Part shown: piece by piece, positions 1-64,000 of the stretch | How positions within the stretch are numbered: the first letter of the stretch is position 1 | Layout of the letters: each line of letters begins with the position of its first letter | Source of the DNA: Massalongia carnosa | Lineage: Eukaryota | Direction of reading: 5' to 3' | DNA: 64,000 nucleotides | Assembly (NCBI GenBank): GCA_965645245.1 | Contig: OZ287080.1 | Location: 1,674,001-1,738,000, forward strand | Notes under the pieces: model-generated | The model's input: the letters and a program-made list of their open reading frames with translations, nothing else | Databases searched by the model: none | Told to the model about the DNA's origin: nothing | Program-made: the position numbers and the translations under genes

Positions 1-1919
1 TCAGAACTCAACGCCATCCATCCCACTCCAATGTTATCGGCAGCCATCCTATCTCCTTTATATCAGCAGCTGATGGTTGTATTGCGAGCTTGAAATCATG
101 ACGAACTCCTTATCTGCGCATCTACGGCGGCAGAAAAGTAAGTGCTAGCTTAAGATAATACCTTCGGGTTGGCAGCCGTTGGAACCTACGCCACGCATTT
201 GTGTTTGCTTTGGCAACTCATTTGACGACAGTCGAGTTTATCAGTCTTGAAAGTTATAGTCGCAAGCAATAAAACGCAAAAAATTGGCAGCGTCTTCCGA
301 ACAGGACGCTGGCCGAGTCTGACTGATCGAGAAGTGTCTGGATTCCTAGAGATTGGGAAGCTGATTGATATTCAGAGGTCCTTGTCCATTTTCCCAAGGA
401 CGATACCAACTCTGCTCACAGAGGGATTTTAATTCACTCTATACCCACCATTAAAACTCCATCTTTTATTCCTCGAAATTTGCCTTTCACTAAAGCTTTA
501 AAAAGCGGCTCTGAACATTAGTGGGGAAATATTTCACTCTCTGCTTTACCTTCGCCTCTGCATATTCCCAGAGTTGCGAAGAGAGTCGAAACTCTACCAT
601 CGGACAGGGAACAAACAAGGTACAGCCAAAGAGGATGAGAGCAGGAAATCTCGTTACAGAGCGATGCCAGTCGAAGCGGAAAGATCCTAAAGCTAACGAA
701 CGTTTATTAAGTTATAAACTTGCACGATAGGCAGCGGCGTGTTCTCCCAGGTTATTCAACCCTTCTTATCAACACCCCCTTCAACCACTCTTGCTCCATT
801 CCCTAAACATATCCACTGCTACCGCCATTTCATGTTTTTGTTCCAGTCCCGTCTGTCTATCAATTCTCCTTTCCGAACCTTGGGGGACGACCCCTTCAAC
901 TCACGACTGAGGTCGGTGTGGATTTTCCGGTGCAAGAATATGAAATTCCCGAACACTCCCGGCTCCCTATGGATACATATGGCTGGATACACGTAAGTTA
1001 ATGCTGGACATCTGAATGAACCAGCAGTTGTTGTATTATCAGCAATGTTTATTATTCCTTTTCGTGATTTTAAAAACTCACTAGACGTTAGTCACCGCAA
1101 GGGTTTTTCAAATAGAATACCTACTTACGGTCTTGTGGGTGGATGATAACTTTAGATAATTAGGATACTATGCAAATTCCGAGATGGAGGATTTTTAATT
1201 ATTATTAATTCATTAAGCGTATGCATCCTAAGGATATGACGCTGTGACTGCTATTTATGTACATAAACAACAGTCAGGAAGTGGAAACCTGGCCCCCAGG
1301 GTAAAACCACTCCCTTGTTCCATGTTGAACGCAACGAGACCGTCCTTCTACCACGCGGTGCATACACCCAGATCTTCAAGCGCTAGGAATCCTATAGACT
1401 CGATGAACTAGACAGTGTATTTCCACACGTTCGACGAACGTTCTCTCTCTTTAAACGTTTTGATTCAATGGAGGAAAGACTGGCCGTGATCGAGGGCAGA
1501 TCGTGGTGTCGTATAAATGAAGGTGTGTAAGTGTGGCCATTCTAAATGAATGGGCTTTTTCGATGTGGTGAAAGGCTTCCGCCTGAGGGATGTGGCCATT
1601 CCGAATGAATGGGCTTTGTATGTGTGCCTTCGAGGTGACGAATGATCAGTAGAGACGTTGATCGTTCAAATGGCCACCGAGGTGGACTTCCGCGTTGGCG
1701 ATGATCAGATATTGGCCACCTCCGAGGAGGTGTTGATAGCCTGCATCACGTAGAGGTTTCTGACCCAGCAGGCCCGAGATGGAGGATGATTATTACAACA
1801 TTCCTCGTTGTTATATGTATGTACATGATATGACAAAGGCCCGATAGAATTCTAACTTCTCAAGGGGAGTTTTTTTCAACTTCTTCCTCTTCTTCTTCTT
1901 CTTCTTCCTATGCCTTCAT

Positions 1920-1987
1920 GTACATACATACACACGTACGTACATACATACATACATACATACATACATACATACATACATACATAC
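1920..1987. repeat. (TACA)n microsatellite, preceded by a (CTT)n tract
   Basis: Directly visible tandem tacatacataca... with a few variant units. Confidence 0.9.
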
Positions 1988-4900
1988 GATGATGCTATTT
2001 CTTGCTTCCTTTCACACACACGCTCACACGAAGTCTCTATTTCATCGATCAAGACCAAAGACCAGGATCCTCTCTCCTCGCCTAGTTAACTTCCTTCCTT
2101 CCCCCCCTCCCCCTATATATAACCAGGTACCCCGTCACGCAATAGCTTTCAAAAAGCACAATGAACAGACAGTATCCTTGTCAGCCTCCTACATACACAC
2201 AGTGGCTTCGTAAAGCACCAGCTCTGATCATTGTCTCCAGCACTCGTCTTTGCCGGTCAATTGCCGATTACCCAGTCGGGGCCAGCCAGCCAGTAAGTAA
2301 GTCTTCCGGAATGTCGAAAAGATTTCAATCGAGCTGCGTTATACGATGGCGATGTCATGTAATCCGGTTCGGCGTATGCTAGTATCTCCTAGGAGCAGAA
2401 CAGGTAGGACCAGAAACTTGCGTGGGGATTTTTTTTTGGCTTCGGAGGAATTTTATGGTTCACGTGCAGGGAAGAGTTAAGATTCTTGGTCGAATCTCGA
2501 TGGTGAGAATAGAGTCTTTGGCTTTTTCTAGAATGGATCTTTCTGGACCAAAACGTGACATCTTGTAGGTATTTGATTTATGGGGCAGATTTCGGCCTGG
2601 GCTCAGGGTCACTGAACACCAATTTGCGATTGGTGTTTTCATTTTCCAAGAATCCTGGGAGAAGGGTGTATCAAAGCCCATTCATAATGAGTACTAGTAG
2701 CGACACACTCGTAAACCGCTCGGGGTAATCATCCAATCCAATCCGGAGGTGGCCGGGGACTTAATCCATACCTCGCTCTAAGCCATTCGAATAGACCACC
2801 CCCCATCTCGTCGCTTCAGCACTTTCGTGGCCTAGTATAGAAGAACACAGCCTTTCACCACAAAGGATCTTTGATTCTTGTTGCGCCTTCTTACACTAAT
2901 TCTCTTCTGATTATGGGGTATCTTGGACCTATAAGTACTACGTACCTGCTCTTATATCGAATGCCATACTACTACTCCCAGCGCACCTCTAACGAAAATA
3001 CGGGTAGCTAACATGTGAGAGTTTTCTCTTATAAACTCCTTAAGATCTGGCAGACAAATGTAAGTTGGGAGGCTGATTATTCTTTGCTTGGCTGCGCGAG
3101 GCGCTAACTCTTAGTATAATCGAGTTATGGCTATTATATTATGCCTAAGGAAGCTAAGTTAAATTCTAGTCAAGGCTAGGCTCCAACAACTTGAAACGAT
3201 CTCCTCATTGCCGTATTTCTTGATCTAGCAATGTAATTGCATGTGATGACTATCGTGGTAATAGCACATCCACAAGTTTTGCCGTTTTACTTTCGGTCAC
3301 ATACTCGTCTATGTATCTCTTGAAAGGTTTGGTGATGGGCATGTACTTTTTCTCGATTAACTTAATTTTCTTAACCCCTTTCTCATGGCTGAGACATCTC
3401 TTGGCTGTCTACGCTTCTTCGGAACGATAAATTCATCACGACATCGCAGCTGTGCCTGCAGCAAGAGCATCTGCGAGGGAATTTCTCAAAGCAATCTGCC
3501 GCCCTTTCGCAGATACAGATTTACTCCTGAAAAGAGAATTCCACATGGTTTTCCTCAGTTCGATTCGAATTGTTGCTGAACGAATGGCTACGCCAATACA
3601 GAAAACTTTGGAATTAGCCCCGGCTGATAAGATGTTTTCGTCTCAAGAACTCCTGGTTACTTGCAGTACATAATATGTATCAATCTTCTTGTAGTAGCTT
3701 CTTAGTCGATAGCATTCTTCAACGCATCTGTAGCCTTTCCATGACAAAACTTTATCGCTTGGATTTTCCAACGGATTGAAATGATGTCAAGTTCTCTCTT
3801 ATTAGCCCACTCCACTGCCTGATAGGGCAATATGAGTTTAGATCATCTGAAAAAGCTCGTTGGTAGATCACGTTGTTAACTGAGTCTACTGTCTTCTCAG
3901 TGAAAAATGATTTCCAGGATATCGCACAGGGCCTTAGAGATCAAAGGGTGCTTCAGTGTTTTCAAGGTCACTAGTGACCCAATGTTGGACGTTTGCTCCG
4001 TTGCACCAAAAGAACTAGAGGTTCGTATAATCAAAGGCATTTAGTGCGCGCGCAGCCGGTTCATACCTCTAGCACTTTCAGCAAACTCCGTATCGCTAAG
4101 GGGGGGCATTAGCATGTAGTTCTCGTCTTTATAGATAGAGGGAAACCCCTTTAGGAAGATCCCAAACTTGCCTTGGATTTTTAATTTTCAGCGATGCGTC
4201 TCCTACTCGTTCATCTTGCTGCTATCTCGATGGCACTAGTAAGCTTATCGCTGTGAACGATGTCTTGACTGCAGAAAATAGGTCTAATCAGGCTGTCCTA
4301 CTGCTCAATCCGTCTCCGTAAAACATTTCCTCCGACCCTTAACCTTCGAGTAAAATCAATTCGACAACCCAAGCAACAAAATTCAAGATCCTGAGCTTGC
4401 CGCCGGTGGTATTCCAGCCGGAACCCCGTCAGACAGCTCCAATCAAAACCTTTAATTTGGAACTCCGGAAGATATGATTCTCGATCATATACGGTGGATC
4501 TACTTTTTCTGTTGCGAAAATGATCCAAGTAATGGCATGGAATGGCCCCCTTTTTTTAGTCCGAAAGTATATCATTCTTCTTTTTATGCTTCCAGTCTTA
4601 CGTGCATCGCTAGAATTAGCCACCATTTGCCAAAAAATCCGTTCACGGTTGTTATTATGAATGCCATAATTGGTTTAGTATATCCAACAACTAAGGTAAG
4701 TCCCTTCGCTGCACCAGTATAGAATATGTCTGTTATGCTCTCAATGAATCTTACTGCCACAATAATAAGGAGCTGCAGGGCGTTAGCTGTTCTAGTGATT
4801 GTCCTTACGCGCCGGACTATGTATAACCACTTTAAAATGCCATTGATGCTTGATTTAGAACGCATGCGGGGCATAAGGTGATACATGACATTACTCTAGG

Positions 4901-5325
4901 AACGATGAATTGAACGGGATATGTTGGAAACTTTGAAAGTTTTGGCAACGTAATTCTCGTTTCAACTTGAACCATGACTTATAAACTGAATTAAAGTGCT
5001 TCATACTAATTGCTATAGAGAGAAAGTAATATCCATTTGGTATGTACAGAGACAAATTGTGGTTGGTCTTAGTCCAAAAACCTATCTCCCTCAACCACAA
5101 TAGATGGGTAGAGAGATGGGTAGAGAGATAGGTAAATATGTAGATGGATGAAGAGACCAAACGAATAAACGGCAACGCAATCGGGTGTAGATAACACAGA
5201 TGTCTACACATTGTGAAATTTCCGATGTCTTGTGGTTTGCCGGAAGGGAGGATGAAGTGGCGGAAAGAAAGCACGCACAATACGAATTCAACAGACCAAT
5301 CCTAATCACTCTTTTCTCATTCATC

Positions 5326-6268
5326 ATGCCTCAACACGCTCGCATTGAAGAAGTATCCGATTCCGACCTCGACTCCGATCCCTCCGAACAAGACCCTTCC
5401 GAATTCTCCTCCAGCATAATCCGCCCCTCAATCCCCAGCAACCCCGCCCCACAACTCCAACCCCAATTCCGCGCTCCTACCTCCGCCTCTGACATCAACA
5501 TCAATATCAACAACAACATTAACAATGACCGCCACAAACGCTACCAATGCCTCTACCCAGTCTACTTTGATGCTAACCGCACCCGAGCCCAGGGTCGGCG
5601 CGTGGGGCAGGAGTTGGCAGTGGCGAACCCGCTCGCGAAGGAAATTGTTGATGCGGTACAGTTGCTCGGCTTGGACACCGTGTTTGAGCCGGGGAAACTG
5701 CATCCTAAGGACTGGAGCAATCCGGGCCGAGTGAGGGTTCTGATCAAGGAAGGCGGGAGGGTTCGAAACCGCGGAGTGAAGAATAGTACGTCGATAGATT
5801 CCATTCCCATAGTTGCCAGCACGGCAAGTTCACGCCTTAAATCGGGGTGTATCCGAGCTACTTTAAAAAAAAACACGTTAATCCAGCCCTACTAATCCCA
5901 CCCATCCCTTAGAACACCACCTCTACACCCTTGTCTCCAAACACCTCCAAGCCCACCCCACCACCTCCCTTTCCCCACTCCGCCTGCTGATCCATGGCAT
6001 GCCCACGCCCGACTCGCCCCTCCCCCCGCCCGCCATCCCGCGCGGCTGGAAGATGAACACTATCCTGCCGCTGCACTCGCCTGCGCTGAGCGGCGGCGGC
6101 GTTAGCGAGAATATCCTCAAGGATATGATGCAGGAAATGCAGGGGGTGGCGCAGGGAGGCGGTGGTAGTGGTGGCAAGGGGAGTGGAAGTGCAGGTGGGG
6201 GAGGGGGAGGACAGATGGAGGGTGGGGGGCAGGGGAAGAGGAAGAGAGAGGGAGTGAGAAAGAGGTAG
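5326..6268 (+). CDS. SEC65: Signal recognition particle subunit SRP19/Sec65; 2 exons (5326-5785, 5913-6268)
   Basis: SRP19 motifs YQCLYPVYFDANRTRAQGRRV and EPGKLHPKDWSNPGRVRV. The GT-AG intron 5786-5912 joins to KHHLY; Gly/Lys-rich tail. Confidence 0.92.
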
Positions 6269-7678
6269 GTAGGGAGGCAAGGGGAGGAATAAATATGGGC
6301 GGATCGGGGAATCCTATGAAGGGAAAGGAGGGATTACAACCCTGCACAATTTTCTAGAGGGTCGTGTCAACAGCACAGAGAGGCCTATGTAATGCCGGTA
6401 GAGTTGACAACAAATCCACCTCCCTCCTACCAATCTTGCCTACACATGGAAATAATGATACATAACCCCTATATTTTATGTCATCTCACTCAACCTTCCT
6501 TTTGTCTTCCCGACACGATCCAATTTTCGATTAACTCTCCTCTCTAACCCGGTCCCTTCCCCGCTCTTCCTCATCCTCCTCATCCTTCCTACCCCTCCAT
6601 CCTCATTCCCCATTATCATCCTAACTCAGCCCAAACCATCCATCCATCCATCCATCCTCCCTCTCCCTCTCCCTTCTACGTACCAACCAACTAAGCCCAC
6701 AACCCACCAACCACCAACCAATCAATCCAACCCAATCAAATCAAGCCCAAGCCGCCTAACAAATGAAACTCAGAAATAGAAAAATGCCTTGCAAAATTAT
6801 AAGGTGCCCTCGTGAGGGAAATAGAGATGAGATGAGACAGGGGATGGATGGGTAAAATGATGGATAGATGGATGATGGATGGACGGACGGATACACAAAT
6901 CGACCAGCCGTACGAGGATTCCCACAACGAAAAAAAGGGGAGATGATAGGGCGCTGGGAGATGGAGAAGAAAACAAGTGAAGAAGTGAAGGGAAAGCGAC
7001 CCAACTATAATTGGGATATGCATTTATGTATGAATGTAAGTGTGCATGTATGTACGAAGCAGGAAAGTGACGGATAGGAGCGATAGGGCCAGGACGAGCG
7101 GACAAGACCCGAAAAAAGTAGGCAGAGAGAGAATAGGGTCAATGTCATGGTTGGATTTACTTATCTAGGCACTTAATTTACATACTTGCCTACAACGAAC
7201 GCGATCAACTCACCGGCAGCATTTACAGATAGATGAATGGTCATCCCGCAGAAGTGGAGGGGAAGAAAAAGTACATTAATGAAGAAAATTGCCCGCTTCT
7301 GGAGAATTAGATAAGGTAGGCAAGTAGGTAGGTATGTAGCCTCCCATCCATCCCTCTTGACGGAACAGCCGCCTAAAAGAGAAAGCAAGAAGCAACTAAG
7401 GGGCAAAAGGCGTGTGTGGTGGTACCTGCTGGTATGAAAAGTACACGCCTAGTTTGCCGACACGCTGCGGAAGTTGCTTGAGATCCCATCAAGATCCCCG
7501 TGTTTGAGATGAACCGATCCCTTCGTTCCCTACTTGCCCCGTAAACACCTCCAGCGCCACGCTAAATATGCTCCCATCCAACAGAATTACCTCGCCGGGT
7601 AAGCGGCTGGTAAACTCCCTAACGCCTTGAGTGATATGCTTGTTTTAGGGGGGTTGGGAGTTACTCCCTTTGGTGGCC

Positions 7679-9485
7679 TCAACGCAGCCTCGTGTACGCC
7701 CGTGCTAAAGCCCGTTTTTCCTTGTGATCCGAATCCAACACGGAGATCAGATCTCGCAGCTGGATACCCGCTCCGTTCTCCTTGTCTTCCCGGAACTCGC
7801 CATGCTTCCGGCCCATGGGTAGCTGGCTGCCAGCACCAGCACCAGACGCGGCTGATGACCTTGGAGCTCCATGCGAGCTGGTGTTAACTCGGGGAAGCAT
7901 GGATGACCCACCACCACCTCCTGACGGACTGTCCTTTTGCATCCACGATAGTTTCTTTCCCAAAGAGCCGCCGATGCCCAAAGCCATATTCATGGTTTTG
8001 GTGGTGGCGACGTGTTGCTGCGCTTCGGTTGCTTTGGCCTCGGCTTGCTTTTTCTGTTCTTTGCGGCTGCCTCGTTTGTTCTCCACATCCGGTGCTCGCT
8101 CACCCAGTAAGCCGGGCGTGTTGGCTCCTGAGGTCGTAAGAGAGTTCATGCCCGATTTGTTGTTATCAGCAGCCGCGGCTCCAGACGTGGCGCGGCTAGC
8201 ACGCTTAGCGAGCCTTTCCTCTTCCGCTGCTCGCTCGGCCCGAGACAGTTGGCTAAGAGTTTGGACGACGGGGTTGGAAACCGCGGTGGCGGTGGTTGGC
8301 GTGCCACTTCCGTTAGAGATCGGAGTGGGTGGCTTGTTCATCATGGAATAGGAGCCTAACTGATGTTATTCAAAGTATACTACATTGGGGACTGAGCTTG
8401 AGCCTACGCTTTAGAGGACTTGACTTCGGCGAGACGGCGCTGTTGCCTGGTGTAGGCAACGCGGTTACAGAATCAAAAGGGTCGGCACCAACCGCTAAGT
8501 CAGCGAGGTCAGGAGGTACTGCCCCGTGCGATCCAATGCGTCGTCCTTTTGCGAGAGCTGCGGCATCTTCCACCAGTGCCCGTACTCGCTCCTCAGTTGC
8601 CAGAGACAGGAGTGTCAAAATCTCCACCAACGGAGCATCATGATATAATAGCTCTTGACCCCTCAGGGTAACCACAACCTCGTTTTGATCGGGCCCCGAG
8701 ACCGCAACCTCCGTTGATTGGTCGGTCTGTTTTGTAGATAGTAGACCACTGGTTGGAACGGTGACATGTAAGTTATTGGCCTGCTTCGTGATCCGTCTCT
8801 GTAACCAACCAGTGAGGAGGAAGGGGTCGTTTAGATGGTATTGACGTCTCTCCACTTTTCTCTGATTTGCCCTCTTCCGATCGGCTTCCGCTCTTTCTTC
8901 TGGGGATTGATATGGGCCAGGAGGTTGGTTGAATGTTCCTGCGCCATAAAAGCTGTTCCTGTCGCCGGGCACATTTTGCGAAAGTGCGTTCCCGCCTTGT
9001 AAGGTTCCTGCGCCTGACGAGCTTGATCCAAACGAGTTAAAAGAATTCGCAAGAGTGGTTGCGAAGGAGGTATCATGCTGTTGCTGGCTAGAAGGATTGT
9101 ATCGATTCAATAAGGCCGCTTCCTCCTCTTTAAGATCAACCCCAGAACCTAGCAGCACATCTGTGAGTTCATTCATATCAGTAGGTTTGTTATCCGCAGG
9201 CCGCGACGGAGGCCCCATGGCCCCAGTTTGCGGTGGGGGTGTTGGAGCATGGTAGGGCTGAGATGCTATGGTTCCATTCGGCTGAGCGCCGTAGAAAGGA
9301 CTGCTGAAAACTTGATTTGGTAGAGCGATGTTCGACATACTCGGCGAGCTGTATGGTGAGCCTGGGTTTGGAGAAAGCCGCTGACGTTTGTTGGGTCCAA
9401 GAAATGGCGGATGGTTAGATGACACCGACGGCATAGGAGAGAAAGCCCTTTGATGATATTGCTGCTGCTGCTGAGATTGTGCCAT
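7679..9485 (-). CDS. TAF4: TFIID subunit TAF4; 2 exons, short intron near 8350-8405
   Basis: DVLLGSGVDLKEEEAAL, histone-fold region LLSLATEERVRALVE, and conserved C-terminal ATTKTMNMALG...KKLSWM and IQLRDLISVLD. Confidence 0.88.
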
Positions 9486-9737
9486 CCTGAATTGTCCCTT
9501 CCTCAAGTTGTCGCTGTCTTGTGGGGTATCCTTTATCCACGTTCAAATGGCTCAGGAGTGCAGCGCAGGCGCTGAACCACCTTCTAGAACGATCTTCACA
9601 TCAAGCTAATCAATTCTAGTAGTAATATCCATTCCAAGTAATCGTATCGCTCTGCGATTATGGCTCCTATCGTTGTGCTGGTGAAAAGTGGCTGAGTGGA
9701 AGGCAAAAGAGTAAGAAGTTCGTTTGGGAATTGATCA

Positions 9738-9745
9738 TCACGTGA
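9738..9745. promoter_or_regulatory. TCACGTGA E-box (bHLH/Cbf1-type) in the divergent TAF4-YSH1 promoter
   Basis: Perfect palindrome in the ~430-bp gap between two divergent start codons; function is inferred. Confidence 0.4.
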
Positions 9746-9911
9746 GCCAGCTCTTTATTGCTTGGCGAACCATTTCCATTCACTCAAGATAACAAGAGTA
9801 CTACCTAATTCCACATAATGTTGTCACGGTGAATACAAGCGGATTGGGATCTTCCTCCTTAGGTGTCCATCTCTTTTCACCTTGAACGCCTTGTTTAAGT
9901 TTCTATCCTCA

Positions 9912-12900
9912 ATGGCTGCAAAGAGGAAACTATCGGTAGTTTCGCCGGAACCTGAGCAAGTTGTGGATCCGGCTGATGAGTTGATGTTTTTATGTCTTGG
10001 TGGTGGGAATGAGGTTGGCCGGTCATGCCACATCCTACAGTACAAGGGCAAAACGGTCATGGTATGCGTGGGCCAACTACTGCAAAAGAATACCCATAAC
10101 TGACTGTTCATCGATAGCTTGATGCTGGCCAACACCCTGCTTTCGATGGCCTTGCTGCTTTACCTTACTTTGACGAGTTCGATCTCAGTACTGTCGATGT
10201 ATTACTCATAAGCCAGTGAGTTCTCTTTCTCATTGTATGGATAAGCAATACATTTTTCCAGGGAGCTATTTGGGCTGGGGGAGTGATGGATATTTTCATA
10301 AATGGCCTCCCAGCTTTTGGAAAACTCGTCCAGCTATACGAAGCCGTCATTGTTGTTGGTGGCGGCGGTGGGGACTCAGTTTGGGGCTCAAATCCTCCTC
10401 TTGCTATATGTCCCCATTCGCTTTACTTTTAAATGTACAGGAGACATCAATACAATAACCTCGCCGCTTCATGTTCGATTGCTTTGCCCTGCGGTGCAGC
10501 GTGATTCAAGATCATGCATGTAGAGATAAAATTGCAGAACCTCAAACCTTTACCATGGAACTATTGCTGCTGCTTCGGCGGGTGGGGATTCGAAGGCATG
10601 CCTTACTACATACTGACAGCTATATTCAGTTTCCATCTTGATCATGCATCTGCGCTACCATACGTACTTGCAAAGACTGGCTTCAAAGGTCGTGTCTTTA
10701 TGACGCACCCAACCAAAGCAATATACAAGTGGCTTATACAAGATAGTGTTCGGGTGCAGTATGGCCTTCTGGTTCGCTTTGAAGACCAAATACTAATTAT
10801 GGCGCAGAAACCTATCCTCATCATCAGACCAAAGAACGCAGTTATATACCGAAGCAGATCATCTCTCCACTTTCCCCCGAATCGAAGCTATCGACTATCA
10901 TACAACCCATACCATTTCATCGATTCGCATCACCCCTTATCCTGCAGGACATGTTCTCGGAGCTGCCATGTTTTTGATTGAGATAGCTGGTCTAAAAATT
11001 CTTTTCACAGGAGATTACTCCCGAGAGGTAGATCGGCATCTGATTTCAGCAGAGGTTCCAAAGGGTATCAAAATTGATATCCTCATCACTGAAAGCACCT
11101 ACGGCATTGCCTCACATATTCCTCGGGCGGAGCGGGAAACGGCTTTGATGAAAAGCATCACGGGTATATTGAATCGCGGGGGAAGGGTGCTTATGCCTGT
11201 CTTTGCCCTTGGCCGTGCTCAGGAGCTACTGCTGATTCTGGATGAATACTGGGCAAAACATCCCGAGTATCAACGGATACCTATCTACTATGCTTCGAAT
11301 CTTGCTCGGAAATGCATGGTAGTCTACCAAACCTACGTAGGCGCGATGAATGATAACATCAAACGCCTATTTCGAGAGCGAATGGCAGAAGCTGAGCAAG
11401 CTGGAGATTTAGGAAAAGGCGGACCTTGGGATTTTCAATTTGTTAGAAGTTTAAAGAACCTTGAAAGATTTGATGATGTTGGAGGGTGTATCATGCTGGC
11501 CAGTCCTGGTATGATGCAAAGCGGTGTGAGTCGAGAGCTTCTTGAGAGATGGGCGCCGAATGATAGAAACGGGGTTGTCATCACTGGGTACAGTGTAGAG
11601 GGTACGATGGCGAAACAGATCATGAATGAACCAGAGAGCATACCAGCGATCATGGGAAACAGAGGTGTGGCCTCGATCGGAAGACTTCGGAATCCTGGAG
11701 TGAACGGAGAACCCGAGAAGACCATGATCCCTCGAAGGTGTAGTGTTCAGGAGTACAGTTTTGCAGCGCATGTTGATGGACAAGAGAATCGAGAATTCAT
11801 AGAAGAAATTGGTGCTCCCGTCGTAGTGAGTACACTTGCTCCTAACTATAACGGAGATCGGTGTTCATTGTTTTTAGATCCTCGTCCATGGAGAAAAGCA
11901 CAACATGATGCGACTCAAGTCGAAGCTCCTTTCTCTCAATAGCGACAAAAGTTTGAAAACTAAAGTTTATAGTCCCGCCAATACCGAAGAACTTCGCATT
12001 CCGTTTAAAATTGATAAAACTGCCAAAGTCGTGGGGAAGCTAGCGCAGGTCCCTCCACCGATCACGCCTGATCAAGACGCGCGGCTGGTTACTGGAGTCT
12101 TGGTTCAGAATGACTTCAAGATGTCGCTCATGGCACCGGAGGATCTTCGAGAGTATGCGGGGCTGACTACAACCACGATCCTATGCAAGCAACGAATTAC
12201 CTTGAGCACAGCCGGGATCGATCTCATCAGGTGGGCACTGGAAGGTACTTTTGGATCAATTGAGGAGATCGGGCCAAAAAACAAGATGGGAAATGGCTTC
12301 GTAAAGTCTAATGGCAATACTGGCGAACACGGTGAGGAAGTAGCCGAGGAGGATATTGATCGGTTTCCGAATGCTATCGCTTATCTTGTCATGGGTTGCG
12401 TCATTGTTCGATATGAACCCCAGGGGGAGGTTGAGCTCGAGTGGGAGGGGAACATGCTTAACGACGGTATCGCGGACGCTGTTCTCGCTGCACTTTTTAC
12501 AGTTGAAAGCAGTCCTGCAGCTGTGAAACGTGAGGACTCTTTCACGCTGGGAAGCTATACGCTAACGGGCCTCAAGAATCGTCCCAAGTTCACTCACATC
12601 GCCATCACCATCCTCAACAAAATCCCCATGCGAACATTACGGCCGAGGAGCGTTTCTCGCGCCTGTGCATGTTCCTCGAAGCGCAATTTGGCCCTCAGAT
12701 CACGCCGATCCCTCGCCCTAAGCTCATGCCAAAAGCGGCCAAGTTCACCAACGATGGCGACGAGATCAAAGGTGAATACCAAGACGAGGATGACATGGAT
12801 GGCGCAGAGACTGATCTGGCTGATCTGGAGGCCGAAGAGTTGGAACGCCTCTACAGCATCGGCATTCCCGTCCCGGGCGTGGAGATTGTGGTGGATAAAC

Positions 12901-13031
12901 ATGTGGCCCGGGTGTGGCTCGAGACTCTCGAGGTGGAATGCTCATATGGAGTGTTGAGGGATCGAGTCAAGGTTGTGGTAGAGAGGGCGGTTGAGACGGT
13001 GGCGCCACTCTGGGGGCAAGGAAGGACATGA
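9912..13031 (+). CDS. YSH1: mRNA 3'-end processing endonuclease Ysh1/CPSF73 (MBL plus beta-CASP), multi-exon
   Basis: [20 protein letters not shown] split by intron 10216-10629, [36 protein letters not shown], and CPSF73 C-terminal [13 protein letters not shown]. Confidence 0.96.
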
Positions 13032-14243
13032 GGAGTGTTTTTCGCTGGGTCTGTACGATAGATCTGGATGGATTAGGGTTAGTCCGTTGGGGCTGGTGTT
13101 TAGGGTAGCCAGTGCTGGAGGGACTCTGTCTGGAGGGACTCTGTACGCAGTGTACTCTGTACGGAGTGCCTGGGATACACCACGAGAACATGTGGGAAAT
13201 CCACTACCGTGTTACAAGCATCGGCTTGTACCAAAGGATTTAATGACGGTGTCTGAACATGCCATTGCCTCACTCTCTATTTCCCTGGTGCTGGATGTTT
13301 TCATCGTGCACTAAGTACTCCGTAACGAGGTACTCTGTACCTGGATTGGGGTGCATTTACTTTCATCTTCCCCCACGCTTTTCACCAAAAGGAGAAATTA
13401 CCGCACATCATCGGTTTCCAGGACGATGAAAACCCCTTGTGAGCAAGTAAAAGTTTATATATCCATTTTCCTTCCATATGGACCGTTGCGACGAGTTCTT
13501 CACTACTTCATAAAACACAAGATGTATCAGACAAGCCGACAGTCTTGGTCACTAAGGATGGAAATGAGCGAGATCCAGACATCAAGTCATTCCGACGACA
13601 TATATTGCATAAACTAACGGGAGACATGGAAGCAAGTAGTGAGTAGTCCTAAGTTGTCGTAGAGGGTCGCAGAGCGATGCTTGGCGCTGCATGCGCAGGC
13701 CTTTTGGCTGAAAGAAGTTTAGTTTCATCGTCGGCCCTCCTGGTCTCTTCATCCTGCCAATCCTAACTACCACCACCCCCCCCCCCCCAAAAATCAACCC
13801 AACTTCATACTAACTCGTTGCGTTGCAAATCTCACCTTCACGTATTTCGGTGATAAAGCTCCGACGTCTTTCAGGGCTCAATGATCCCTTTTCGCCCTCG
13901 TTCCATGTGAGACGTGGTTGAAGGTTCTCACAAACTCTACGTTCCGGCCTGGCATCGTTGTTGATGGATGATACTTTTTCTACCCTTCCAATGAATGCCA
14001 ACCAAATCTCTACTTTTAACATCACTCCGCCATTCTCTGACTCGCAACCGGAGCACATTTCCTGATCCTATACGTTCACCAAATGGCCTTGGCCGATAAG
14101 TAGGCCCTCGCTGTGGACGATATTGTACACTGTTAGGTTTTGGGAAGGTCGTTTACGGTTTGGGCTGTCAAACCCACAAAACGCATGAGACAATCATTGG
14201 TCATACTGTGAAATCGGAAATTCTCAACACATCCAAACCCACT

Positions 14244-16487
14244 ATGTCAACCCCTTCAACGATCACTGCTACGCTACCTCCGCCTCATAGTTCCCACTTT
14301 GGATATTCAAATCACCAAAATTTTTCCACTAACCCCGGACATTATGCGACCAATAACTCCCTCCTGGCCGGCTCGTCTCGATTAGCTCCATCCTACAGTT
14401 TTCCGAGCAATACTCCGGTCTCTGTGGCTCGAACCTCGACGATCTCTTCTTCGTCACGCCCGTTGCCACCAGCGAATACGATGGCCGCATCTCAGTCGAC
14501 ATCGACTTTGCAGGTTTCGAAGAAGCGAGAACGACGGCCGGATTGGCACGAGTTTTACAAGAACGGGCCTCCGAAGGAGATCATTGTCATCGATGATGAC
14601 TCCCCTCCACCTCACCACCGGAGCGAGAACGAGCATACGAATCACACGACGCGAACCGTGCCCATAGGGGACCATGTTAATAAGAAGCGAAGAACGGGCC
14701 AAGCACCTGCTGGTGAGCCAGCCAGGTATCAAAATGGGAATTATACAAATACACGGTCAGATGCTGCAACGGGGTCTAGCACTATATCCACCGATCGAAC
14801 AACATCGTTGCACACCACTGCACCGACATCGCTAGGGTCACACACAAGCCATGGAAGTAGCGGAACACTTATGGACGATGCAGTGGTGGGACAGAAAAGG
14901 AAACGAGTGACACGGCAGCAAACGGCCGATGAGAAGAAGAGGAAGGAAATTGAGGTTGTTGGGGATGCGTACAGCTCTTACGTACCCCCGCCGAAACCGC
15001 CCATCAAGGCCAAGGACGTTCACGTTCCGCCTGTGAAAGATGTAAGCGAACACAAGCTGGATCGACACTGGTTGCTAACGCATGATAGATCATGACAAGT
15101 CAGCAAAATGTGGACGATGACGATGGTCATTACATCGTAACACCCGATACAAGTCTTGGAGAGAGATGTGAGGACTCTTTGCCAATTCTCAGCGGAACTT
15201 CGGTGGTGGAACAAATGCTGATTTTGATAGATCAAGTTTCTAGATTGCTCGGCCAAGGCACTTTCGGGAAAGTCGTCGAGGCTTACGACAGGTTGTCGAG
15301 AACTCGATGTGCCATCAAAATCATACGGTCCGTTCAAAAATACCGAGATGCCTCCCGTATTGAACTTCGAGTGCTCTCGACACTTGCGCACAACGATCGG
15401 GAGAACCGTAACAAATGCATTCATCTACGGGACTGCTTTGATTTTAGAAATCACATATGCATTGTTACCGATTTACTCGGCCAGAGTGTTTTTGACTTTC
15501 TCAAGGGCAATCAGTTCGTACCATTTCCGAGCAGTCAGATTCAAAGTTTTGCTCGGCAGCTTTTAACCAGCGTTGCTTGTCAGTATCCAGGTCCTAAATT
15601 GGATGCAGCCACTAACTTTTATAGTTTTACATGACCTTAATCTAATACATACGGACCTAAAGCCCGAAAATATTCTTCTTGTCGGTAACTCATATCAAAC
15701 ATTTACTTATAGCCGTCAAATTCCGTCCTCCTCAGCTACAACGCAGCGGGTGGCACGGCAGCGAAGGGTGTTACTAGACACGGAGATTAGACTGATTGAC
15801 TTTGGATCGGCAACCTTCGATGACGAATACCATTCGTCCGTCGTCTCAACGCGACACTATCGCGCACCCGAGATCATACTAAACCTGGGATGGAGCTATC
15901 CCTGTGACATCTGGAGCATCGGCTGCATCCTGGTGGAGTTCTTCACGGGTGATGCATTATTCCAGACGCATGACAATCTCGAACATTTGGCCATGATGGA
16001 GAGTGTCTGCAACGCAAAGCTTGAGACCAAGCTTGTTCGGCAAGTCCAAAATAGTGGTCGCGGGAACAACGCCAATCAAGCAGCCAAGTCAGTTTTGCAA
16101 CCTTCATGTCTTCGCTTGCGCTAACGTGGCCAGATATTTTACCCGTGGCTTTAAACTCGATTACCCCAACTCCGAGACCACAAAGGCTTCCAAGAAATAC
16201 GTCAAAGCCATGAAGCATCTTCAAGTAAGTCGGGCTCTGTCGATTAGGATGCATTTCCACTGACGAGCGCCAAGGACATCATCCCTCCCAACACCCCTTT
16301 CAACAAGCAGTTCCTCGATCTGCTGCGAAAAATATTCGTTTACGACCCTCGGACAAGAATCACGGCGAAGGCCGCGTTGAAGCACCCCTGGTTTCGGGAA
16401 AGCCTCGTGGACGATGGGACAGAAGCAGCAAGAATCCGACGGGAGAGAGAACGAGGGGTCAGAGAAGATGCTGGCGACGGATACTAA
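14244..16487 (+). CDS. lkh1: LAMMER dual-specificity protein kinase (Lkh1/Kns1/CLK family), multi-exon
   Basis: [33 protein letters not shown], and the signature EHLAMME; last exon 16275-16487. Confidence 0.95.
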
Positions 16488-17925
16488 CGCCCTCGACAGT
16501 TGCCATCGAAACAAGGGGTTTCCTGGATTTATGTGACGATTCTCACCGCATGCTATGCTAGTGCTATGTTCGGTTTCGGCACGTCAAAACATATACTCCC
16601 CACAAAACCGCCGGACTTGATTGAAGATCTTCCCATGACGATGATGATGGGATGAGCGATACAGGGCATGGTCCCGAAAATGGGGTCCTGTCCCTTTCAT
16701 TTTAGTGGTCTCCTTTGTTTTCGGTAGCATACGGTCATGTCACATTTGACCATGGTCGGATGAGGATGTGTAAGCCAATCAGTCTGTCTATTTCCGTCAT
16801 TGCTTGCATAAAGTGCGTGGATCTGGACATTTACTGCGGGGCGATTGTATAAGATTTCGCAAGCGGCCGAGATGAATGGGAGTGGCGGGGTGTGGGAATA
16901 CGAGGAAATCACCGATCATATGGGCTGGGGTTCCGGGGTGGGGGGAAAGCGGAAAGCGGAATGGATGGATAATGATATGCATAGAATAGGAGCATTGCGG
17001 GGTCCTTTGATCTCGATTTTTTTTTCTTCTTAGGCGGAACTTGGAAATGGGAAAACAGGCAAAGATTGAGAAAACGTTTTCTCATGCATTTATTTGCTTG
17101 CTTTGGTGGTGAGAGCTTCTCGAGAGGATTTTCGTGCTTGGTTTTTCTGTTCTTTCTTTTTCTTTTTCCTTCTCTGATACCTAGATACTTGCTTCCATCC
17201 TGCCTTTGAGAAGTATTTCTTTACCCCCCCCTCTTATTCATTTCAGCCGTTTTTACAAATGTTTCGATCAAGCTGACCCATTTCACCGATTCAGAGTCAC
17301 TCTGTCTCATCCATGCTTTTTTCCTTTTTTAGGGGGGGGTGATGCAGTTGTCATACCTTTGCTTTCTCCCCTTTCCCAGTTCATTCTTTTTTCTACCCTA
17401 ACCCCGTTCTCCTTCCTAATCCCAGCATATACGTCCAAAACACCCAATCCAGCGCTTACCATTCTCTCACAGCTAGCTAGCTACCGTCTCCCCAAAACGC
17501 CAGAAAACACCCCCAGAAACCGGTCCCGAACCTTCTCTCGGTAAGGGGAATTTTATTTTAACTTATCTTTATTTTTTGCACCTTTTTTTGGTCGTCCAGC
17601 TAGATTTCAGTATGGGAGTGGCTGATGTGGGGTGTTGGGTGGGTTGGTGAGTAGGGTAGGTAGGTGGGTGGGTGGATGGATAGGGGTTATGGGATGGGAT
17701 GGGATGAGCTGAGCCTGAGCCTCAAAAAGAAAACTTGAGCGACCCAAGACCCCGGATAGGGGAAATTGAATGGGAAGAGGGAGGAGGGAAACTTGCGGGA
17801 AGAAAGGGTTGCTGGGGGGGAAGATTAGAATCGGACATTTTTGCTCTAGGAAAGGGGGAGGAAGGGGGGGCGCTCTCCCTGGAGCTGGGCTGCTTTTTTT
17901 GACTGAGAACTTGAATAAGTAAGGC

Positions 17926-17971
17926 CGGTCGGTCGGTCAGTCGGTCGGTCAGTCGGTCGGTCAGTCGGTCG
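17926..17971. repeat. (GGTC/AGTC)n microsatellite
   Basis: Directly visible. Confidence 0.8.
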
Positions 17972-19553
17972 GTTAGATGTAGGTGTAGATGATAATGTTG
18001 ATATACGTAACAGTCTACCTTAGATTTCCGTTGATTGATGATGCTAATTACTAACTAATGTTCTACTCTATTCTACCCTAGTTACGGACAACGAACAACT
18101 AACCAACCAACCAACTAGTGTGATACATGTTATATCGCCATATGAAGGAGATTTGGTGAGTTAGTTTACCCTCTCAACTAGGGTAAATGGAGCATACGTT
18201 GAGTAGGGGCATGGCATGCCGGAGCGGGAAAGGAGCCGGTGGGGCTTTTTCCAACCATCCGGGTTGCTTTTCACCATGCCAAAGCGGAATAGCTTACCTA
18301 TTGGCCAGTGTCTGTCCTGATCCGAACCCGGCGTTATCAGTCCGCCGACGCTCTTTTCATGCATGTCAAACTCTTGCGACACGGATGGCTTCCTTCCATA
18401 AATCTCCTGATGCCTGTGCAGGCACCTAGTTAGTTAGAGACAGATAGATCTAAAGGGGGAGTCCAAGTATTTTTCCATCTCATAACAGCGTCGACGTAAG
18501 ATGATGTTGTTAGCCATCGTTAAGGCAATCTTTATAGACTCGGAAGCCACGCTGGGAATCGTTCGTTGAAGCAATGTTGTATGGGTTAAAGGTAGTAAAA
18601 GTAATTGGCCCGCTCTGGTGCGAGACCTGCAATTGGCGAAAAAAAAAAATAAGCTAGGAAACCGAGTTTGGTATAGAGACGGTAATGATAAACCTTGCGC
18701 GTGGAAGTTATTCTGGCGCAAGATCTTGCTATCAGCCGATGGTTTTGGTGAAGCAATTGATGGTATGTTTGTTTGGTATGTTTAGTCCTCTCGACTGGTC
18801 AGGCGCCGGTAATGTGTTGTATCTGGATTGTGATGACCTACTTCGACTTTAGCAAAGCTCTCTAGTTCTGTTCATATGCTCATGGTCCTCTAGAGGCACC
18901 GCATACTCGTTCGGCTGAGAAGCAAAAGTTCGTTGCAAACCCTTCAGGATGGGCATCCCTTAGCAAGGACCAGCATAGGAGCGCTTCAGGAATAGACCGT
19001 CACCTGACAGCTTTCATTTGCTAATGTCATTACGATGGAACGAAAGGTTTATTGAAAAGCCGTACCAAGGGGCCTGGCCTCTTTCCGAAAGTAATCATTC
19101 AGGTAATAGCTTGATCTTGCGGAATAATGTGTAGTTTCTGTAGCTCGAAGACGTGAACCTGGGGACACTGGTTGAATTTATGAAGTTGGTTATACTTGCT
19201 TCGTGGCCACTGGGAATGAGAGTGAAAAAGGCAAGGTGACGAAACTGGTAAGAAGAATATGCAGAACCTGAAAGCCAGGGGAATTTCATGGTAACGTGGA
19301 CAAATAATATTTGGGGAAGGCAAACGAGTAGACTGCAACGAGCATTCAAACAAAGGGGTAGAGGAATAAGTTAAGTATCATAGCAAACGAGGGCATTTGC
19401 TATCAATCTAGCGACGGCAGAGACCCAAGAAAGTTAATACAAGGGTAGGAAAATGCATTGGGAAAATGGAGCCTCGTCAATATTCTATCATCGTTGACGA
19501 ATCGACATGCATTGAGTGAGCAGAAAAATCCAGTTGGCATCCCCTTCTAGATA

Positions 19554-20832
19554 TCAAATGCCCCGATTAAACTCCACTTTCCCTTCCTTCCCCCCCTTAT
19601 TCCAAAATTGCTTTTCCAGCGAGCTGGACTTCACAGCTTGCCGTTGTGGAAATGCTGCCAAAGCGAGTGGCAAAGCCAAGATCGAAGTCGTTAGAATCAA
19701 GCCTTCTCAAAACATCAGAAGTCGTACCCAACAAACCCTTAACACTGCTAATAGCGTACCTAAGTTTACGGGTAGAGTCATTCTTGGCCTATTCTTGAGC
19801 CATTGAGTCCGTTGCAACCGCACTAGAATCAGAGGTGGCAACACCATGATGGGTGTGGAATTCAGCACTCTGCTTAGTGCAGTCTCCCCCACCGCTAGCG
19901 TAGCTGCTTTTTTACTCTTCCCCAGACTTGCTAACCCAGAGCCATCTTTCTCTTTTTTTTTTCTTTCCTCCTCGCTAAGGACGGGGTACACGTCGATACC
20001 CTTTCGGATCTCCTCTCCTCGCATCAAGAACACGTTAAGTGCGCCTGCAGACGCCACCGCCGCGAATGGTACCAGGCGTGTTAATATTATCTTAGTACTC
20101 GGAGAAATGCGCTTTAACCTTGGTAGAAGGGCGGTGAGCCCTAGAGCAACTGAGCAGGACGCTGAGACAGCGAGAAAGTAGGATTGGATCATGGTCGAGG
20201 TGGATATGGGAGTGGATTTGTTAGCGTTCGCGCTATTTATGGCGACATTTAGAGATTGATTGGTTATCTGCCACAAAAGTGTGCCTGTTGTCTATGGCGC
20301 TTTAGCAGTTCGCTCTGGCCCCATTAGGCGAAATGCCGTACTTGAAGGCCAGGAGTGAGCATCCCCGCCGTAACGACCAAGTTCGATATCACGAAGCAAG
20401 ACATGCGGAATGGCAAGAGGACAGGTTCTCCAGTGTCTGTGGAATGTCAGAGCCCTCATGGCTTCACGGCGGCGGAAAGCGCACCTGGATGGAGCGTAGA
20501 ATCGACCAATTTCTTGGCATGCCATAATTCTGGCGTCATCGACTTGATTTGCCCTTGCTTGTACGATGTGATAAGATTCTTCGCCTCGTCGAGCCTGGCG
20601 TTGGATACGAAAAGAGTCCTATGCGTACAGCATCAGTTCCCAATCGCCTTGCTTCCCGAGGCGAAGTAGAGTCGCTGCGGTATACCTACCACACCATCAC
20701 TTGGTGAGGCGGCTACAACTATCCTCACCTAGGGTCTGTTATCTCGGCGGATTGCTTGACGCGCCCCCAGTAGGAGTTCAGGTCATGACGGGAAGCAGGT
20801 AAATCGCAGCTTCCAGGCAGTGAAGAAGACAT
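19554..20832 (-). CDS. FSF1: Sideroflexin (mitochondrial serine/tricarboxylate carrier), multi-exon
   Basis: YDLNSYWGR, STLHPDTGEPV, WQITNQSLNVAINSANAN, RLVPFAAVASAGALNVFLMRGEE, and C-terminal VEFNRGI*. Confidence 0.93.
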
Positions 20833-21229
20833 ACTAGGCAGGCTCTGATCTAAGACGTAGAATCAAAACGAAGGGGGAACAAGATCTAGGGAAGTTCTTG
20901 GTGTTCAGCGAAACAAAGAATTTGAAGACTGAAGCTTCCCATTTTGAGAGCCGGGTCTTTTGAGACTTTCCCATAACTCGTGTGCGGTGTAAGGTTGAGA
21001 TCGTTTATCGTTATCGGTAAGCCCTAAAAGGCAAGCCATTACTAAGCACGCTAAGGTACTCCTGATCGAAAATGTCTACTCCGTACGGAGTGCTTGTACA
21101 TGTACTCTGTATAACACAAAGTAACTATTGCTCGAATCACACGTTGTTTTCTCGTTATACAACACACTAGTCATGTAGAATTCCCTTTTGCAAAAGAGAC
21201 TCAAAAATGAAATAAAAAAGAATCACGTT

Positions 21230-21303
21230 CGACCACGGTGCGATTCGAACGCACAAATCTTTGGTGCCGAAAACCAACGCCTTAACCATTAGGCCACGCG
21301 GCC
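21230..21303 (-). tRNA. tRNA-Arg (anticodon UCG), intronless
   Basis: Cloverleaf: acceptor GGCCGCG/CGTGGTC, D arm GCCT-AATGGTTA-AGGC, anticodon arm TTGGT-TTTCGGC-ACCAA, T arm GTGCG-TTCGAAT-CGCAC. A downstream T-run is a plausible Pol III terminator. Confidence 0.93.
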
Positions 21304-22123
21304 AAGACAAAAGTTGGGCGTCTTTTTGCTAATATATAATAATTTCAAGATTGCGATGAAAGTTTAAGCGATTTTGGGTTCCTTGATCTTTTGGGCTTAT
21401 AAATCGATATCGATTTCTTCAGTTTGAACTCGTTCGATCATCCATCCAAATTGGGATGACTTTCGATTGGAGGAGAAAGATACAGCCCCTGATTTGGATC
21501 CTGCATGCGGTGTGCAAGTACAAGGTTACGGGGAAGATAGGGATCAATCAAAGTCGAATGCCGAATGCTGAATGTGGCCTCGCTCCATGGACGGTTTCGA
21601 AAGACCATTCCTTCCCTTCATTTCCAAGCACAAGTTACACCGTAGTAATGGGGAAAGGATTAATAGAGAGCCGAAGCAACAGAGACCGTATTTCAGCCAG
21701 TTCTTCATTCGTGCATATGCACTTTGTAATCGTAATCACTAATTAACTTATCCCATGATCAGACCTCATGCATCTCTCTCTCCCATTCAACTTCCAAGTC
21801 TTTGGTGCCTTCTTCGAGGCCAGTCAGTCGGGATTGCATGTTCGCCCGAGGAAGGATGAACGGTTCACGCCGTTGATGACATCATGAGGATATCACCCAC
21901 AAGCAACCAATCATGCGGCAGTTCGATGCACTCCTGCAAAACCCTAGTCCCGATCCGGGCCAAACTCCAAACCCACAAACACTTGTCGATTTCTCATCCC
22001 ACCGGCACATTAACCAAAAATAAGTGGCTATTCGTACGACTCGGGCGCTATCATCATGTCTTCCTTCCCCACCGCTCTACAGCCCCGCCATTCGCATTGC
22101 CAATGGCACTGTGAGTTGCTCCC

Positions 22124-23728
22124 ATGGCCGTTCAGTATCTCCCTCACGCCGTCGACACCGTCATCGTTGGCGCCGGCCCATCGGCCCTCATTCTATCTTT
22201 CATCCTTCATGGGAACATCCCTCACTACAACGCCTCGACACCCCACCCGGATCCGATCTTGCAGAAGAAGCTCCTGCCATTGAATTCCCTGCTGGACATT
22301 GACGTCTGCGACCTCACTGCTCATTTTGGTGCCTCGCGTCTCTCCTACTCAACGCAAGCTCTGCCGATTAATGTACTCCTCGATACCCTGCTCCGGCCTT
22401 TAGCCGACACCAACCCCGGCGAATATGAATCCTGTGTGTGCTGGCGGCACGACCCGTCTCGACGAGTACCTCACGTGGTGTTGGGAAACACATCCAAGCC
22501 AGGGGGCCAGTGGGCGGATAATCCCATCGCGGGAAGCTCGGATGTTGCGGCGTTGAGTTATGCGGAAATGCTGTCCCTGCCCGGGTACTCGTTTGAGCGG
22601 CATTGTGAGGTAGCTCATGGTAGCGAGCTAGGAGCGTTTCATCGACCAACACGCCGAGAGGTCGCTGAGTACCTTGAAGTATATCCTGGTGTGGTTGGAA
22701 TTACGGACTCGATATTCACTGATGTGAACGTGGACAGCATTTCGCGGACCGAAAATGGGTTTCACATTGGATCCCATGATATTCGGTGTAGCCACCTCGT
22801 TCTGGCTTCGGGCGTGTTTTCCAATCTAATACCTCCGCGACCCCTCCTGATGCCGTTGATCGATGCACTTCCTAGACCGCCAACGAGCAAGCTTCCTATA
22901 CTGGTCATAGGCTCGGGTTTCACCGCTGCGGATGTGATTCTCTCGTTCCCACCTGATCGGAAAGTCATTCATATCTTCAAGTGGACGGCGGAGCGACCCT
23001 CCCCGCTCCAAGCCTGTCACCCTCGAGCGTATCCGGAATATGCGAGTGTGTATCGTCGTATGAAGCTGGCAGCGAGCAACCTTCTCGGTTCTCGAACAGT
23101 CCCCTTACCGCTCAAAACAAGGAAATCGAATCCGTTCTTCGACCAGCGAGACTGGGATGGTGTCTACGAAGGGTTTCCAAACACTCTGGTTCACGACGTC
23201 TCATTGTACGGCGATCGAGCCCGTATCACACTTCAATGTCATGACGGAACCCTTGTTCAAAGGGAGATATCGGGTCTAGAATACGTGATTGGAAGACGAG
23301 GCTCTTTGACCTATCTAGACACATCTCTTCAGAAGGGAATATTCCACTCCAGCCAAACACCACATGTAGCGGCAGCCCGAATCTCAAGCCGTACGCTCCG
23401 GCCCAAAATGGAAGATAACCTCGAGATCGCACCTGATATTTTCGCCATCGGCAGCTTGACCGGCGATTCTCTTATACGCTTTGCGTTCGGGGGATGTATA
23501 TTTGCTGCCTGCGAGATCCTCAACCGCGTCGGGCAGCCCAACGATACTCCTCCAGAGACGAATCCTTCCACACCAAAGATATTGTTCAGCTTTATCCACG
23601 ACAAGGAATGCCAAGAGCGAGAGAGCAACGATGAATATATAATTACAAACGGACATGCTGATCTTGGTATTGGCCATAGAAAGCGGGTAATGCCCATCGA
23701 CCTAGAAACGATTAGATGTGAAGGCTAG
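22124..23728 (+). CDS. FAD/NAD(P)-dependent oxidoreductase, OSGIN-like (single exon, 534 aa)
   Basis: Two Rossmann motifs VIVGAGPS and LVIGSGFTAAD, plus GGQW, LSLPGY, YPEY and AIGSLTGD. Confidence 0.75.
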   Translation: MAVQYLPHAVDTVIVGAGPSALILSFILHGNIPHYNASTPHPDPILQKKLLPLNSLLDIDVCDLTAHFGASRLSYSTQALPINVLLDTLLRPLADTNPGEYESCVCWRHDPSRRVPHVVLGNTSKPGGQWADNPIAGSSDVAALSYAEMLSLPGYSFERHCEVAHGSELGAFHRPTRREVAEYLEVYPGVVGITDSIFTDVNVDSISRTENGFHIGSHDIRCSHLVLASGVFSNLIPPRPLLMPLIDALPRPPTSKLPILVIGSGFTAADVILSFPPDRKVIHIFKWTAERPSPLQACHPRAYPEYASVYRRMKLAASNLLGSRTVPLPLKTRKSNPFFDQRDWDGVYEGFPNTLVHDVSLYGDRARITLQCHDGTLVQREISGLEYVIGRRGSLTYLDTSLQKGIFHSSQTPHVAAARISSRTLRPKMEDNLEIAPDIFAIGSLTGDSLIRFAFGGCIFAACEILNRVGQPNDTPPETNPSTPKILFSFIHDKECQERESNDEYIITNGHADLGIGHRKRVMPIDLETIRCEG

Positions 23729-24202
23729 TTAACGGTGAGCTGAGGCCTACAAGATTATTTCCTTTTGATAGAACACATGTTCTAAAAGTGTGAACTTAGT
23801 AATACATAGAAGCAATGGAAAAGGCTTTTCCATATTTGAAGTGGTGAACTGCTCTGCCACTCTTTTACGTATCACTTCCGTCTGGTCTCCTGAGTGAGTC
23901 ATGTTACTAACTGCCTGGGAGGACAAAGCATTTGGGGGCTAGAATATCCAGCCCGAATTGTGATTCTAGGCATCGCCATCTAGTCAACATGAAGATGTGT
24001 CTTTTGTTCTAGGTACAATATGTGAAGCGTCTTCTCGTTAACTGGAAGTGTGGCAATGTTGAGCATCACCATTGGTTCAGCGATAACACTTTTCATCAAC
24101 TGGAGTAACTATCTTAGCGTGATTTATTAAGACTCTTTATTCCTTCACCTTTCTTCTTTTCCATCCAGATTCTATCGGACATTTCGACTCTGGATCAAGG
24201 AA

Positions 24203-25148
24203 ATGGCTAGCATCAAACGCAGCAGCAAAGGCTTAGATGCTACTGATCAGCCACCGAAGAAAGTTGTCAAAACCTCAGCACCCGATGCGAGTATCGATGC
24301 GAGCGTCGAGAAGCTAAACGTAGCAAACGCACGGGTTGAGTCTTTGGAGAAGCAGCTGGAGGATCAGTCGCAGGAGTTATACCAGTACTTTTCTATATCT
24401 GGAACGTTTCGTTGTATGTTGATAGACGTGCATTTTACCCTGATACAGCCATCGCAGGAACTTGGCTAACCGTGAGGCTGAAGATGCCCCAAGACCCATC
24501 CAGCGAATGTTCTGCACCGGACCCAACGGCATCGCTTTTATCCGCAATGAAATCCTTCTCAACCTCCAGAGCGTCGCCTCCGACCTGCAAGACACGCGCG
24601 ACCTATACGACTGTGCTCCATTGCCCGGCGACATCGAGGCGCTGTTGCCGTTTCTGACTAAAATCGAGAAGCTGCGAACGTTGCCCAACAGCACCGTCAC
24701 TGCCTTGGATCTCCTGATCAAGCTGGAGGCACATTCGTACGTCGCATTGTCCATCGACGGCCCCTGGGCAGCGACGGAAAAATCCGTCACCACGCGTTTC
24801 GACAATATGCTCCACGAACTCGCGATCGAGAGACGCACGCTAGACCCCACATGGCCCTTCGCACCGGTGTTGGCCGAACTGAAGCTCCACGCGACAATCA
24901 TGAAGACGGCCTCGGCTGGCACTTGGCTCGCAAAGACCATGGAGTTGGCGTCTGCCTGGGAAGAAGGTCGCCCGGAGCCGACCCACGCGGCCGGCGTCCG
25001 GCGCGATCTGCTCAACAGGGGGAAGGAAGTCCCCACCGAACCGGATTGGTGGGACGTGTTTCTGGAACCAGGCAAACCTTTGAGGGATTCGCGCCTTCGC
25101 GGAATGCCTATCGTGCGGCCCAAAGCTGCGAGCCGGAAAAACACATAG
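24203..25148 (+). CDS. Hypothetical protein, 2 exons (intron 24385 to ~24448/24457)
   Basis: Two ORFs joinable in frame by a GT-AG intron; GC-rich coding-like composition; no recognisable domain. Confidence 0.55.
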
Positions 25149-25432
25149 GAGGAGCGCGAGAACCGGCGGTAATACATCTCCATTGAAGCCGCGAGAGAGT
25201 CGATCATAAATACATACACACCACCGCCTCTAATCTTCCCTCGTCCATGAACGAACACGTCCAGCATGTTCTCCCTCTCTCCCTCCCCTTTCTTCGCAGG
25301 TAGTGCATTCCCCCCCCCCCTCCGTAAATAGAATATGGCGCACCCTTCCCGAAACCCTTACCCGTTCTGTAGAGAGAGGTCAGACCTCCCCCCCACCTCC
25401 CTCTCTCCCTTCCCCTCTATCTCGCCCCAATA

Positions 25433-25467
<35 letters not shown>

Positions 25468-25845
25468 TTACGCAACTCTCGGGGTTTCCCTCCTTTCTTT
25501 TGTCCCTTTCTCCACTTGGTATCATCCGATGCTTGATCGAACAAACAAGTAAATATTACTATTCAAGATTCCGGGGTGGGGAGGAAAGGGGAGGTTGTTT
25601 TTAATTAAAAAGGGGGTGGATTGGATTGGATTGAACCGAATCAATTACTTGATAACAATTCACTTCATAAAAAACCCGCCCAAATCAGTTCCTCAAGGGG
25701 CGATAGAACCCCTTATTCCCCCATATTTCATCCTTCCCCTCTCGTCCCCTTATCTCTCCCCAGCCACACCTTCCCTCTTCAAACATAGGCTAAGAAACGG
25801 AACGCAATACAGCGAATTGAAAATGAGAATGGATGAATATATATA

Positions 25846-28487
25846 GAGTACGGATACGTGGACACCCCTTTGGCTACCTGGACACCCCCTGAGGTTACCT
25901 GGACACCCCCCAGTGATACACGGACACCCCCTTCCTAGAATAGGTAAGAATCAAGGGTTCAGCCCCCTCACTTACCCACTTCGGGGTAAGCTCCCGAGGG
26001 TGCACCTCGGGAATTTTTTTTCAACCGTAAACACCAACATTTTGGCACTTCGTAAACATCATCATCACCAACATTTTGACACTTTATCATGTCTGCACCA
26101 CCTCCTGACCCCCCACCTCCTGCCCCACCTCCTGACGGACTTGCACCCCTCGAAGATGAACCAGCTACTCCACCCCGACCACCTGGCCCTCTACCCCCTG
26201 GCGGACTTGCACCCCCCGAGGATGGACAAAGTTTTGAAAGTCTGGAAGACCTGGTTCTACGAGTCAATGAGCATGCTGGTCGTCAAGGATACGCAGTCGT
26301 TTTGGGTCGAACCAAGAAGTCGAAACTTAAGGTAACAAGAAAGGCATGGCTGATATGTGATCGAGGAAGAAAAACCGACGGACCAAGAGGTCAGGATCGG
26401 CGACATACGGGTAGCCGACGAATTGAATGCCCTTTCTCTTGTGTGGCCACACGAGAAAACGACAGTGGTATCTGGTTTTTGGAGGTGGTCAAATCGACTC
26501 ATAATCATGCTTCTACCCTCGCTGGTGCTCATCCAGCGTTGAGGAAATTGGCGATGACGAAAGAGGTTAAAAGTGAGATTTCCCGAGCTCTGATCGTGCA
26601 AACAGCCCCTTTCAAGATTTTATCTAGTCTTCGTGTTGCTGATCCGACGACGGGAATCAATTTTGACGATCCAGAAAATCCCTACATCATCAATCCCTTA
26701 TTCAAACCTCGGGATATCTACAACGTCAAAGCACAGCTTCGTCGCGAGACACTCGGCCCATTGACTCCGGTTCAGGCATTAATCCGAGAGCTGGATCAAG
26801 GAGATTGGACGTATCAGATGCAAAAGGATGATCTAGATAGAATAACTCATTTATTCTTTATTAAGGGCTGTTCTCAACGACTATTGAAGACGAATTACGA
26901 GGTGTTGGTGATGGACGCCACTTACAAAACCAACAGATATAAGATGCCCTTATTGATCATCAGTGGTCAAACCGCCCTACATACCAACTTCTATGTGGCA
27001 TTTTGCTTCATGGCCAAGGAAGCCACGTCTGATTATACCTGGATGTTGCAGCAATTGCGAGGTATGTATGATGGGATGATGCTTCCTAACCCGATCGTCA
27101 TAGTCACGGACATGGAAAAGAGTCTGATAGCTGGAATTGAGGATGTTTTCCCCGCAACCAATCATCTGCTTTGCTTATGGCACATCAATAATAACGTCCT
27201 GACCAATTGCAAGAAGAGCTTCGATACCAAAGAGGCGTGGGACTCCTTCTTCGCTGACTGGAAAACGGTCGTTTATGCCTCGTCAGAACCAGAGTTTTTG
27301 GAGTCATGGGAGCGATTCAGGATTCAGTATCAGGGTCAGGATCAATGTGTGGAATATCTAAACGACATCTACATACCCTTCCGACATCGTTTTGTCAAGT
27401 GCTATACCAGTATGATTACTCATTTCGAAACCACCACTACCTCTCGAGGTGAAGGTGGGCATGCAGTACTTAAGCGACAGCTAGGGTCATCATCTGGAGA
27501 TCTTAAGACGGTGGTGGACGGAATCAATCTTCTATTGATCAATGAACTTCACAATCATCTGATTCGTCTTGATGAAGCGAAGGTGCGACTACCTATGGAT
27601 ATTCGCAAACCTATCTTTCAGGAAATCAGTCCATACGTCACTTCCTATGCTTTGAGAAAGATAATGCCTCAATACGAACGTTTGGTTGGTCAACCAACAG
27701 CTATTCCGGCCTGTACTGGAACGTTCAGTTTAACCATGGGTCTTCCGTGCAGTCATAAGATTCAGGAACGATTGTATGGGGATGGGGGGGGAAAGTTGCT
27801 ATTGGAAGATATTCATCCTCATTGGAGGTTTGATAGGACAGCCCGTGTGGCTATTGATAATCCTTATCTTCGGGTTCAGGCACCCAAAGTTGCTAGACCA
27901 AGGGGCAGACCTCCAGGTGCGGAGAATTTGAATAGAAGACAGCAAGCATTCGAGGCATCTACTAATCGTGATCCTTCCCTTTTCGAGCGGGTGGACCCGG
28001 ATGCAGATCAATCAGCCGTTCATCGAGCGGACCCGGCACCTGGTCGTGGACGAGGCAGACGGGGACGGGGATCGGGATGGGGACGGGGACGGGGAGGTAG
28101 GGCTAGAGGAGGGGTTATAACAAGGGGATTGGCAGATAAGCTGACTACAAATGACTCGGAGGCGGGGACGGCGACAGGGGGGGGGGGGGACAGCGACAGC
28201 AAGCGGAGATGAGGAGGTTATCATCATTAATTAGACCAAATGAGGCTTAGTTTCTAGAATCAGAGTCTGATTTGCAAAGACAGTGCCAATCGACTTCGTT
28301 TCAGAAATTCCCGACCACTTTCAAAAGGTGAAGGAAAAAATTTCCCCGATATGCGCCCGGGAGCTTACCCCGAAGTGGGTAAGTGAGGGGCCTGAACCCT
28401 TGATTCTTACCTATTCTAGGAAGGGGGTGTCCGTGTATCACTGGGGGGTGTCCAGGTAACCAAAGGGGTGTCCACGTATCCGTACTC
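25846..28487 (+). mobile_element. Mutator/MULE DNA transposon, apparently complete
   Basis: TIRs of ~150-175 bp starting GAGTACGGATACGTGGACACCCC at both ends; TATATATA on both flanks; one intact transposase ORF. Confidence 0.95.
26089..28212 (+). CDS. MULE transposase (FAR1-type N-terminal zinc-binding region plus MULE DDE domain), 707 aa
   Basis: WLICDRG...RRIECPF...HNH; LVMDATYKTNRYKMPL; IVTDME; CLWH; RGEGGH; CTG...GLPCSH; AT-hook PRGRP. Confidence 0.93.
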   Translation: MSAPPPDPPPPAPPPDGLAPLEDEPATPPRPPGPLPPGGLAPPEDGQSFESLEDLVLRVNEHAGRQGYAVVLGRTKKSKLKVTRKAWLICDRGRKTDGPRGQDRRHTGSRRIECPFSCVATRENDSGIWFLEVVKSTHNHASTLAGAHPALRKLAMTKEVKSEISRALIVQTAPFKILSSLRVADPTTGINFDDPENPYIINPLFKPRDIYNVKAQLRRETLGPLTPVQALIRELDQGDWTYQMQKDDLDRITHLFFIKGCSQRLLKTNYEVLVMDATYKTNRYKMPLLIISGQTALHTNFYVAFCFMAKEATSDYTWMLQQLRGMYDGMMLPNPIVIVTDMEKSLIAGIEDVFPATNHLLCLWHINNNVLTNCKKSFDTKEAWDSFFADWKTVVYASSEPEFLESWERFRIQYQGQDQCVEYLNDIYIPFRHRFVKCYTSMITHFETTTTSRGEGGHAVLKRQLGSSSGDLKTVVDGINLLLINELHNHLIRLDEAKVRLPMDIRKPIFQEISPYVTSYALRKIMPQYERLVGQPTAIPACTGTFSLTMGLPCSHKIQERLYGDGGGKLLLEDIHPHWRFDRTARVAIDNPYLRVQAPKVARPRGRPPGAENLNRRQQAFEASTNRDPSLFERVDPDADQSAVHRADPAPGRGRGRRGRGSGWGRGRGGRARGGVITRGLADKLTTNDSEAGTATGGGGDSDSKRR

Positions 28488-29319
28488 TATATATAATAGG
28501 ATAGTTAGTAAATCGAACAATCTAAAAACCAATCACTCAAGCGAGAGCCTTTGTCCTGTTTGCGTCAAAGCTCATCTCGTATAGTTTCACCTTCTATGGC
28601 GGGGCCAGATACTAGATACTTGATACTAGATATTAAGACATTAAGGTGTGTATGCATCTACATCCCTATGTACCTACCTATCCAGACTTCGGAGCGTGAA
28701 TATCGTATTCGGAGTCGCCGGTCTGATTCACATTCCCCTCAGCTCCTTCAATTCATAGATTCGCTCGTCCTTCCTTCTATTCCTGGTTCTCCTGATCTCC
28801 CGTTATTTCCAAGCGTAAGGAAGTTTGCGGTTGAGGAAGGGAAAATGAATGGAGGATTCGTTTGGGAGGTATAGTACAAGGGTTTGATTGATGAAAGAAA
28901 TGTGAGCCGCTTTTTCGATGAATGGAGGGTTTTGGACTCGATTGGGTAATCTGTCCGAGTGGATAGCTAGATAGAATGGTCTTTTTTCTTGAAGAATGAT
29001 CTTGTTTAAATTTTGTCCCAAAAATATACTCCATACGCATAAACTCATACTTCGAAAATAATGCGGTTAAAAGAAAAAATGCCTCATTAGAAGCTGACAA
29101 AAAGACAGTTCGACTCTGCGTATGGCTTCTTCCTAGGGGCATTGAGAGACAGACAGATGGAGGATAGATGAATTAATCCTATCGGGTTAGCCACCTTCTT
29201 CGTCATAAAAAGAATTTCTGCCTCGATCCGCCAACACCCTGTAGCACAAAATCATTATTATTCAACCCCAGCAATTGGATGCGATATGCATGCAGTATAG
29301 AATTCACTTCATCTGTACT

Positions 29320-30050
29320 CTAGCGCGGCATCTCCTCACCGTCGTTGTCAGACCCGCACCGAGTTCTAGTCAACCCGGAGCCACTATCCGCAGCAGACTC
29401 ACAGGACACTATCGTTGGAGCAAGGTCCGCCGACAGCGGCGACGGATGAACAAACGGAACACGCAGATAAAGCGTCAAGTCCCGCCGCGAGACCGAATGC
29501 AAGCGATACGCGGCGCCGGAGCCATCGTACGAATTCAACAACGCCCAGTGCACCTCATATTGCCATTCGGTCTTGACGTATGACTCGCGGCGCAGGTGCC
29601 GGCCGTCCTCCAGGAATAGCTGGAGGCCGTAGTCGGGATGGGCGGCGGTGGGGAAGAGAGGAAGGTGGTGGTGGCGGAAATACGGGTTGGTGGGGTATTT
29701 GTCTTCGAGCGGGATGCCGCGCAGGGAGGTGAGCTTTTGAAGCGAAAAGCGAGGAAATGCAATGTTAGTTTATTTAAGATCCTTACCTGGGTGCCCATCA
29801 AAGGTCGACGGAATTTGAACATGGGGAAGTATTATGTATCTAGGTGGGTTCTGACAAGGAGAACGGTGGCAGTTGCTTGCTTGGGGTTTGCGCTTAGGAC
29901 CACGACTGGGTGGTTGAAGCAGCCGTCGTCTATGTCCAGGTCTACGAGCAGGCGGCTGTCACATTGGTATTTAGGCCGGAGCCAGAGGATGCTGCCGGAA
30001 AGAACTTCGTGATGGCAACTGAAGGCTGTCAGGTTCTCTCTTTTCTCCAT
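29320..30050 (-). CDS. Conserved fungal hypothetical protein, 2 exons (intron ~29734-29855)
   Basis: Exon 1 GSILWL...FNHPVVVLS splices to LTSLRG...HLPLFPTAAHPDYGLQLFLEDGRHLRRESYV; CTAAC branch site present. Confidence 0.6.
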
Positions 30051-30337
30051 GTCTGTCGTTAGATTGTTGCTGGTGTTGGTGCTTGGAGGGATAGACGTTA
30101 CTTTATTATGGCGGAAAGACAGTTTTTTCTATGGACAACGTTAAGGAACGCTATTTTAGAAACAGCTAACGTAATTACGAGCCAAAGGCATAAAACCGTA
30201 GTTTAAATACGCTGAATGAATTTTCAATTGTTGCTTGAATGATTTATCGTCACAAGAGTTATATCTTAGTAGTATGGTGTTAAAATGTAAGACTGATAAA
30301 TTCAAAGTCTTAATCGTTCCCAATAGAATTTTCAACT

Positions 30338-32678
30338 TCAATTGCGTTCCCTATCCCCACAGACTTTGCGGAGCAGATCCTCCATCCGCTTGATAGACCC
30401 CTCCATCGCCTCCAGTCGGGGTCGGACATTCTCATCGCCGTGTTCTCGCAACAGTTCCGAGAGCTGCTCCGTCAGTCCATTGACAGAAGAAGTGGACAAC
30501 GCCCGGATAGCTCTCGATTTCGGGGTGGAGTTGAAGTCGCTCCGACGTGTACTGCGCCTTTCACGTATGTCATCATCAAAGACGCTGCAGCTCATGTAAT
30601 CCTCGGCGGAAATCTCGTCGAGCACCGATTGTGGCGGCTCCGTATCAAAAACGGCTTGGAGGTCGCCATGTACCGAGAACCTGGAGACTTTCCAAGACGT
30701 GAGCTTCGGTTTTGAGTTTGACCGTACAGTCCGTGAATTCGTAATGGCCCATAAAGACCTCCGCTCGTACAAGCTGATGAGTAGGAGGATCGGAGCATTC
30801 AGAAAACGAATGGCTGCGACATTGACTTTATGAAACCAGCGGGGGGTAAGAAGCATCTTGAGCGGCAGTAAGAAAACGAGAGCGACGATGTTGAAGGGTG
30901 CTTGATAGGCGAATATCGCGTCGCTTTTAACCCCTTCAAAGGTCAAGACGGCATGCTGGAATTGCCTTTCTGCCGTCGCATCCGCCACTATAACCGCAAA
31001 GGTGTTGCTGAGCATAGAGACAAGGATGGTGAGGAAAAGGGTATTTCCAAGGAACGCAAAGGTAACCATCAGAATAGGGCCCAGCAGCCAATGAAGCTCA
31101 ATAGATCGTTGGATGCCCGTCCCATCGAGCCCAAACCACACCCATAGCATCCATTTGGAAATGGTGAGGGATGTGTGGCTGCCCTCGCTCAGCCATCTTA
31201 GAGCGAGAAGAAACCCTGCGAAGCACCACACAGCCAGCAAGGATAGCAGCGTAAAGTCCACCATCATAGCTCTCAAAGAGACAAACAGAATATTCTCCGA
31301 CAGGAAATTGAACGCCAGGCGGGGGATCAGAATCGGTGCCGCCGTGGCTAGCATCACAAGTGCGAGTTGACTTGGCCCATTCTGTCCGGTGGCCAGTCCG
31401 TGCAATCGAAGAACAAGGTAAACCGAGTAGAAGATGCAAAACATAAAATCAAGAAAGGACCATAAGTTTTGGGTATAGACTTGCCATCCGTGCTCCAGAA
31501 TCGATGCAAACTCCTCTAAGACCCATCCACAGGCATAGATGCAAAACACCAACTCGTAACCAGTAAACTTGACTCCATCTGGATTGCTCATCACAAGTAT
31601 ATACAAGAACAGAAGCAGAATGAATTCGACGATATCCAGCATATTCCGTGTTCGCGGCACTATCAATCGGTAATGATTCAATAGCGGAGCATTCCTGGGG
31701 TTGTAGAGCGACGGTGGTTTGTGCTTGTAGTGATCGGGTAAAATGTCGAGGAAAGCCGTTGGGGTGTAGGTAATCTGGCCTTGATAGATGGCATCAACTA
31801 CCTTCTGGGATGCACTGGAACTCAAAAATGTCTTGCTTCTTGAAATGAGCGCGACTTCCAAAGCGGTCAATTTCCTCTCATAACCTCCTATTCTTTGGAC
31901 CGCCCAAGGGGTCGCAGCATTGTTTTCCTTAATCACCTCCTCCGGTGCACCCTGAAAGGGTTCAAAGCCAGTGACTAGTATGTTTGCCAGAAGCAATAGA
32001 CCCTTGCGCCCCGAATGATCTTCATCGAATCGTCGTAACACTCTGCTAGCTACCAGTTCGCAGAGTAAAGCTCGGGTTAGGTTCACAGTTTGATGGTGCG
32101 CCTGATATGTCTGCTCTCTTAAAAACTGGACGCGATTGACTAGAAGGCAATATACTACATTTTGATAGGGTAATCAGTATTGGTGGACCTGTGGACCTGA
32201 AGGGGGAGGGGAAGTCCTCACCTACGGAGATGTCATGTGGATCATACAATTGATCCACTAGAGGGCGTAAGACCAGTTTGTTCATTCGTGGCGCTTTGAG
32301 CTGCTCAGGAGTATATGGATCATCTAGTACATATCAAAATGTGTCCACCAAATGGGCGATCGTTGCATATTTTAAATCGAAGAAGGCTCGCACTAACCGA
32401 TCACAGCGATGACTTCTCGCCGTATTCTGCCAAAATTGATCAGTCATCTTGAGCGGTTGGGGTGACGACCTACCCAAAACACCTCGACCAACTACTTACT
32501 TGTGGATTGTGGTATACACCGGTAGAGCTGCATGCGAATCAGGAGGGCGTGGCGTCTCATCCTCGTCCAGAGATTCAGCCTGCTGCTCCTCGTCGGCCAG
32601 AAGCGGCTCCTGCTCGCCTCGGATATTGATAGATGGCACAGCATCCAAGAAGCTCAAGTGTTCGTTGTGGTCAGCCAT
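30338..32678 (-). CDS. TRP-like non-selective cation channel, Yvc1 family, multi-exon
   Basis: Multiple transmembrane helices; ALEVALIS...FLSS...QKVVDAIYQG; PRLAF; pore WVWFGLDGTG; LGNTLFLTILVSMLSNTF; APFN. Confidence 0.88.
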
Positions 32679-35267
32679 GGCGGTAACATGAGGAAAGATT
32701 CAACCGATGATCTGTACGGGGGAAATTCAGGTTGTGCAGAGCAAGGACGTCGGATGACGTAGCGCGCAATGGTTGGCAATGGTGGGGATACCAAACCACC
32801 AACTCAACAGAATAAACAAACATGATTCCCATCAAACAAGACACTATTTGGTATCTCTCGATACAGCGCTCTCTTTGCTCTTAGCTTTTCAAGAATTCGC
32901 TATTGCGTCATACAAGCTTTTTTAACTTATGCCAAGCCTGTACGTGGCGGATGGCTTGCACTATTTCGAATAAGTTACGGATACAGAGTACTCCGTACGG
33001 TTAGTAGTCTGTATGGATTGCGGTAGTTTCTCGTACGGAGTACGGACTATTGAGTACTCCGTATTTCAAAACGAGATTTGATCTCCAATGTCCTCTTCTT
33101 GGATAACATTAGATGATGGCTGCTAAGAGGGCAGTTCACTCGAGGCTTGTTGGAGATGTGTATTAGTACTCTGTATTCACGCGGCAAAATTCTTTTGGGG
33201 CTTTTCTAGCCTACAACTCGTTCGAATAGCTTCCCCCTGATAGAGCTTCGATGGGTTTGTATTCAACTCTTTTGCAGGTGGTGTCGCATACGGCATTTCT
33301 GTCTTAAGCACACCCGTGCAAGATGGCGGCGGTGTTGTTGCTGTCCTCGGTAAGTGTTGAAAAAACCCACATGAAAAAAAGAAAAAAGAAACTAGATAGA
33401 CGTCAATGAAGTTGTACGTGCCAGAATGGTAAATGGCTCGGTCCTGCAAAAGGACCAGCTCAGTTTGGCCGCTCTCACGACAGTCACTTACATCAAAGAA
33501 ACTACAACTGTTATCTCCACTAATTTGACCTCTGCTTGATGGTCTTAGCGGTTGGCGATGTGGCTAAATAAAAATCGAGAATCGAGTCACTTTCTTCCTT
33601 TTGTTCCTTATGATTCGTGTAGTATTTCGGAATCTCGTTAGCCGAACATACTTTTCACTCTGAATCTTTACTTGCAAGGTGTCTGTGGAAAAGCCGGTTT
33701 GCCCAGTCATTGAATGCGTCCTCACGATTGGATGAATACTTGAGGCCGTCTTCCGATTCATGATCCCGTTTGCTCTTCGAGTGGACCCAATGACCTCAAA
33801 ATCGGTATTTTCAGCTACTAGTCCATGCAATCTCGATGGGAAATTGAAGAGAATCTATTGTATGCGTCCACTTGGTTAGAGAAAATAGTATCGCCACCTT
33901 GAACCGCCCGAAAGCTCAGATTCAGTAAGCGGCGCTACATGAGTTACCTACACGTCCTGGCTGAGTAAGCTGGAAACTTTGAGTCCACATCTTTGCCGTG
34001 TTCGTAATGCTCAAAAGGCTCGAGGAGGGGAGCTGTTTAGTCAAGACTTCACGTTGGTAGCGTGGGTACTTTCGAGATCATGGGCTTTGGAGAATAGTGT
34101 GGTACAAGGCTTCAATCTCTACATTTAGGCCAGATATTTCCATCCATCATTTCCATTGGGATGAGAGAAGCTACACTGATCGCCATTGTATGCTCGCCTG
34201 GAAAATCCATCCACAAAAGCCAATTTTCAACTTTACACCGTGTAAGGAGGGAATCAAAGTGGTGCGCAGAGAATGTAGATGCTCGTTGCGCAGGCATGCC
34301 CTTATGTATGCGCCGCATCTTGCAGCGAGATACCCTTTCAACTTCCAAGCAAACGTCGGAGCTGTATGCGGCAATTTCTATTCTCATAAAATAAGAGAAT
34401 CTCAAACGAACTGCAGTTCTGAGACTGATGCATCGTATTATCTACGCCATACTATGAGAGACTCATTCAATCGCAACACGATTCCTTAAAAAATTTAAAA
34501 CCCTGCTACTCGCCCTTCTTAAGTCCCTCCATTCCTCTTCCTGCTCCATCCGCCCGCTCAGAGAAACAAAGAAAATGCGCGAGTCTCGTGTAAGCAAAGC
34601 AAAGCAACTCTGAACAGGAGCAAGCAATGGGAGATCGCGGCTGCGGAAAAGGGCGTGAGGAAAGCATTCCTTGAGTATTGTTGTTGTTATTACGGAGGAT
34701 TTGGGAGGGCGGGGGTAGGAAGGTAGATAGGTAGATGAGTATGGATGGACGTACATAGGTAGGGATGTAGGGGGGTTAGGGAGTTAGGGAGGTAGTAGGT
34801 ATAGACGAGTGTAGGGGATACATAGGTAGGCACGTAAATGAGAAATAAAAACAAAGATCATATCGCGTGAAGCATGAGTATGATTCCATCATTAATCCCC
34901 TCCCCAGTCCCAGGTTTCTCATGCGAAAAGAGGCTCGAGTTTTTTTTTTTTTTTTTTTTTTAGATTGGAAATCTAACGCAATGCGATTATTTATAGCAGG
35001 TACTTTACATCCAGAGCGTACACGGGGGGTGTTCGATCAATAACGCTCCTAACTAAAATAAGATAAAATTGATTAGAAATTTCCAAAAGCCGAGTTTCCG
35101 GGGTCAAAAGCAAGCAAGCAAGAAAGGCAAACCAGCCGCTGAACAACACGCGTCTCCTGGACGTCTTGCAAACAGATCCGATAAATGCGCACTGAAATGA
35201 AACAACACGCTAATATCCCTTCGGAAAAATCCAATTATCAGACATAGATTACAGTGTACATGCTAGA

Positions 35268-37542
35268 TTAACGTAGCAGAGTGCCGTTCTGGTACACAGG
35301 CAAGGCGATAGCCGACGGAGTGACGGTCGGGTATATCAGAGCCCCACGGGTCCCTGATGGATGGGGAATAAGAGTGGGCACGATACCCGTGCCAGTAGGG
35401 ATCAAGGTAGAATTGACAGGCCCTGAGATGGGCAGAGCACCCGTGTCTGAAGGTAGTGGCGCTACCGGCTTGCTGACCGACGTGGCAAGCGTGGAGCTGG
35501 TGACGGAAGACAGGATGATGGACGCCAAGGAGATGGGAATGGCCGTGGGAACGGTTAAGGCTAGTATGGCGGAAAGGCCCGTGGATGGGAGCGCGGGCGG
35601 GACCGATAAAGATGGAAGGGGCGAGGGGGTAGAGGGACCGGCGACGGGCCCGAGATTTGGGATAGCCAGTGGGAAACATTTGGCTAATAGGGGGTGCGAG
35701 ACAGTCTTGTGGATTAGTTAGTTATGTGTTTACTCGGGGAAATCTAGAAGATAGTGATTGGGGCTCTGGCTTACAAAGAGATTCTTGGAAAATACAGGCT
35801 TGGAATCGCCGTCGCCTAGTTTAGAGTCGATGTCTAGATTGAGTCCCACATCCACCTGGCTTGATAGTTGAACACCAGTTTTGGATGCGCCTGCTTCGGT
35901 GGAGCACACGCCAGCTTCATCTGTTTGGAATATCAGCTAGAAGGGACCATAGGGTGCACTGAGAACGCCTACTGAAAGATCCCGTCAGAGTCGCAGAGAC
36001 CTCCGGTAACTTCATCGTCATTGCAATCTCGAATGTACCAATTTTGTGTAGCTCAATGCCAAAAGACAGCTTGGGTTGCGAAAATGCAGCGACGGTAACC
36101 GAAGCGGAGAGCGACTTGAGGTCGAAGAGGGGATTCAACGCGCCTCCGTCGAAGCCGGTAGCCGAACTGGATGCGGGATTATGAACGTCCGCGACGACTT
36201 TCGCGGTGTTTGGGAGGCTAGCTTGGAGTCCATATTGAACGACGGCGTTGCCAGCGAAGGATGCGCTGATCCCTACGTCGTACGACACGACTGCCCCGAG
36301 CTTGAAGATGCCGGTCACAGAAATTCCGGCGCCAGGGATGGGCGCGGAGAGAAGCTCTTTCGTGTGGGTGAGTGTGTCTGGTGCTGAGGTGGAGGAAACG
36401 GTTGTTTCAAGTTCCAGTTTAGCGAGGAAATTCTGCGGGGACGCTTCAAGGTCAAGAGCCTTCAAGGAAAAATGCTCGACCTTTACCAGATGTTAGCTGT
36501 CGAACCTATCGATGGACATATAAAGATAGTGTGGTACGCACCGAGACGTGCCCGGTGACTTGGAAGCTTCCTTTCACGAAACAATCAATGCAGTCGATCT
36601 TGATACGACCTCTGTATGATGATCAGTTTAACACTACATAAGGTGTTCTGGTATCGGCATAGCTTACTTGTCGTCCGTGTAGATGTTAGATCGAACCCCT
36701 TGCTGGCCAACGCTCACGTCAAAGTTGACACTTTTGCTAAACTCGGCACTACCAGTTAAAGCGCCCTCGATGGTACTGATAAGGCCTCGCTGGCGTGCAC
36801 GCCTAGCCGGCTTGTGGTACGAGAGAGCTTTGCCAAAATCCAGATCATAAGTTCCAGCAATTTCCGCCCAAGGGGCTGTTTGGGCGGTTAAGAAGGTGGT
36901 GAGAGTTTTCTTATCTTCTCGGATGTTGGTTATCCTTTTTTAGAAGCGTTAGCGCCCAGAAATTTTCAACCCAAACTCGACGTTCTTACAGATATGGCTG
37001 CCTCTCGTCGTCCGGGCCGCAGCCGTCATGATTGGCAATGAGTAAGAATTTCTTCTCTACGGCCTCGTTGATGAAATCCCAGGTCTTTAATGCATAGCTG
37101 AACGCGTTTTCCGAATTGAAAGTTAACGACATGAACCCATCATCGCCTTTGCAATCGACGGCCGATGTCAAGCCTTCGAATCGTTCCATCATGATCATTT
37201 GCAGTCCATCAGGGGCATAAAGGGTCATATTGGCTAAGAGTAGCTGGCCATTTGCTGTTGCTCCTTTAGCATCCAGGCTTAGCTAGAGAAGCGCGGGTGA
37301 TACGTACATCCAGGCCGTCCATAAATAAGCTGCGATTGGGTTTTGAGGTCTAGATCAGAAAATTCCTCCGCCGAACGACGTTGAAGCCCTACGGCATTCT
37401 CAAAGTCGGCAATCTTGATCGGTTGCAGCCGAACAGAGCCGTCATCAACAGGCGCGGGGACCAGTGGGTTAGGAAAGGCCAATGCTGGCACAGAAAATGC
37501 CAAAGCTGCTAGCAGAGCCGCAAATGGTGAAAGACGCATCAT
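35268..37542 (-). CDS. Secreted or cell-surface protein (DUF7029/DUF7223-like) with a Ser/Thr/Pro-rich tail, about 6 exons
   Basis: Signal peptide MMRLSPFAALLAALAFSVPALA; motif MERFEGLTSAVDC...WDFIN...FLLIANHDGCG...RQPY; C-terminal S/T/P-rich region. The DUF assignment is from memory. Confidence 0.7.
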
Positions 37543-38237
37543 GAAAGCGTGTGAAGTGAGGGATAACGACTGTATGTAACGAAGGTGAATAATTTGAACG
37601 AACGACAGATTCGGTTTTATGGAAAGGCTGTAACGACTGTAGGAACTGATGTCGAAAAAAAAACATCAATCGAGAGCTCGGAGGGTATATATCGCTTCTA
37701 GAGAAACCGCAATTTCTGATTTTAGATACAAGATGCATGATGCTGACGTTACATTGAACGAAAGTATCTTGAGACACCTCTCCACGTAAGAAAACGAGCG
37801 AGTCCAACAATACTCTACCAAGTCCAATCTCTCGCACGGAGAAACTAGCACATAGACATCATGATCAGCTGGATGATGGCGCAAGAGTAATCTAGTCATC
37901 GCATGGAGTGGAGGTGTCCCCTGCAGGGGGCCATCGGCCAGGGTCTTCAGGGCATGAATTATGCACGGCAACGGAGGGCTGATGGCGCAAGATTGTCGAA
38001 GCAGTGTATGATACCTTTACGGCCCCAGCTTCACCCTTCATCATAAAAAATTTGCCGAAGGAAGTGGCGGGAGCCATACAGGGTCCATCAGACTGTCCCT
38101 GTCCCTGTCCCTGTCTCTGTTCCTGTTCCTGTTCCTGTTCCTGTTCCTGTGGAAGATGGGGCTGGGACGTTTCAGAGCTGAGGCTGACGGGAGATTGCTT
38201 GATCTGTTGCGTGCCTCAAACGTGCCAGTCTGACTGG

Positions 38238-38840
38238 AAAACTCAAGATTACGATTAGATATGAGTTAACGATCAAGACGACAATTATTTCGACCTCATA
38301 AAACAGCGTCACAGTTTTATTATTTTCATTTATATAATGTCGTCGTCGCTTGATATAATCAATGTATTATTATTTTAACGTTAATTTCTATTTATAAAGC
38401 GCAGAAGTTATGCTACTCCGTAACTAGTGAGCATTTGCCTCAGTAACCTCAAACGTGCCCGGCTAAGTCCCTTCGGGTTAGCCTTACAGAATGTTAAGCC
38501 CCTTCGGGTTAACAGGCTGACTACGGAGCACATCTGTACAGTACCTCAGACTTGCTTGACTAAGCCCCTTCGGGTTAGCCTTACAGAACGTTAAGCCCCT
38601 TCGGGTTAACAGGCTGACTACGCAGCACTTCTGTAGCAAGTATGAGCCCAAAACTCAAGATTACGGTCAGATATGGCTTAACGATCATGACAAGAACGAT
38701 TTCGACCTTATAGAACAACGTCACAACTTCATTGTTTTCATGTTTATAACGTCGTCGTCGCTTGATATGATTATGCTCAATGTATTTTTGATTTTTTCGT
38801 TATAAATTTCAATCTTTATGTATGTTTATAACGTGCAGAG
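38238..38840. repeat. Diverged direct repeat of ~170 bp (38238-38410 and ~38649-38840) flanking an LTR-like unit
   Basis: Both copies begin aaaactcaagattacg and share ttcgacct...gtcaca...gtcgtcgtcgcttgatat. Confidence 0.75.
38411..38638. mobile_element. Solo-LTR-like unit with an internal ~97-bp tandem duplication of paired hairpins
   Basis: TGCTAC...GTAGCA ends; flanks AGTTA and AGTAT; four (C/T)TAAGCCCCTTCGGGTTA motifs; a related inverted partial copy at ~40392-40503. Confidence 0.5.
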
Positions 38841-39494
38841 CAATTTTACATACATCTTGTTATTTTCGTTAAGTCGATTCTCGATTTCTATGCGAAGTGC
38901 AATCAGATTGCCCCACATGAACTTTACAACGAACAGGAATTTCAGGAAACTTTCTATACAAATTCTACTTGAATTCTTTCGAAGAAATAGCCCGTGTCAA
39001 ACGAAAAAGCAAGACGTCAAAATGTCGAAAAATCGCAATAATACACGATTTATTACGAATATCTGACCGTGTTAAATTATCCTCCAACCCCTTTGCGGTG
39101 TAGTAGCCCTGCGAGCCTTGGCGCGCTAGGCAGTATATAATAGCCATGAAGGTGTGTTCTATTGAGCTCTGTCTACATGGTTATTATATACTGCCTAGCG
39201 CGCCAAGGCTCGCAGGGCTACTACACCGCAAAGGGGTTGGAGGATAATTTAACACTCCCCTTACCGATCAACTCCCTTATCGGTGTAGCCGTGGTGGAGG
39301 CAGTATGAAAATACAGCAACAGATCAAAGACAATATAACTCTCTCATGTGAAAAAAAAGGATAAATCCCCTCGTGCCAACAGAATAGGTGCTAGCGAAGT
39401 CGGTTGTTTCTTCCTGCACTTCCCTCCATGATGGCAATCGCAAGCGATGTGCTCCCTCATGCGAGTTGTCCTCTCTTTGCACCATTCATCCCAT

Positions 39495-39805
39495 CCCTTA
39501 TGGCGGCAGGACAACTGCCCCTCTATTCGGGTTGTACTTCCTTCATGGTGGCAGGGCATCTACTCCCCCATTCGGGTTGTACTCCCTTCACGGTGGCAGG
39601 GCATCTGCTCCCCCATTCGGGTTATACTCCCCTCATGGTGGCAGGACATCTGCTCCCCCATTCGGGTTGTACTCCCTTCATGGTGGCAGGGCATCTGCTC
39701 CCCCATTCGGGTTATACTCCCTTCATGGTGGCAGGACATCTGCTCCCCCATTCGGGTTGTATTCCCTTCATGGTGGCAGGGCATCTGCTCCCCCATTCGA
39801 GTTGT
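39495..39805. repeat. 45-bp minisatellite, about 7 copies
   Basis: Unit g(g/a)catctgctcccccattcgggtt(g/a)tactcccttcatggtggcag; the 15-aa periodicity shows in the ORF track. Confidence 0.92.
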
Positions 39806-39939
39806 ATCCTCGGCATCCTGTGGATGCCTTCTCCTATCTCCTTTATGGTGTCCTTCCTCCATGATGGCAGTATACCTGCTCCCTCATGTCGGTTGTCCTA
39901 GGTACCCTGCGGGTACCTCCTTCCATTCCCCTATCTCCC

Positions 39940-40182
39940 CACGCGGTGCGAAAAATAGTTGACACACCAAAAATATAAAATAATTATGATAGGCTACATC
40001 GTTAAGTAATACATTTCAAAAAAGTTAAGGTGAATTTGAACACATAACTCTATTACTCTATCAAGTCTGTTTTACTGGTTCATCTGTTGTTGATTTTCTA
40101 TATTATATTGAAGCTTTGATAGTTGTGTAGTTTTATGCGTACTGACGAGTTTTGGTGTGTCAACTTTTTTTCGCACCGCGTG
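39940..40182. mobile_element. 243-bp MITE with ~31-bp TIRs and a 5-bp TSD
   Basis: TIR CACGCGGTGCGAAAAA(T/A)AGTTGACACACCAAAA at both ends; CTCCC on both flanks (39935-39939, 40183-40187); AT-rich interior. Confidence 0.88.
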
Positions 40183-40503
40183 CTCCCCCACGGCATTCGG
40201 CGAAACGGCAACCGAGAGGAATAAGAACATCGAGGTAATGTGTAGGCGAAGGTCGTAATTAAAAGGAAAGAAGTCAGGAATTGAGATCAATTGGGTGGTG
40301 GGTGGGTTAAAAAACGAGTGAACCACGCTAGCGCGCCAAGGTTCGCAGGGCTACTACACCCGCAAAGGGGTTGGAGGATAATTTAACAGACTGCTATCGC
40401 AGCCACGTTAGTCAGCTGGGACGCTAATCCGAAGGAGCTTAGCGAAATAAGCTAACCCGGAGGGGCTTAGACGGCTCCTATAGCCCTTGAGGCAAGGTCT
40501 GAG

Positions 40504-40595
40504 TGTGACGAAGCGAGATAGATTTCTACCATTGCGCCACCTGTCCTTCCTGACCAAAAGGCACAATACTTAGTCCGCAGACCAAGCTCTATTCT
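40504..40595 (+). repeat. Dispersed copy of the 3' end of the Fot1/pogo-like element (matches 62556-62653)
   Basis: Shared tgtgacgaagcgagatag...accattgcgccacct...cacaatacttagtccgcagaccaagctctattct. Confidence 0.85.
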
Positions 40596-41787
40596 GTGGG
40601 GCGACATGTGTCATCTATGGTCAGGTGACATGGCAGGCCTGTGTGGGGATAAACCGGGTTTTTTGCTGGCGTTTTCTTCATCATCTCCGGACATCATCTT
40701 CTATCACCTACGCTGTCATCATCATCGTCGTGTCACGTAGTCATCGATTACACGTTCATTTCGTGCATCAACTAGTCATTCAGTCGTTCAGTCGTCGAGT
40801 TCTTTTCATGTCTATGCAGTCGTAGGTCCATTCAGACGTTTGTGTGTGTGTGTGTGTGTGTTCACTGCTCAGTTCGCCATCTATCATCACGTACCACCAC
40901 CTTCCATTAGCACGCACGACTACCCTTCTACAGTACCACCTGATCTTATCTCACCGAGTTCGTCTCGTCACATAGATTGTAAATTAGACGTCGATGTAAA
41001 ATTGTGTCGAACGCTTCGGTTACCTTTAAATTCAAAAGATAGTTATTTTATCGATTTCTTAATCTGATACCGTGTGAATTCGTTTAGTTAACAGTTTCAG
41101 TGCAGTTTTGGTTGATCTGCCTCTTCTGCCATCAATTTGTGTATCTTCTAGCAGTCGGTAGGTTTCCGTTAGATGAGGAATAAGATTGATATCAGATGCA
41201 TTTATCTATTAAATATGATGAGTATGTTGATTCACGTGTAAGTATAATAGCGTGACTGTCATTGAAGGTAATTATCTATGTGGACTATTTACCTGCTTAT
41301 ATAGCAGTCACATATGGAATCCGAACAATCCGAACAGTCATACTATAGGCCTCCCATAACTGCCTACTAGGCACCCGCGAGACTCTCGATGGATGCCCAT
41401 AGTGATGGTAGCCTGACCATCTAACAGAAATATTCTGCTTCTATGTAGTTCAGATGCACAAATATGCATCTCATCAGGGTGCTTTCTCGCCTCCACAACA
41501 TTCTTTTCAACAAGCATAGCATTAGACGGCTGATCGGCCCCTCGATGAATCGACATTAGGTTATGCTCTCGGAACCGATTAAAGAAGATTGTGAAACGAA
41601 TTTAATTCGTATCGTCTACAATGGCATAGCTACCTTCAGCTTGCATTAAAAATTTACCTGAACATCACGCAGCTAAAAAAGAGGGTACTTGCCCTGTGAT
41701 GAGCAGATAGTGAGACAGTAGTGTTCGAGACGAAGAAACTTGATTTATGTTAAAGCTCTCTTGGATGAGCATCATCTCTCAAAAGTA

Positions 41788-44117
41788 TCATGAGAATCCT
41801 ACGTCGATAGCAGCCATGGAGGTGAACATCATCCGCGCTGCCGACATATCCAATGCCATTTGTGATCGAATTTTCGGATCCATCTTCATTATGCTCATCA
41901 TGTTGTCTTCGTCATTAATCTCCTTCGCCCCTATTATTTGATTTCTCTTCCGATTTGGCGACATCGGTAATAGAGCCGGTCGGATGGCCTTCACTATCTT
42001 AGCCCGCTCAAAGTCGATCACTACGACCCGCTTCGTCTCCTCATTCCAAAGTAAGTTCGACATTCGTATATCTCGGTGCAAAACCCCAGCTCCGTGAATG
42101 GCATTGACTGCGTGGACCAGGTCCGACGTCCACATCTGCCGCTCCGTGCCGTTGGGTATCCTGCTGCCATCCAGACACTCTCCGGACCAGGACAAAAGCA
42201 ACATGTGAATGATACAAATTCCAGCATCGTAGTAGTACGGTTTATTCAGGTCAATGTTACCCAAACAGACTGGAACGTAAACTCCCTGGACTGTCGTCAG
42301 CAGTCGATAGACCTCAGCTTCGTGTCGAAGGTCCTTCACAAAAGCCAGGACTGTCCCTTTGGCCAGTACCGTGTATCCGTATGACGTCAGCGTGACCATG
42401 AAAAGAGCTCCTCGGGCGCCCTGCTTTCCCAACGGCTGACAAGCGTCACCTCGATTCTGCCGAAGCTGTTCATTCAGGAGCATCCGGAATTTCTCACCAT
42501 CGAGCTGATGCCGATCGCCCTGATGCCCTTTCTCGCAGTGGTTCGATAAATTCGGACAACGACGGTCAAGCGGTCCTCCTCGAGCCAGTCCTTGCAAGCA
42601 TGATTGCGTACAGAATGAACGTCTTTGGTCTCCGCGCGAGGAAGAATTTGCGCCTCGCGGAGGACGAGAACGCTGACTTCCCTTGCCGCGTATGCGGCCT
42701 TGAGGTCGAGATGGAGTATCGTGAGGAGAAGATTCATCATCAGTCGGGAGGGGGGGTTCCTTGTCGTCATTGAAAGTAGCATTAGACACTGAACGACAAG
42801 AAGCCTTCCTTGGGCGGAGACGTTGACGAATGGGAGATCGGACGGGAACGTCGAGGCTGTATATTTGCGAACGATATTCTGACAACAACGATGGTGATTT
42901 TTCTGCAGTTTCTGGAGTTTCGGGGATTTCCTTGAGAATGGCGATATAATCCACCTCCCAGATTTCGAGTGCATCTATGAGATCCTCACGCCATTCCCGA
43001 TTTCCTTGAGCCGACTCAAGAGCAAGAATACTGAAGGCTAAGACTTGACTGACGGCAGTGCGATGCAGGTAATCTTCAGTGCTTGTAAAATCTCCGTTCT
43101 GCGCATTTACATCCCTGTTGGGTTCGGCCAAGTGATAATAGGCTATCTTCACATTATCCTCCAGCTTGCTATGAAGGAAAACGAAAGCCTCTCCTGTAGT
43201 GATATAACCATACTGAGTTCCGCTCCTAACCATGTAGGAAAAAGTCTGGGTCACGACGGCGGCCACCAGTCGTTCGGCATGATATTCAAAATGGGCGACG
43301 GTGTCCTCTGTTGCCGGCACCAGACCCGGTTGATAACATGGTCTAGCTCCATCTTGGCACGACCAGGGTGAAGGACCTGGCGCAGCACGGCGAGTGTGAG
43401 CTTGTGGGGTGGTTTGTACTCAACAACAAGGGCCGGCTTCCGAAGGCCCTCCACCGTAGTATAGACACAAATCTGATCCGGCCGGGGACGAGGTTTAGAA
43501 AGGGCAGGATGGTGAGGCGTGGAAGGTTGCAGGTGTTGAGCTTCAAGCCTCTGGGCGACTTCCTCGGCGTCATCGCTCAAGGCATTCATATGATTATCAA
43601 ATGTAATTCCTCCAGTCAGTCCAAACTCACTTCGCATGTCATCTAGAGACTGCAGATGTTCCACAATTAGGGTAACCGGCGTTTCCACAATTTCTCGTTG
43701 AAGGTTCTGAAGGTCGTTCTCACTCGCCAGTTTCCGTGACGCCACTCTTGCGCCAAGAGTCTTGATGAAATGGCTGCTTTCGAAGACTCTGGGCATGTTA
43801 TCGAGTGGATAGATGGAATAAAGCAGCTCTAAAGTTTCCTTTTGTGTTTCGAGAAAGTCTTCCCACGATTGTAGATAGTCCGGACGGATTTTGGCCTTCG
43901 CATTGCTGGGATCTCCTTGAGTGCTTCGAGACTTGTCAGTTTGAATGGATATCGACTTCGACAAATGTTCATGACAGCGATCAAGGTATTCGATAAGGGT
44001 GGTTTGGCGAAGGGCCCGTTGGCCTTCTTGTTCGCACAGTTCTGCTCGTTCTCGCAGCTCTCGTTCTTCTCGCAACAGTTGCCTTAGTTCCTCGAGCTCC
44101 AGCGAATGTCGTGCCAT
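41788..44117 (-). pseudogene. Spok-family (spore killer) nuclease-kinase protein with one frameshift near 43321
   Basis: Coiled coil, TTLIEYLDRCH, PDQICVY...VVEYKPPHKL (PD-(D/E)xK), QTFSYMVRSGTQYGYITTGEAFVFL, Cys cluster CTQSC-x13-C-x5-H, kinase GARGALF/LAKGT/LHRDIRMSN/IDFER; ~776 aa if the frame is repaired. Confidence 0.82.
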
Positions 44118-44174
44118 ATTTGGGGATGTCTTGATTAAAAGGTTGTTTTTAAAATGTGAGGGCGGGTTCATTGC

Positions 44175-45491
44175 CACGCCCTTGAAAAAAAAAACTGGCA
44201 ACGTGTAAGCGAGCTTACCCCACTAAATTTTACCCCTTTTTATCAACATTTCACCTTTACATTGCGATAACCAGTCAATTGAAAGCTATTTATATCAAAT
44301 TAATGACCAGTCATGGCCCCCTCAGCTGAGATGACGTCCTTTAGCCGTTGAGGCATTGATCGTACTCTCTCATTAAGAAACTCCTGACTGACTGTCGCCC
44401 AGCCCTCACAAATCAATGCTTTTAAGCTCGCTTCGTCCCAATGAGGATACTTTTTAATATGCTGCTTTGTGGGCTGCCAGCTGTTTTCAATAGGAGCCAA
44501 ATCAGGTGAAGAAGAGCAGTTGAAATAATGCTCTAAACGATGATCCTCCTTCCATTTCTTGAATGCGTTTCTCGTCCTGCCTGTGCCATGCCTGGAATCA
44601 CCATCTTCTTCGAGCACAAAATCATCCCCTCGCTCTGGCCACGGCTTGACAACGGGCTCAAGTATTGAGTTAATGTATACTTGATGCGTCATCTTGCCAT
44701 TGCTGTTGCCCGGCACTTCGTAGAATATAATATCCGACTTGAAGTTGTAGCCTACAGCCGCCCAACAATGCAGTCTCTTTCGATCTTTCTCCGCTGGCGC
44801 ATCACGATGTTGTATACAATCCCATCTATAGCGTGTGCCTGGCTGACGTATGATGCGTAATTTGCCATCGGGCCCGTAGGAGAAATGAACTTCGTCACTA
44901 AATCGTACTCGATACCAATCTTCTGGTTTAGGATATTTGGCCAGCATTATATGAGCGTATTCCACCCGTTTTTGCATAGGAGGGTCGGCCAGCCATCCTT
45001 TGACGCAGGCTAGACATTTCTCGTAATTCAATGCAGCACGTAGCACGTTATGCATTGTACGACCCACAACATCTGCTCCAACTTCCATCGCAACTTGTTC
45101 CCATGTCAAGCGTTTTCCTTCGAGTTGTAGCTCATCTTCCTGAAGCAGCCGATCAGCCTCTCGTACTTGCTCGCCTGTGATTTTTGATCGTCTTCCTCGC
45201 GTTTCTATAAGCTCTGTATGATGACGAGTACGTGTCGAAGCTCCTTTGCGAATAATTCTGTAGCCAGCTCGTTCCGAAACGCCATACTTCTTGAAAAGAT
45301 TTCGTGGATCATGTACGATGCCTTCATCAAGAAGATATTCATGAATTCCTTGAAGTTTAGCTCGAATGGGAGTATCGTAGTGAGTTGCACGTTGCTTACG
45401 AGGCATGTTGGTGTGGATGGTTGATGAAAAGGGGGGAATTTTAATGGGGTAAAGTCGCCTACACGTTGCCAGTTTTTTTTTCAGGGGCGTG
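44175..45491 (-). mobile_element. IS630/Tc1/mariner-superfamily transposon, 1317 bp
   Basis: Imperfect TIRs of ~75 bp starting CACGCCC(C/T)TGAAAAAAAAA(A)CTGGCAACGTGTA; flanks ATTGC and TTTGC; intact ORF. Confidence 0.92.
44300..45406 (-). CDS. Tc1-like DDE transposase, DD38E spacing, 368 aa
   Basis: RVRFSDEVHF, FVLEEDGDSRH and SPDLAPIENSW; 38 residues counted between the second D and the E. Confidence 0.9.
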   Translation of the reverse strand: MPRKQRATHYDTPIRAKLQGIHEYLLDEGIVHDPRNLFKKYGVSERAGYRIIRKGASTRTRHHTELIETRGRRSKITGEQVREADRLLQEDELQLEGKRLTWEQVAMEVGADVVGRTMHNVLRAALNYEKCLACVKGWLADPPMQKRVEYAHIMLAKYPKPEDWYRVRFSDEVHFSYGPDGKLRIIRQPGTRYRWDCIQHRDAPAEKDRKRLHCWAAVGYNFKSDIIFYEVPGNSNGKMTHQVYINSILEPVVKPWPERGDDFVLEEDGDSRHGTGRTRNAFKKWKEDHRLEHYFNCSSSPDLAPIENSWQPTKQHIKKYPHWDEASLKALICEGWATVSQEFLNERVRSMPQRLKDVISAEGAMTGH

Positions 45492-45519
45492 TTTGCCTCA
45501 TTTACGGTGGACTGTAAGT

Positions 45520-47672
45520 AGAGACCGTAGACGCCTCTTCGGGGACGGAAGTGAGGACGACAGAAGGTGTAGGAAGGAGAGAAGCGACTGCATCGACGTA
45601 CGAGGACGCCGACGCAGCAGGCTCTTCACTAATGGAGTGTGCCGCTGTCGCAAGAGCAGTCGCCTGCCCTCGCCAAGAAGCCTCGTCCAGCAGCCAGTCC
45701 CTCCGAACTGCCTCCACAGGAACCGTCAGAAAGGATCGAGGTAGCGTCGAGACCGTGGCCTGCAACTGTGAGAGCTGCGAACCCAGGACTCGAGCTATCT
45801 CCTGGGCATTTGCCGCCGGCAGCGCACTCAAGGTGGTCGTCAGCTGGCTCTGCCCGGAGAGTAACCTCTCCACAGCGTTGAGCGTGCGATCTTGCTTGAT
45901 CGCAACACCACTGACCTTGTTACTGACGCCATCAACGGAGTCAGCAACAAGAGGCAGCACGCCGTGGATGACCACGTGGAAAGGTTCCTTTTCTACGGCC
46001 TCCAACTCCCGTATCTTCGCCGCAAACGCAGGCCAAAGGGGATCTCTGAAGACTTGGTGTCCCCAGAGTGAAAGCTCAGGAAACTGAGACTGTAGAAGCG
46101 CCGCGTCATGCAGGAAGACACAACGCAGCCGCAGCAACATCTCCAGAACCTTCTTCCCTGCCTTATCCGCATCAGGAAAAAGACCGCCTTTGTACGCCGC
46201 CAGAGCGTCATCCACCCAGTGCCACACCTGCCACTGCAGGGCCAGATCCGGTGAGTGTCCTCCTCTTCTCAAAAAGTAACTCCCGCGGGAGTTGCCAAAG
46301 CCGGCGGCGCGACGCATGTAGACACGCGGCAGGCGGGTGAGGTAGTTAGTGGCCCAGACGCCACGTTCCCATCCGCCTGCTCTCGTGATCTGAAGTAGTT
46401 GATAAAAGGGTAATGCTAGTAAGTATAAGGGGCCATGAATCGTAGAGTACATACCTGGTCCGCGGGGACCTCCCACATGTCGGCTAGCCGTGACGAGGAC
46501 TGCTGCATGGTGTGGACCGTCTTGGAGCTGTCGACGCCGACAGCATCCAAAGCCGGCTTAATCCATCGGGCCTGTGTTTTGTCGGAGATCTCCTCCATAG
46601 ATCGCGCCAGGCTCCCGGAGATGACCTTCGTGAAATACCACGAAGATCGATCCCGGAAGTCCGGCCGCTTCTCCATGAGGAGGTCCCAGCGCAAGACGAG
46701 CCAGTGGGTGAGGGCGCCGAGAGGACAGAGGACGACATCTCTGCTCCGCAAAGCACCATGGTAATGCTGGCGGCGCGAGTTGCCCCCGTCCGCCAGAGGA
46801 ATGCTCTTGCCCTGGCCAATTCGAAGGATCAACGCAAGGCATTCGGACCCCTCGTTAGGGAGGTCGTAGGCGCGGAGGTCAGGTAGCTCAGCCCTCCGCG
46901 TTGACTTCCCCCGCAGCATCATCGAATGCATTAGGAGGAAGTCGAGGCGAGTCCGCAGGAGGTGCCACTCGCCGCCCGCCACGCCCTCCTCCCCCCAAAC
47001 CTTGCCCCCGGCGAGCAGCATTGCCGAAAATTGAGCGGCCTGCTCAGTCGTGTAGCCGTCGGTGAGGCCGTGGATCGCGCGATCCTCGAACGAGGCCCGC
47101 TTTAAAGCGCTCCAATCGATGCGTAAGCGCGTCATCAGGGCTTTGGTGGCCTTCCCTCTGGGATGGGGCACCACCAAATTCTCTTCGAGATGCTGGTCAT
47201 CGAAGAGGGCGCGGAGGGCAGAGACGTAGCCCGATTCCACGCTATCGGGCGCCAGGGGCCGGGATAAAGGGTCGTCGGCTTACTGCAAGCAGAGTCAGTA
47301 AGCTACAAAAAGATGATTCTATCCCTGAATTCGAGTTCAGGGGGCGACTCACCGTCTCAACGAGCTCCTCGCCGTCGGAGATTTCCTCGAATTTTTCACC
47401 TCCTCCACCTCCTCTCCCTCTACCGCTGGCGAGGCTTCCACCGCCTCCATCGCCTTCCCCTTCCCCCTCTTCAACGCGCGGCGCTAAGCCTGCCGTTGGC
47501 GATTCTGATCCCGCCGCCTGGCCTGCGCTGCTGCGCCTGTGAGCTTGGGACGTGGGACGAAGCGCAGGCGGAGGAGGACCTCTTCGAGAAAGAAGAGCAT
47601 CTTCCGCTCCCACACAAGGACGCCGTCAGGAAAATTGCGACGTCGGCACCACTTCTGTAGGATGTTAGCGTA
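45520..47672 (-). pseudogene. CryptonF tyrosine recombinase, internal fragment lacking exon 1 and the C-terminal GCR1-like domain
   Basis: Inverted near-copy of 48506-50660; RTRLDFLLMHSMMLRG, CPLGAL, KTVHTM, RAGGW, NYLTRLP; a TAA at the start of exon 3. Confidence 0.88.
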
Positions 47673-47890
47673 TAAGTGACTTCGCTTCGGTGCCGGTCTC
47701 GCGGCGGTCCTTTGTCTTTCCTGAGCTTTGGTCATGCTGTTTCGGACGAAGTCCCAAACTTTCTCCATGTCCTCGGTGATGTCCTTGGCTTTTTCGTTGG
47801 CGAGTCTTTGACGGGTTGTGTCGGCCGACAAGTCGGTCAAACTAAAACTCATCCTTGGTTCATAACCTCGATTGGCCATGTTGAGGATAG
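47673..47890 (-). mobile_element. Gypsy integrase C-terminal fragment
   Basis: ANRGYEPRMSF...MEKVWDFVRNSMTKAQERQRTAA resembles the post-catalytic integrase region (compare 55698-56276). Confidence 0.65.
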
Positions 47891-48221
47891 CCGAGATGTC
47901 TGCTTATCCGAGGCCGATTTTTTTTTCGGGGCCGCGGGGTTGAGATTTAGCGTAAAAAATGCTGGCTTGGCGGTCCTTCGAAAAGTGGACTTATCGCCTG
48001 TGACTTTGGGGTATAAACCCACTTATAGGCGTGACCCTGCAAAATCGTCACGCTGTATATGGACAATATCGCCCGTGACCAAGCTCCATACCACGATTTT
48101 CTCTCCTCGACCCATTCAGTCGAACTGCAAAAAGCCTGCCTGTTCCCGTTTTGCGCCGCGAGCGACTTGCTGGTCAACGAGCGTTCTACATACCACGGAT
48201 ACCCTCTTTGGCGGCCGCACG

Positions 48222-51032
48222 ATGGACCCGGGCCCCTCCGCTGCAGGCCCCGCTGTCGCAGATCCGGAGACGGCGGCGCCTCTTTCTTGGCCTCCTCCTG
48301 AGGCTTACGTTGATGTCGACGCCGTCAAGCGTGAGTCTCAGGCCTATGCCACCCACGGCAACAACGAGGCCGCCATGGCCGCCACCATGAGGCGCGTCCG
48401 CGGGATGCGGGAGGAGGATCGGAGGGCCAACACCCTTAAGACGTACCGCACGTGCTGGCATCTGTGGGAGGTGACTACGATAGGTATGCCCTGCAACTTT
48501 GGGCCTACGCTAACATCCTACAGAAGTGGTGCCGACGTCGCAATTTTCTTGACGGCGTCCTTGTGTGGGAGCGGAAGATGCTCCTCTTCCTCGAAGAGGT
48601 CGTCCTCCGCCTGCGCTTCGTCCCACGTCCCAAGCTCACAGGCGCAGCAGCGCAGGCCAGGCGGCGGGATCAGAATCGCCAACGGCAAGCTAAGCGCCGC
48701 GCGTTGAAGAGGGGGAAGGGGAAGGCGATGGAGGCGGTGGAAGCCTCGCCAGCGGTAGAGGGAGAGGAGCTGGAGTAGGTGGAAAAATTCGAGGAAATCT
48801 CCGACGGCGAGGAGCTCGTTGAGACGATGAGTCGGCCCCTGAACTCGAATTCAGGGATAGAATCATCTTTTTGTAGCTTACTGACTCGTCTTGCAGCAAG
48901 CCGACGACCCTTTATCCCGGCCCCTGGCGCCCGATAGCGTGGAATCGGGCTACGTCTCTGCCCTCCGCGCCCTCTTCGATGGCCAGCATCTCGAAAAGAA
49001 TTTGGTGGTGCCCCATCCCAGAGGGAAAGCCACCAAAGCCCTGATGACGCGCTTACGCATCGATTGGAGCGCTTTCAAACGGGCCTCGTTCGAGGATCGC
49101 GCGATCCACGGCCTCACCGACGGCTACACGATTGAGCAGGCCGCTCACTTTTCGGCAATGCTGCTCGCCGGGGGCAAGGTTTTGGGGGAGGAGGGCGTGG
49201 CGGGCGGCGAGTGGCACCTCCTGCGGACTCGCCTCGACTTCCTCCTAATGCATTCGATGATGCTGCGGGGGGAGTCAACGCGGAGGGCTGAGCTATCTGA
49301 CCTCTGCGCCTACGACCTCCCTAACGAGGGGTCCGAATGCCTTGCGTTGATCCTTCGAATTGGCTAGGGCAAGAGCATTCCTCTGGCGGACGGGGGCAAC
49401 TCGCGCCGCCAGCATTACTATGGTGCTTTGCGGAGCAGAGATGTCGTCCTTTGTCCTCTCGGCGCCCTCGCCCACTAGCTCGTCTTGTGCTAGGACCTCC
49501 TCCTAGAGAAGCAGCCAGACTTCCGGGATCGATCTTCGTGGTATTTCACGAAGGAAGGTCATCTCCGGGAGCCTGGCGCGATCTAAGGAGGAGATCTCCG
49601 ACAAAACACAGGCCCGATGGATCAAGCCGGCTTTGGATGCTGTCGGCGTCGACAGCTCCAAGACGGTCCACACCATGCGGCAGTCCTCGTCACGGCTGGC
49701 CGACATGTGGGAGGTCCCCGCGGACCAGGTAAGTACTCTACGATTCATGGCCCCTTATACTTACTAGCGTTACCCTTATATCAACTACTACAGATCATGA
49801 GAGCAGGCGGATGGGAACGTGGCGTCTGGGCCACTAACTACCTCACTCGCCTGCCGCGTGTCTACATGCGTCGCGCCGCCGGCTTTGGCAACTCCCCCGG
49901 GAGTTACTTTTTGAGAAGAGGACACTCACCGGATCTGGCCCTGCAGCGGCAGGTGTGGCCTTGGGTGGATGACGCTCTGGCGGCGTACAAAGGCGGTCTT
50001 TTTCCTGATGCGGATAAGGCAGGGAAGAAGGTTCTGGAGATGTTGCTGCAGCTGCGTTGTGTCTTCCTGCAAGACGCGGCGCTTCTACAGCCTCAGTTTC
50101 CTGAGCTTTCGCTCTGGAGACACCAAGTCTTCAGAGATCCCCTTTGGCCTGCGTTCGCGGCGAAGATACGGGAGTTGGAGGCTGTAGAAAAGGAACCTTT
50201 GCACGTGGCCATCCACGGCGTGCTGCCTCTTGTTGCTGACTCCGTTGATGGCGTCAGTAACAAGGTCAGCGGTGTTGCAATTAAGCAAGATCGCACGCTC
50301 AACGCTGTGGAGAGGTTACTCTCCGGGCAGAGCCAGCTGACGACCACCTTGAGTGCGCTGCCGGCGGCAAATGCCCAGGAGATAGCTCGAGTCCTGGGTT
50401 CGCAGCTCTCACAATTGCAGGCCACGGTCTCGACGCTGCTTCGATCCTTTCTGACGGTTCCTGTGGAGGCAGTTCGGAGGGACTGGCTGCTGGACGAGGC
50501 TTCTTGGCGAGGGCAGGCGACTGCTCTTGCGACGGCGGCGCACTCCGTTGGTGAAGAGCCTGCTGCGTCGGCGTCCTCGTACGTCGACGCAGTCGCTTCT
50601 CTCCTTCCTACACCTTCTGTCGTCCTCACTTCCGTCCCCGGAGAGACGTCTACGGTCTCTGCGCCCTGTGGCTCCCTCCCCCAAGAGGGGCCGCCTCAAC
50701 GTCCTCCTGGCTGCCCGGCGGAGCCCATTCTCGGCGGCGTGACCTCGGCGGAGGCGGTGTTGGAGGAATTCGCGTTGGGGACGTTGGTGGAGGGGGTCCA
50801 GCGTGCATCTCTCGACGAGTTGGACCGCCTCTTTGGGGCTAAGTGGAGGTACACTCCTGCCCTGAGGCAGCGGTTCTACGTCAAGAGACGGATCCGTCGG
50901 TACCTTCAGGGGAAGGCGAATGAGCAGGGGAGGGATCCGTGGGATATTGCGCGGGAAGTTGACAGTTTGGGGCTCTCTGGACATCAGATCTCTAAGCGTA
51001 TTGACGCTGGAGAGGATCTGCTTCGTAGATAG
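48222..51032 (+). pseudogene. CryptonF tyrosine recombinase (Ndc10-II-like YR domain plus GCR1_C-like domain), 4 exons, several stops and a 4-bp duplication
   Basis: R-H-R-W-Y catalytic motifs (MMLRGESTR, VHTMR, AGGW, NYL); C-terminal VLEEFALG...LDRLFGAKWR...FYVKRR; introns 48471-48523, ~48829-48896 and 49729-49793. Element ends are not defined (roughly 47900-51590). Confidence 0.88.
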
Positions 51033-52057
51033 GCCAATGGTACCTCTCTTTCTCTCTACGAGTACTAGTCATGGAGGCCTGTAACACCGTTTCTACTAAG
51101 AAGAGATCACTCGTAATGTTCCTGTAGTACCTCCTTCTCGTTCCTGTGACTGGGTGGGACATCTTGTGACGAGGCGTGCAACTGCACCACGTATCGCGCC
51201 ATCAGTGCTACGTTAATTCTACTCGGGGTAAGATGTTTCTTCTATTCAGAAGAAGCTCTTTTCAGCAAACCCAGTTTCAAAATTCTAGCAAAACCCCTTT
51301 GTGGTTCGATTGCGAAGCGCAAATGTCGACCTTCGCAACGACCAGGGCCAAGCAGGGCGTCAGTTTTGCACGGCGATCCTACACTTCACAGCACGTCAAA
51401 TCAGACAATTCAGGCGCGGGTCTACTCGTTGAAGGATGCTCTATTTGACGGTTTAAATTGCTTCAAAATAAAATTTTTTCTCGCTGCGCGAGACTACAAC
51501 TTCAGGTTACTAAGGCTATTTGGCGTGACAAGAAAAATCGCGGGATTTAGGATTTTAAACGCCGCTAAGTATCACGGGCGATAATTATGGCTTAGCAGAG
51601 GGTGACCAGTTATGGGACAAAGACTGCTGAACAACAGCACTCTTCATCCTTAACATCACGGTCACACATACCATTTATGTCATAGCCATATAGCCATAGT
51701 CATATACCTATTTCAACACAAACTCCTGTTATTCATTCGCGATCCCGTTTTGTTTCTTCAGACGCTCCCATTTTTTCTCCTATCGTTTCCGAATTTCGGG
51801 TTGACGCGTTATCGGGTGCAAAAATTAAATATTTATCGCTCGCAAGAGAAACGCTTGCTGAATATATCAACGTGAACTCGATACAGGAATGTTAACGGAA
51901 GATATTTTGACGAAAAAAATTGACGATGAATAGATAAGACTCGAGACGGACGAGCTTATAATCACGTCAAACGACATATATTAGAAAAATCGGGTTGGAA
52001 GGGAGAAACGGAGTCGATTATTTTTACGCTTCTAGAGTGCCTCATTATCGACAGCTT

Positions 52058-52806
52058 TGTTAAATGGCGGCTGCTCTTGATACCCCCGACATTTAGCGTC
52101 AACGGGTATCGCTTAATCGGCGCTAAGCCGGTTCATTGAACACGGAGAGAAAATTTCAATGAACCCCTTACAGTGTAACTAGACAATATAGTCAATGCGA
52201 TCACCTGCGATGAGATACTCCTTTTAACTGGTTATGAGCCCGGCTAGCAAGCAGCTTCCGAATCAGAGAAGGATACAACTCTTCGCAAAAAATTCGCTAT
52301 CCCGGCAGCTTGACTACGAGTCCTTTAGTTGGAAAAATCAGCACTCCGGCAGCTTGACTACGGATCCTTTGGTAGGGAAAAATCAGCATCTCGGCAACTT
52401 TCTACGGATCTCTTTGGTAGGGAAAAATCAGCATCTCGGCAGCTTACTACGAGTCTTTTGATAGGAAGAATTAGCATTATGGCAGCTTGATACGGAAACA
52501 AGTACAAATCACAAATTACAAAATGACATCCATAGCAGACGACTTGGCCAAAAGGAGGCCTTTGCCTATCCTATCTAGAGAGAACTATCAAAGATGGTTC
52601 GAGTTGGCAGAGATGAACTTCGAGGCAGAAGGCATATCCCACACTATCAGCGAGCCTTACCCAGCACCTGACCCAACGGCACTCCTCCAAGAGCAAATGG
52701 ATAAGCTCAATATCGATAAAAAAGTAATAGGCACTCCCAAAGCTTCACCAATTCCTCCTACTCCAACGATTCCAATCGCGACAATGGAGAAATGGAGGAA
52801 GGACAT
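52058..52806 (+). mobile_element. 5' end of a Ty1/Copia element: LTR 52058-52229, PBS, tandem-repeat leader and truncated gag
   Basis: TGTTAA...TTAACT followed by GGTTATGAGCCC, typical of fungal Copia internal starts; ~45-bp repeats at 52280-52495; gag-like LPILSRENYQRWF. Confidence 0.72.
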
Positions 52807-52920
52807 GTTGAACCTAGTGAGGTTCGTGAGTAGAGGTGAATTCTTGATAATATGAATCTCTAGAAGGAAAGCTCTATCTCAGTAGCTAATATTACATTAT
52901 GTGCGGCGAGCTAGCCCACA

Positions 52921-54991
52921 CTAAATATTTTTTCCGTGTCCGTTTAGATCCATGCTTACTTCGGCCGCATGAGTGATGTTTCCAGTCAGGGCCGGTTGAC
53001 CGTCAAAACCTTCGAGGCGTCGAGCGTATTTCAGAGGATGAAGAGGGATTTGATTAGTTTGCGCGAATTTCTTGTCAATGAATGCATAGCCGGATGCACC
53101 ACAGTCAATCAAACTAAGAGTTTGAATTCGAGATCTACCGAGACGTAAAGTACATGAAACCACTAAGTGGCTATCTCTAAACGTCTCTTCAGACTCAAAT
53201 TGCTCCAAAGCGGTTGCTGCAGAAAAGCGAGTGTTTGATCGGAGGGGGGGAGAAAAAGAATTGGCTAGCAGACAAGAAGAAATGAGAAATGGTTCCTGCG
53301 CGCGACGATGCGCAGGACCTAGGCTTTTTTCGAGTCTTCGAGCTCGGAAATGGAGGTCGTATCTGATGAGCGAAGACTGGTTTTCTTATTAGGACAGTCG
53401 ATGGCTGTCTTCCCCGGGTGTTTTGCTTGCAATAATGGCAGAGATTCCATTTATCACAGATATCCCTCACCCCTTCCGTTTTCAGAGATTTACCTTTGAC
53501 GGCTGCCATAGCCTGGCTCAGGTCCATGGGATCTCCGATAGAAGAAGTTGGGACTGGTGCGGAAGGGATATCTGGTATGCGAGCAAGGGGTGCGGCGAGA
53601 GTGATGGTCGCGTTATCCTTTCGCTGAGACGAGGTGGTTGTGGATGTCGGGATAGTCCTGTTGTTGGGAGCCAGGTGTTTGATCTGGCGAATTTTCCGAT
53701 CGGTATTCAACCACATTGCGACATGTTGATCGAAGGTGACTGGTTCCAGGTTGGTTCCGGGGACTCGATAATGGACGGCGGCGGCTTGAATGACATAATT
53801 GATGTTGGACTTCATGGCATCAATTAGAGAAGCATCCTCCATTTTGGAGCGATCCTTTTTCTGGGCGAATAGGTTATAGTACTCTTCGAAACTCAGAGTA
53901 CCCTGTTTAAGGGTTTCGCGAAGATACTTGCGAGTATCTTCCTGCTCGAAGGGGTTACCGCAAGCCTTACGAAGAGCGGTACGCCATTCGAAGAAGGTCT
54001 TCAGCGTGCAGATGCCGTCTAATGGATAGGCATTCATGAGGTTGTGAGCTCTTTTCCCAATGGTGGGTCGGTTCTCCGCATAGGCGATCTTGGCGACGTC
54101 GGTTGGATAACGATCATGATTAACATGCATTCGCTGGATCAGGCTTTGTTCCCAGGAGTCCAATATGGCTTCCTCACCATCGTATTCGGAGATGTTAGGG
54201 AGCTTCTCGGAACGGATATCGACGGGTTTCTTGGCTAAGAGGATCTTCATCACCTCAGCCAGCTGAGAGTCCAAGGTGGGATTGATAGCAGGAGCGGGGA
54301 CGGGAGTGGGGACAGGAGCCTGAGTCGACAAAGCATCGATTCGTCGATGAAGTTCCGCATTCTCGGCTTGCATGCGAGCGATGCTATCAACGAGTCCTTG
54401 AGGGTTGTCGTTGATATGTCCTTGAAGATATTCTGCGGCGGTTTGAGTTGATTCGGTATCCATTTGATCAGTCATGACGATGGATTATGGGAGAGGAGAT
54501 AGATCGAAAAAAAAAGCTTTGGAGGGCACTTATAATGATCAGGTCCGACGTAATGTCAAGGACTGGGTTGGGAATTGAACTAGTGTTCCTAGGAATTGGA
54601 TTGGATGATCAAGATGTCTTTATTAATGAGGCTATAGCTAGGAGGTGGTTTGCTATACAAGACGTCGGACGAGGAGTCAACTATCTACAGGATATGTCCT
54701 CTTTTTATACCTGAGCCAGCCCCTTCTTTCTCATGTTTTACCTTCACCCTAGATGAGAGATTTTGGTGATGGTGGCGGCGATAAGGTGGAGCGATAAGTG
54801 GGCCAGTGGATGTGATCGTTCCAGCGATAAGAGGGTATAGTGGAGTGAGGAGATTGGTGGAGTGGAGTAAGGGGTTTATTCAGACTCATACCGAGCATGA
54901 ATCTGAATAGGCTTTCAGGTGGCTTTTACCTCGATCGCCGCTTGACGGTTCGGTAATCATTAGGTTTTAACTCAAACTTTATTTCATGACA
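52921..54991 (-). mobile_element. Truncated Ty3/Gypsy element: 5' LTR 54554-54991, gag, and protease
   Basis: TGTCA...TGACA LTR; gag RSEKLPNISEYDG with a frameshifted CHYC knuckle; protease LIDCGASGYAFID; RT and integrase are missing. Confidence 0.88.
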
Positions 54992-55364
54992 GGTATGGAT
55001 CTCATCTAACGTATGGATTTGAGGAATATTCGAAAGAAAATAAGATCTGTTTATTCAGATTATGTCAGGCAGCTTGCCCTGATATTATTCAGTAGCTATG
55101 AACTAGAATTTAACTACAAGGAAGGAAAGAAAAGAATAATCATCGCTGAACTCCTAAACATAATCTACGGTGGTGCGCTAGCCAGTCAAGCGACGCGCGC
55201 TACTGCTTAGACGAGTCACGCTGTCCCGTGACCACCAGAGCATGTCGGGTTCAGGCCAGGACCCTGACACTACCCCCTTCTATGGACGACGTCTCGGAGT
55301 CGTGAATAATCCGCTCCGTTCATCCAGTTCTTGACTAAAGAAATGAATAATCCCTTATTCGAAG

Positions 55365-58300
55365 CTAAGCCTCATCGGGTCCATCTACGGTTTCCGTAGA
55401 TGGTCTGACGTTATCGATCGTCTGATCCATCCCTGTGAGGTCCTCTGGCGCCTTCGGTTTTCGAGGATGTTCTCTATGATATTGCAGAACCTTTTCGATG
55501 GACTTTCTGAAGTCGGTCCATGATTGCCAAGGTGGGTCGGCGTTCCATTCGTCCCAATTTCCAATATATGTGGCCTTATACTGTACCCCAAATTTCCTTG
55601 TCTCTCGATAGTCCACTATCTCTAAGATTTCCCACTCTTCATGTGTTGCCTCCTCATCGTTCTCGGCGATCAAGACAGGTGGGCCGGGAGGCAGTACTTA
55701 CCCTGGGAATGGATTGGACGGAGCGAGATGCAACTTCCATGGATGAAATATTGGGGTGAGTCCCACATTTTTTAAATGCTGTGGTATGTCAGGCTCATAT
55801 GCCTTGTTATCGATTATCCTAACAATTTTCCAGGGACCAACGTTTTTAAACCCGAGGGAACGACTTGGACGCTCTGATGCGAAATGTTTAGCATTAACGT
55901 ACACTAAACCGCCCACTTTGTATTCTGGGTGTGGTTGACGATCTTTGTTAGCCTGTCGTGTTTGTTCTTCCTGGGCCCATGTTAGCTGAATTCTTAACCA
56001 TTCTCGCATTGCTTCCTGGCGAGCGACTATTTTGTCAGCATGAAGTATCTCGGCTTTTCCCTTTTCTTCATATGTTCCTGGAGGCTCTATTCCCGAACGA
56101 AGATGAAAGCCGTGATCTGCGAAGAATGGTGTCATTCCTATCGAAACGTTAACATGATTGTTGACGGCGAACTCGGCATCTGAAAGATAGTCGACCCAGT
56201 TGTCCTGAGCATAAATGATGTATGATCGAAGGTAGTTCTTCATTACTTTATTTGCATTCTCAGTTTGACCATCCATTTCTGGATGATGCGTTGAAGAGAA
56301 CTTTATCTTTACTCCGTATCTTTCACAAATTCTTTTCCACAGATGAGCAGTCAGCTAACTGCCTCGATCGTTTACCGTTGACAATGGAAAGCCATACGAG
56401 GAGAAGAGTCGTCGAGACATGGCGTCCATTAATTCGTCGGTGGAGAGTGACGTAAGCGGTTCGTATAATCGTCTTTTGGTTAGACGGTCTACTATCACTA
56501 ATATGTGTTGATACACTCTATTCCTTCGCCGACATTCTGGCAAAAACTCCACAAAATCTAAAGAGACGTCTGTCCATTTCCTGTTTGGTATGGGTAGAGG
56601 ATTCAGTAAGCCTTGTTTCTTGACATTGTATGATTTTGACCTTCGACAAATGGAGCAGTTCACTGCGTATCTTTTGCAGTGATCCTTCATGTCGAACCAG
56701 AAGTAGTTTTCCATCAGTGACTGATACATGCTTTTATATCCCGGGTGTCCTTGCAGAGGAGGTTCGTGATGTTTCTGCAACAGGCATAATTGAAGGGGTT
56801 CATGATCTGGGACATACAGCCTTTCTTTGACATATAGTCTTTCATCTTTCACTTTGAGATCTCCCATGGCTAATTTGATCCCTTTCTTTATAAGATGCGA
56901 TGGAAGCTTGCGAAGTTCTCGTGTTTTGGCAGCGATTATGTCTTGAACTACTTCATCTTTTTCATAAATTTCTTCAATTAGTTCTTCTAGAGGTTTCGCT
57001 GATGGATCTTCTTCCGAATCGTCGCCTAGTTCTTTCACCGGATTTTCATTTAAAATCTGACTCTGAGCCTCTTCATCGTCCTCGATGTCCTGAGGTTCTT
57101 CAGCTTCTTCGTCAGTGTCATTTGTTCTTGTGTTTGCACAGAAGATCACTGATAAAGCCTTCTTTACGTCATCGTCCAGTTGATGCTCCTGTAGCAATGT
57201 CTGGAATTGATGTTGTTGTCGAGAGTCGTCAAACCCTTTTGGAAGATCTTGAGAACGTCGAGTAAGTGTGTCCGGCTTTTCGCCTTGTCTGCCCGGTCGA
57301 TACATGATTTTGAAATTGAACTCCGAAAGGAATTCAGCCCATCGGGCCTGTCTGCGCTTCAATTGCTTTGTCGTCATAAAGTGTTCTAGGTTTTTATGAT
57401 CAGTATAAACTTTGATTGGCTGGTCAGGCGCAGCACTTGCTGCCTCGGGCCGCCAGACTTCGAAGCTCTTTATGATAGCGAGGAGTTCCTTATCATATAT
57501 CATATAATTACATTCGGCCGGTGTCATCTTCTTGGAGAAATATGCTACCGGTCTGAGCACTCCGTCATGCATCTGAGATAAGACTCCGGCAGTGACGAAA
57601 TCCGAAGAGTCTGTTTCTATCCATGTCTCTAGAGAAGGATCGTAGTGCGCTAACACTGGTGCAGTAGTGAAGGCCTCTTTCAAATCTTCGAAAGCTTTTT
57701 TACAATCTTCGGTCCAGATGAACACGTTATATCGGGTTCTCTTCTTGCCCGACTTGGTCGTTATTTGTTCCCCTTTTGTTAATTCCGTCAGAGACCTTGT
57801 ACGCTGAGAAAACTTTGATATGAATCGTCGATAGAAGTTTGCAAAGCCTAGAAAAGCTTGCACGTCCTTCACGGACTCCGGAGTTTCCCATTTCAAAATC
57901 GCTTCAATCTTCTCGGAATCCATTTGTATTCCTTCAGTGGTGACTATAAGTCCGAGGTATTTTACTTTAGTCACCGAGAATTCACATTTGTCAATGTCAA
58001 CTTGGAGTCCTCGTTCCCCCAAGCGTTTAAGAACCTTCAAGACGTGATCTGAATGTTCTTCCTCATTATCACAGTAGATCAAGACGTCATCCAGATAAGC
58101 AGTACAAAAGACGTCTAAATATTCCCGAACCGAATTATTTATATAACTCTGAAAAGTCCCTGGAGCATTGCATAAACCGAAAGGCATGACCAGATATTCG
58201 AACTGGCCATATCTTGTGTTAAAAGCGGTAAGCCATTCATGTCCTTCTTTTACTCGAAGACGATTGAATGCCGTAATAACGTCTAGTTTCGTGAAGCGTT

Positions 58301-59357
58301 TTGCCTGCGAGAGTTTTCCGAGCGTCTCGTTAATTAGGGGAATAGGATATCGATTCTTTACTGTGATGGTATTCAAGGCTCGATAGTCCACACAAAATCT
58401 CAGTCCACCACCTGGTTTTCGAACTAGAAGGACTGGAGCAGCTGCTGTCGACGAACTAGGACGAATGAATTCCTTTCCCATATGTTCGTCAATATACTTC
58501 TTGACAGCTTCCAACTCCTGTTCTGACATAGGCTTATAGTTCCTGACATAAGGGGGTTCTTTTCCGTCCATGAGGTTGATCTCGTGATCCTCCTTACGAT
58601 GTTCCGGTAGTTCGTCTGCTTTATGCTTCATAAAGACTTCTATCATGCTATGATACTCTGAGGGAATTTTCTTCAACAATTCTTCGCGGGAGTACTCGGG
58701 TTTGCCTTTCATAAACTTGTCATAATCCTTTGAGGTGACGGCCCCAGTGGTTGTGGCACAGAAGGTCTTATGTTCTCGGGGAGTCCATAAATATCCCTCG
58801 TGATCTTTCTTCCTAACCATCCGAAAGAAATGTTTCACATTGACCGGAAGGACTTCGATATCGTCTTTTGTTCCGATCCTATTCTTTGCCCTACTTCCAA
58901 CAGCAAATTCGGTGCAGGTTATTCCACGCGAAAGGCATCCCATTTCCAAGCAATCGGCAGAGTTAAACTTCATAATTCGCTCTTTCCAGTCAATGCTGGG
59001 GTTGTGAGTTTGTAGCCACCCATCTCCTAGAATAATCGCGTACACGTCCAGTTTTGCTACATAGCAAAGGACTTTTTCTTGATGATCCCCGATTTTGACG
59101 TCGACTAGGGCGGTCCTCGTGAGAAGTTGGGCAACCTCTCCGTTTCCAAGGGTCAGTTTAACCCTCGTTTCTAATTTAGAGGTGTTCAGTTTATTTATAC
59201 GCGCGAAGGATTCATCAATGAGCTCAGCCTCACTTCCATTATCAACAAGTAAACGAGTTATAATTCCAGCTATGCTAGTTTTAAATACTAGATGCTTGCC
59301 CTCGATCTTCTTTTCAGTATCGAGAACAGCACAACTAGAGACCCTTACTGTCTTCAT
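55365..59357 (-). pseudogene. Gypsy pol (PR-RT-RH-IN-chromodomain) with an in-frame stop at 56355 and frameshifts
   Basis: ORFs 56355-59357, 55698-56276 and 55365-55673 carry consecutive pol domains. Confidence 0.92.
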
Positions 59358-61307
59358 TTCAGCGCTACCAATTTCACAAATGACATCTTTCTTAAGACGT
59401 CCTTGATCGCGATTTTGATCAAGGACTAAGCTTTTCCCGACTCGGAGTCAGAGTCTATCTCAACAATTCTTGTAGTGTTAAGCTGTTTTTCTTTAAATTG
59501 AGGGCAGATCGAGTCGTTTCCTCGATGACCTGACCCCCGACATGCCCAACAGCGTCCCTGACGCGACAATGTCTCTCGCTCTTCTTTCTCCAACTTTTTG
59601 GGGTTGGGGTCAGGATCGTACTAAACCCCTATCCAACTAGCGGGTTTGACTATCGTGGCGCTGAACTTGGAGTTTGGATGATCACCCGACTTCTTCTCTT
59701 TTGCACTCGATTGACGAGAATCGGAAATGGAGGTTTGTCCACTCGAGGACTTGCCTTTGCGACCAGAGTTCTTTGACGGACCAGACTTCTCTGGCCGAGG
59801 AAAGTAGTGAGCGATATCCTTGCGTCGATCTTCGATTCTCCTAGCTTCATCGAGCAAGGGACGAAAGTCGGTGAAAACTGAACCCATCAGTGAATTAGAG
59901 ATGTTTGGCTTCAATGTTACAAGAAACTTCTCTATCCTCTCGTCGATGGGGGTTTTGGCCTTTTGCCAAAGCTTAAAAATTCGATGAAGTACTCGCTTAC
60001 ACTTTCACCACTTTTCATTGTGATGGTGATGAGTTCTTTCTTAGCATCTCGACTCTGGAGATGTATGCCCATATAATGTTCGATCTCGTCGAACAGAGCG
60101 TCAATGGTGAGAGAGCCGCCCATGTCGACGACCCAGGAGTGCATAGCCCCAAAGATAGGCGCTTCCATCTGCGATAGAGCATAACTGACCTTTTCGCCCT
60201 CGTTGGCGTAAAGCGGAGAATCGGTCTTAAGCTTGTTTCGGACTGAGTATTGCCAAGGACTATATTCCTCAGCGTCTCCGCCTTTCAGAGGCTTGCTGGG
60301 GTGAATGCCACGTGGACGCCAGTTCTCTGGATTTATAGTGGTGCTCTGGGTTGTAGCCGTGTCCTCCCGTTGGCCACGAGAGGGGTCGGGAGCTGCTAGA
60401 CATCGCTCAAGTTTCTCCTTCTCTTTCTGTAAGTCCTGTTGGGCCCGGAGGGCTTCTTCCAACTCAATTTCTTTATGCGAAAGCTCTTCCTGAGCAAGAA
60501 GGATTTGGCGTTCGTCTTCATCCTTTTCGTCAGCGAAACGGTCATTAATCTGCTTATATTGTTCTAAATACTTCTTGGTCTTGATAAGCTTCATGAAGTG
60601 CGAAGCTTTTTTCGTACAGTATTTTGTCATAGGGAATTGCTCTGGAAAAAAACTCATACCAACGAGGACCTTCGTTTACGTCTAGGACGGCATTTCGGAA
60701 GTCTTTTAGGTTGCGAATTTTGTATCGTGCGGGATGTTTCCGAGTTTCTCGTTCGTAGTATGGATGTTCCGAGATGTCAATCTCGCGAGTCCCTTCCTTC
60801 TCATTTCCTGACCCAGCCTTCGGGGTCTTTTCTAGTATGCATTCTGTCTCGTCTCCATCTGCTCACCGGGTGTAAGCTCGGAGTCTTCGGACGTCCCTAG
60901 CATACTATCAGAGCGAGCCGAATGACGGGACATGGAACGGGCGCGAGTGTTAAAGGCAGGGCCTGCTTGAGCGTCTTCGCGAGGAGCGCCGGCCTTTCGA
61001 GCAGTCAGGGGAGTTTTCGAACTCATGACTGTGTTCTGGAGGTGAAAGAGCTCTGTCTTTCGATTCTGGAAGTTCTAAAGGTTCTGGAGTGAGGACCAGC
61101 TTGGATTCTCACGAGTGGTCGTTCTGGAAAGCTAAAGGAGCAGGTCGTTGTCCCTTTCTAAATGTACTGAAAGTTCTAGAAGACTGGAAGAGTTCTAATA
61201 AGCATTAAAGGTAGTTAAATTATGTCAGGCAGCTTGCCCTGATATTATTCAGTAGCTATAAACTAGAATTTAACTACAAGGAAGGAAAGAAAAGAATAAT
61301 CATCGCT

Positions 61308-61732
61308 ATTTTTAGCGTGCACATGTCGGCCGAGGGAAATTCTACTTCCCAGCTGTCAGTGTCTTCGGAGTCGCCAAAATGAACCAAGAACTCTCCGTCC
61401 TCACCGGAGCATCGGCCGGGGCTAGCGAAGCGTTCATTGTGGTACCCTTCGAGCTTATCAAGATCAGGCTTCAGGATCAGGTTGGGAGGGAATTCTTTAC
61501 AGTCGCGACAAGATACGGCCAAGCGCTCTACCGCCGACGCGACGCTCGCCAAACAGCTGCGCGGAGCGGCCGACGAGCTAGCCGAGATCGACTTCACCGT
61601 GCGCAGTTCTGCATTTTTAATGCTTGACTTTTTGCTCAATTTCCAGCTTTTCGATGGCTAGCTCGGGGGCTCAATGGTCTGCTCGGTGCTGCAAAACGTC
61701 GCCAAGATGCTTCAATAGCCCATTCAGTCCGT
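61308..61732 (+). other. 425-bp foreign insertion in the 5' LTR, containing a fragment of a mitochondrial 2-oxodicarboxylate carrier (ODC-like) exon
   Basis: Absent from the partner LTR; encodes MNQELSVLTGASAGASEAFIVVPFELIKIRLQD with the carrier motif Px[DE]xx[KR]x[RK]. Confidence 0.8.
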
Positions 61733-62985
61733 GAACTCCTAAACATAATCTGCCGTGGTGCGCTAGCCAGTCAAGCGACGCGCGCTACTGCTTAGGCGAG
61801 TCACGCTGTCCCGTGACCACCAGAGCATGTCGGGTCAGGCCAGGACCTGACAGATTACCCCCCCATTCAACCCATTTGACGCAGCCATTGGAGGTTGGTA
61901 TTTTTCAGCCAATGAAATATTATCATGTTGAAGCGGTTGACAACGCCATTCGGTTGAGTGACGTTGACTTCAATCGTCTGGATTTTCTGGCCCCATTCAA
62001 TCAATTTCGTACAAAGGTATTCAAATCTGCCTGGGAAAAAACTGGGTTGATATATTACAATCCGGAGGTAGTCTTGACCAAAATTCGTGCTTTAAATCCG
62101 GCATTACCACCACTACCAATATTATCTTCGGAGACAAAAATCCTACCTCATACCCCCAAAAAGCCCAAAGACGTTGCTAAGGAAGGGGAAATATTTTTCA
62201 ACGAATGAATAATAATGAAGAAATTACTCCAGAAAGAATGCGACGTTTTATCAAAGGGTCGGTTGCAAACGCTAGTTTACTAGAATTGACGCAACGCGAC
62301 TTGCAAGCCACACATACAGCTGCATTAGCTAAAAGGGCCCGAAAAAAGCTTGCTGGCACCGTTGTTCAGAAGGGAGGAATCGTTACCGTTCGATATGTGA
62401 GGCACAATCACCTACATCGTACCCAAGAAGAGGTGGGAAGGGAAGGGGGTCGTCAAAAGCGTGCTGAGACGGCTAGACAAAAGAAAATATTTCTCTATAG
62501 AAAAGCGATAGCTAAACGGTTTGGCTTGGTAGGTAAAAAAGCCGAAAGCTGGATATGTGACGAAGCGAGATAGTGAATAGATTTTTACCATTGCGCCACC
62601 TATCCTCCCGACCAAAAGACACAATACTTAGTCCGCAGACCAAGCTCTATTCTACTATAACTGGGACTCCTGCTATGTTCGCTGTAGGTCCTGCCGTCCG
62701 CACCACGCATGGTCGAACCTTACAGGATAGATGAATATCAACCTTTGATTTTAAATAGCTTCATTTTGAAAGGGTCAATCAAAATGCGTCCTGGAGATGA
62801 TAGCGTCATGGAGGTGAGCCGCACCCCTAGCTCCACTCGGGGTGCGGTCCATCGGATTTACCTCGGTCGCACAGTTAGTACGATAGATAATATAAGGTAA
62901 GATTGAATCGTCGATTGTTTTTTTTTTAAATTTTGTTGTATTCGTTTATAATATTCTCATGATTATTTTCTAAATAAATCATAAC

Positions 62986-64000
62986 TGTCATGAAATGCCT
63001 CCGACCTCACCACGTGCCTCTATCACGTGCCTTGATCTGATGACTACTCACGGACGTCGTGCCATGCCTTCGGGACCCTCATATCATTCTTCGAATTCGC
63101 CGATTACTGATCATTAATCAGCCTCGCATTGATGATTTATTCCCGTCTTTCGACTATTATCATGTCTAATAGCTTCGCATTGATGTTTGACATCTCCCGT
63201 CTCCTCGCTGACCCCATCGTGCTTATTGCCGCTATAATGCCCCTCATTCATCATCGCACTGACTAGACATCATTCGCCGCCACCCTAGAAAGATGAATAT
63301 GGGAGGACAAAGATATAAGAAAGAAGTCGAATCATGGAAGTTCTGATTCTTTGTCGAACGTCTTGAATAGCCAACCTAGCCTAGCCTAGATTCATAGCTA
63401 TAGACTCAATCAATAAGCTTGACCATCAACCCACCTTGCCTTTGCCCTTGCCCTCGACCTGATTTCGTGACATTACGTTCGACCAACATTCAAAAGTGCC
63501 TTCCATAGCATTTTCCCTCATCTCCCTTTATCTCATTCCCCCTCAATCATGTCTTCAGCAGAAGAGAACCTCTCCGAGCTGGATAAGCGTATTCGATTCA
63601 TTCAGGAACGTCTTCAGGCAGACCCTCAGCAATTCCTGAGTCAAATGGACAACCTAGAAGCCGAAGTAAACCAACTTCGCAACAATGCCAATACCCCTTC
63701 TATTTCCGAGCCCATACCTATCTCAAATCCACCCCCCCCTACCTTGGATCCGCAAATCATGGCCATGATGCAGCTGCTCCTGGCGTCAAAAAACTCCCTC
63801 ATCCGCTCCGAAAAGCTCCCGGACATCACGGAGTATGAGGGCGAAGAAGTCAAGCTGGATGCGTGGGAGCAGTCCCTGATTCAAAGAATGCATGTCAACA
63901 ATGATCGATACCCGTTCGATCAAGCCAAAATTGCCTACGCCGAAAGCCGACTCACCATAGGCAAAAAGGCTCATAACCTAATGAATGCGTACAGGGTCGA
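62986..64000 (+). mobile_element. 5' end of another Ty3/Gypsy element: LTR 62986-63472, gag from 63549 running off the window
   Basis: TGTCA...TGACA; gag IRSEKLPDITEYEGEE...WEQSLIQRMHVNNDRYP is homologous to the gag at 53195-54475. Confidence 0.9.

Follow-up and report, generated by a model that had tools for sequence, protein, structure and literature searches.

A frame-broken Spok-family gene among transposons in a Massalongia carnosa contig

Reading frames at the locus

The window analyzed here, a 64-kb stretch of a Massalongia carnosa contig, carries a Spok-family gene on its minus strand, with transposons on both sides (Table 1). The gene spans 2330 nt, i.e. 776 codons and a stop codon less one base, and is covered by two ORFs that overlap by 169 nt. 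Reading through the break with an X gives 266 + X + 509 = 776 aa and zero in-frame stops. In tblastn searches with four full-length relatives (P0002, P0003, P0005, and P0014; 772-788 aa), this locus was the sole match in the window. Each query matched as two collinear pieces with one frame switch near 43319: a frame -3 piece (44033-43293, 61-68% identity to the four relatives) and a frame -2 piece (43320-41806, 63-74% identity). The relatives match with E = 0 to 1e-94, so the resemblance is not due to chance. These collinear matches with their one frame switch confirm an earlier reading of the sequence, the preliminary description, in which the two overlapping ORFs were joined into a ~776-aa intronless protein. 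All of the motifs quoted in that description were also found: RPDQICVY and VVEYKPPHKL, CTQSC...C...H...H with spacings of 3/13/5/9, GARGALF, AKG, HRD..N, and DFER. Of the 103 positions conserved at 90% or more in the family, the read-through retains 102, including D214, E233, K235, Q291, Y295, C500, C504, C518, H524, H534, K584, D680, N685, and D699.

Table 1. Features at the locus, in window coordinates
Feature	Position	Strand	Remarks
Spok-family gene, whole	41788..44117	-	ATG 44117-44115, stop 41790-41788; 776 codons if the single break is read through (from ORFs, collinear tblastn, and read-through with X)
5' ORF	43251..44222	-	323 aa stop-to-stop; ATG at 44117
3' ORF	41788..43419	-	543 aa stop-to-stop
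5' part, frame -3	43320..44117	-	266 aa: N-terminal helix/coiled coil, domain 1, first half of PD-(D/E)XK nuclease with D214, E233, K235
Frame break	43317..43322	-	One base fewer than contigs of other runs; these have one more base between 43319 and 43320, then W-M-P-A in frame
Second half of nuclease, then low-complexity disordered linker	42655..43317	-	Q291-x3-Y295, TGEAFVFL strands
Cys/His cluster	42514..42618	-	C500-x3-C504-x13-C518-x5-H524-x9-H534; coordinates computed from residue numbers
Compact kinase domain and C-terminal tail	41791..42513	-	G-A-R-G-A loop, K584, H678-R-D680, N685, D699-F-E701
Tc1/mariner element	44175-45491	-	73-nt inverted ends; DDE_3 ORF; 57 bp upstream of ATG; not part of the gene

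Domain architecture and predicted folds

The N-terminal and nuclease fold was modeled on a homologue, P0049, and not on the broken sequence of the window; P0049 is 69% identical to the read-through, and its model has a pLDDT of 80.9. The model begins with a single helix (residues 2-43, pLDDT 87-98) that resembles coiled-coil chains at Z 5.4-5.8; in the tblastn searches, the N-terminus of the window protein aligned with relatives from residue 23-42 onward. Strands at 222-241 bear the D...ExK motif, while residues 415-508, the linker, have pLDDT <50. The window has the nuclease D, E-x-K, and QxxxY residues, which are conserved at 90% or more across 107 relatives.

When P0049 was compared with 48,161 chains, the top match was the type IIG enzyme BpuSI, in its N-terminal nuclease domain (Z 9.4, rmsd 3.8, 152 residues), a Z score only moderately over the tool's stated background of 7-8, with two mitoribosomal proteins scoring 8.8 and 7.3. 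Among nucleases, DrdV came next (Z 7.0), followed by the nuclease domains of two type I HsdR proteins (Z 6.7 and 6.3). This comparison on the homologue supports the PD-(D/E)XK-like nuclease proposed earlier; Foldseek alone was empty, as the 558-aa N-terminal model yielded nothing in the PDB at E≤1e-3, with BpuSI at rank 3 (E 0.25). A profile search of PDB sequences returned kinases only, at profile positions ~651-758, and left the nuclease half without a match, and a local Pfam search with the first 288 aa found no family in a Pfam copy that did not contain PF27653. The restriction-enzyme PD-(D/E)XK domains that best match the N-terminal half of the family (BpuSI 3s1s, DrdV 7lo5, HsdR 3h1t and 2w00; types IIG, IIL, and I) share with it the D...(D/E)xK catalytic motif and the QxxxY motif, but differ in sequence (6-14% identity), and the Spok-family nuclease has no methylase, helicase, or target-recognition modules and is fused to a kinase instead. 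An alignment of the Spok motif to HsdR is also given in Vogan 2019 (PMC6660238).

In the C-terminal half, all five positions of the Cys/His cluster are invariant in 107 sequences, and the cluster is ordered in the model of the window protein (blocks 11-40 at pLDDT 93-96). The window's own C-terminal 287 aa were modeled with a pLDDT of 88.5. In Foldseek, this model matched kinases at probability 1.00, and its matches at E≤1e-3 numbered at least 500; the 43 listed among ranks 1-50 are all kinase structures, with MSK1, Rio2 (rank 2), and CaMKII at the top. H-R-D680, N685, and D699-F-E are conserved in the kinase domain. Pfam scores were over the cut-off for Kdo (25.2 bits, cut-off 21.3) and APH (24.0, cut-off 23.2), and 0.4 bits under it for Pkinase (31.3, cut-off 31.7). 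With Kdo and APH over their cut-offs and a compact domain of ~150-240 aligned columns, the kinase is akin to atypical small kinases (Kdo/WaaP, Rio2, APH); unlike these, it is preceded by and fused to a C3H2 cluster.

A one-base frame break that is polymorphic

The break falls between ...INRVW and PATEDTVAHFEYH...; the catalytic D...ExK is encoded ahead of it and the conserved QxxxY helix, like the last core strands, beyond it. The frame closes at 43251-43253, 22 codons past the break. An intron across the break was ruled out because the relatives' conserved residues abut both sides without a gap. The native ATG yields only a ~288-aa product, in which the nuclease is incomplete and the antidote domain is absent; with the one-base loss near 43319, this copy has no open reading frame for the two-function protein.

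Contigs from other samples differ at this site. The extra base behind 43319 accounts for all of the contig depth in X3 (55.1/55.1) and X4 (9.5/9.5), which come from two other studies, and for 40-48% of it in X1 (84.1/208) and X5 (789.2/1639.2), which are samples of the same organism from one study. X5 record 28 (43207-43376, depth 850) runs across the break with 0 differences from the window. The one-base loss is real, as contigs of two samples are identical to the window, and polymorphic; X1 is possibly the window's source sample and shares its study with X5, which makes this confirmation not fully independent.

We find it very improbable that the gene is intact and working and that the missing base is an assembly or sequencing error. 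Such an error would suit a single defect in 776 codons, the 102 of 103 conserved positions retained, and the extra base in the contigs of the two other studies, X3 and X4. However, X1 and X5 show the window-identical form beside the extra-base form; because both forms coexist there, the method was able to read the extra base, and still the shorter form makes up 52-60% of the depth. The exact agreement of X5 record 28 across the site also argues against an error, as does the position of the break outside any long homopolymer.

The break touches the killer half alone and leaves the conserved residues of the antidote half all intact, and other samples have forms in which the frame is kept at the break site. 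This would be in line with a frameshift allele kept as a resistance-only or non-killer form, in which an internal start or a transposon promoter would yield the Cys-cluster/kinase part and this part would protect against a circulating intact Spok. We regard this as quite improbable: a very recent break explains the perfect conservation equally well, and the first in-frame Met lies ~30 codons downstream of the break, where the inefficiency of reinitiation in eukaryotes counts against such a product. As reported in PMC6660238, the SPOK3 mutation K240A separates killing from resistance, and a natural resistant non-killer Spok2 allele occurs in strain A; the resistant non-killers published there are full-length proteins, though.

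Since the contigs of two other studies keep the frame at the break site, an intact allele may still segregate. We consider it unlikely that an intact Spok allele does still segregate in lichen-forming fungi, with the broken allele as a suppressed or resistance-only form. If it were so, the intact allele could be a meiotic driver or, once hyphae have fused, a post-segregational killer of the kind reported for Fusarium. The locus would then offer a snapshot of a cycle of drive and decay in a symbiotic fungus in which crossing is impractical.

A second copy is present as well. In X1 and X5, a second variant occurs at similar depth, ~92% identical over the one stretch shown: its record 29 has 10 other letters and 3 gaps in 173 nt, and it has further indels of +2 at 43273, +2 at 42745, and -2 at 43840. 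Only one form occurs in the flank at 40933-41736, at depth 129. Going by these contigs, a second, more decayed copy exists, with copy number derived from contig depths only; judged by depth, the variant may be either a paralogue or a second genotype in the thallus.

Transposon surroundings

The Tc1/mariner element upstream of the gene has a contig depth of 2400-3100 in X1, compared to 129 for the unique flank, and its junction with the gene (44088-44387) is bridged by X4 record 18. Only 57 bp of the upstream region are left, or 85 bp discounting the mariner; the remainder has been replaced by the mariner and a second repeat element. Elsewhere, the window contains a MULE transposase, a Ty3/gypsy element, and an NDC10_II element present as an inverted pair (2 x 2.16 kb), in agreement with the earlier placement of the gene within a transposon cluster. 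There is no DUF3435 tyrosine-recombinase "captain" among the 44 ORFs of at least 150 aa in the 64-kb window, unlike in the case of the Fusarium spok on a Starship. Cargo of a Starship or Enterprise element is therefore unsupported within the window, with an element larger than the window being possible.

The transposon setting agrees with Grognet 2014 (PMC4022471), where Spok homologues are reported from every major class of Pezizomycotina but two, with a patchy distribution, frequent pseudogenes, and adjacent transposons. It also agrees with Podospora Spok-Psi-1, a decayed Spok copy with a Tc1/mariner-type element (Grognet 2014; Vogan 2019). As described in these papers, Spok-Psi-1 lacks its 5' end and has several stop codons and a transposon inside the coding region, whereas the window copy has one frameshift and a mariner 57 bp upstream of the ATG.

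Family membership and comparison with Podospora SPOK proteins

PF27653, named SPOK2_N in the Atlas, is a precomputed Pfam label, given without visible scores; it is carried by P0001, the product of the window itself, and by all 120 relatives listed, and it is found on 98%, 99%, and 95% of the members in the three nearest clusters. The family is large, with at least 1551 50%-identity representatives at E≤1e-30. Of 150 listed, the 20 that were named and lie nearest to the profile are from Lecanoromycetes, Eurotiomycetes, and Dothideomycetes; as none is from Sordariomycetes, the subfamily may lie far from those Podospora and Fusarium genes that have been tested. Several genomes have multiple diverged copies, including three in Geoglossum simile, two in Leptodophora, and two loci in Macrophomina among the matches listed. 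The distribution is patchy, multi-copy, and transposon-associated, as seen in the two variants with one flank form and in the multi-copy genomes.

The order of domains is the same as reported for SPOK1-4 of Podospora anserina/comata: coiled coil, domain 1, PD-(D/E)XK nuclease, disordered linker, Cys/His cluster, and kinase. The published landmarks of SPOK3 (219-240 with K240, 294-298, C493/C497/C511, and D667; PMC6660238) are offset by 3-13 positions from D214, K235, Q291, Y295, C500, C504, C518, and D680 here, as compared by published numbers. In SPOK1, the catalytic Asp is reported as D680 (PMC9972908), the same position as in the window protein. The last His spacing is x7 in SPOK3 (C-x3-C-x13-C-x5-H-x7-H) vs x9 here. 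Podospora SPOK1-4 also resemble the window gene in their intronless coding region and adjoining transposons, and differ in that the window copy is frameshifted and has lichen fungi, Leotiomycetes, and Eurotiomycetes, not Sordariomycetes, as its nearest named relatives among the matches listed. Altogether, the link to the Spok family, which had been proposed from the sequence alone, is supported by the precomputed Pfam label, the SPOK3 domain order (Vogan 2019, PMC6660238), and eight landmarks that differ from the published SPOK3 numbering by 3-13 positions.

The source names of the relatives are generic, e.g. "protein kinase domain-containing protein," consistent with the earlier remark that homologues are often labeled as generic kinases. 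Such names, and a local Pfam search that yields kinase families only, are what an ordinary cellular kinase similar to SPOK but without any selfish history would also give. This is scarcely credible for a kinase that is joined to a restriction-endonuclease-like domain, conserved in its catalytic residues, and that is labeled SPOK2_N, particularly as the gene is broken, duplicated, and amid transposons, with multiple diverged copies in several genomes.

Probable recent inactivation of a Spok-family gene

Our preferred reading is that the locus is very probably a recently inactivated Spok-family member, combining Pfam SPOK2_N with an atypical kinase, and that its host is most likely a lichen-forming ascomycete. 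The preliminary description had called it an uncharacterised Spok-family selfish gene in another ascomycete lineage. The family placement stands; a working gene does not, as this copy is a pseudogene with a one-base loss in the nuclease and a replaced upstream region.

Work on Podospora reports that the N-terminal PD-(D/E)XK nuclease of an intact SPOK damages DNA and kills spores or cells without the gene, while the C-terminal Cys cluster and kinase shield carriers. Because one protein both kills non-carriers and protects carriers, the gene is over-transmitted at meiosis in Podospora. By analogy, the intact ancestor of the window gene would have acted through a nuclease/kinase toxin-antidote mechanism, and we infer that it may have driven in the Massalongia carnosa lineage in the past. 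The one-base loss at ~43319 would have disabled this copy, which could produce neither the whole nuclease nor the antidote domain. The ~288-aa product should be harmless, by analogy with the SPOK3 escape mutant E282stop.

Outside Podospora, Spok-family genes with killing evidence include Fusarium homologues (Fs_82228 and the F. oxysporum spok on a Starship), and Spok homologues in Fusarium are described as frequently present in several copies and located on mobile or accessory DNA (PMC6660238; bioRxiv 10.64898/2026.10.04.756499). No paper describing Spok genes in lichen fungi was found in the literature searched, and the locus adds a documented Spok-family member from a probable lichen-forming fungus. 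It also brings population-level evidence, with one allele just knocked out and a second copy further decayed, a pattern that fits the expected life cycle of a drive gene, which invades and then decays, beside transposons. Pseudogenes are described as frequent in the Spok family (Grognet 2014; Vogan 2019), and the copy itself is unsurprising: it has met the usual fate of Spok genes and represents neither a new mechanism nor a new class of element. The locus also serves as a warning for annotation, because automated gene calls give only a 488-aa "kinase" fragment here and the relatives bear generic kinase names.

Gene structure and the frame switch

The preliminary description, in which two overlapping minus-strand ORFs join into an intronless protein of about 776 aa, proved accurate. 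Four full-length relatives (772-788 aa) each matched the window at a single place, the Spok locus, and each did so in two collinear pieces, the first in frame -3 (about 44030-43293, 61-68% identity) and the second in frame -2 (43320-41806, 63-74% identity). The frame switches between ...INRVW and PATEDTVAHFEYH..., a point that the relatives cross without a gap (INRVWVPS.KDTVA.FEYH). Because conserved residues abut on either side, an intron is ruled out. The locus measures 2330 nt, which is 776 codons plus a stop, minus one base, and a read-through with X at the break (266 + X + 509 = 776 aa) is stop-free. The existing gene call at 41791-43257 (P0001, 488 aa) takes a GTG as its Met start; it was made in bacterial style although the contig is fungal, and it hides the N-terminal half of the Spok gene.

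Features of the Spok locus and its surroundings (window numbering)
Feature	Position	Strand	Details
Spok homologue	41788..44117	minus	frame break near 43319
First ORF (ORF listing)	43251..44222	minus	169-nt overlap with second ORF
Second ORF (ORF listing)	41788..43419	minus	543 aa
Tc1/mariner element	44175-45491		73-nt inverted ends, DDE_3 ORF
Inverted pair, 2 x 2.16 kb	45520-47672 + 48506-50660		96.3% identity, GC 0.56-0.60, NDC10_II ORFs on both arms
ORF with GCR1_C match	49587-51032		just past right arm of inverted pair
MULE transposase ORF	26080-28212		710 aa, intact
Ty3/gypsy pol	55698-59447		1030-aa ORF + integrase SH3 piece
DDE_1 fragment	61735-62208
Tandem array	39494-39809		period ~45 bp
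High-depth stretch	40436-40669		X1 contig depth 104,279 (unique flank 129)
Copy of high-depth stretch	62577-62653		78 bp, 93.6% identity, near window end

Relatives and conserved residues

A protein search with the 543-aa ORF (8000 candidates scored) yielded 455 proteins at E<=0.001. The best 120 of these are mostly 700-850 aa; among them the closest show 58-74% identity, lichen fungi come next (Lepraria neglecta 71%, Ptychographa xylographoides 63%), followed by Leotiomycetes, Geoglossum, Usnea, and one dothideomycete (40-53%). All 120 listed matches, P0001 included, carry the precomputed Pfam label PF27653, named SPOK2_N in the Atlas, where it marks 95-99% of members in the three nearest clusters (52, 2593, and 422 members, all Ascomycota). 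In our local Pfam copy, the second ORF matched Kdo (25.2 bits, cut-off 21.3) and APH (24.0, cut-off 23.2), with Pkinase under its cut-off (31.3 vs 31.7); the first ORF had no family match in this copy, which is without the PF27653 model. Relatives bear source names that are either generic, such as "protein kinase domain-containing," or wrong. Among P0081, P0230, and P0264, one is called "signal recognition particle subunit SEC65," another "Lipopolysaccharide kinase," and the third comes from a record assigned to the tree Carpinus fangiana, where a plant assembly probably contains fungal DNA.

Of the 103 columns with at least 90% conservation across an alignment of 107 sequences, the read-through retains 102. 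We compared its landmarks with SPOK1 and SPOK3, two of the Podospora spore killers, via residue numbers in Vogan 2019 (SPOK3; PMC6660238) and Urquhart and Gardiner 2022 (SPOK1 D680; PMC9972908). Landmark order is identical, with positions within 3-13 residues of the published ones; the last His spacer is 9 residues in the window and 7 in SPOK3.

Landmarks of the read-through and published SPOK positions
Landmark	Window	SPOK
PD-(D/E)XK motif	D214, E233-x-K235	SPOK3 219-240, catalytic K240
QxxxY motif	Q291-x3-Y295	SPOK3 294-298
Cys cluster	C500, C504, C518	SPOK3 C493, C497, C511
Cluster His	H524, H534 (x5, then x9)	x5, then x7
Kinase Lys	K584
Catalytic loop	H678-R-D680, N685	SPOK3 D667; SPOK1 D680
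DFG equivalent	D699-F-E701

Among 1.84 billion representatives, a profile search matched 6397 at E<=1e-3, 3107 at 1e-10, and 1551 at 1e-30, and one of the matched clusters includes proteins of M. canis. Grognet 2014 (PMC4022471) reports up to 11 Spok homologue copies in Microsporum canis, and homologues in every major Pezizomycotina class except Orbiliomycetes and Pezizomycetes, patchy, often pseudogenes, and near transposons. We found no description of Spok genes in lichen fungi in the literature searched. The locus therefore adds one more member, in broken form, to a family that is already known and common; its link to SPOK1-4 runs through Pfam label, residue numbers, and architecture. Of the earlier proposal of an uncharacterised Spok-family selfish gene, the family assignment stands on the PF27653 label, residues, and domain order, but novelty and function were overstated, as the frame is broken and the family common.

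Predicted folds

Since the break splits the nuclease domain, we modelled this fold on the close relative P0049 (intact N-terminal record of 558 aa with 69% identity to the read-through; 107-row alignment). The model (mean pLDDT 80.9) has a long helix at 2-43, then two well-ordered blocks spanning about 45-200 and about 220-410, and a disordered segment at 415-508. Foldseek returned zero matches to it at E<=1e-3. A Foldseek-independent scan of 48,161 chains placed the N-terminal nuclease domain of BpuSI (type IIG) at the top (Z 9.4, rmsd 3.8 over 152 residues, covering model range 51-377). Further nuclease matches were DrdV (Z 7.0) and the nuclease domains of two type I HsdR proteins (Z 6.7 and 6.3). 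In the same scan, two mitoribosomal proteins reached Z 8.8 and Z 7.3, and residues 1-43 drew matches from many coiled-coil chains. Only two chains reached Z>=8 against a stated tool background of 7-8, so the predicted nuclease match is supportive but alone not strong; it agrees with the HsdR similarity reported in Vogan 2019 (PMC6660238).

The last 287 aa of the window copy (41791-42651) were modelled with pLDDT 88.5, and Foldseek matches to this model at E<=1e-3 number at least 500. Among the matches listed (43 rows, ranks 1-50), all are kinase structures with probability 1.00, headed by MSK1, Rio2, and CaMKII.

Predicted consequence and reality of the frame break

In SPOK3 (PMC6660238), killing requires the nuclease Lys, resistance requires the Cys cluster and kinase Asp, residues 1-490 alone are toxic, and one variant that escaped toxicity had a stop at codon 282; SPOK1 kills by DNA targeting (PMC9972908). 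In the window copy, the frame stops 22 codons past residue 266. Because it ends before QxxxY, the sole product from the native ATG would be a stub that does no harm, and no start of its own would serve the antidote half. The inactivation appears very recent, because all but one of the conserved positions are kept.

Five sequencing runs from three studies cover the stretch, and we compared contigs of organism A (X1, X5), a lichen metagenome (X3), and organism B (X4) with the window over 39500-46500.

Contig depth of differences from the window (depth with difference/total depth)
Difference	X1	X5	X3	X4
One base added behind 43319	84.1/208	789.2/1639.2	55.1/55.1	9.5/9.5
+2 at 43273	84.1/208	789.2/1639.2	0/91.3	0/9.5
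+2 at 42745	78.8/196.5	500.2/1288.8	0/51.6	0/7.16
-2 at 43840	87.2/207.2	1005.4/2078	23.7/45.6	5.1/9.8

The base added behind 43319 gives W-M-P-A-T-E-D on the minus strand and keeps the frame. A consensus slip could have dropped this base from the assembly. However, a 170-nt X5 contig (43207-43376, depth 850) equals the window with no differences, alongside an alternative 173-nt form (depth 789) that differs by 10 substitutions and 3 extra bases. We therefore reject a slip: the short form is true sequence in two organism A samples, one of which may be the assembly's own source. Organism A's alternative form represents a second copy with further frame-breaking indels, about 92% identical to the window over one 173-nt stretch (10 substitutions + 3 gaps). 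The -2 at 43840 lies at roughly half depth in 4/4 runs. Depth favours two loci rather than two alleles in organism A, since the unique flank 40933-41736 in X1 has a single form at depth 129 (0 differences) vs about 208 for the gene. At the 43319 site itself, the X3/X4 form keeps the frame.

Transposon setting

The right two-thirds of the window form a transposon-rich island adjoining housekeeping genes at 5-21 kb; gene content in the left 21 kb is ordinary (SRP19, TAF4, CPSF73, a kinase, a sideroflexin). Only 57 bp are left between the ATG and the Tc1/mariner element, and organism B, in which a contig bridges this junction, shares the element at the same place. The Tc1/mariner copy level is about 19-24-fold by contig depth. 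Directly past it, the inverted pair looks like two head-to-head copies of one element, possibly a Crypton-like one, with the left copy cut at 45520. Both repeats are ~20-30-fold repeated, given X1 contig depths of 2300-4300 vs 129 in the unique flank. A Starship is unsupported within the 64-kb window because DUF3435 matched 0 of its 44 ORFs of at least 150 aa. Translation of the tandem array gives a spurious Pfam Caerin_1 match, and the high-depth stretch could represent either a small repeat of very high abundance or sequence that other organisms in the sample share.
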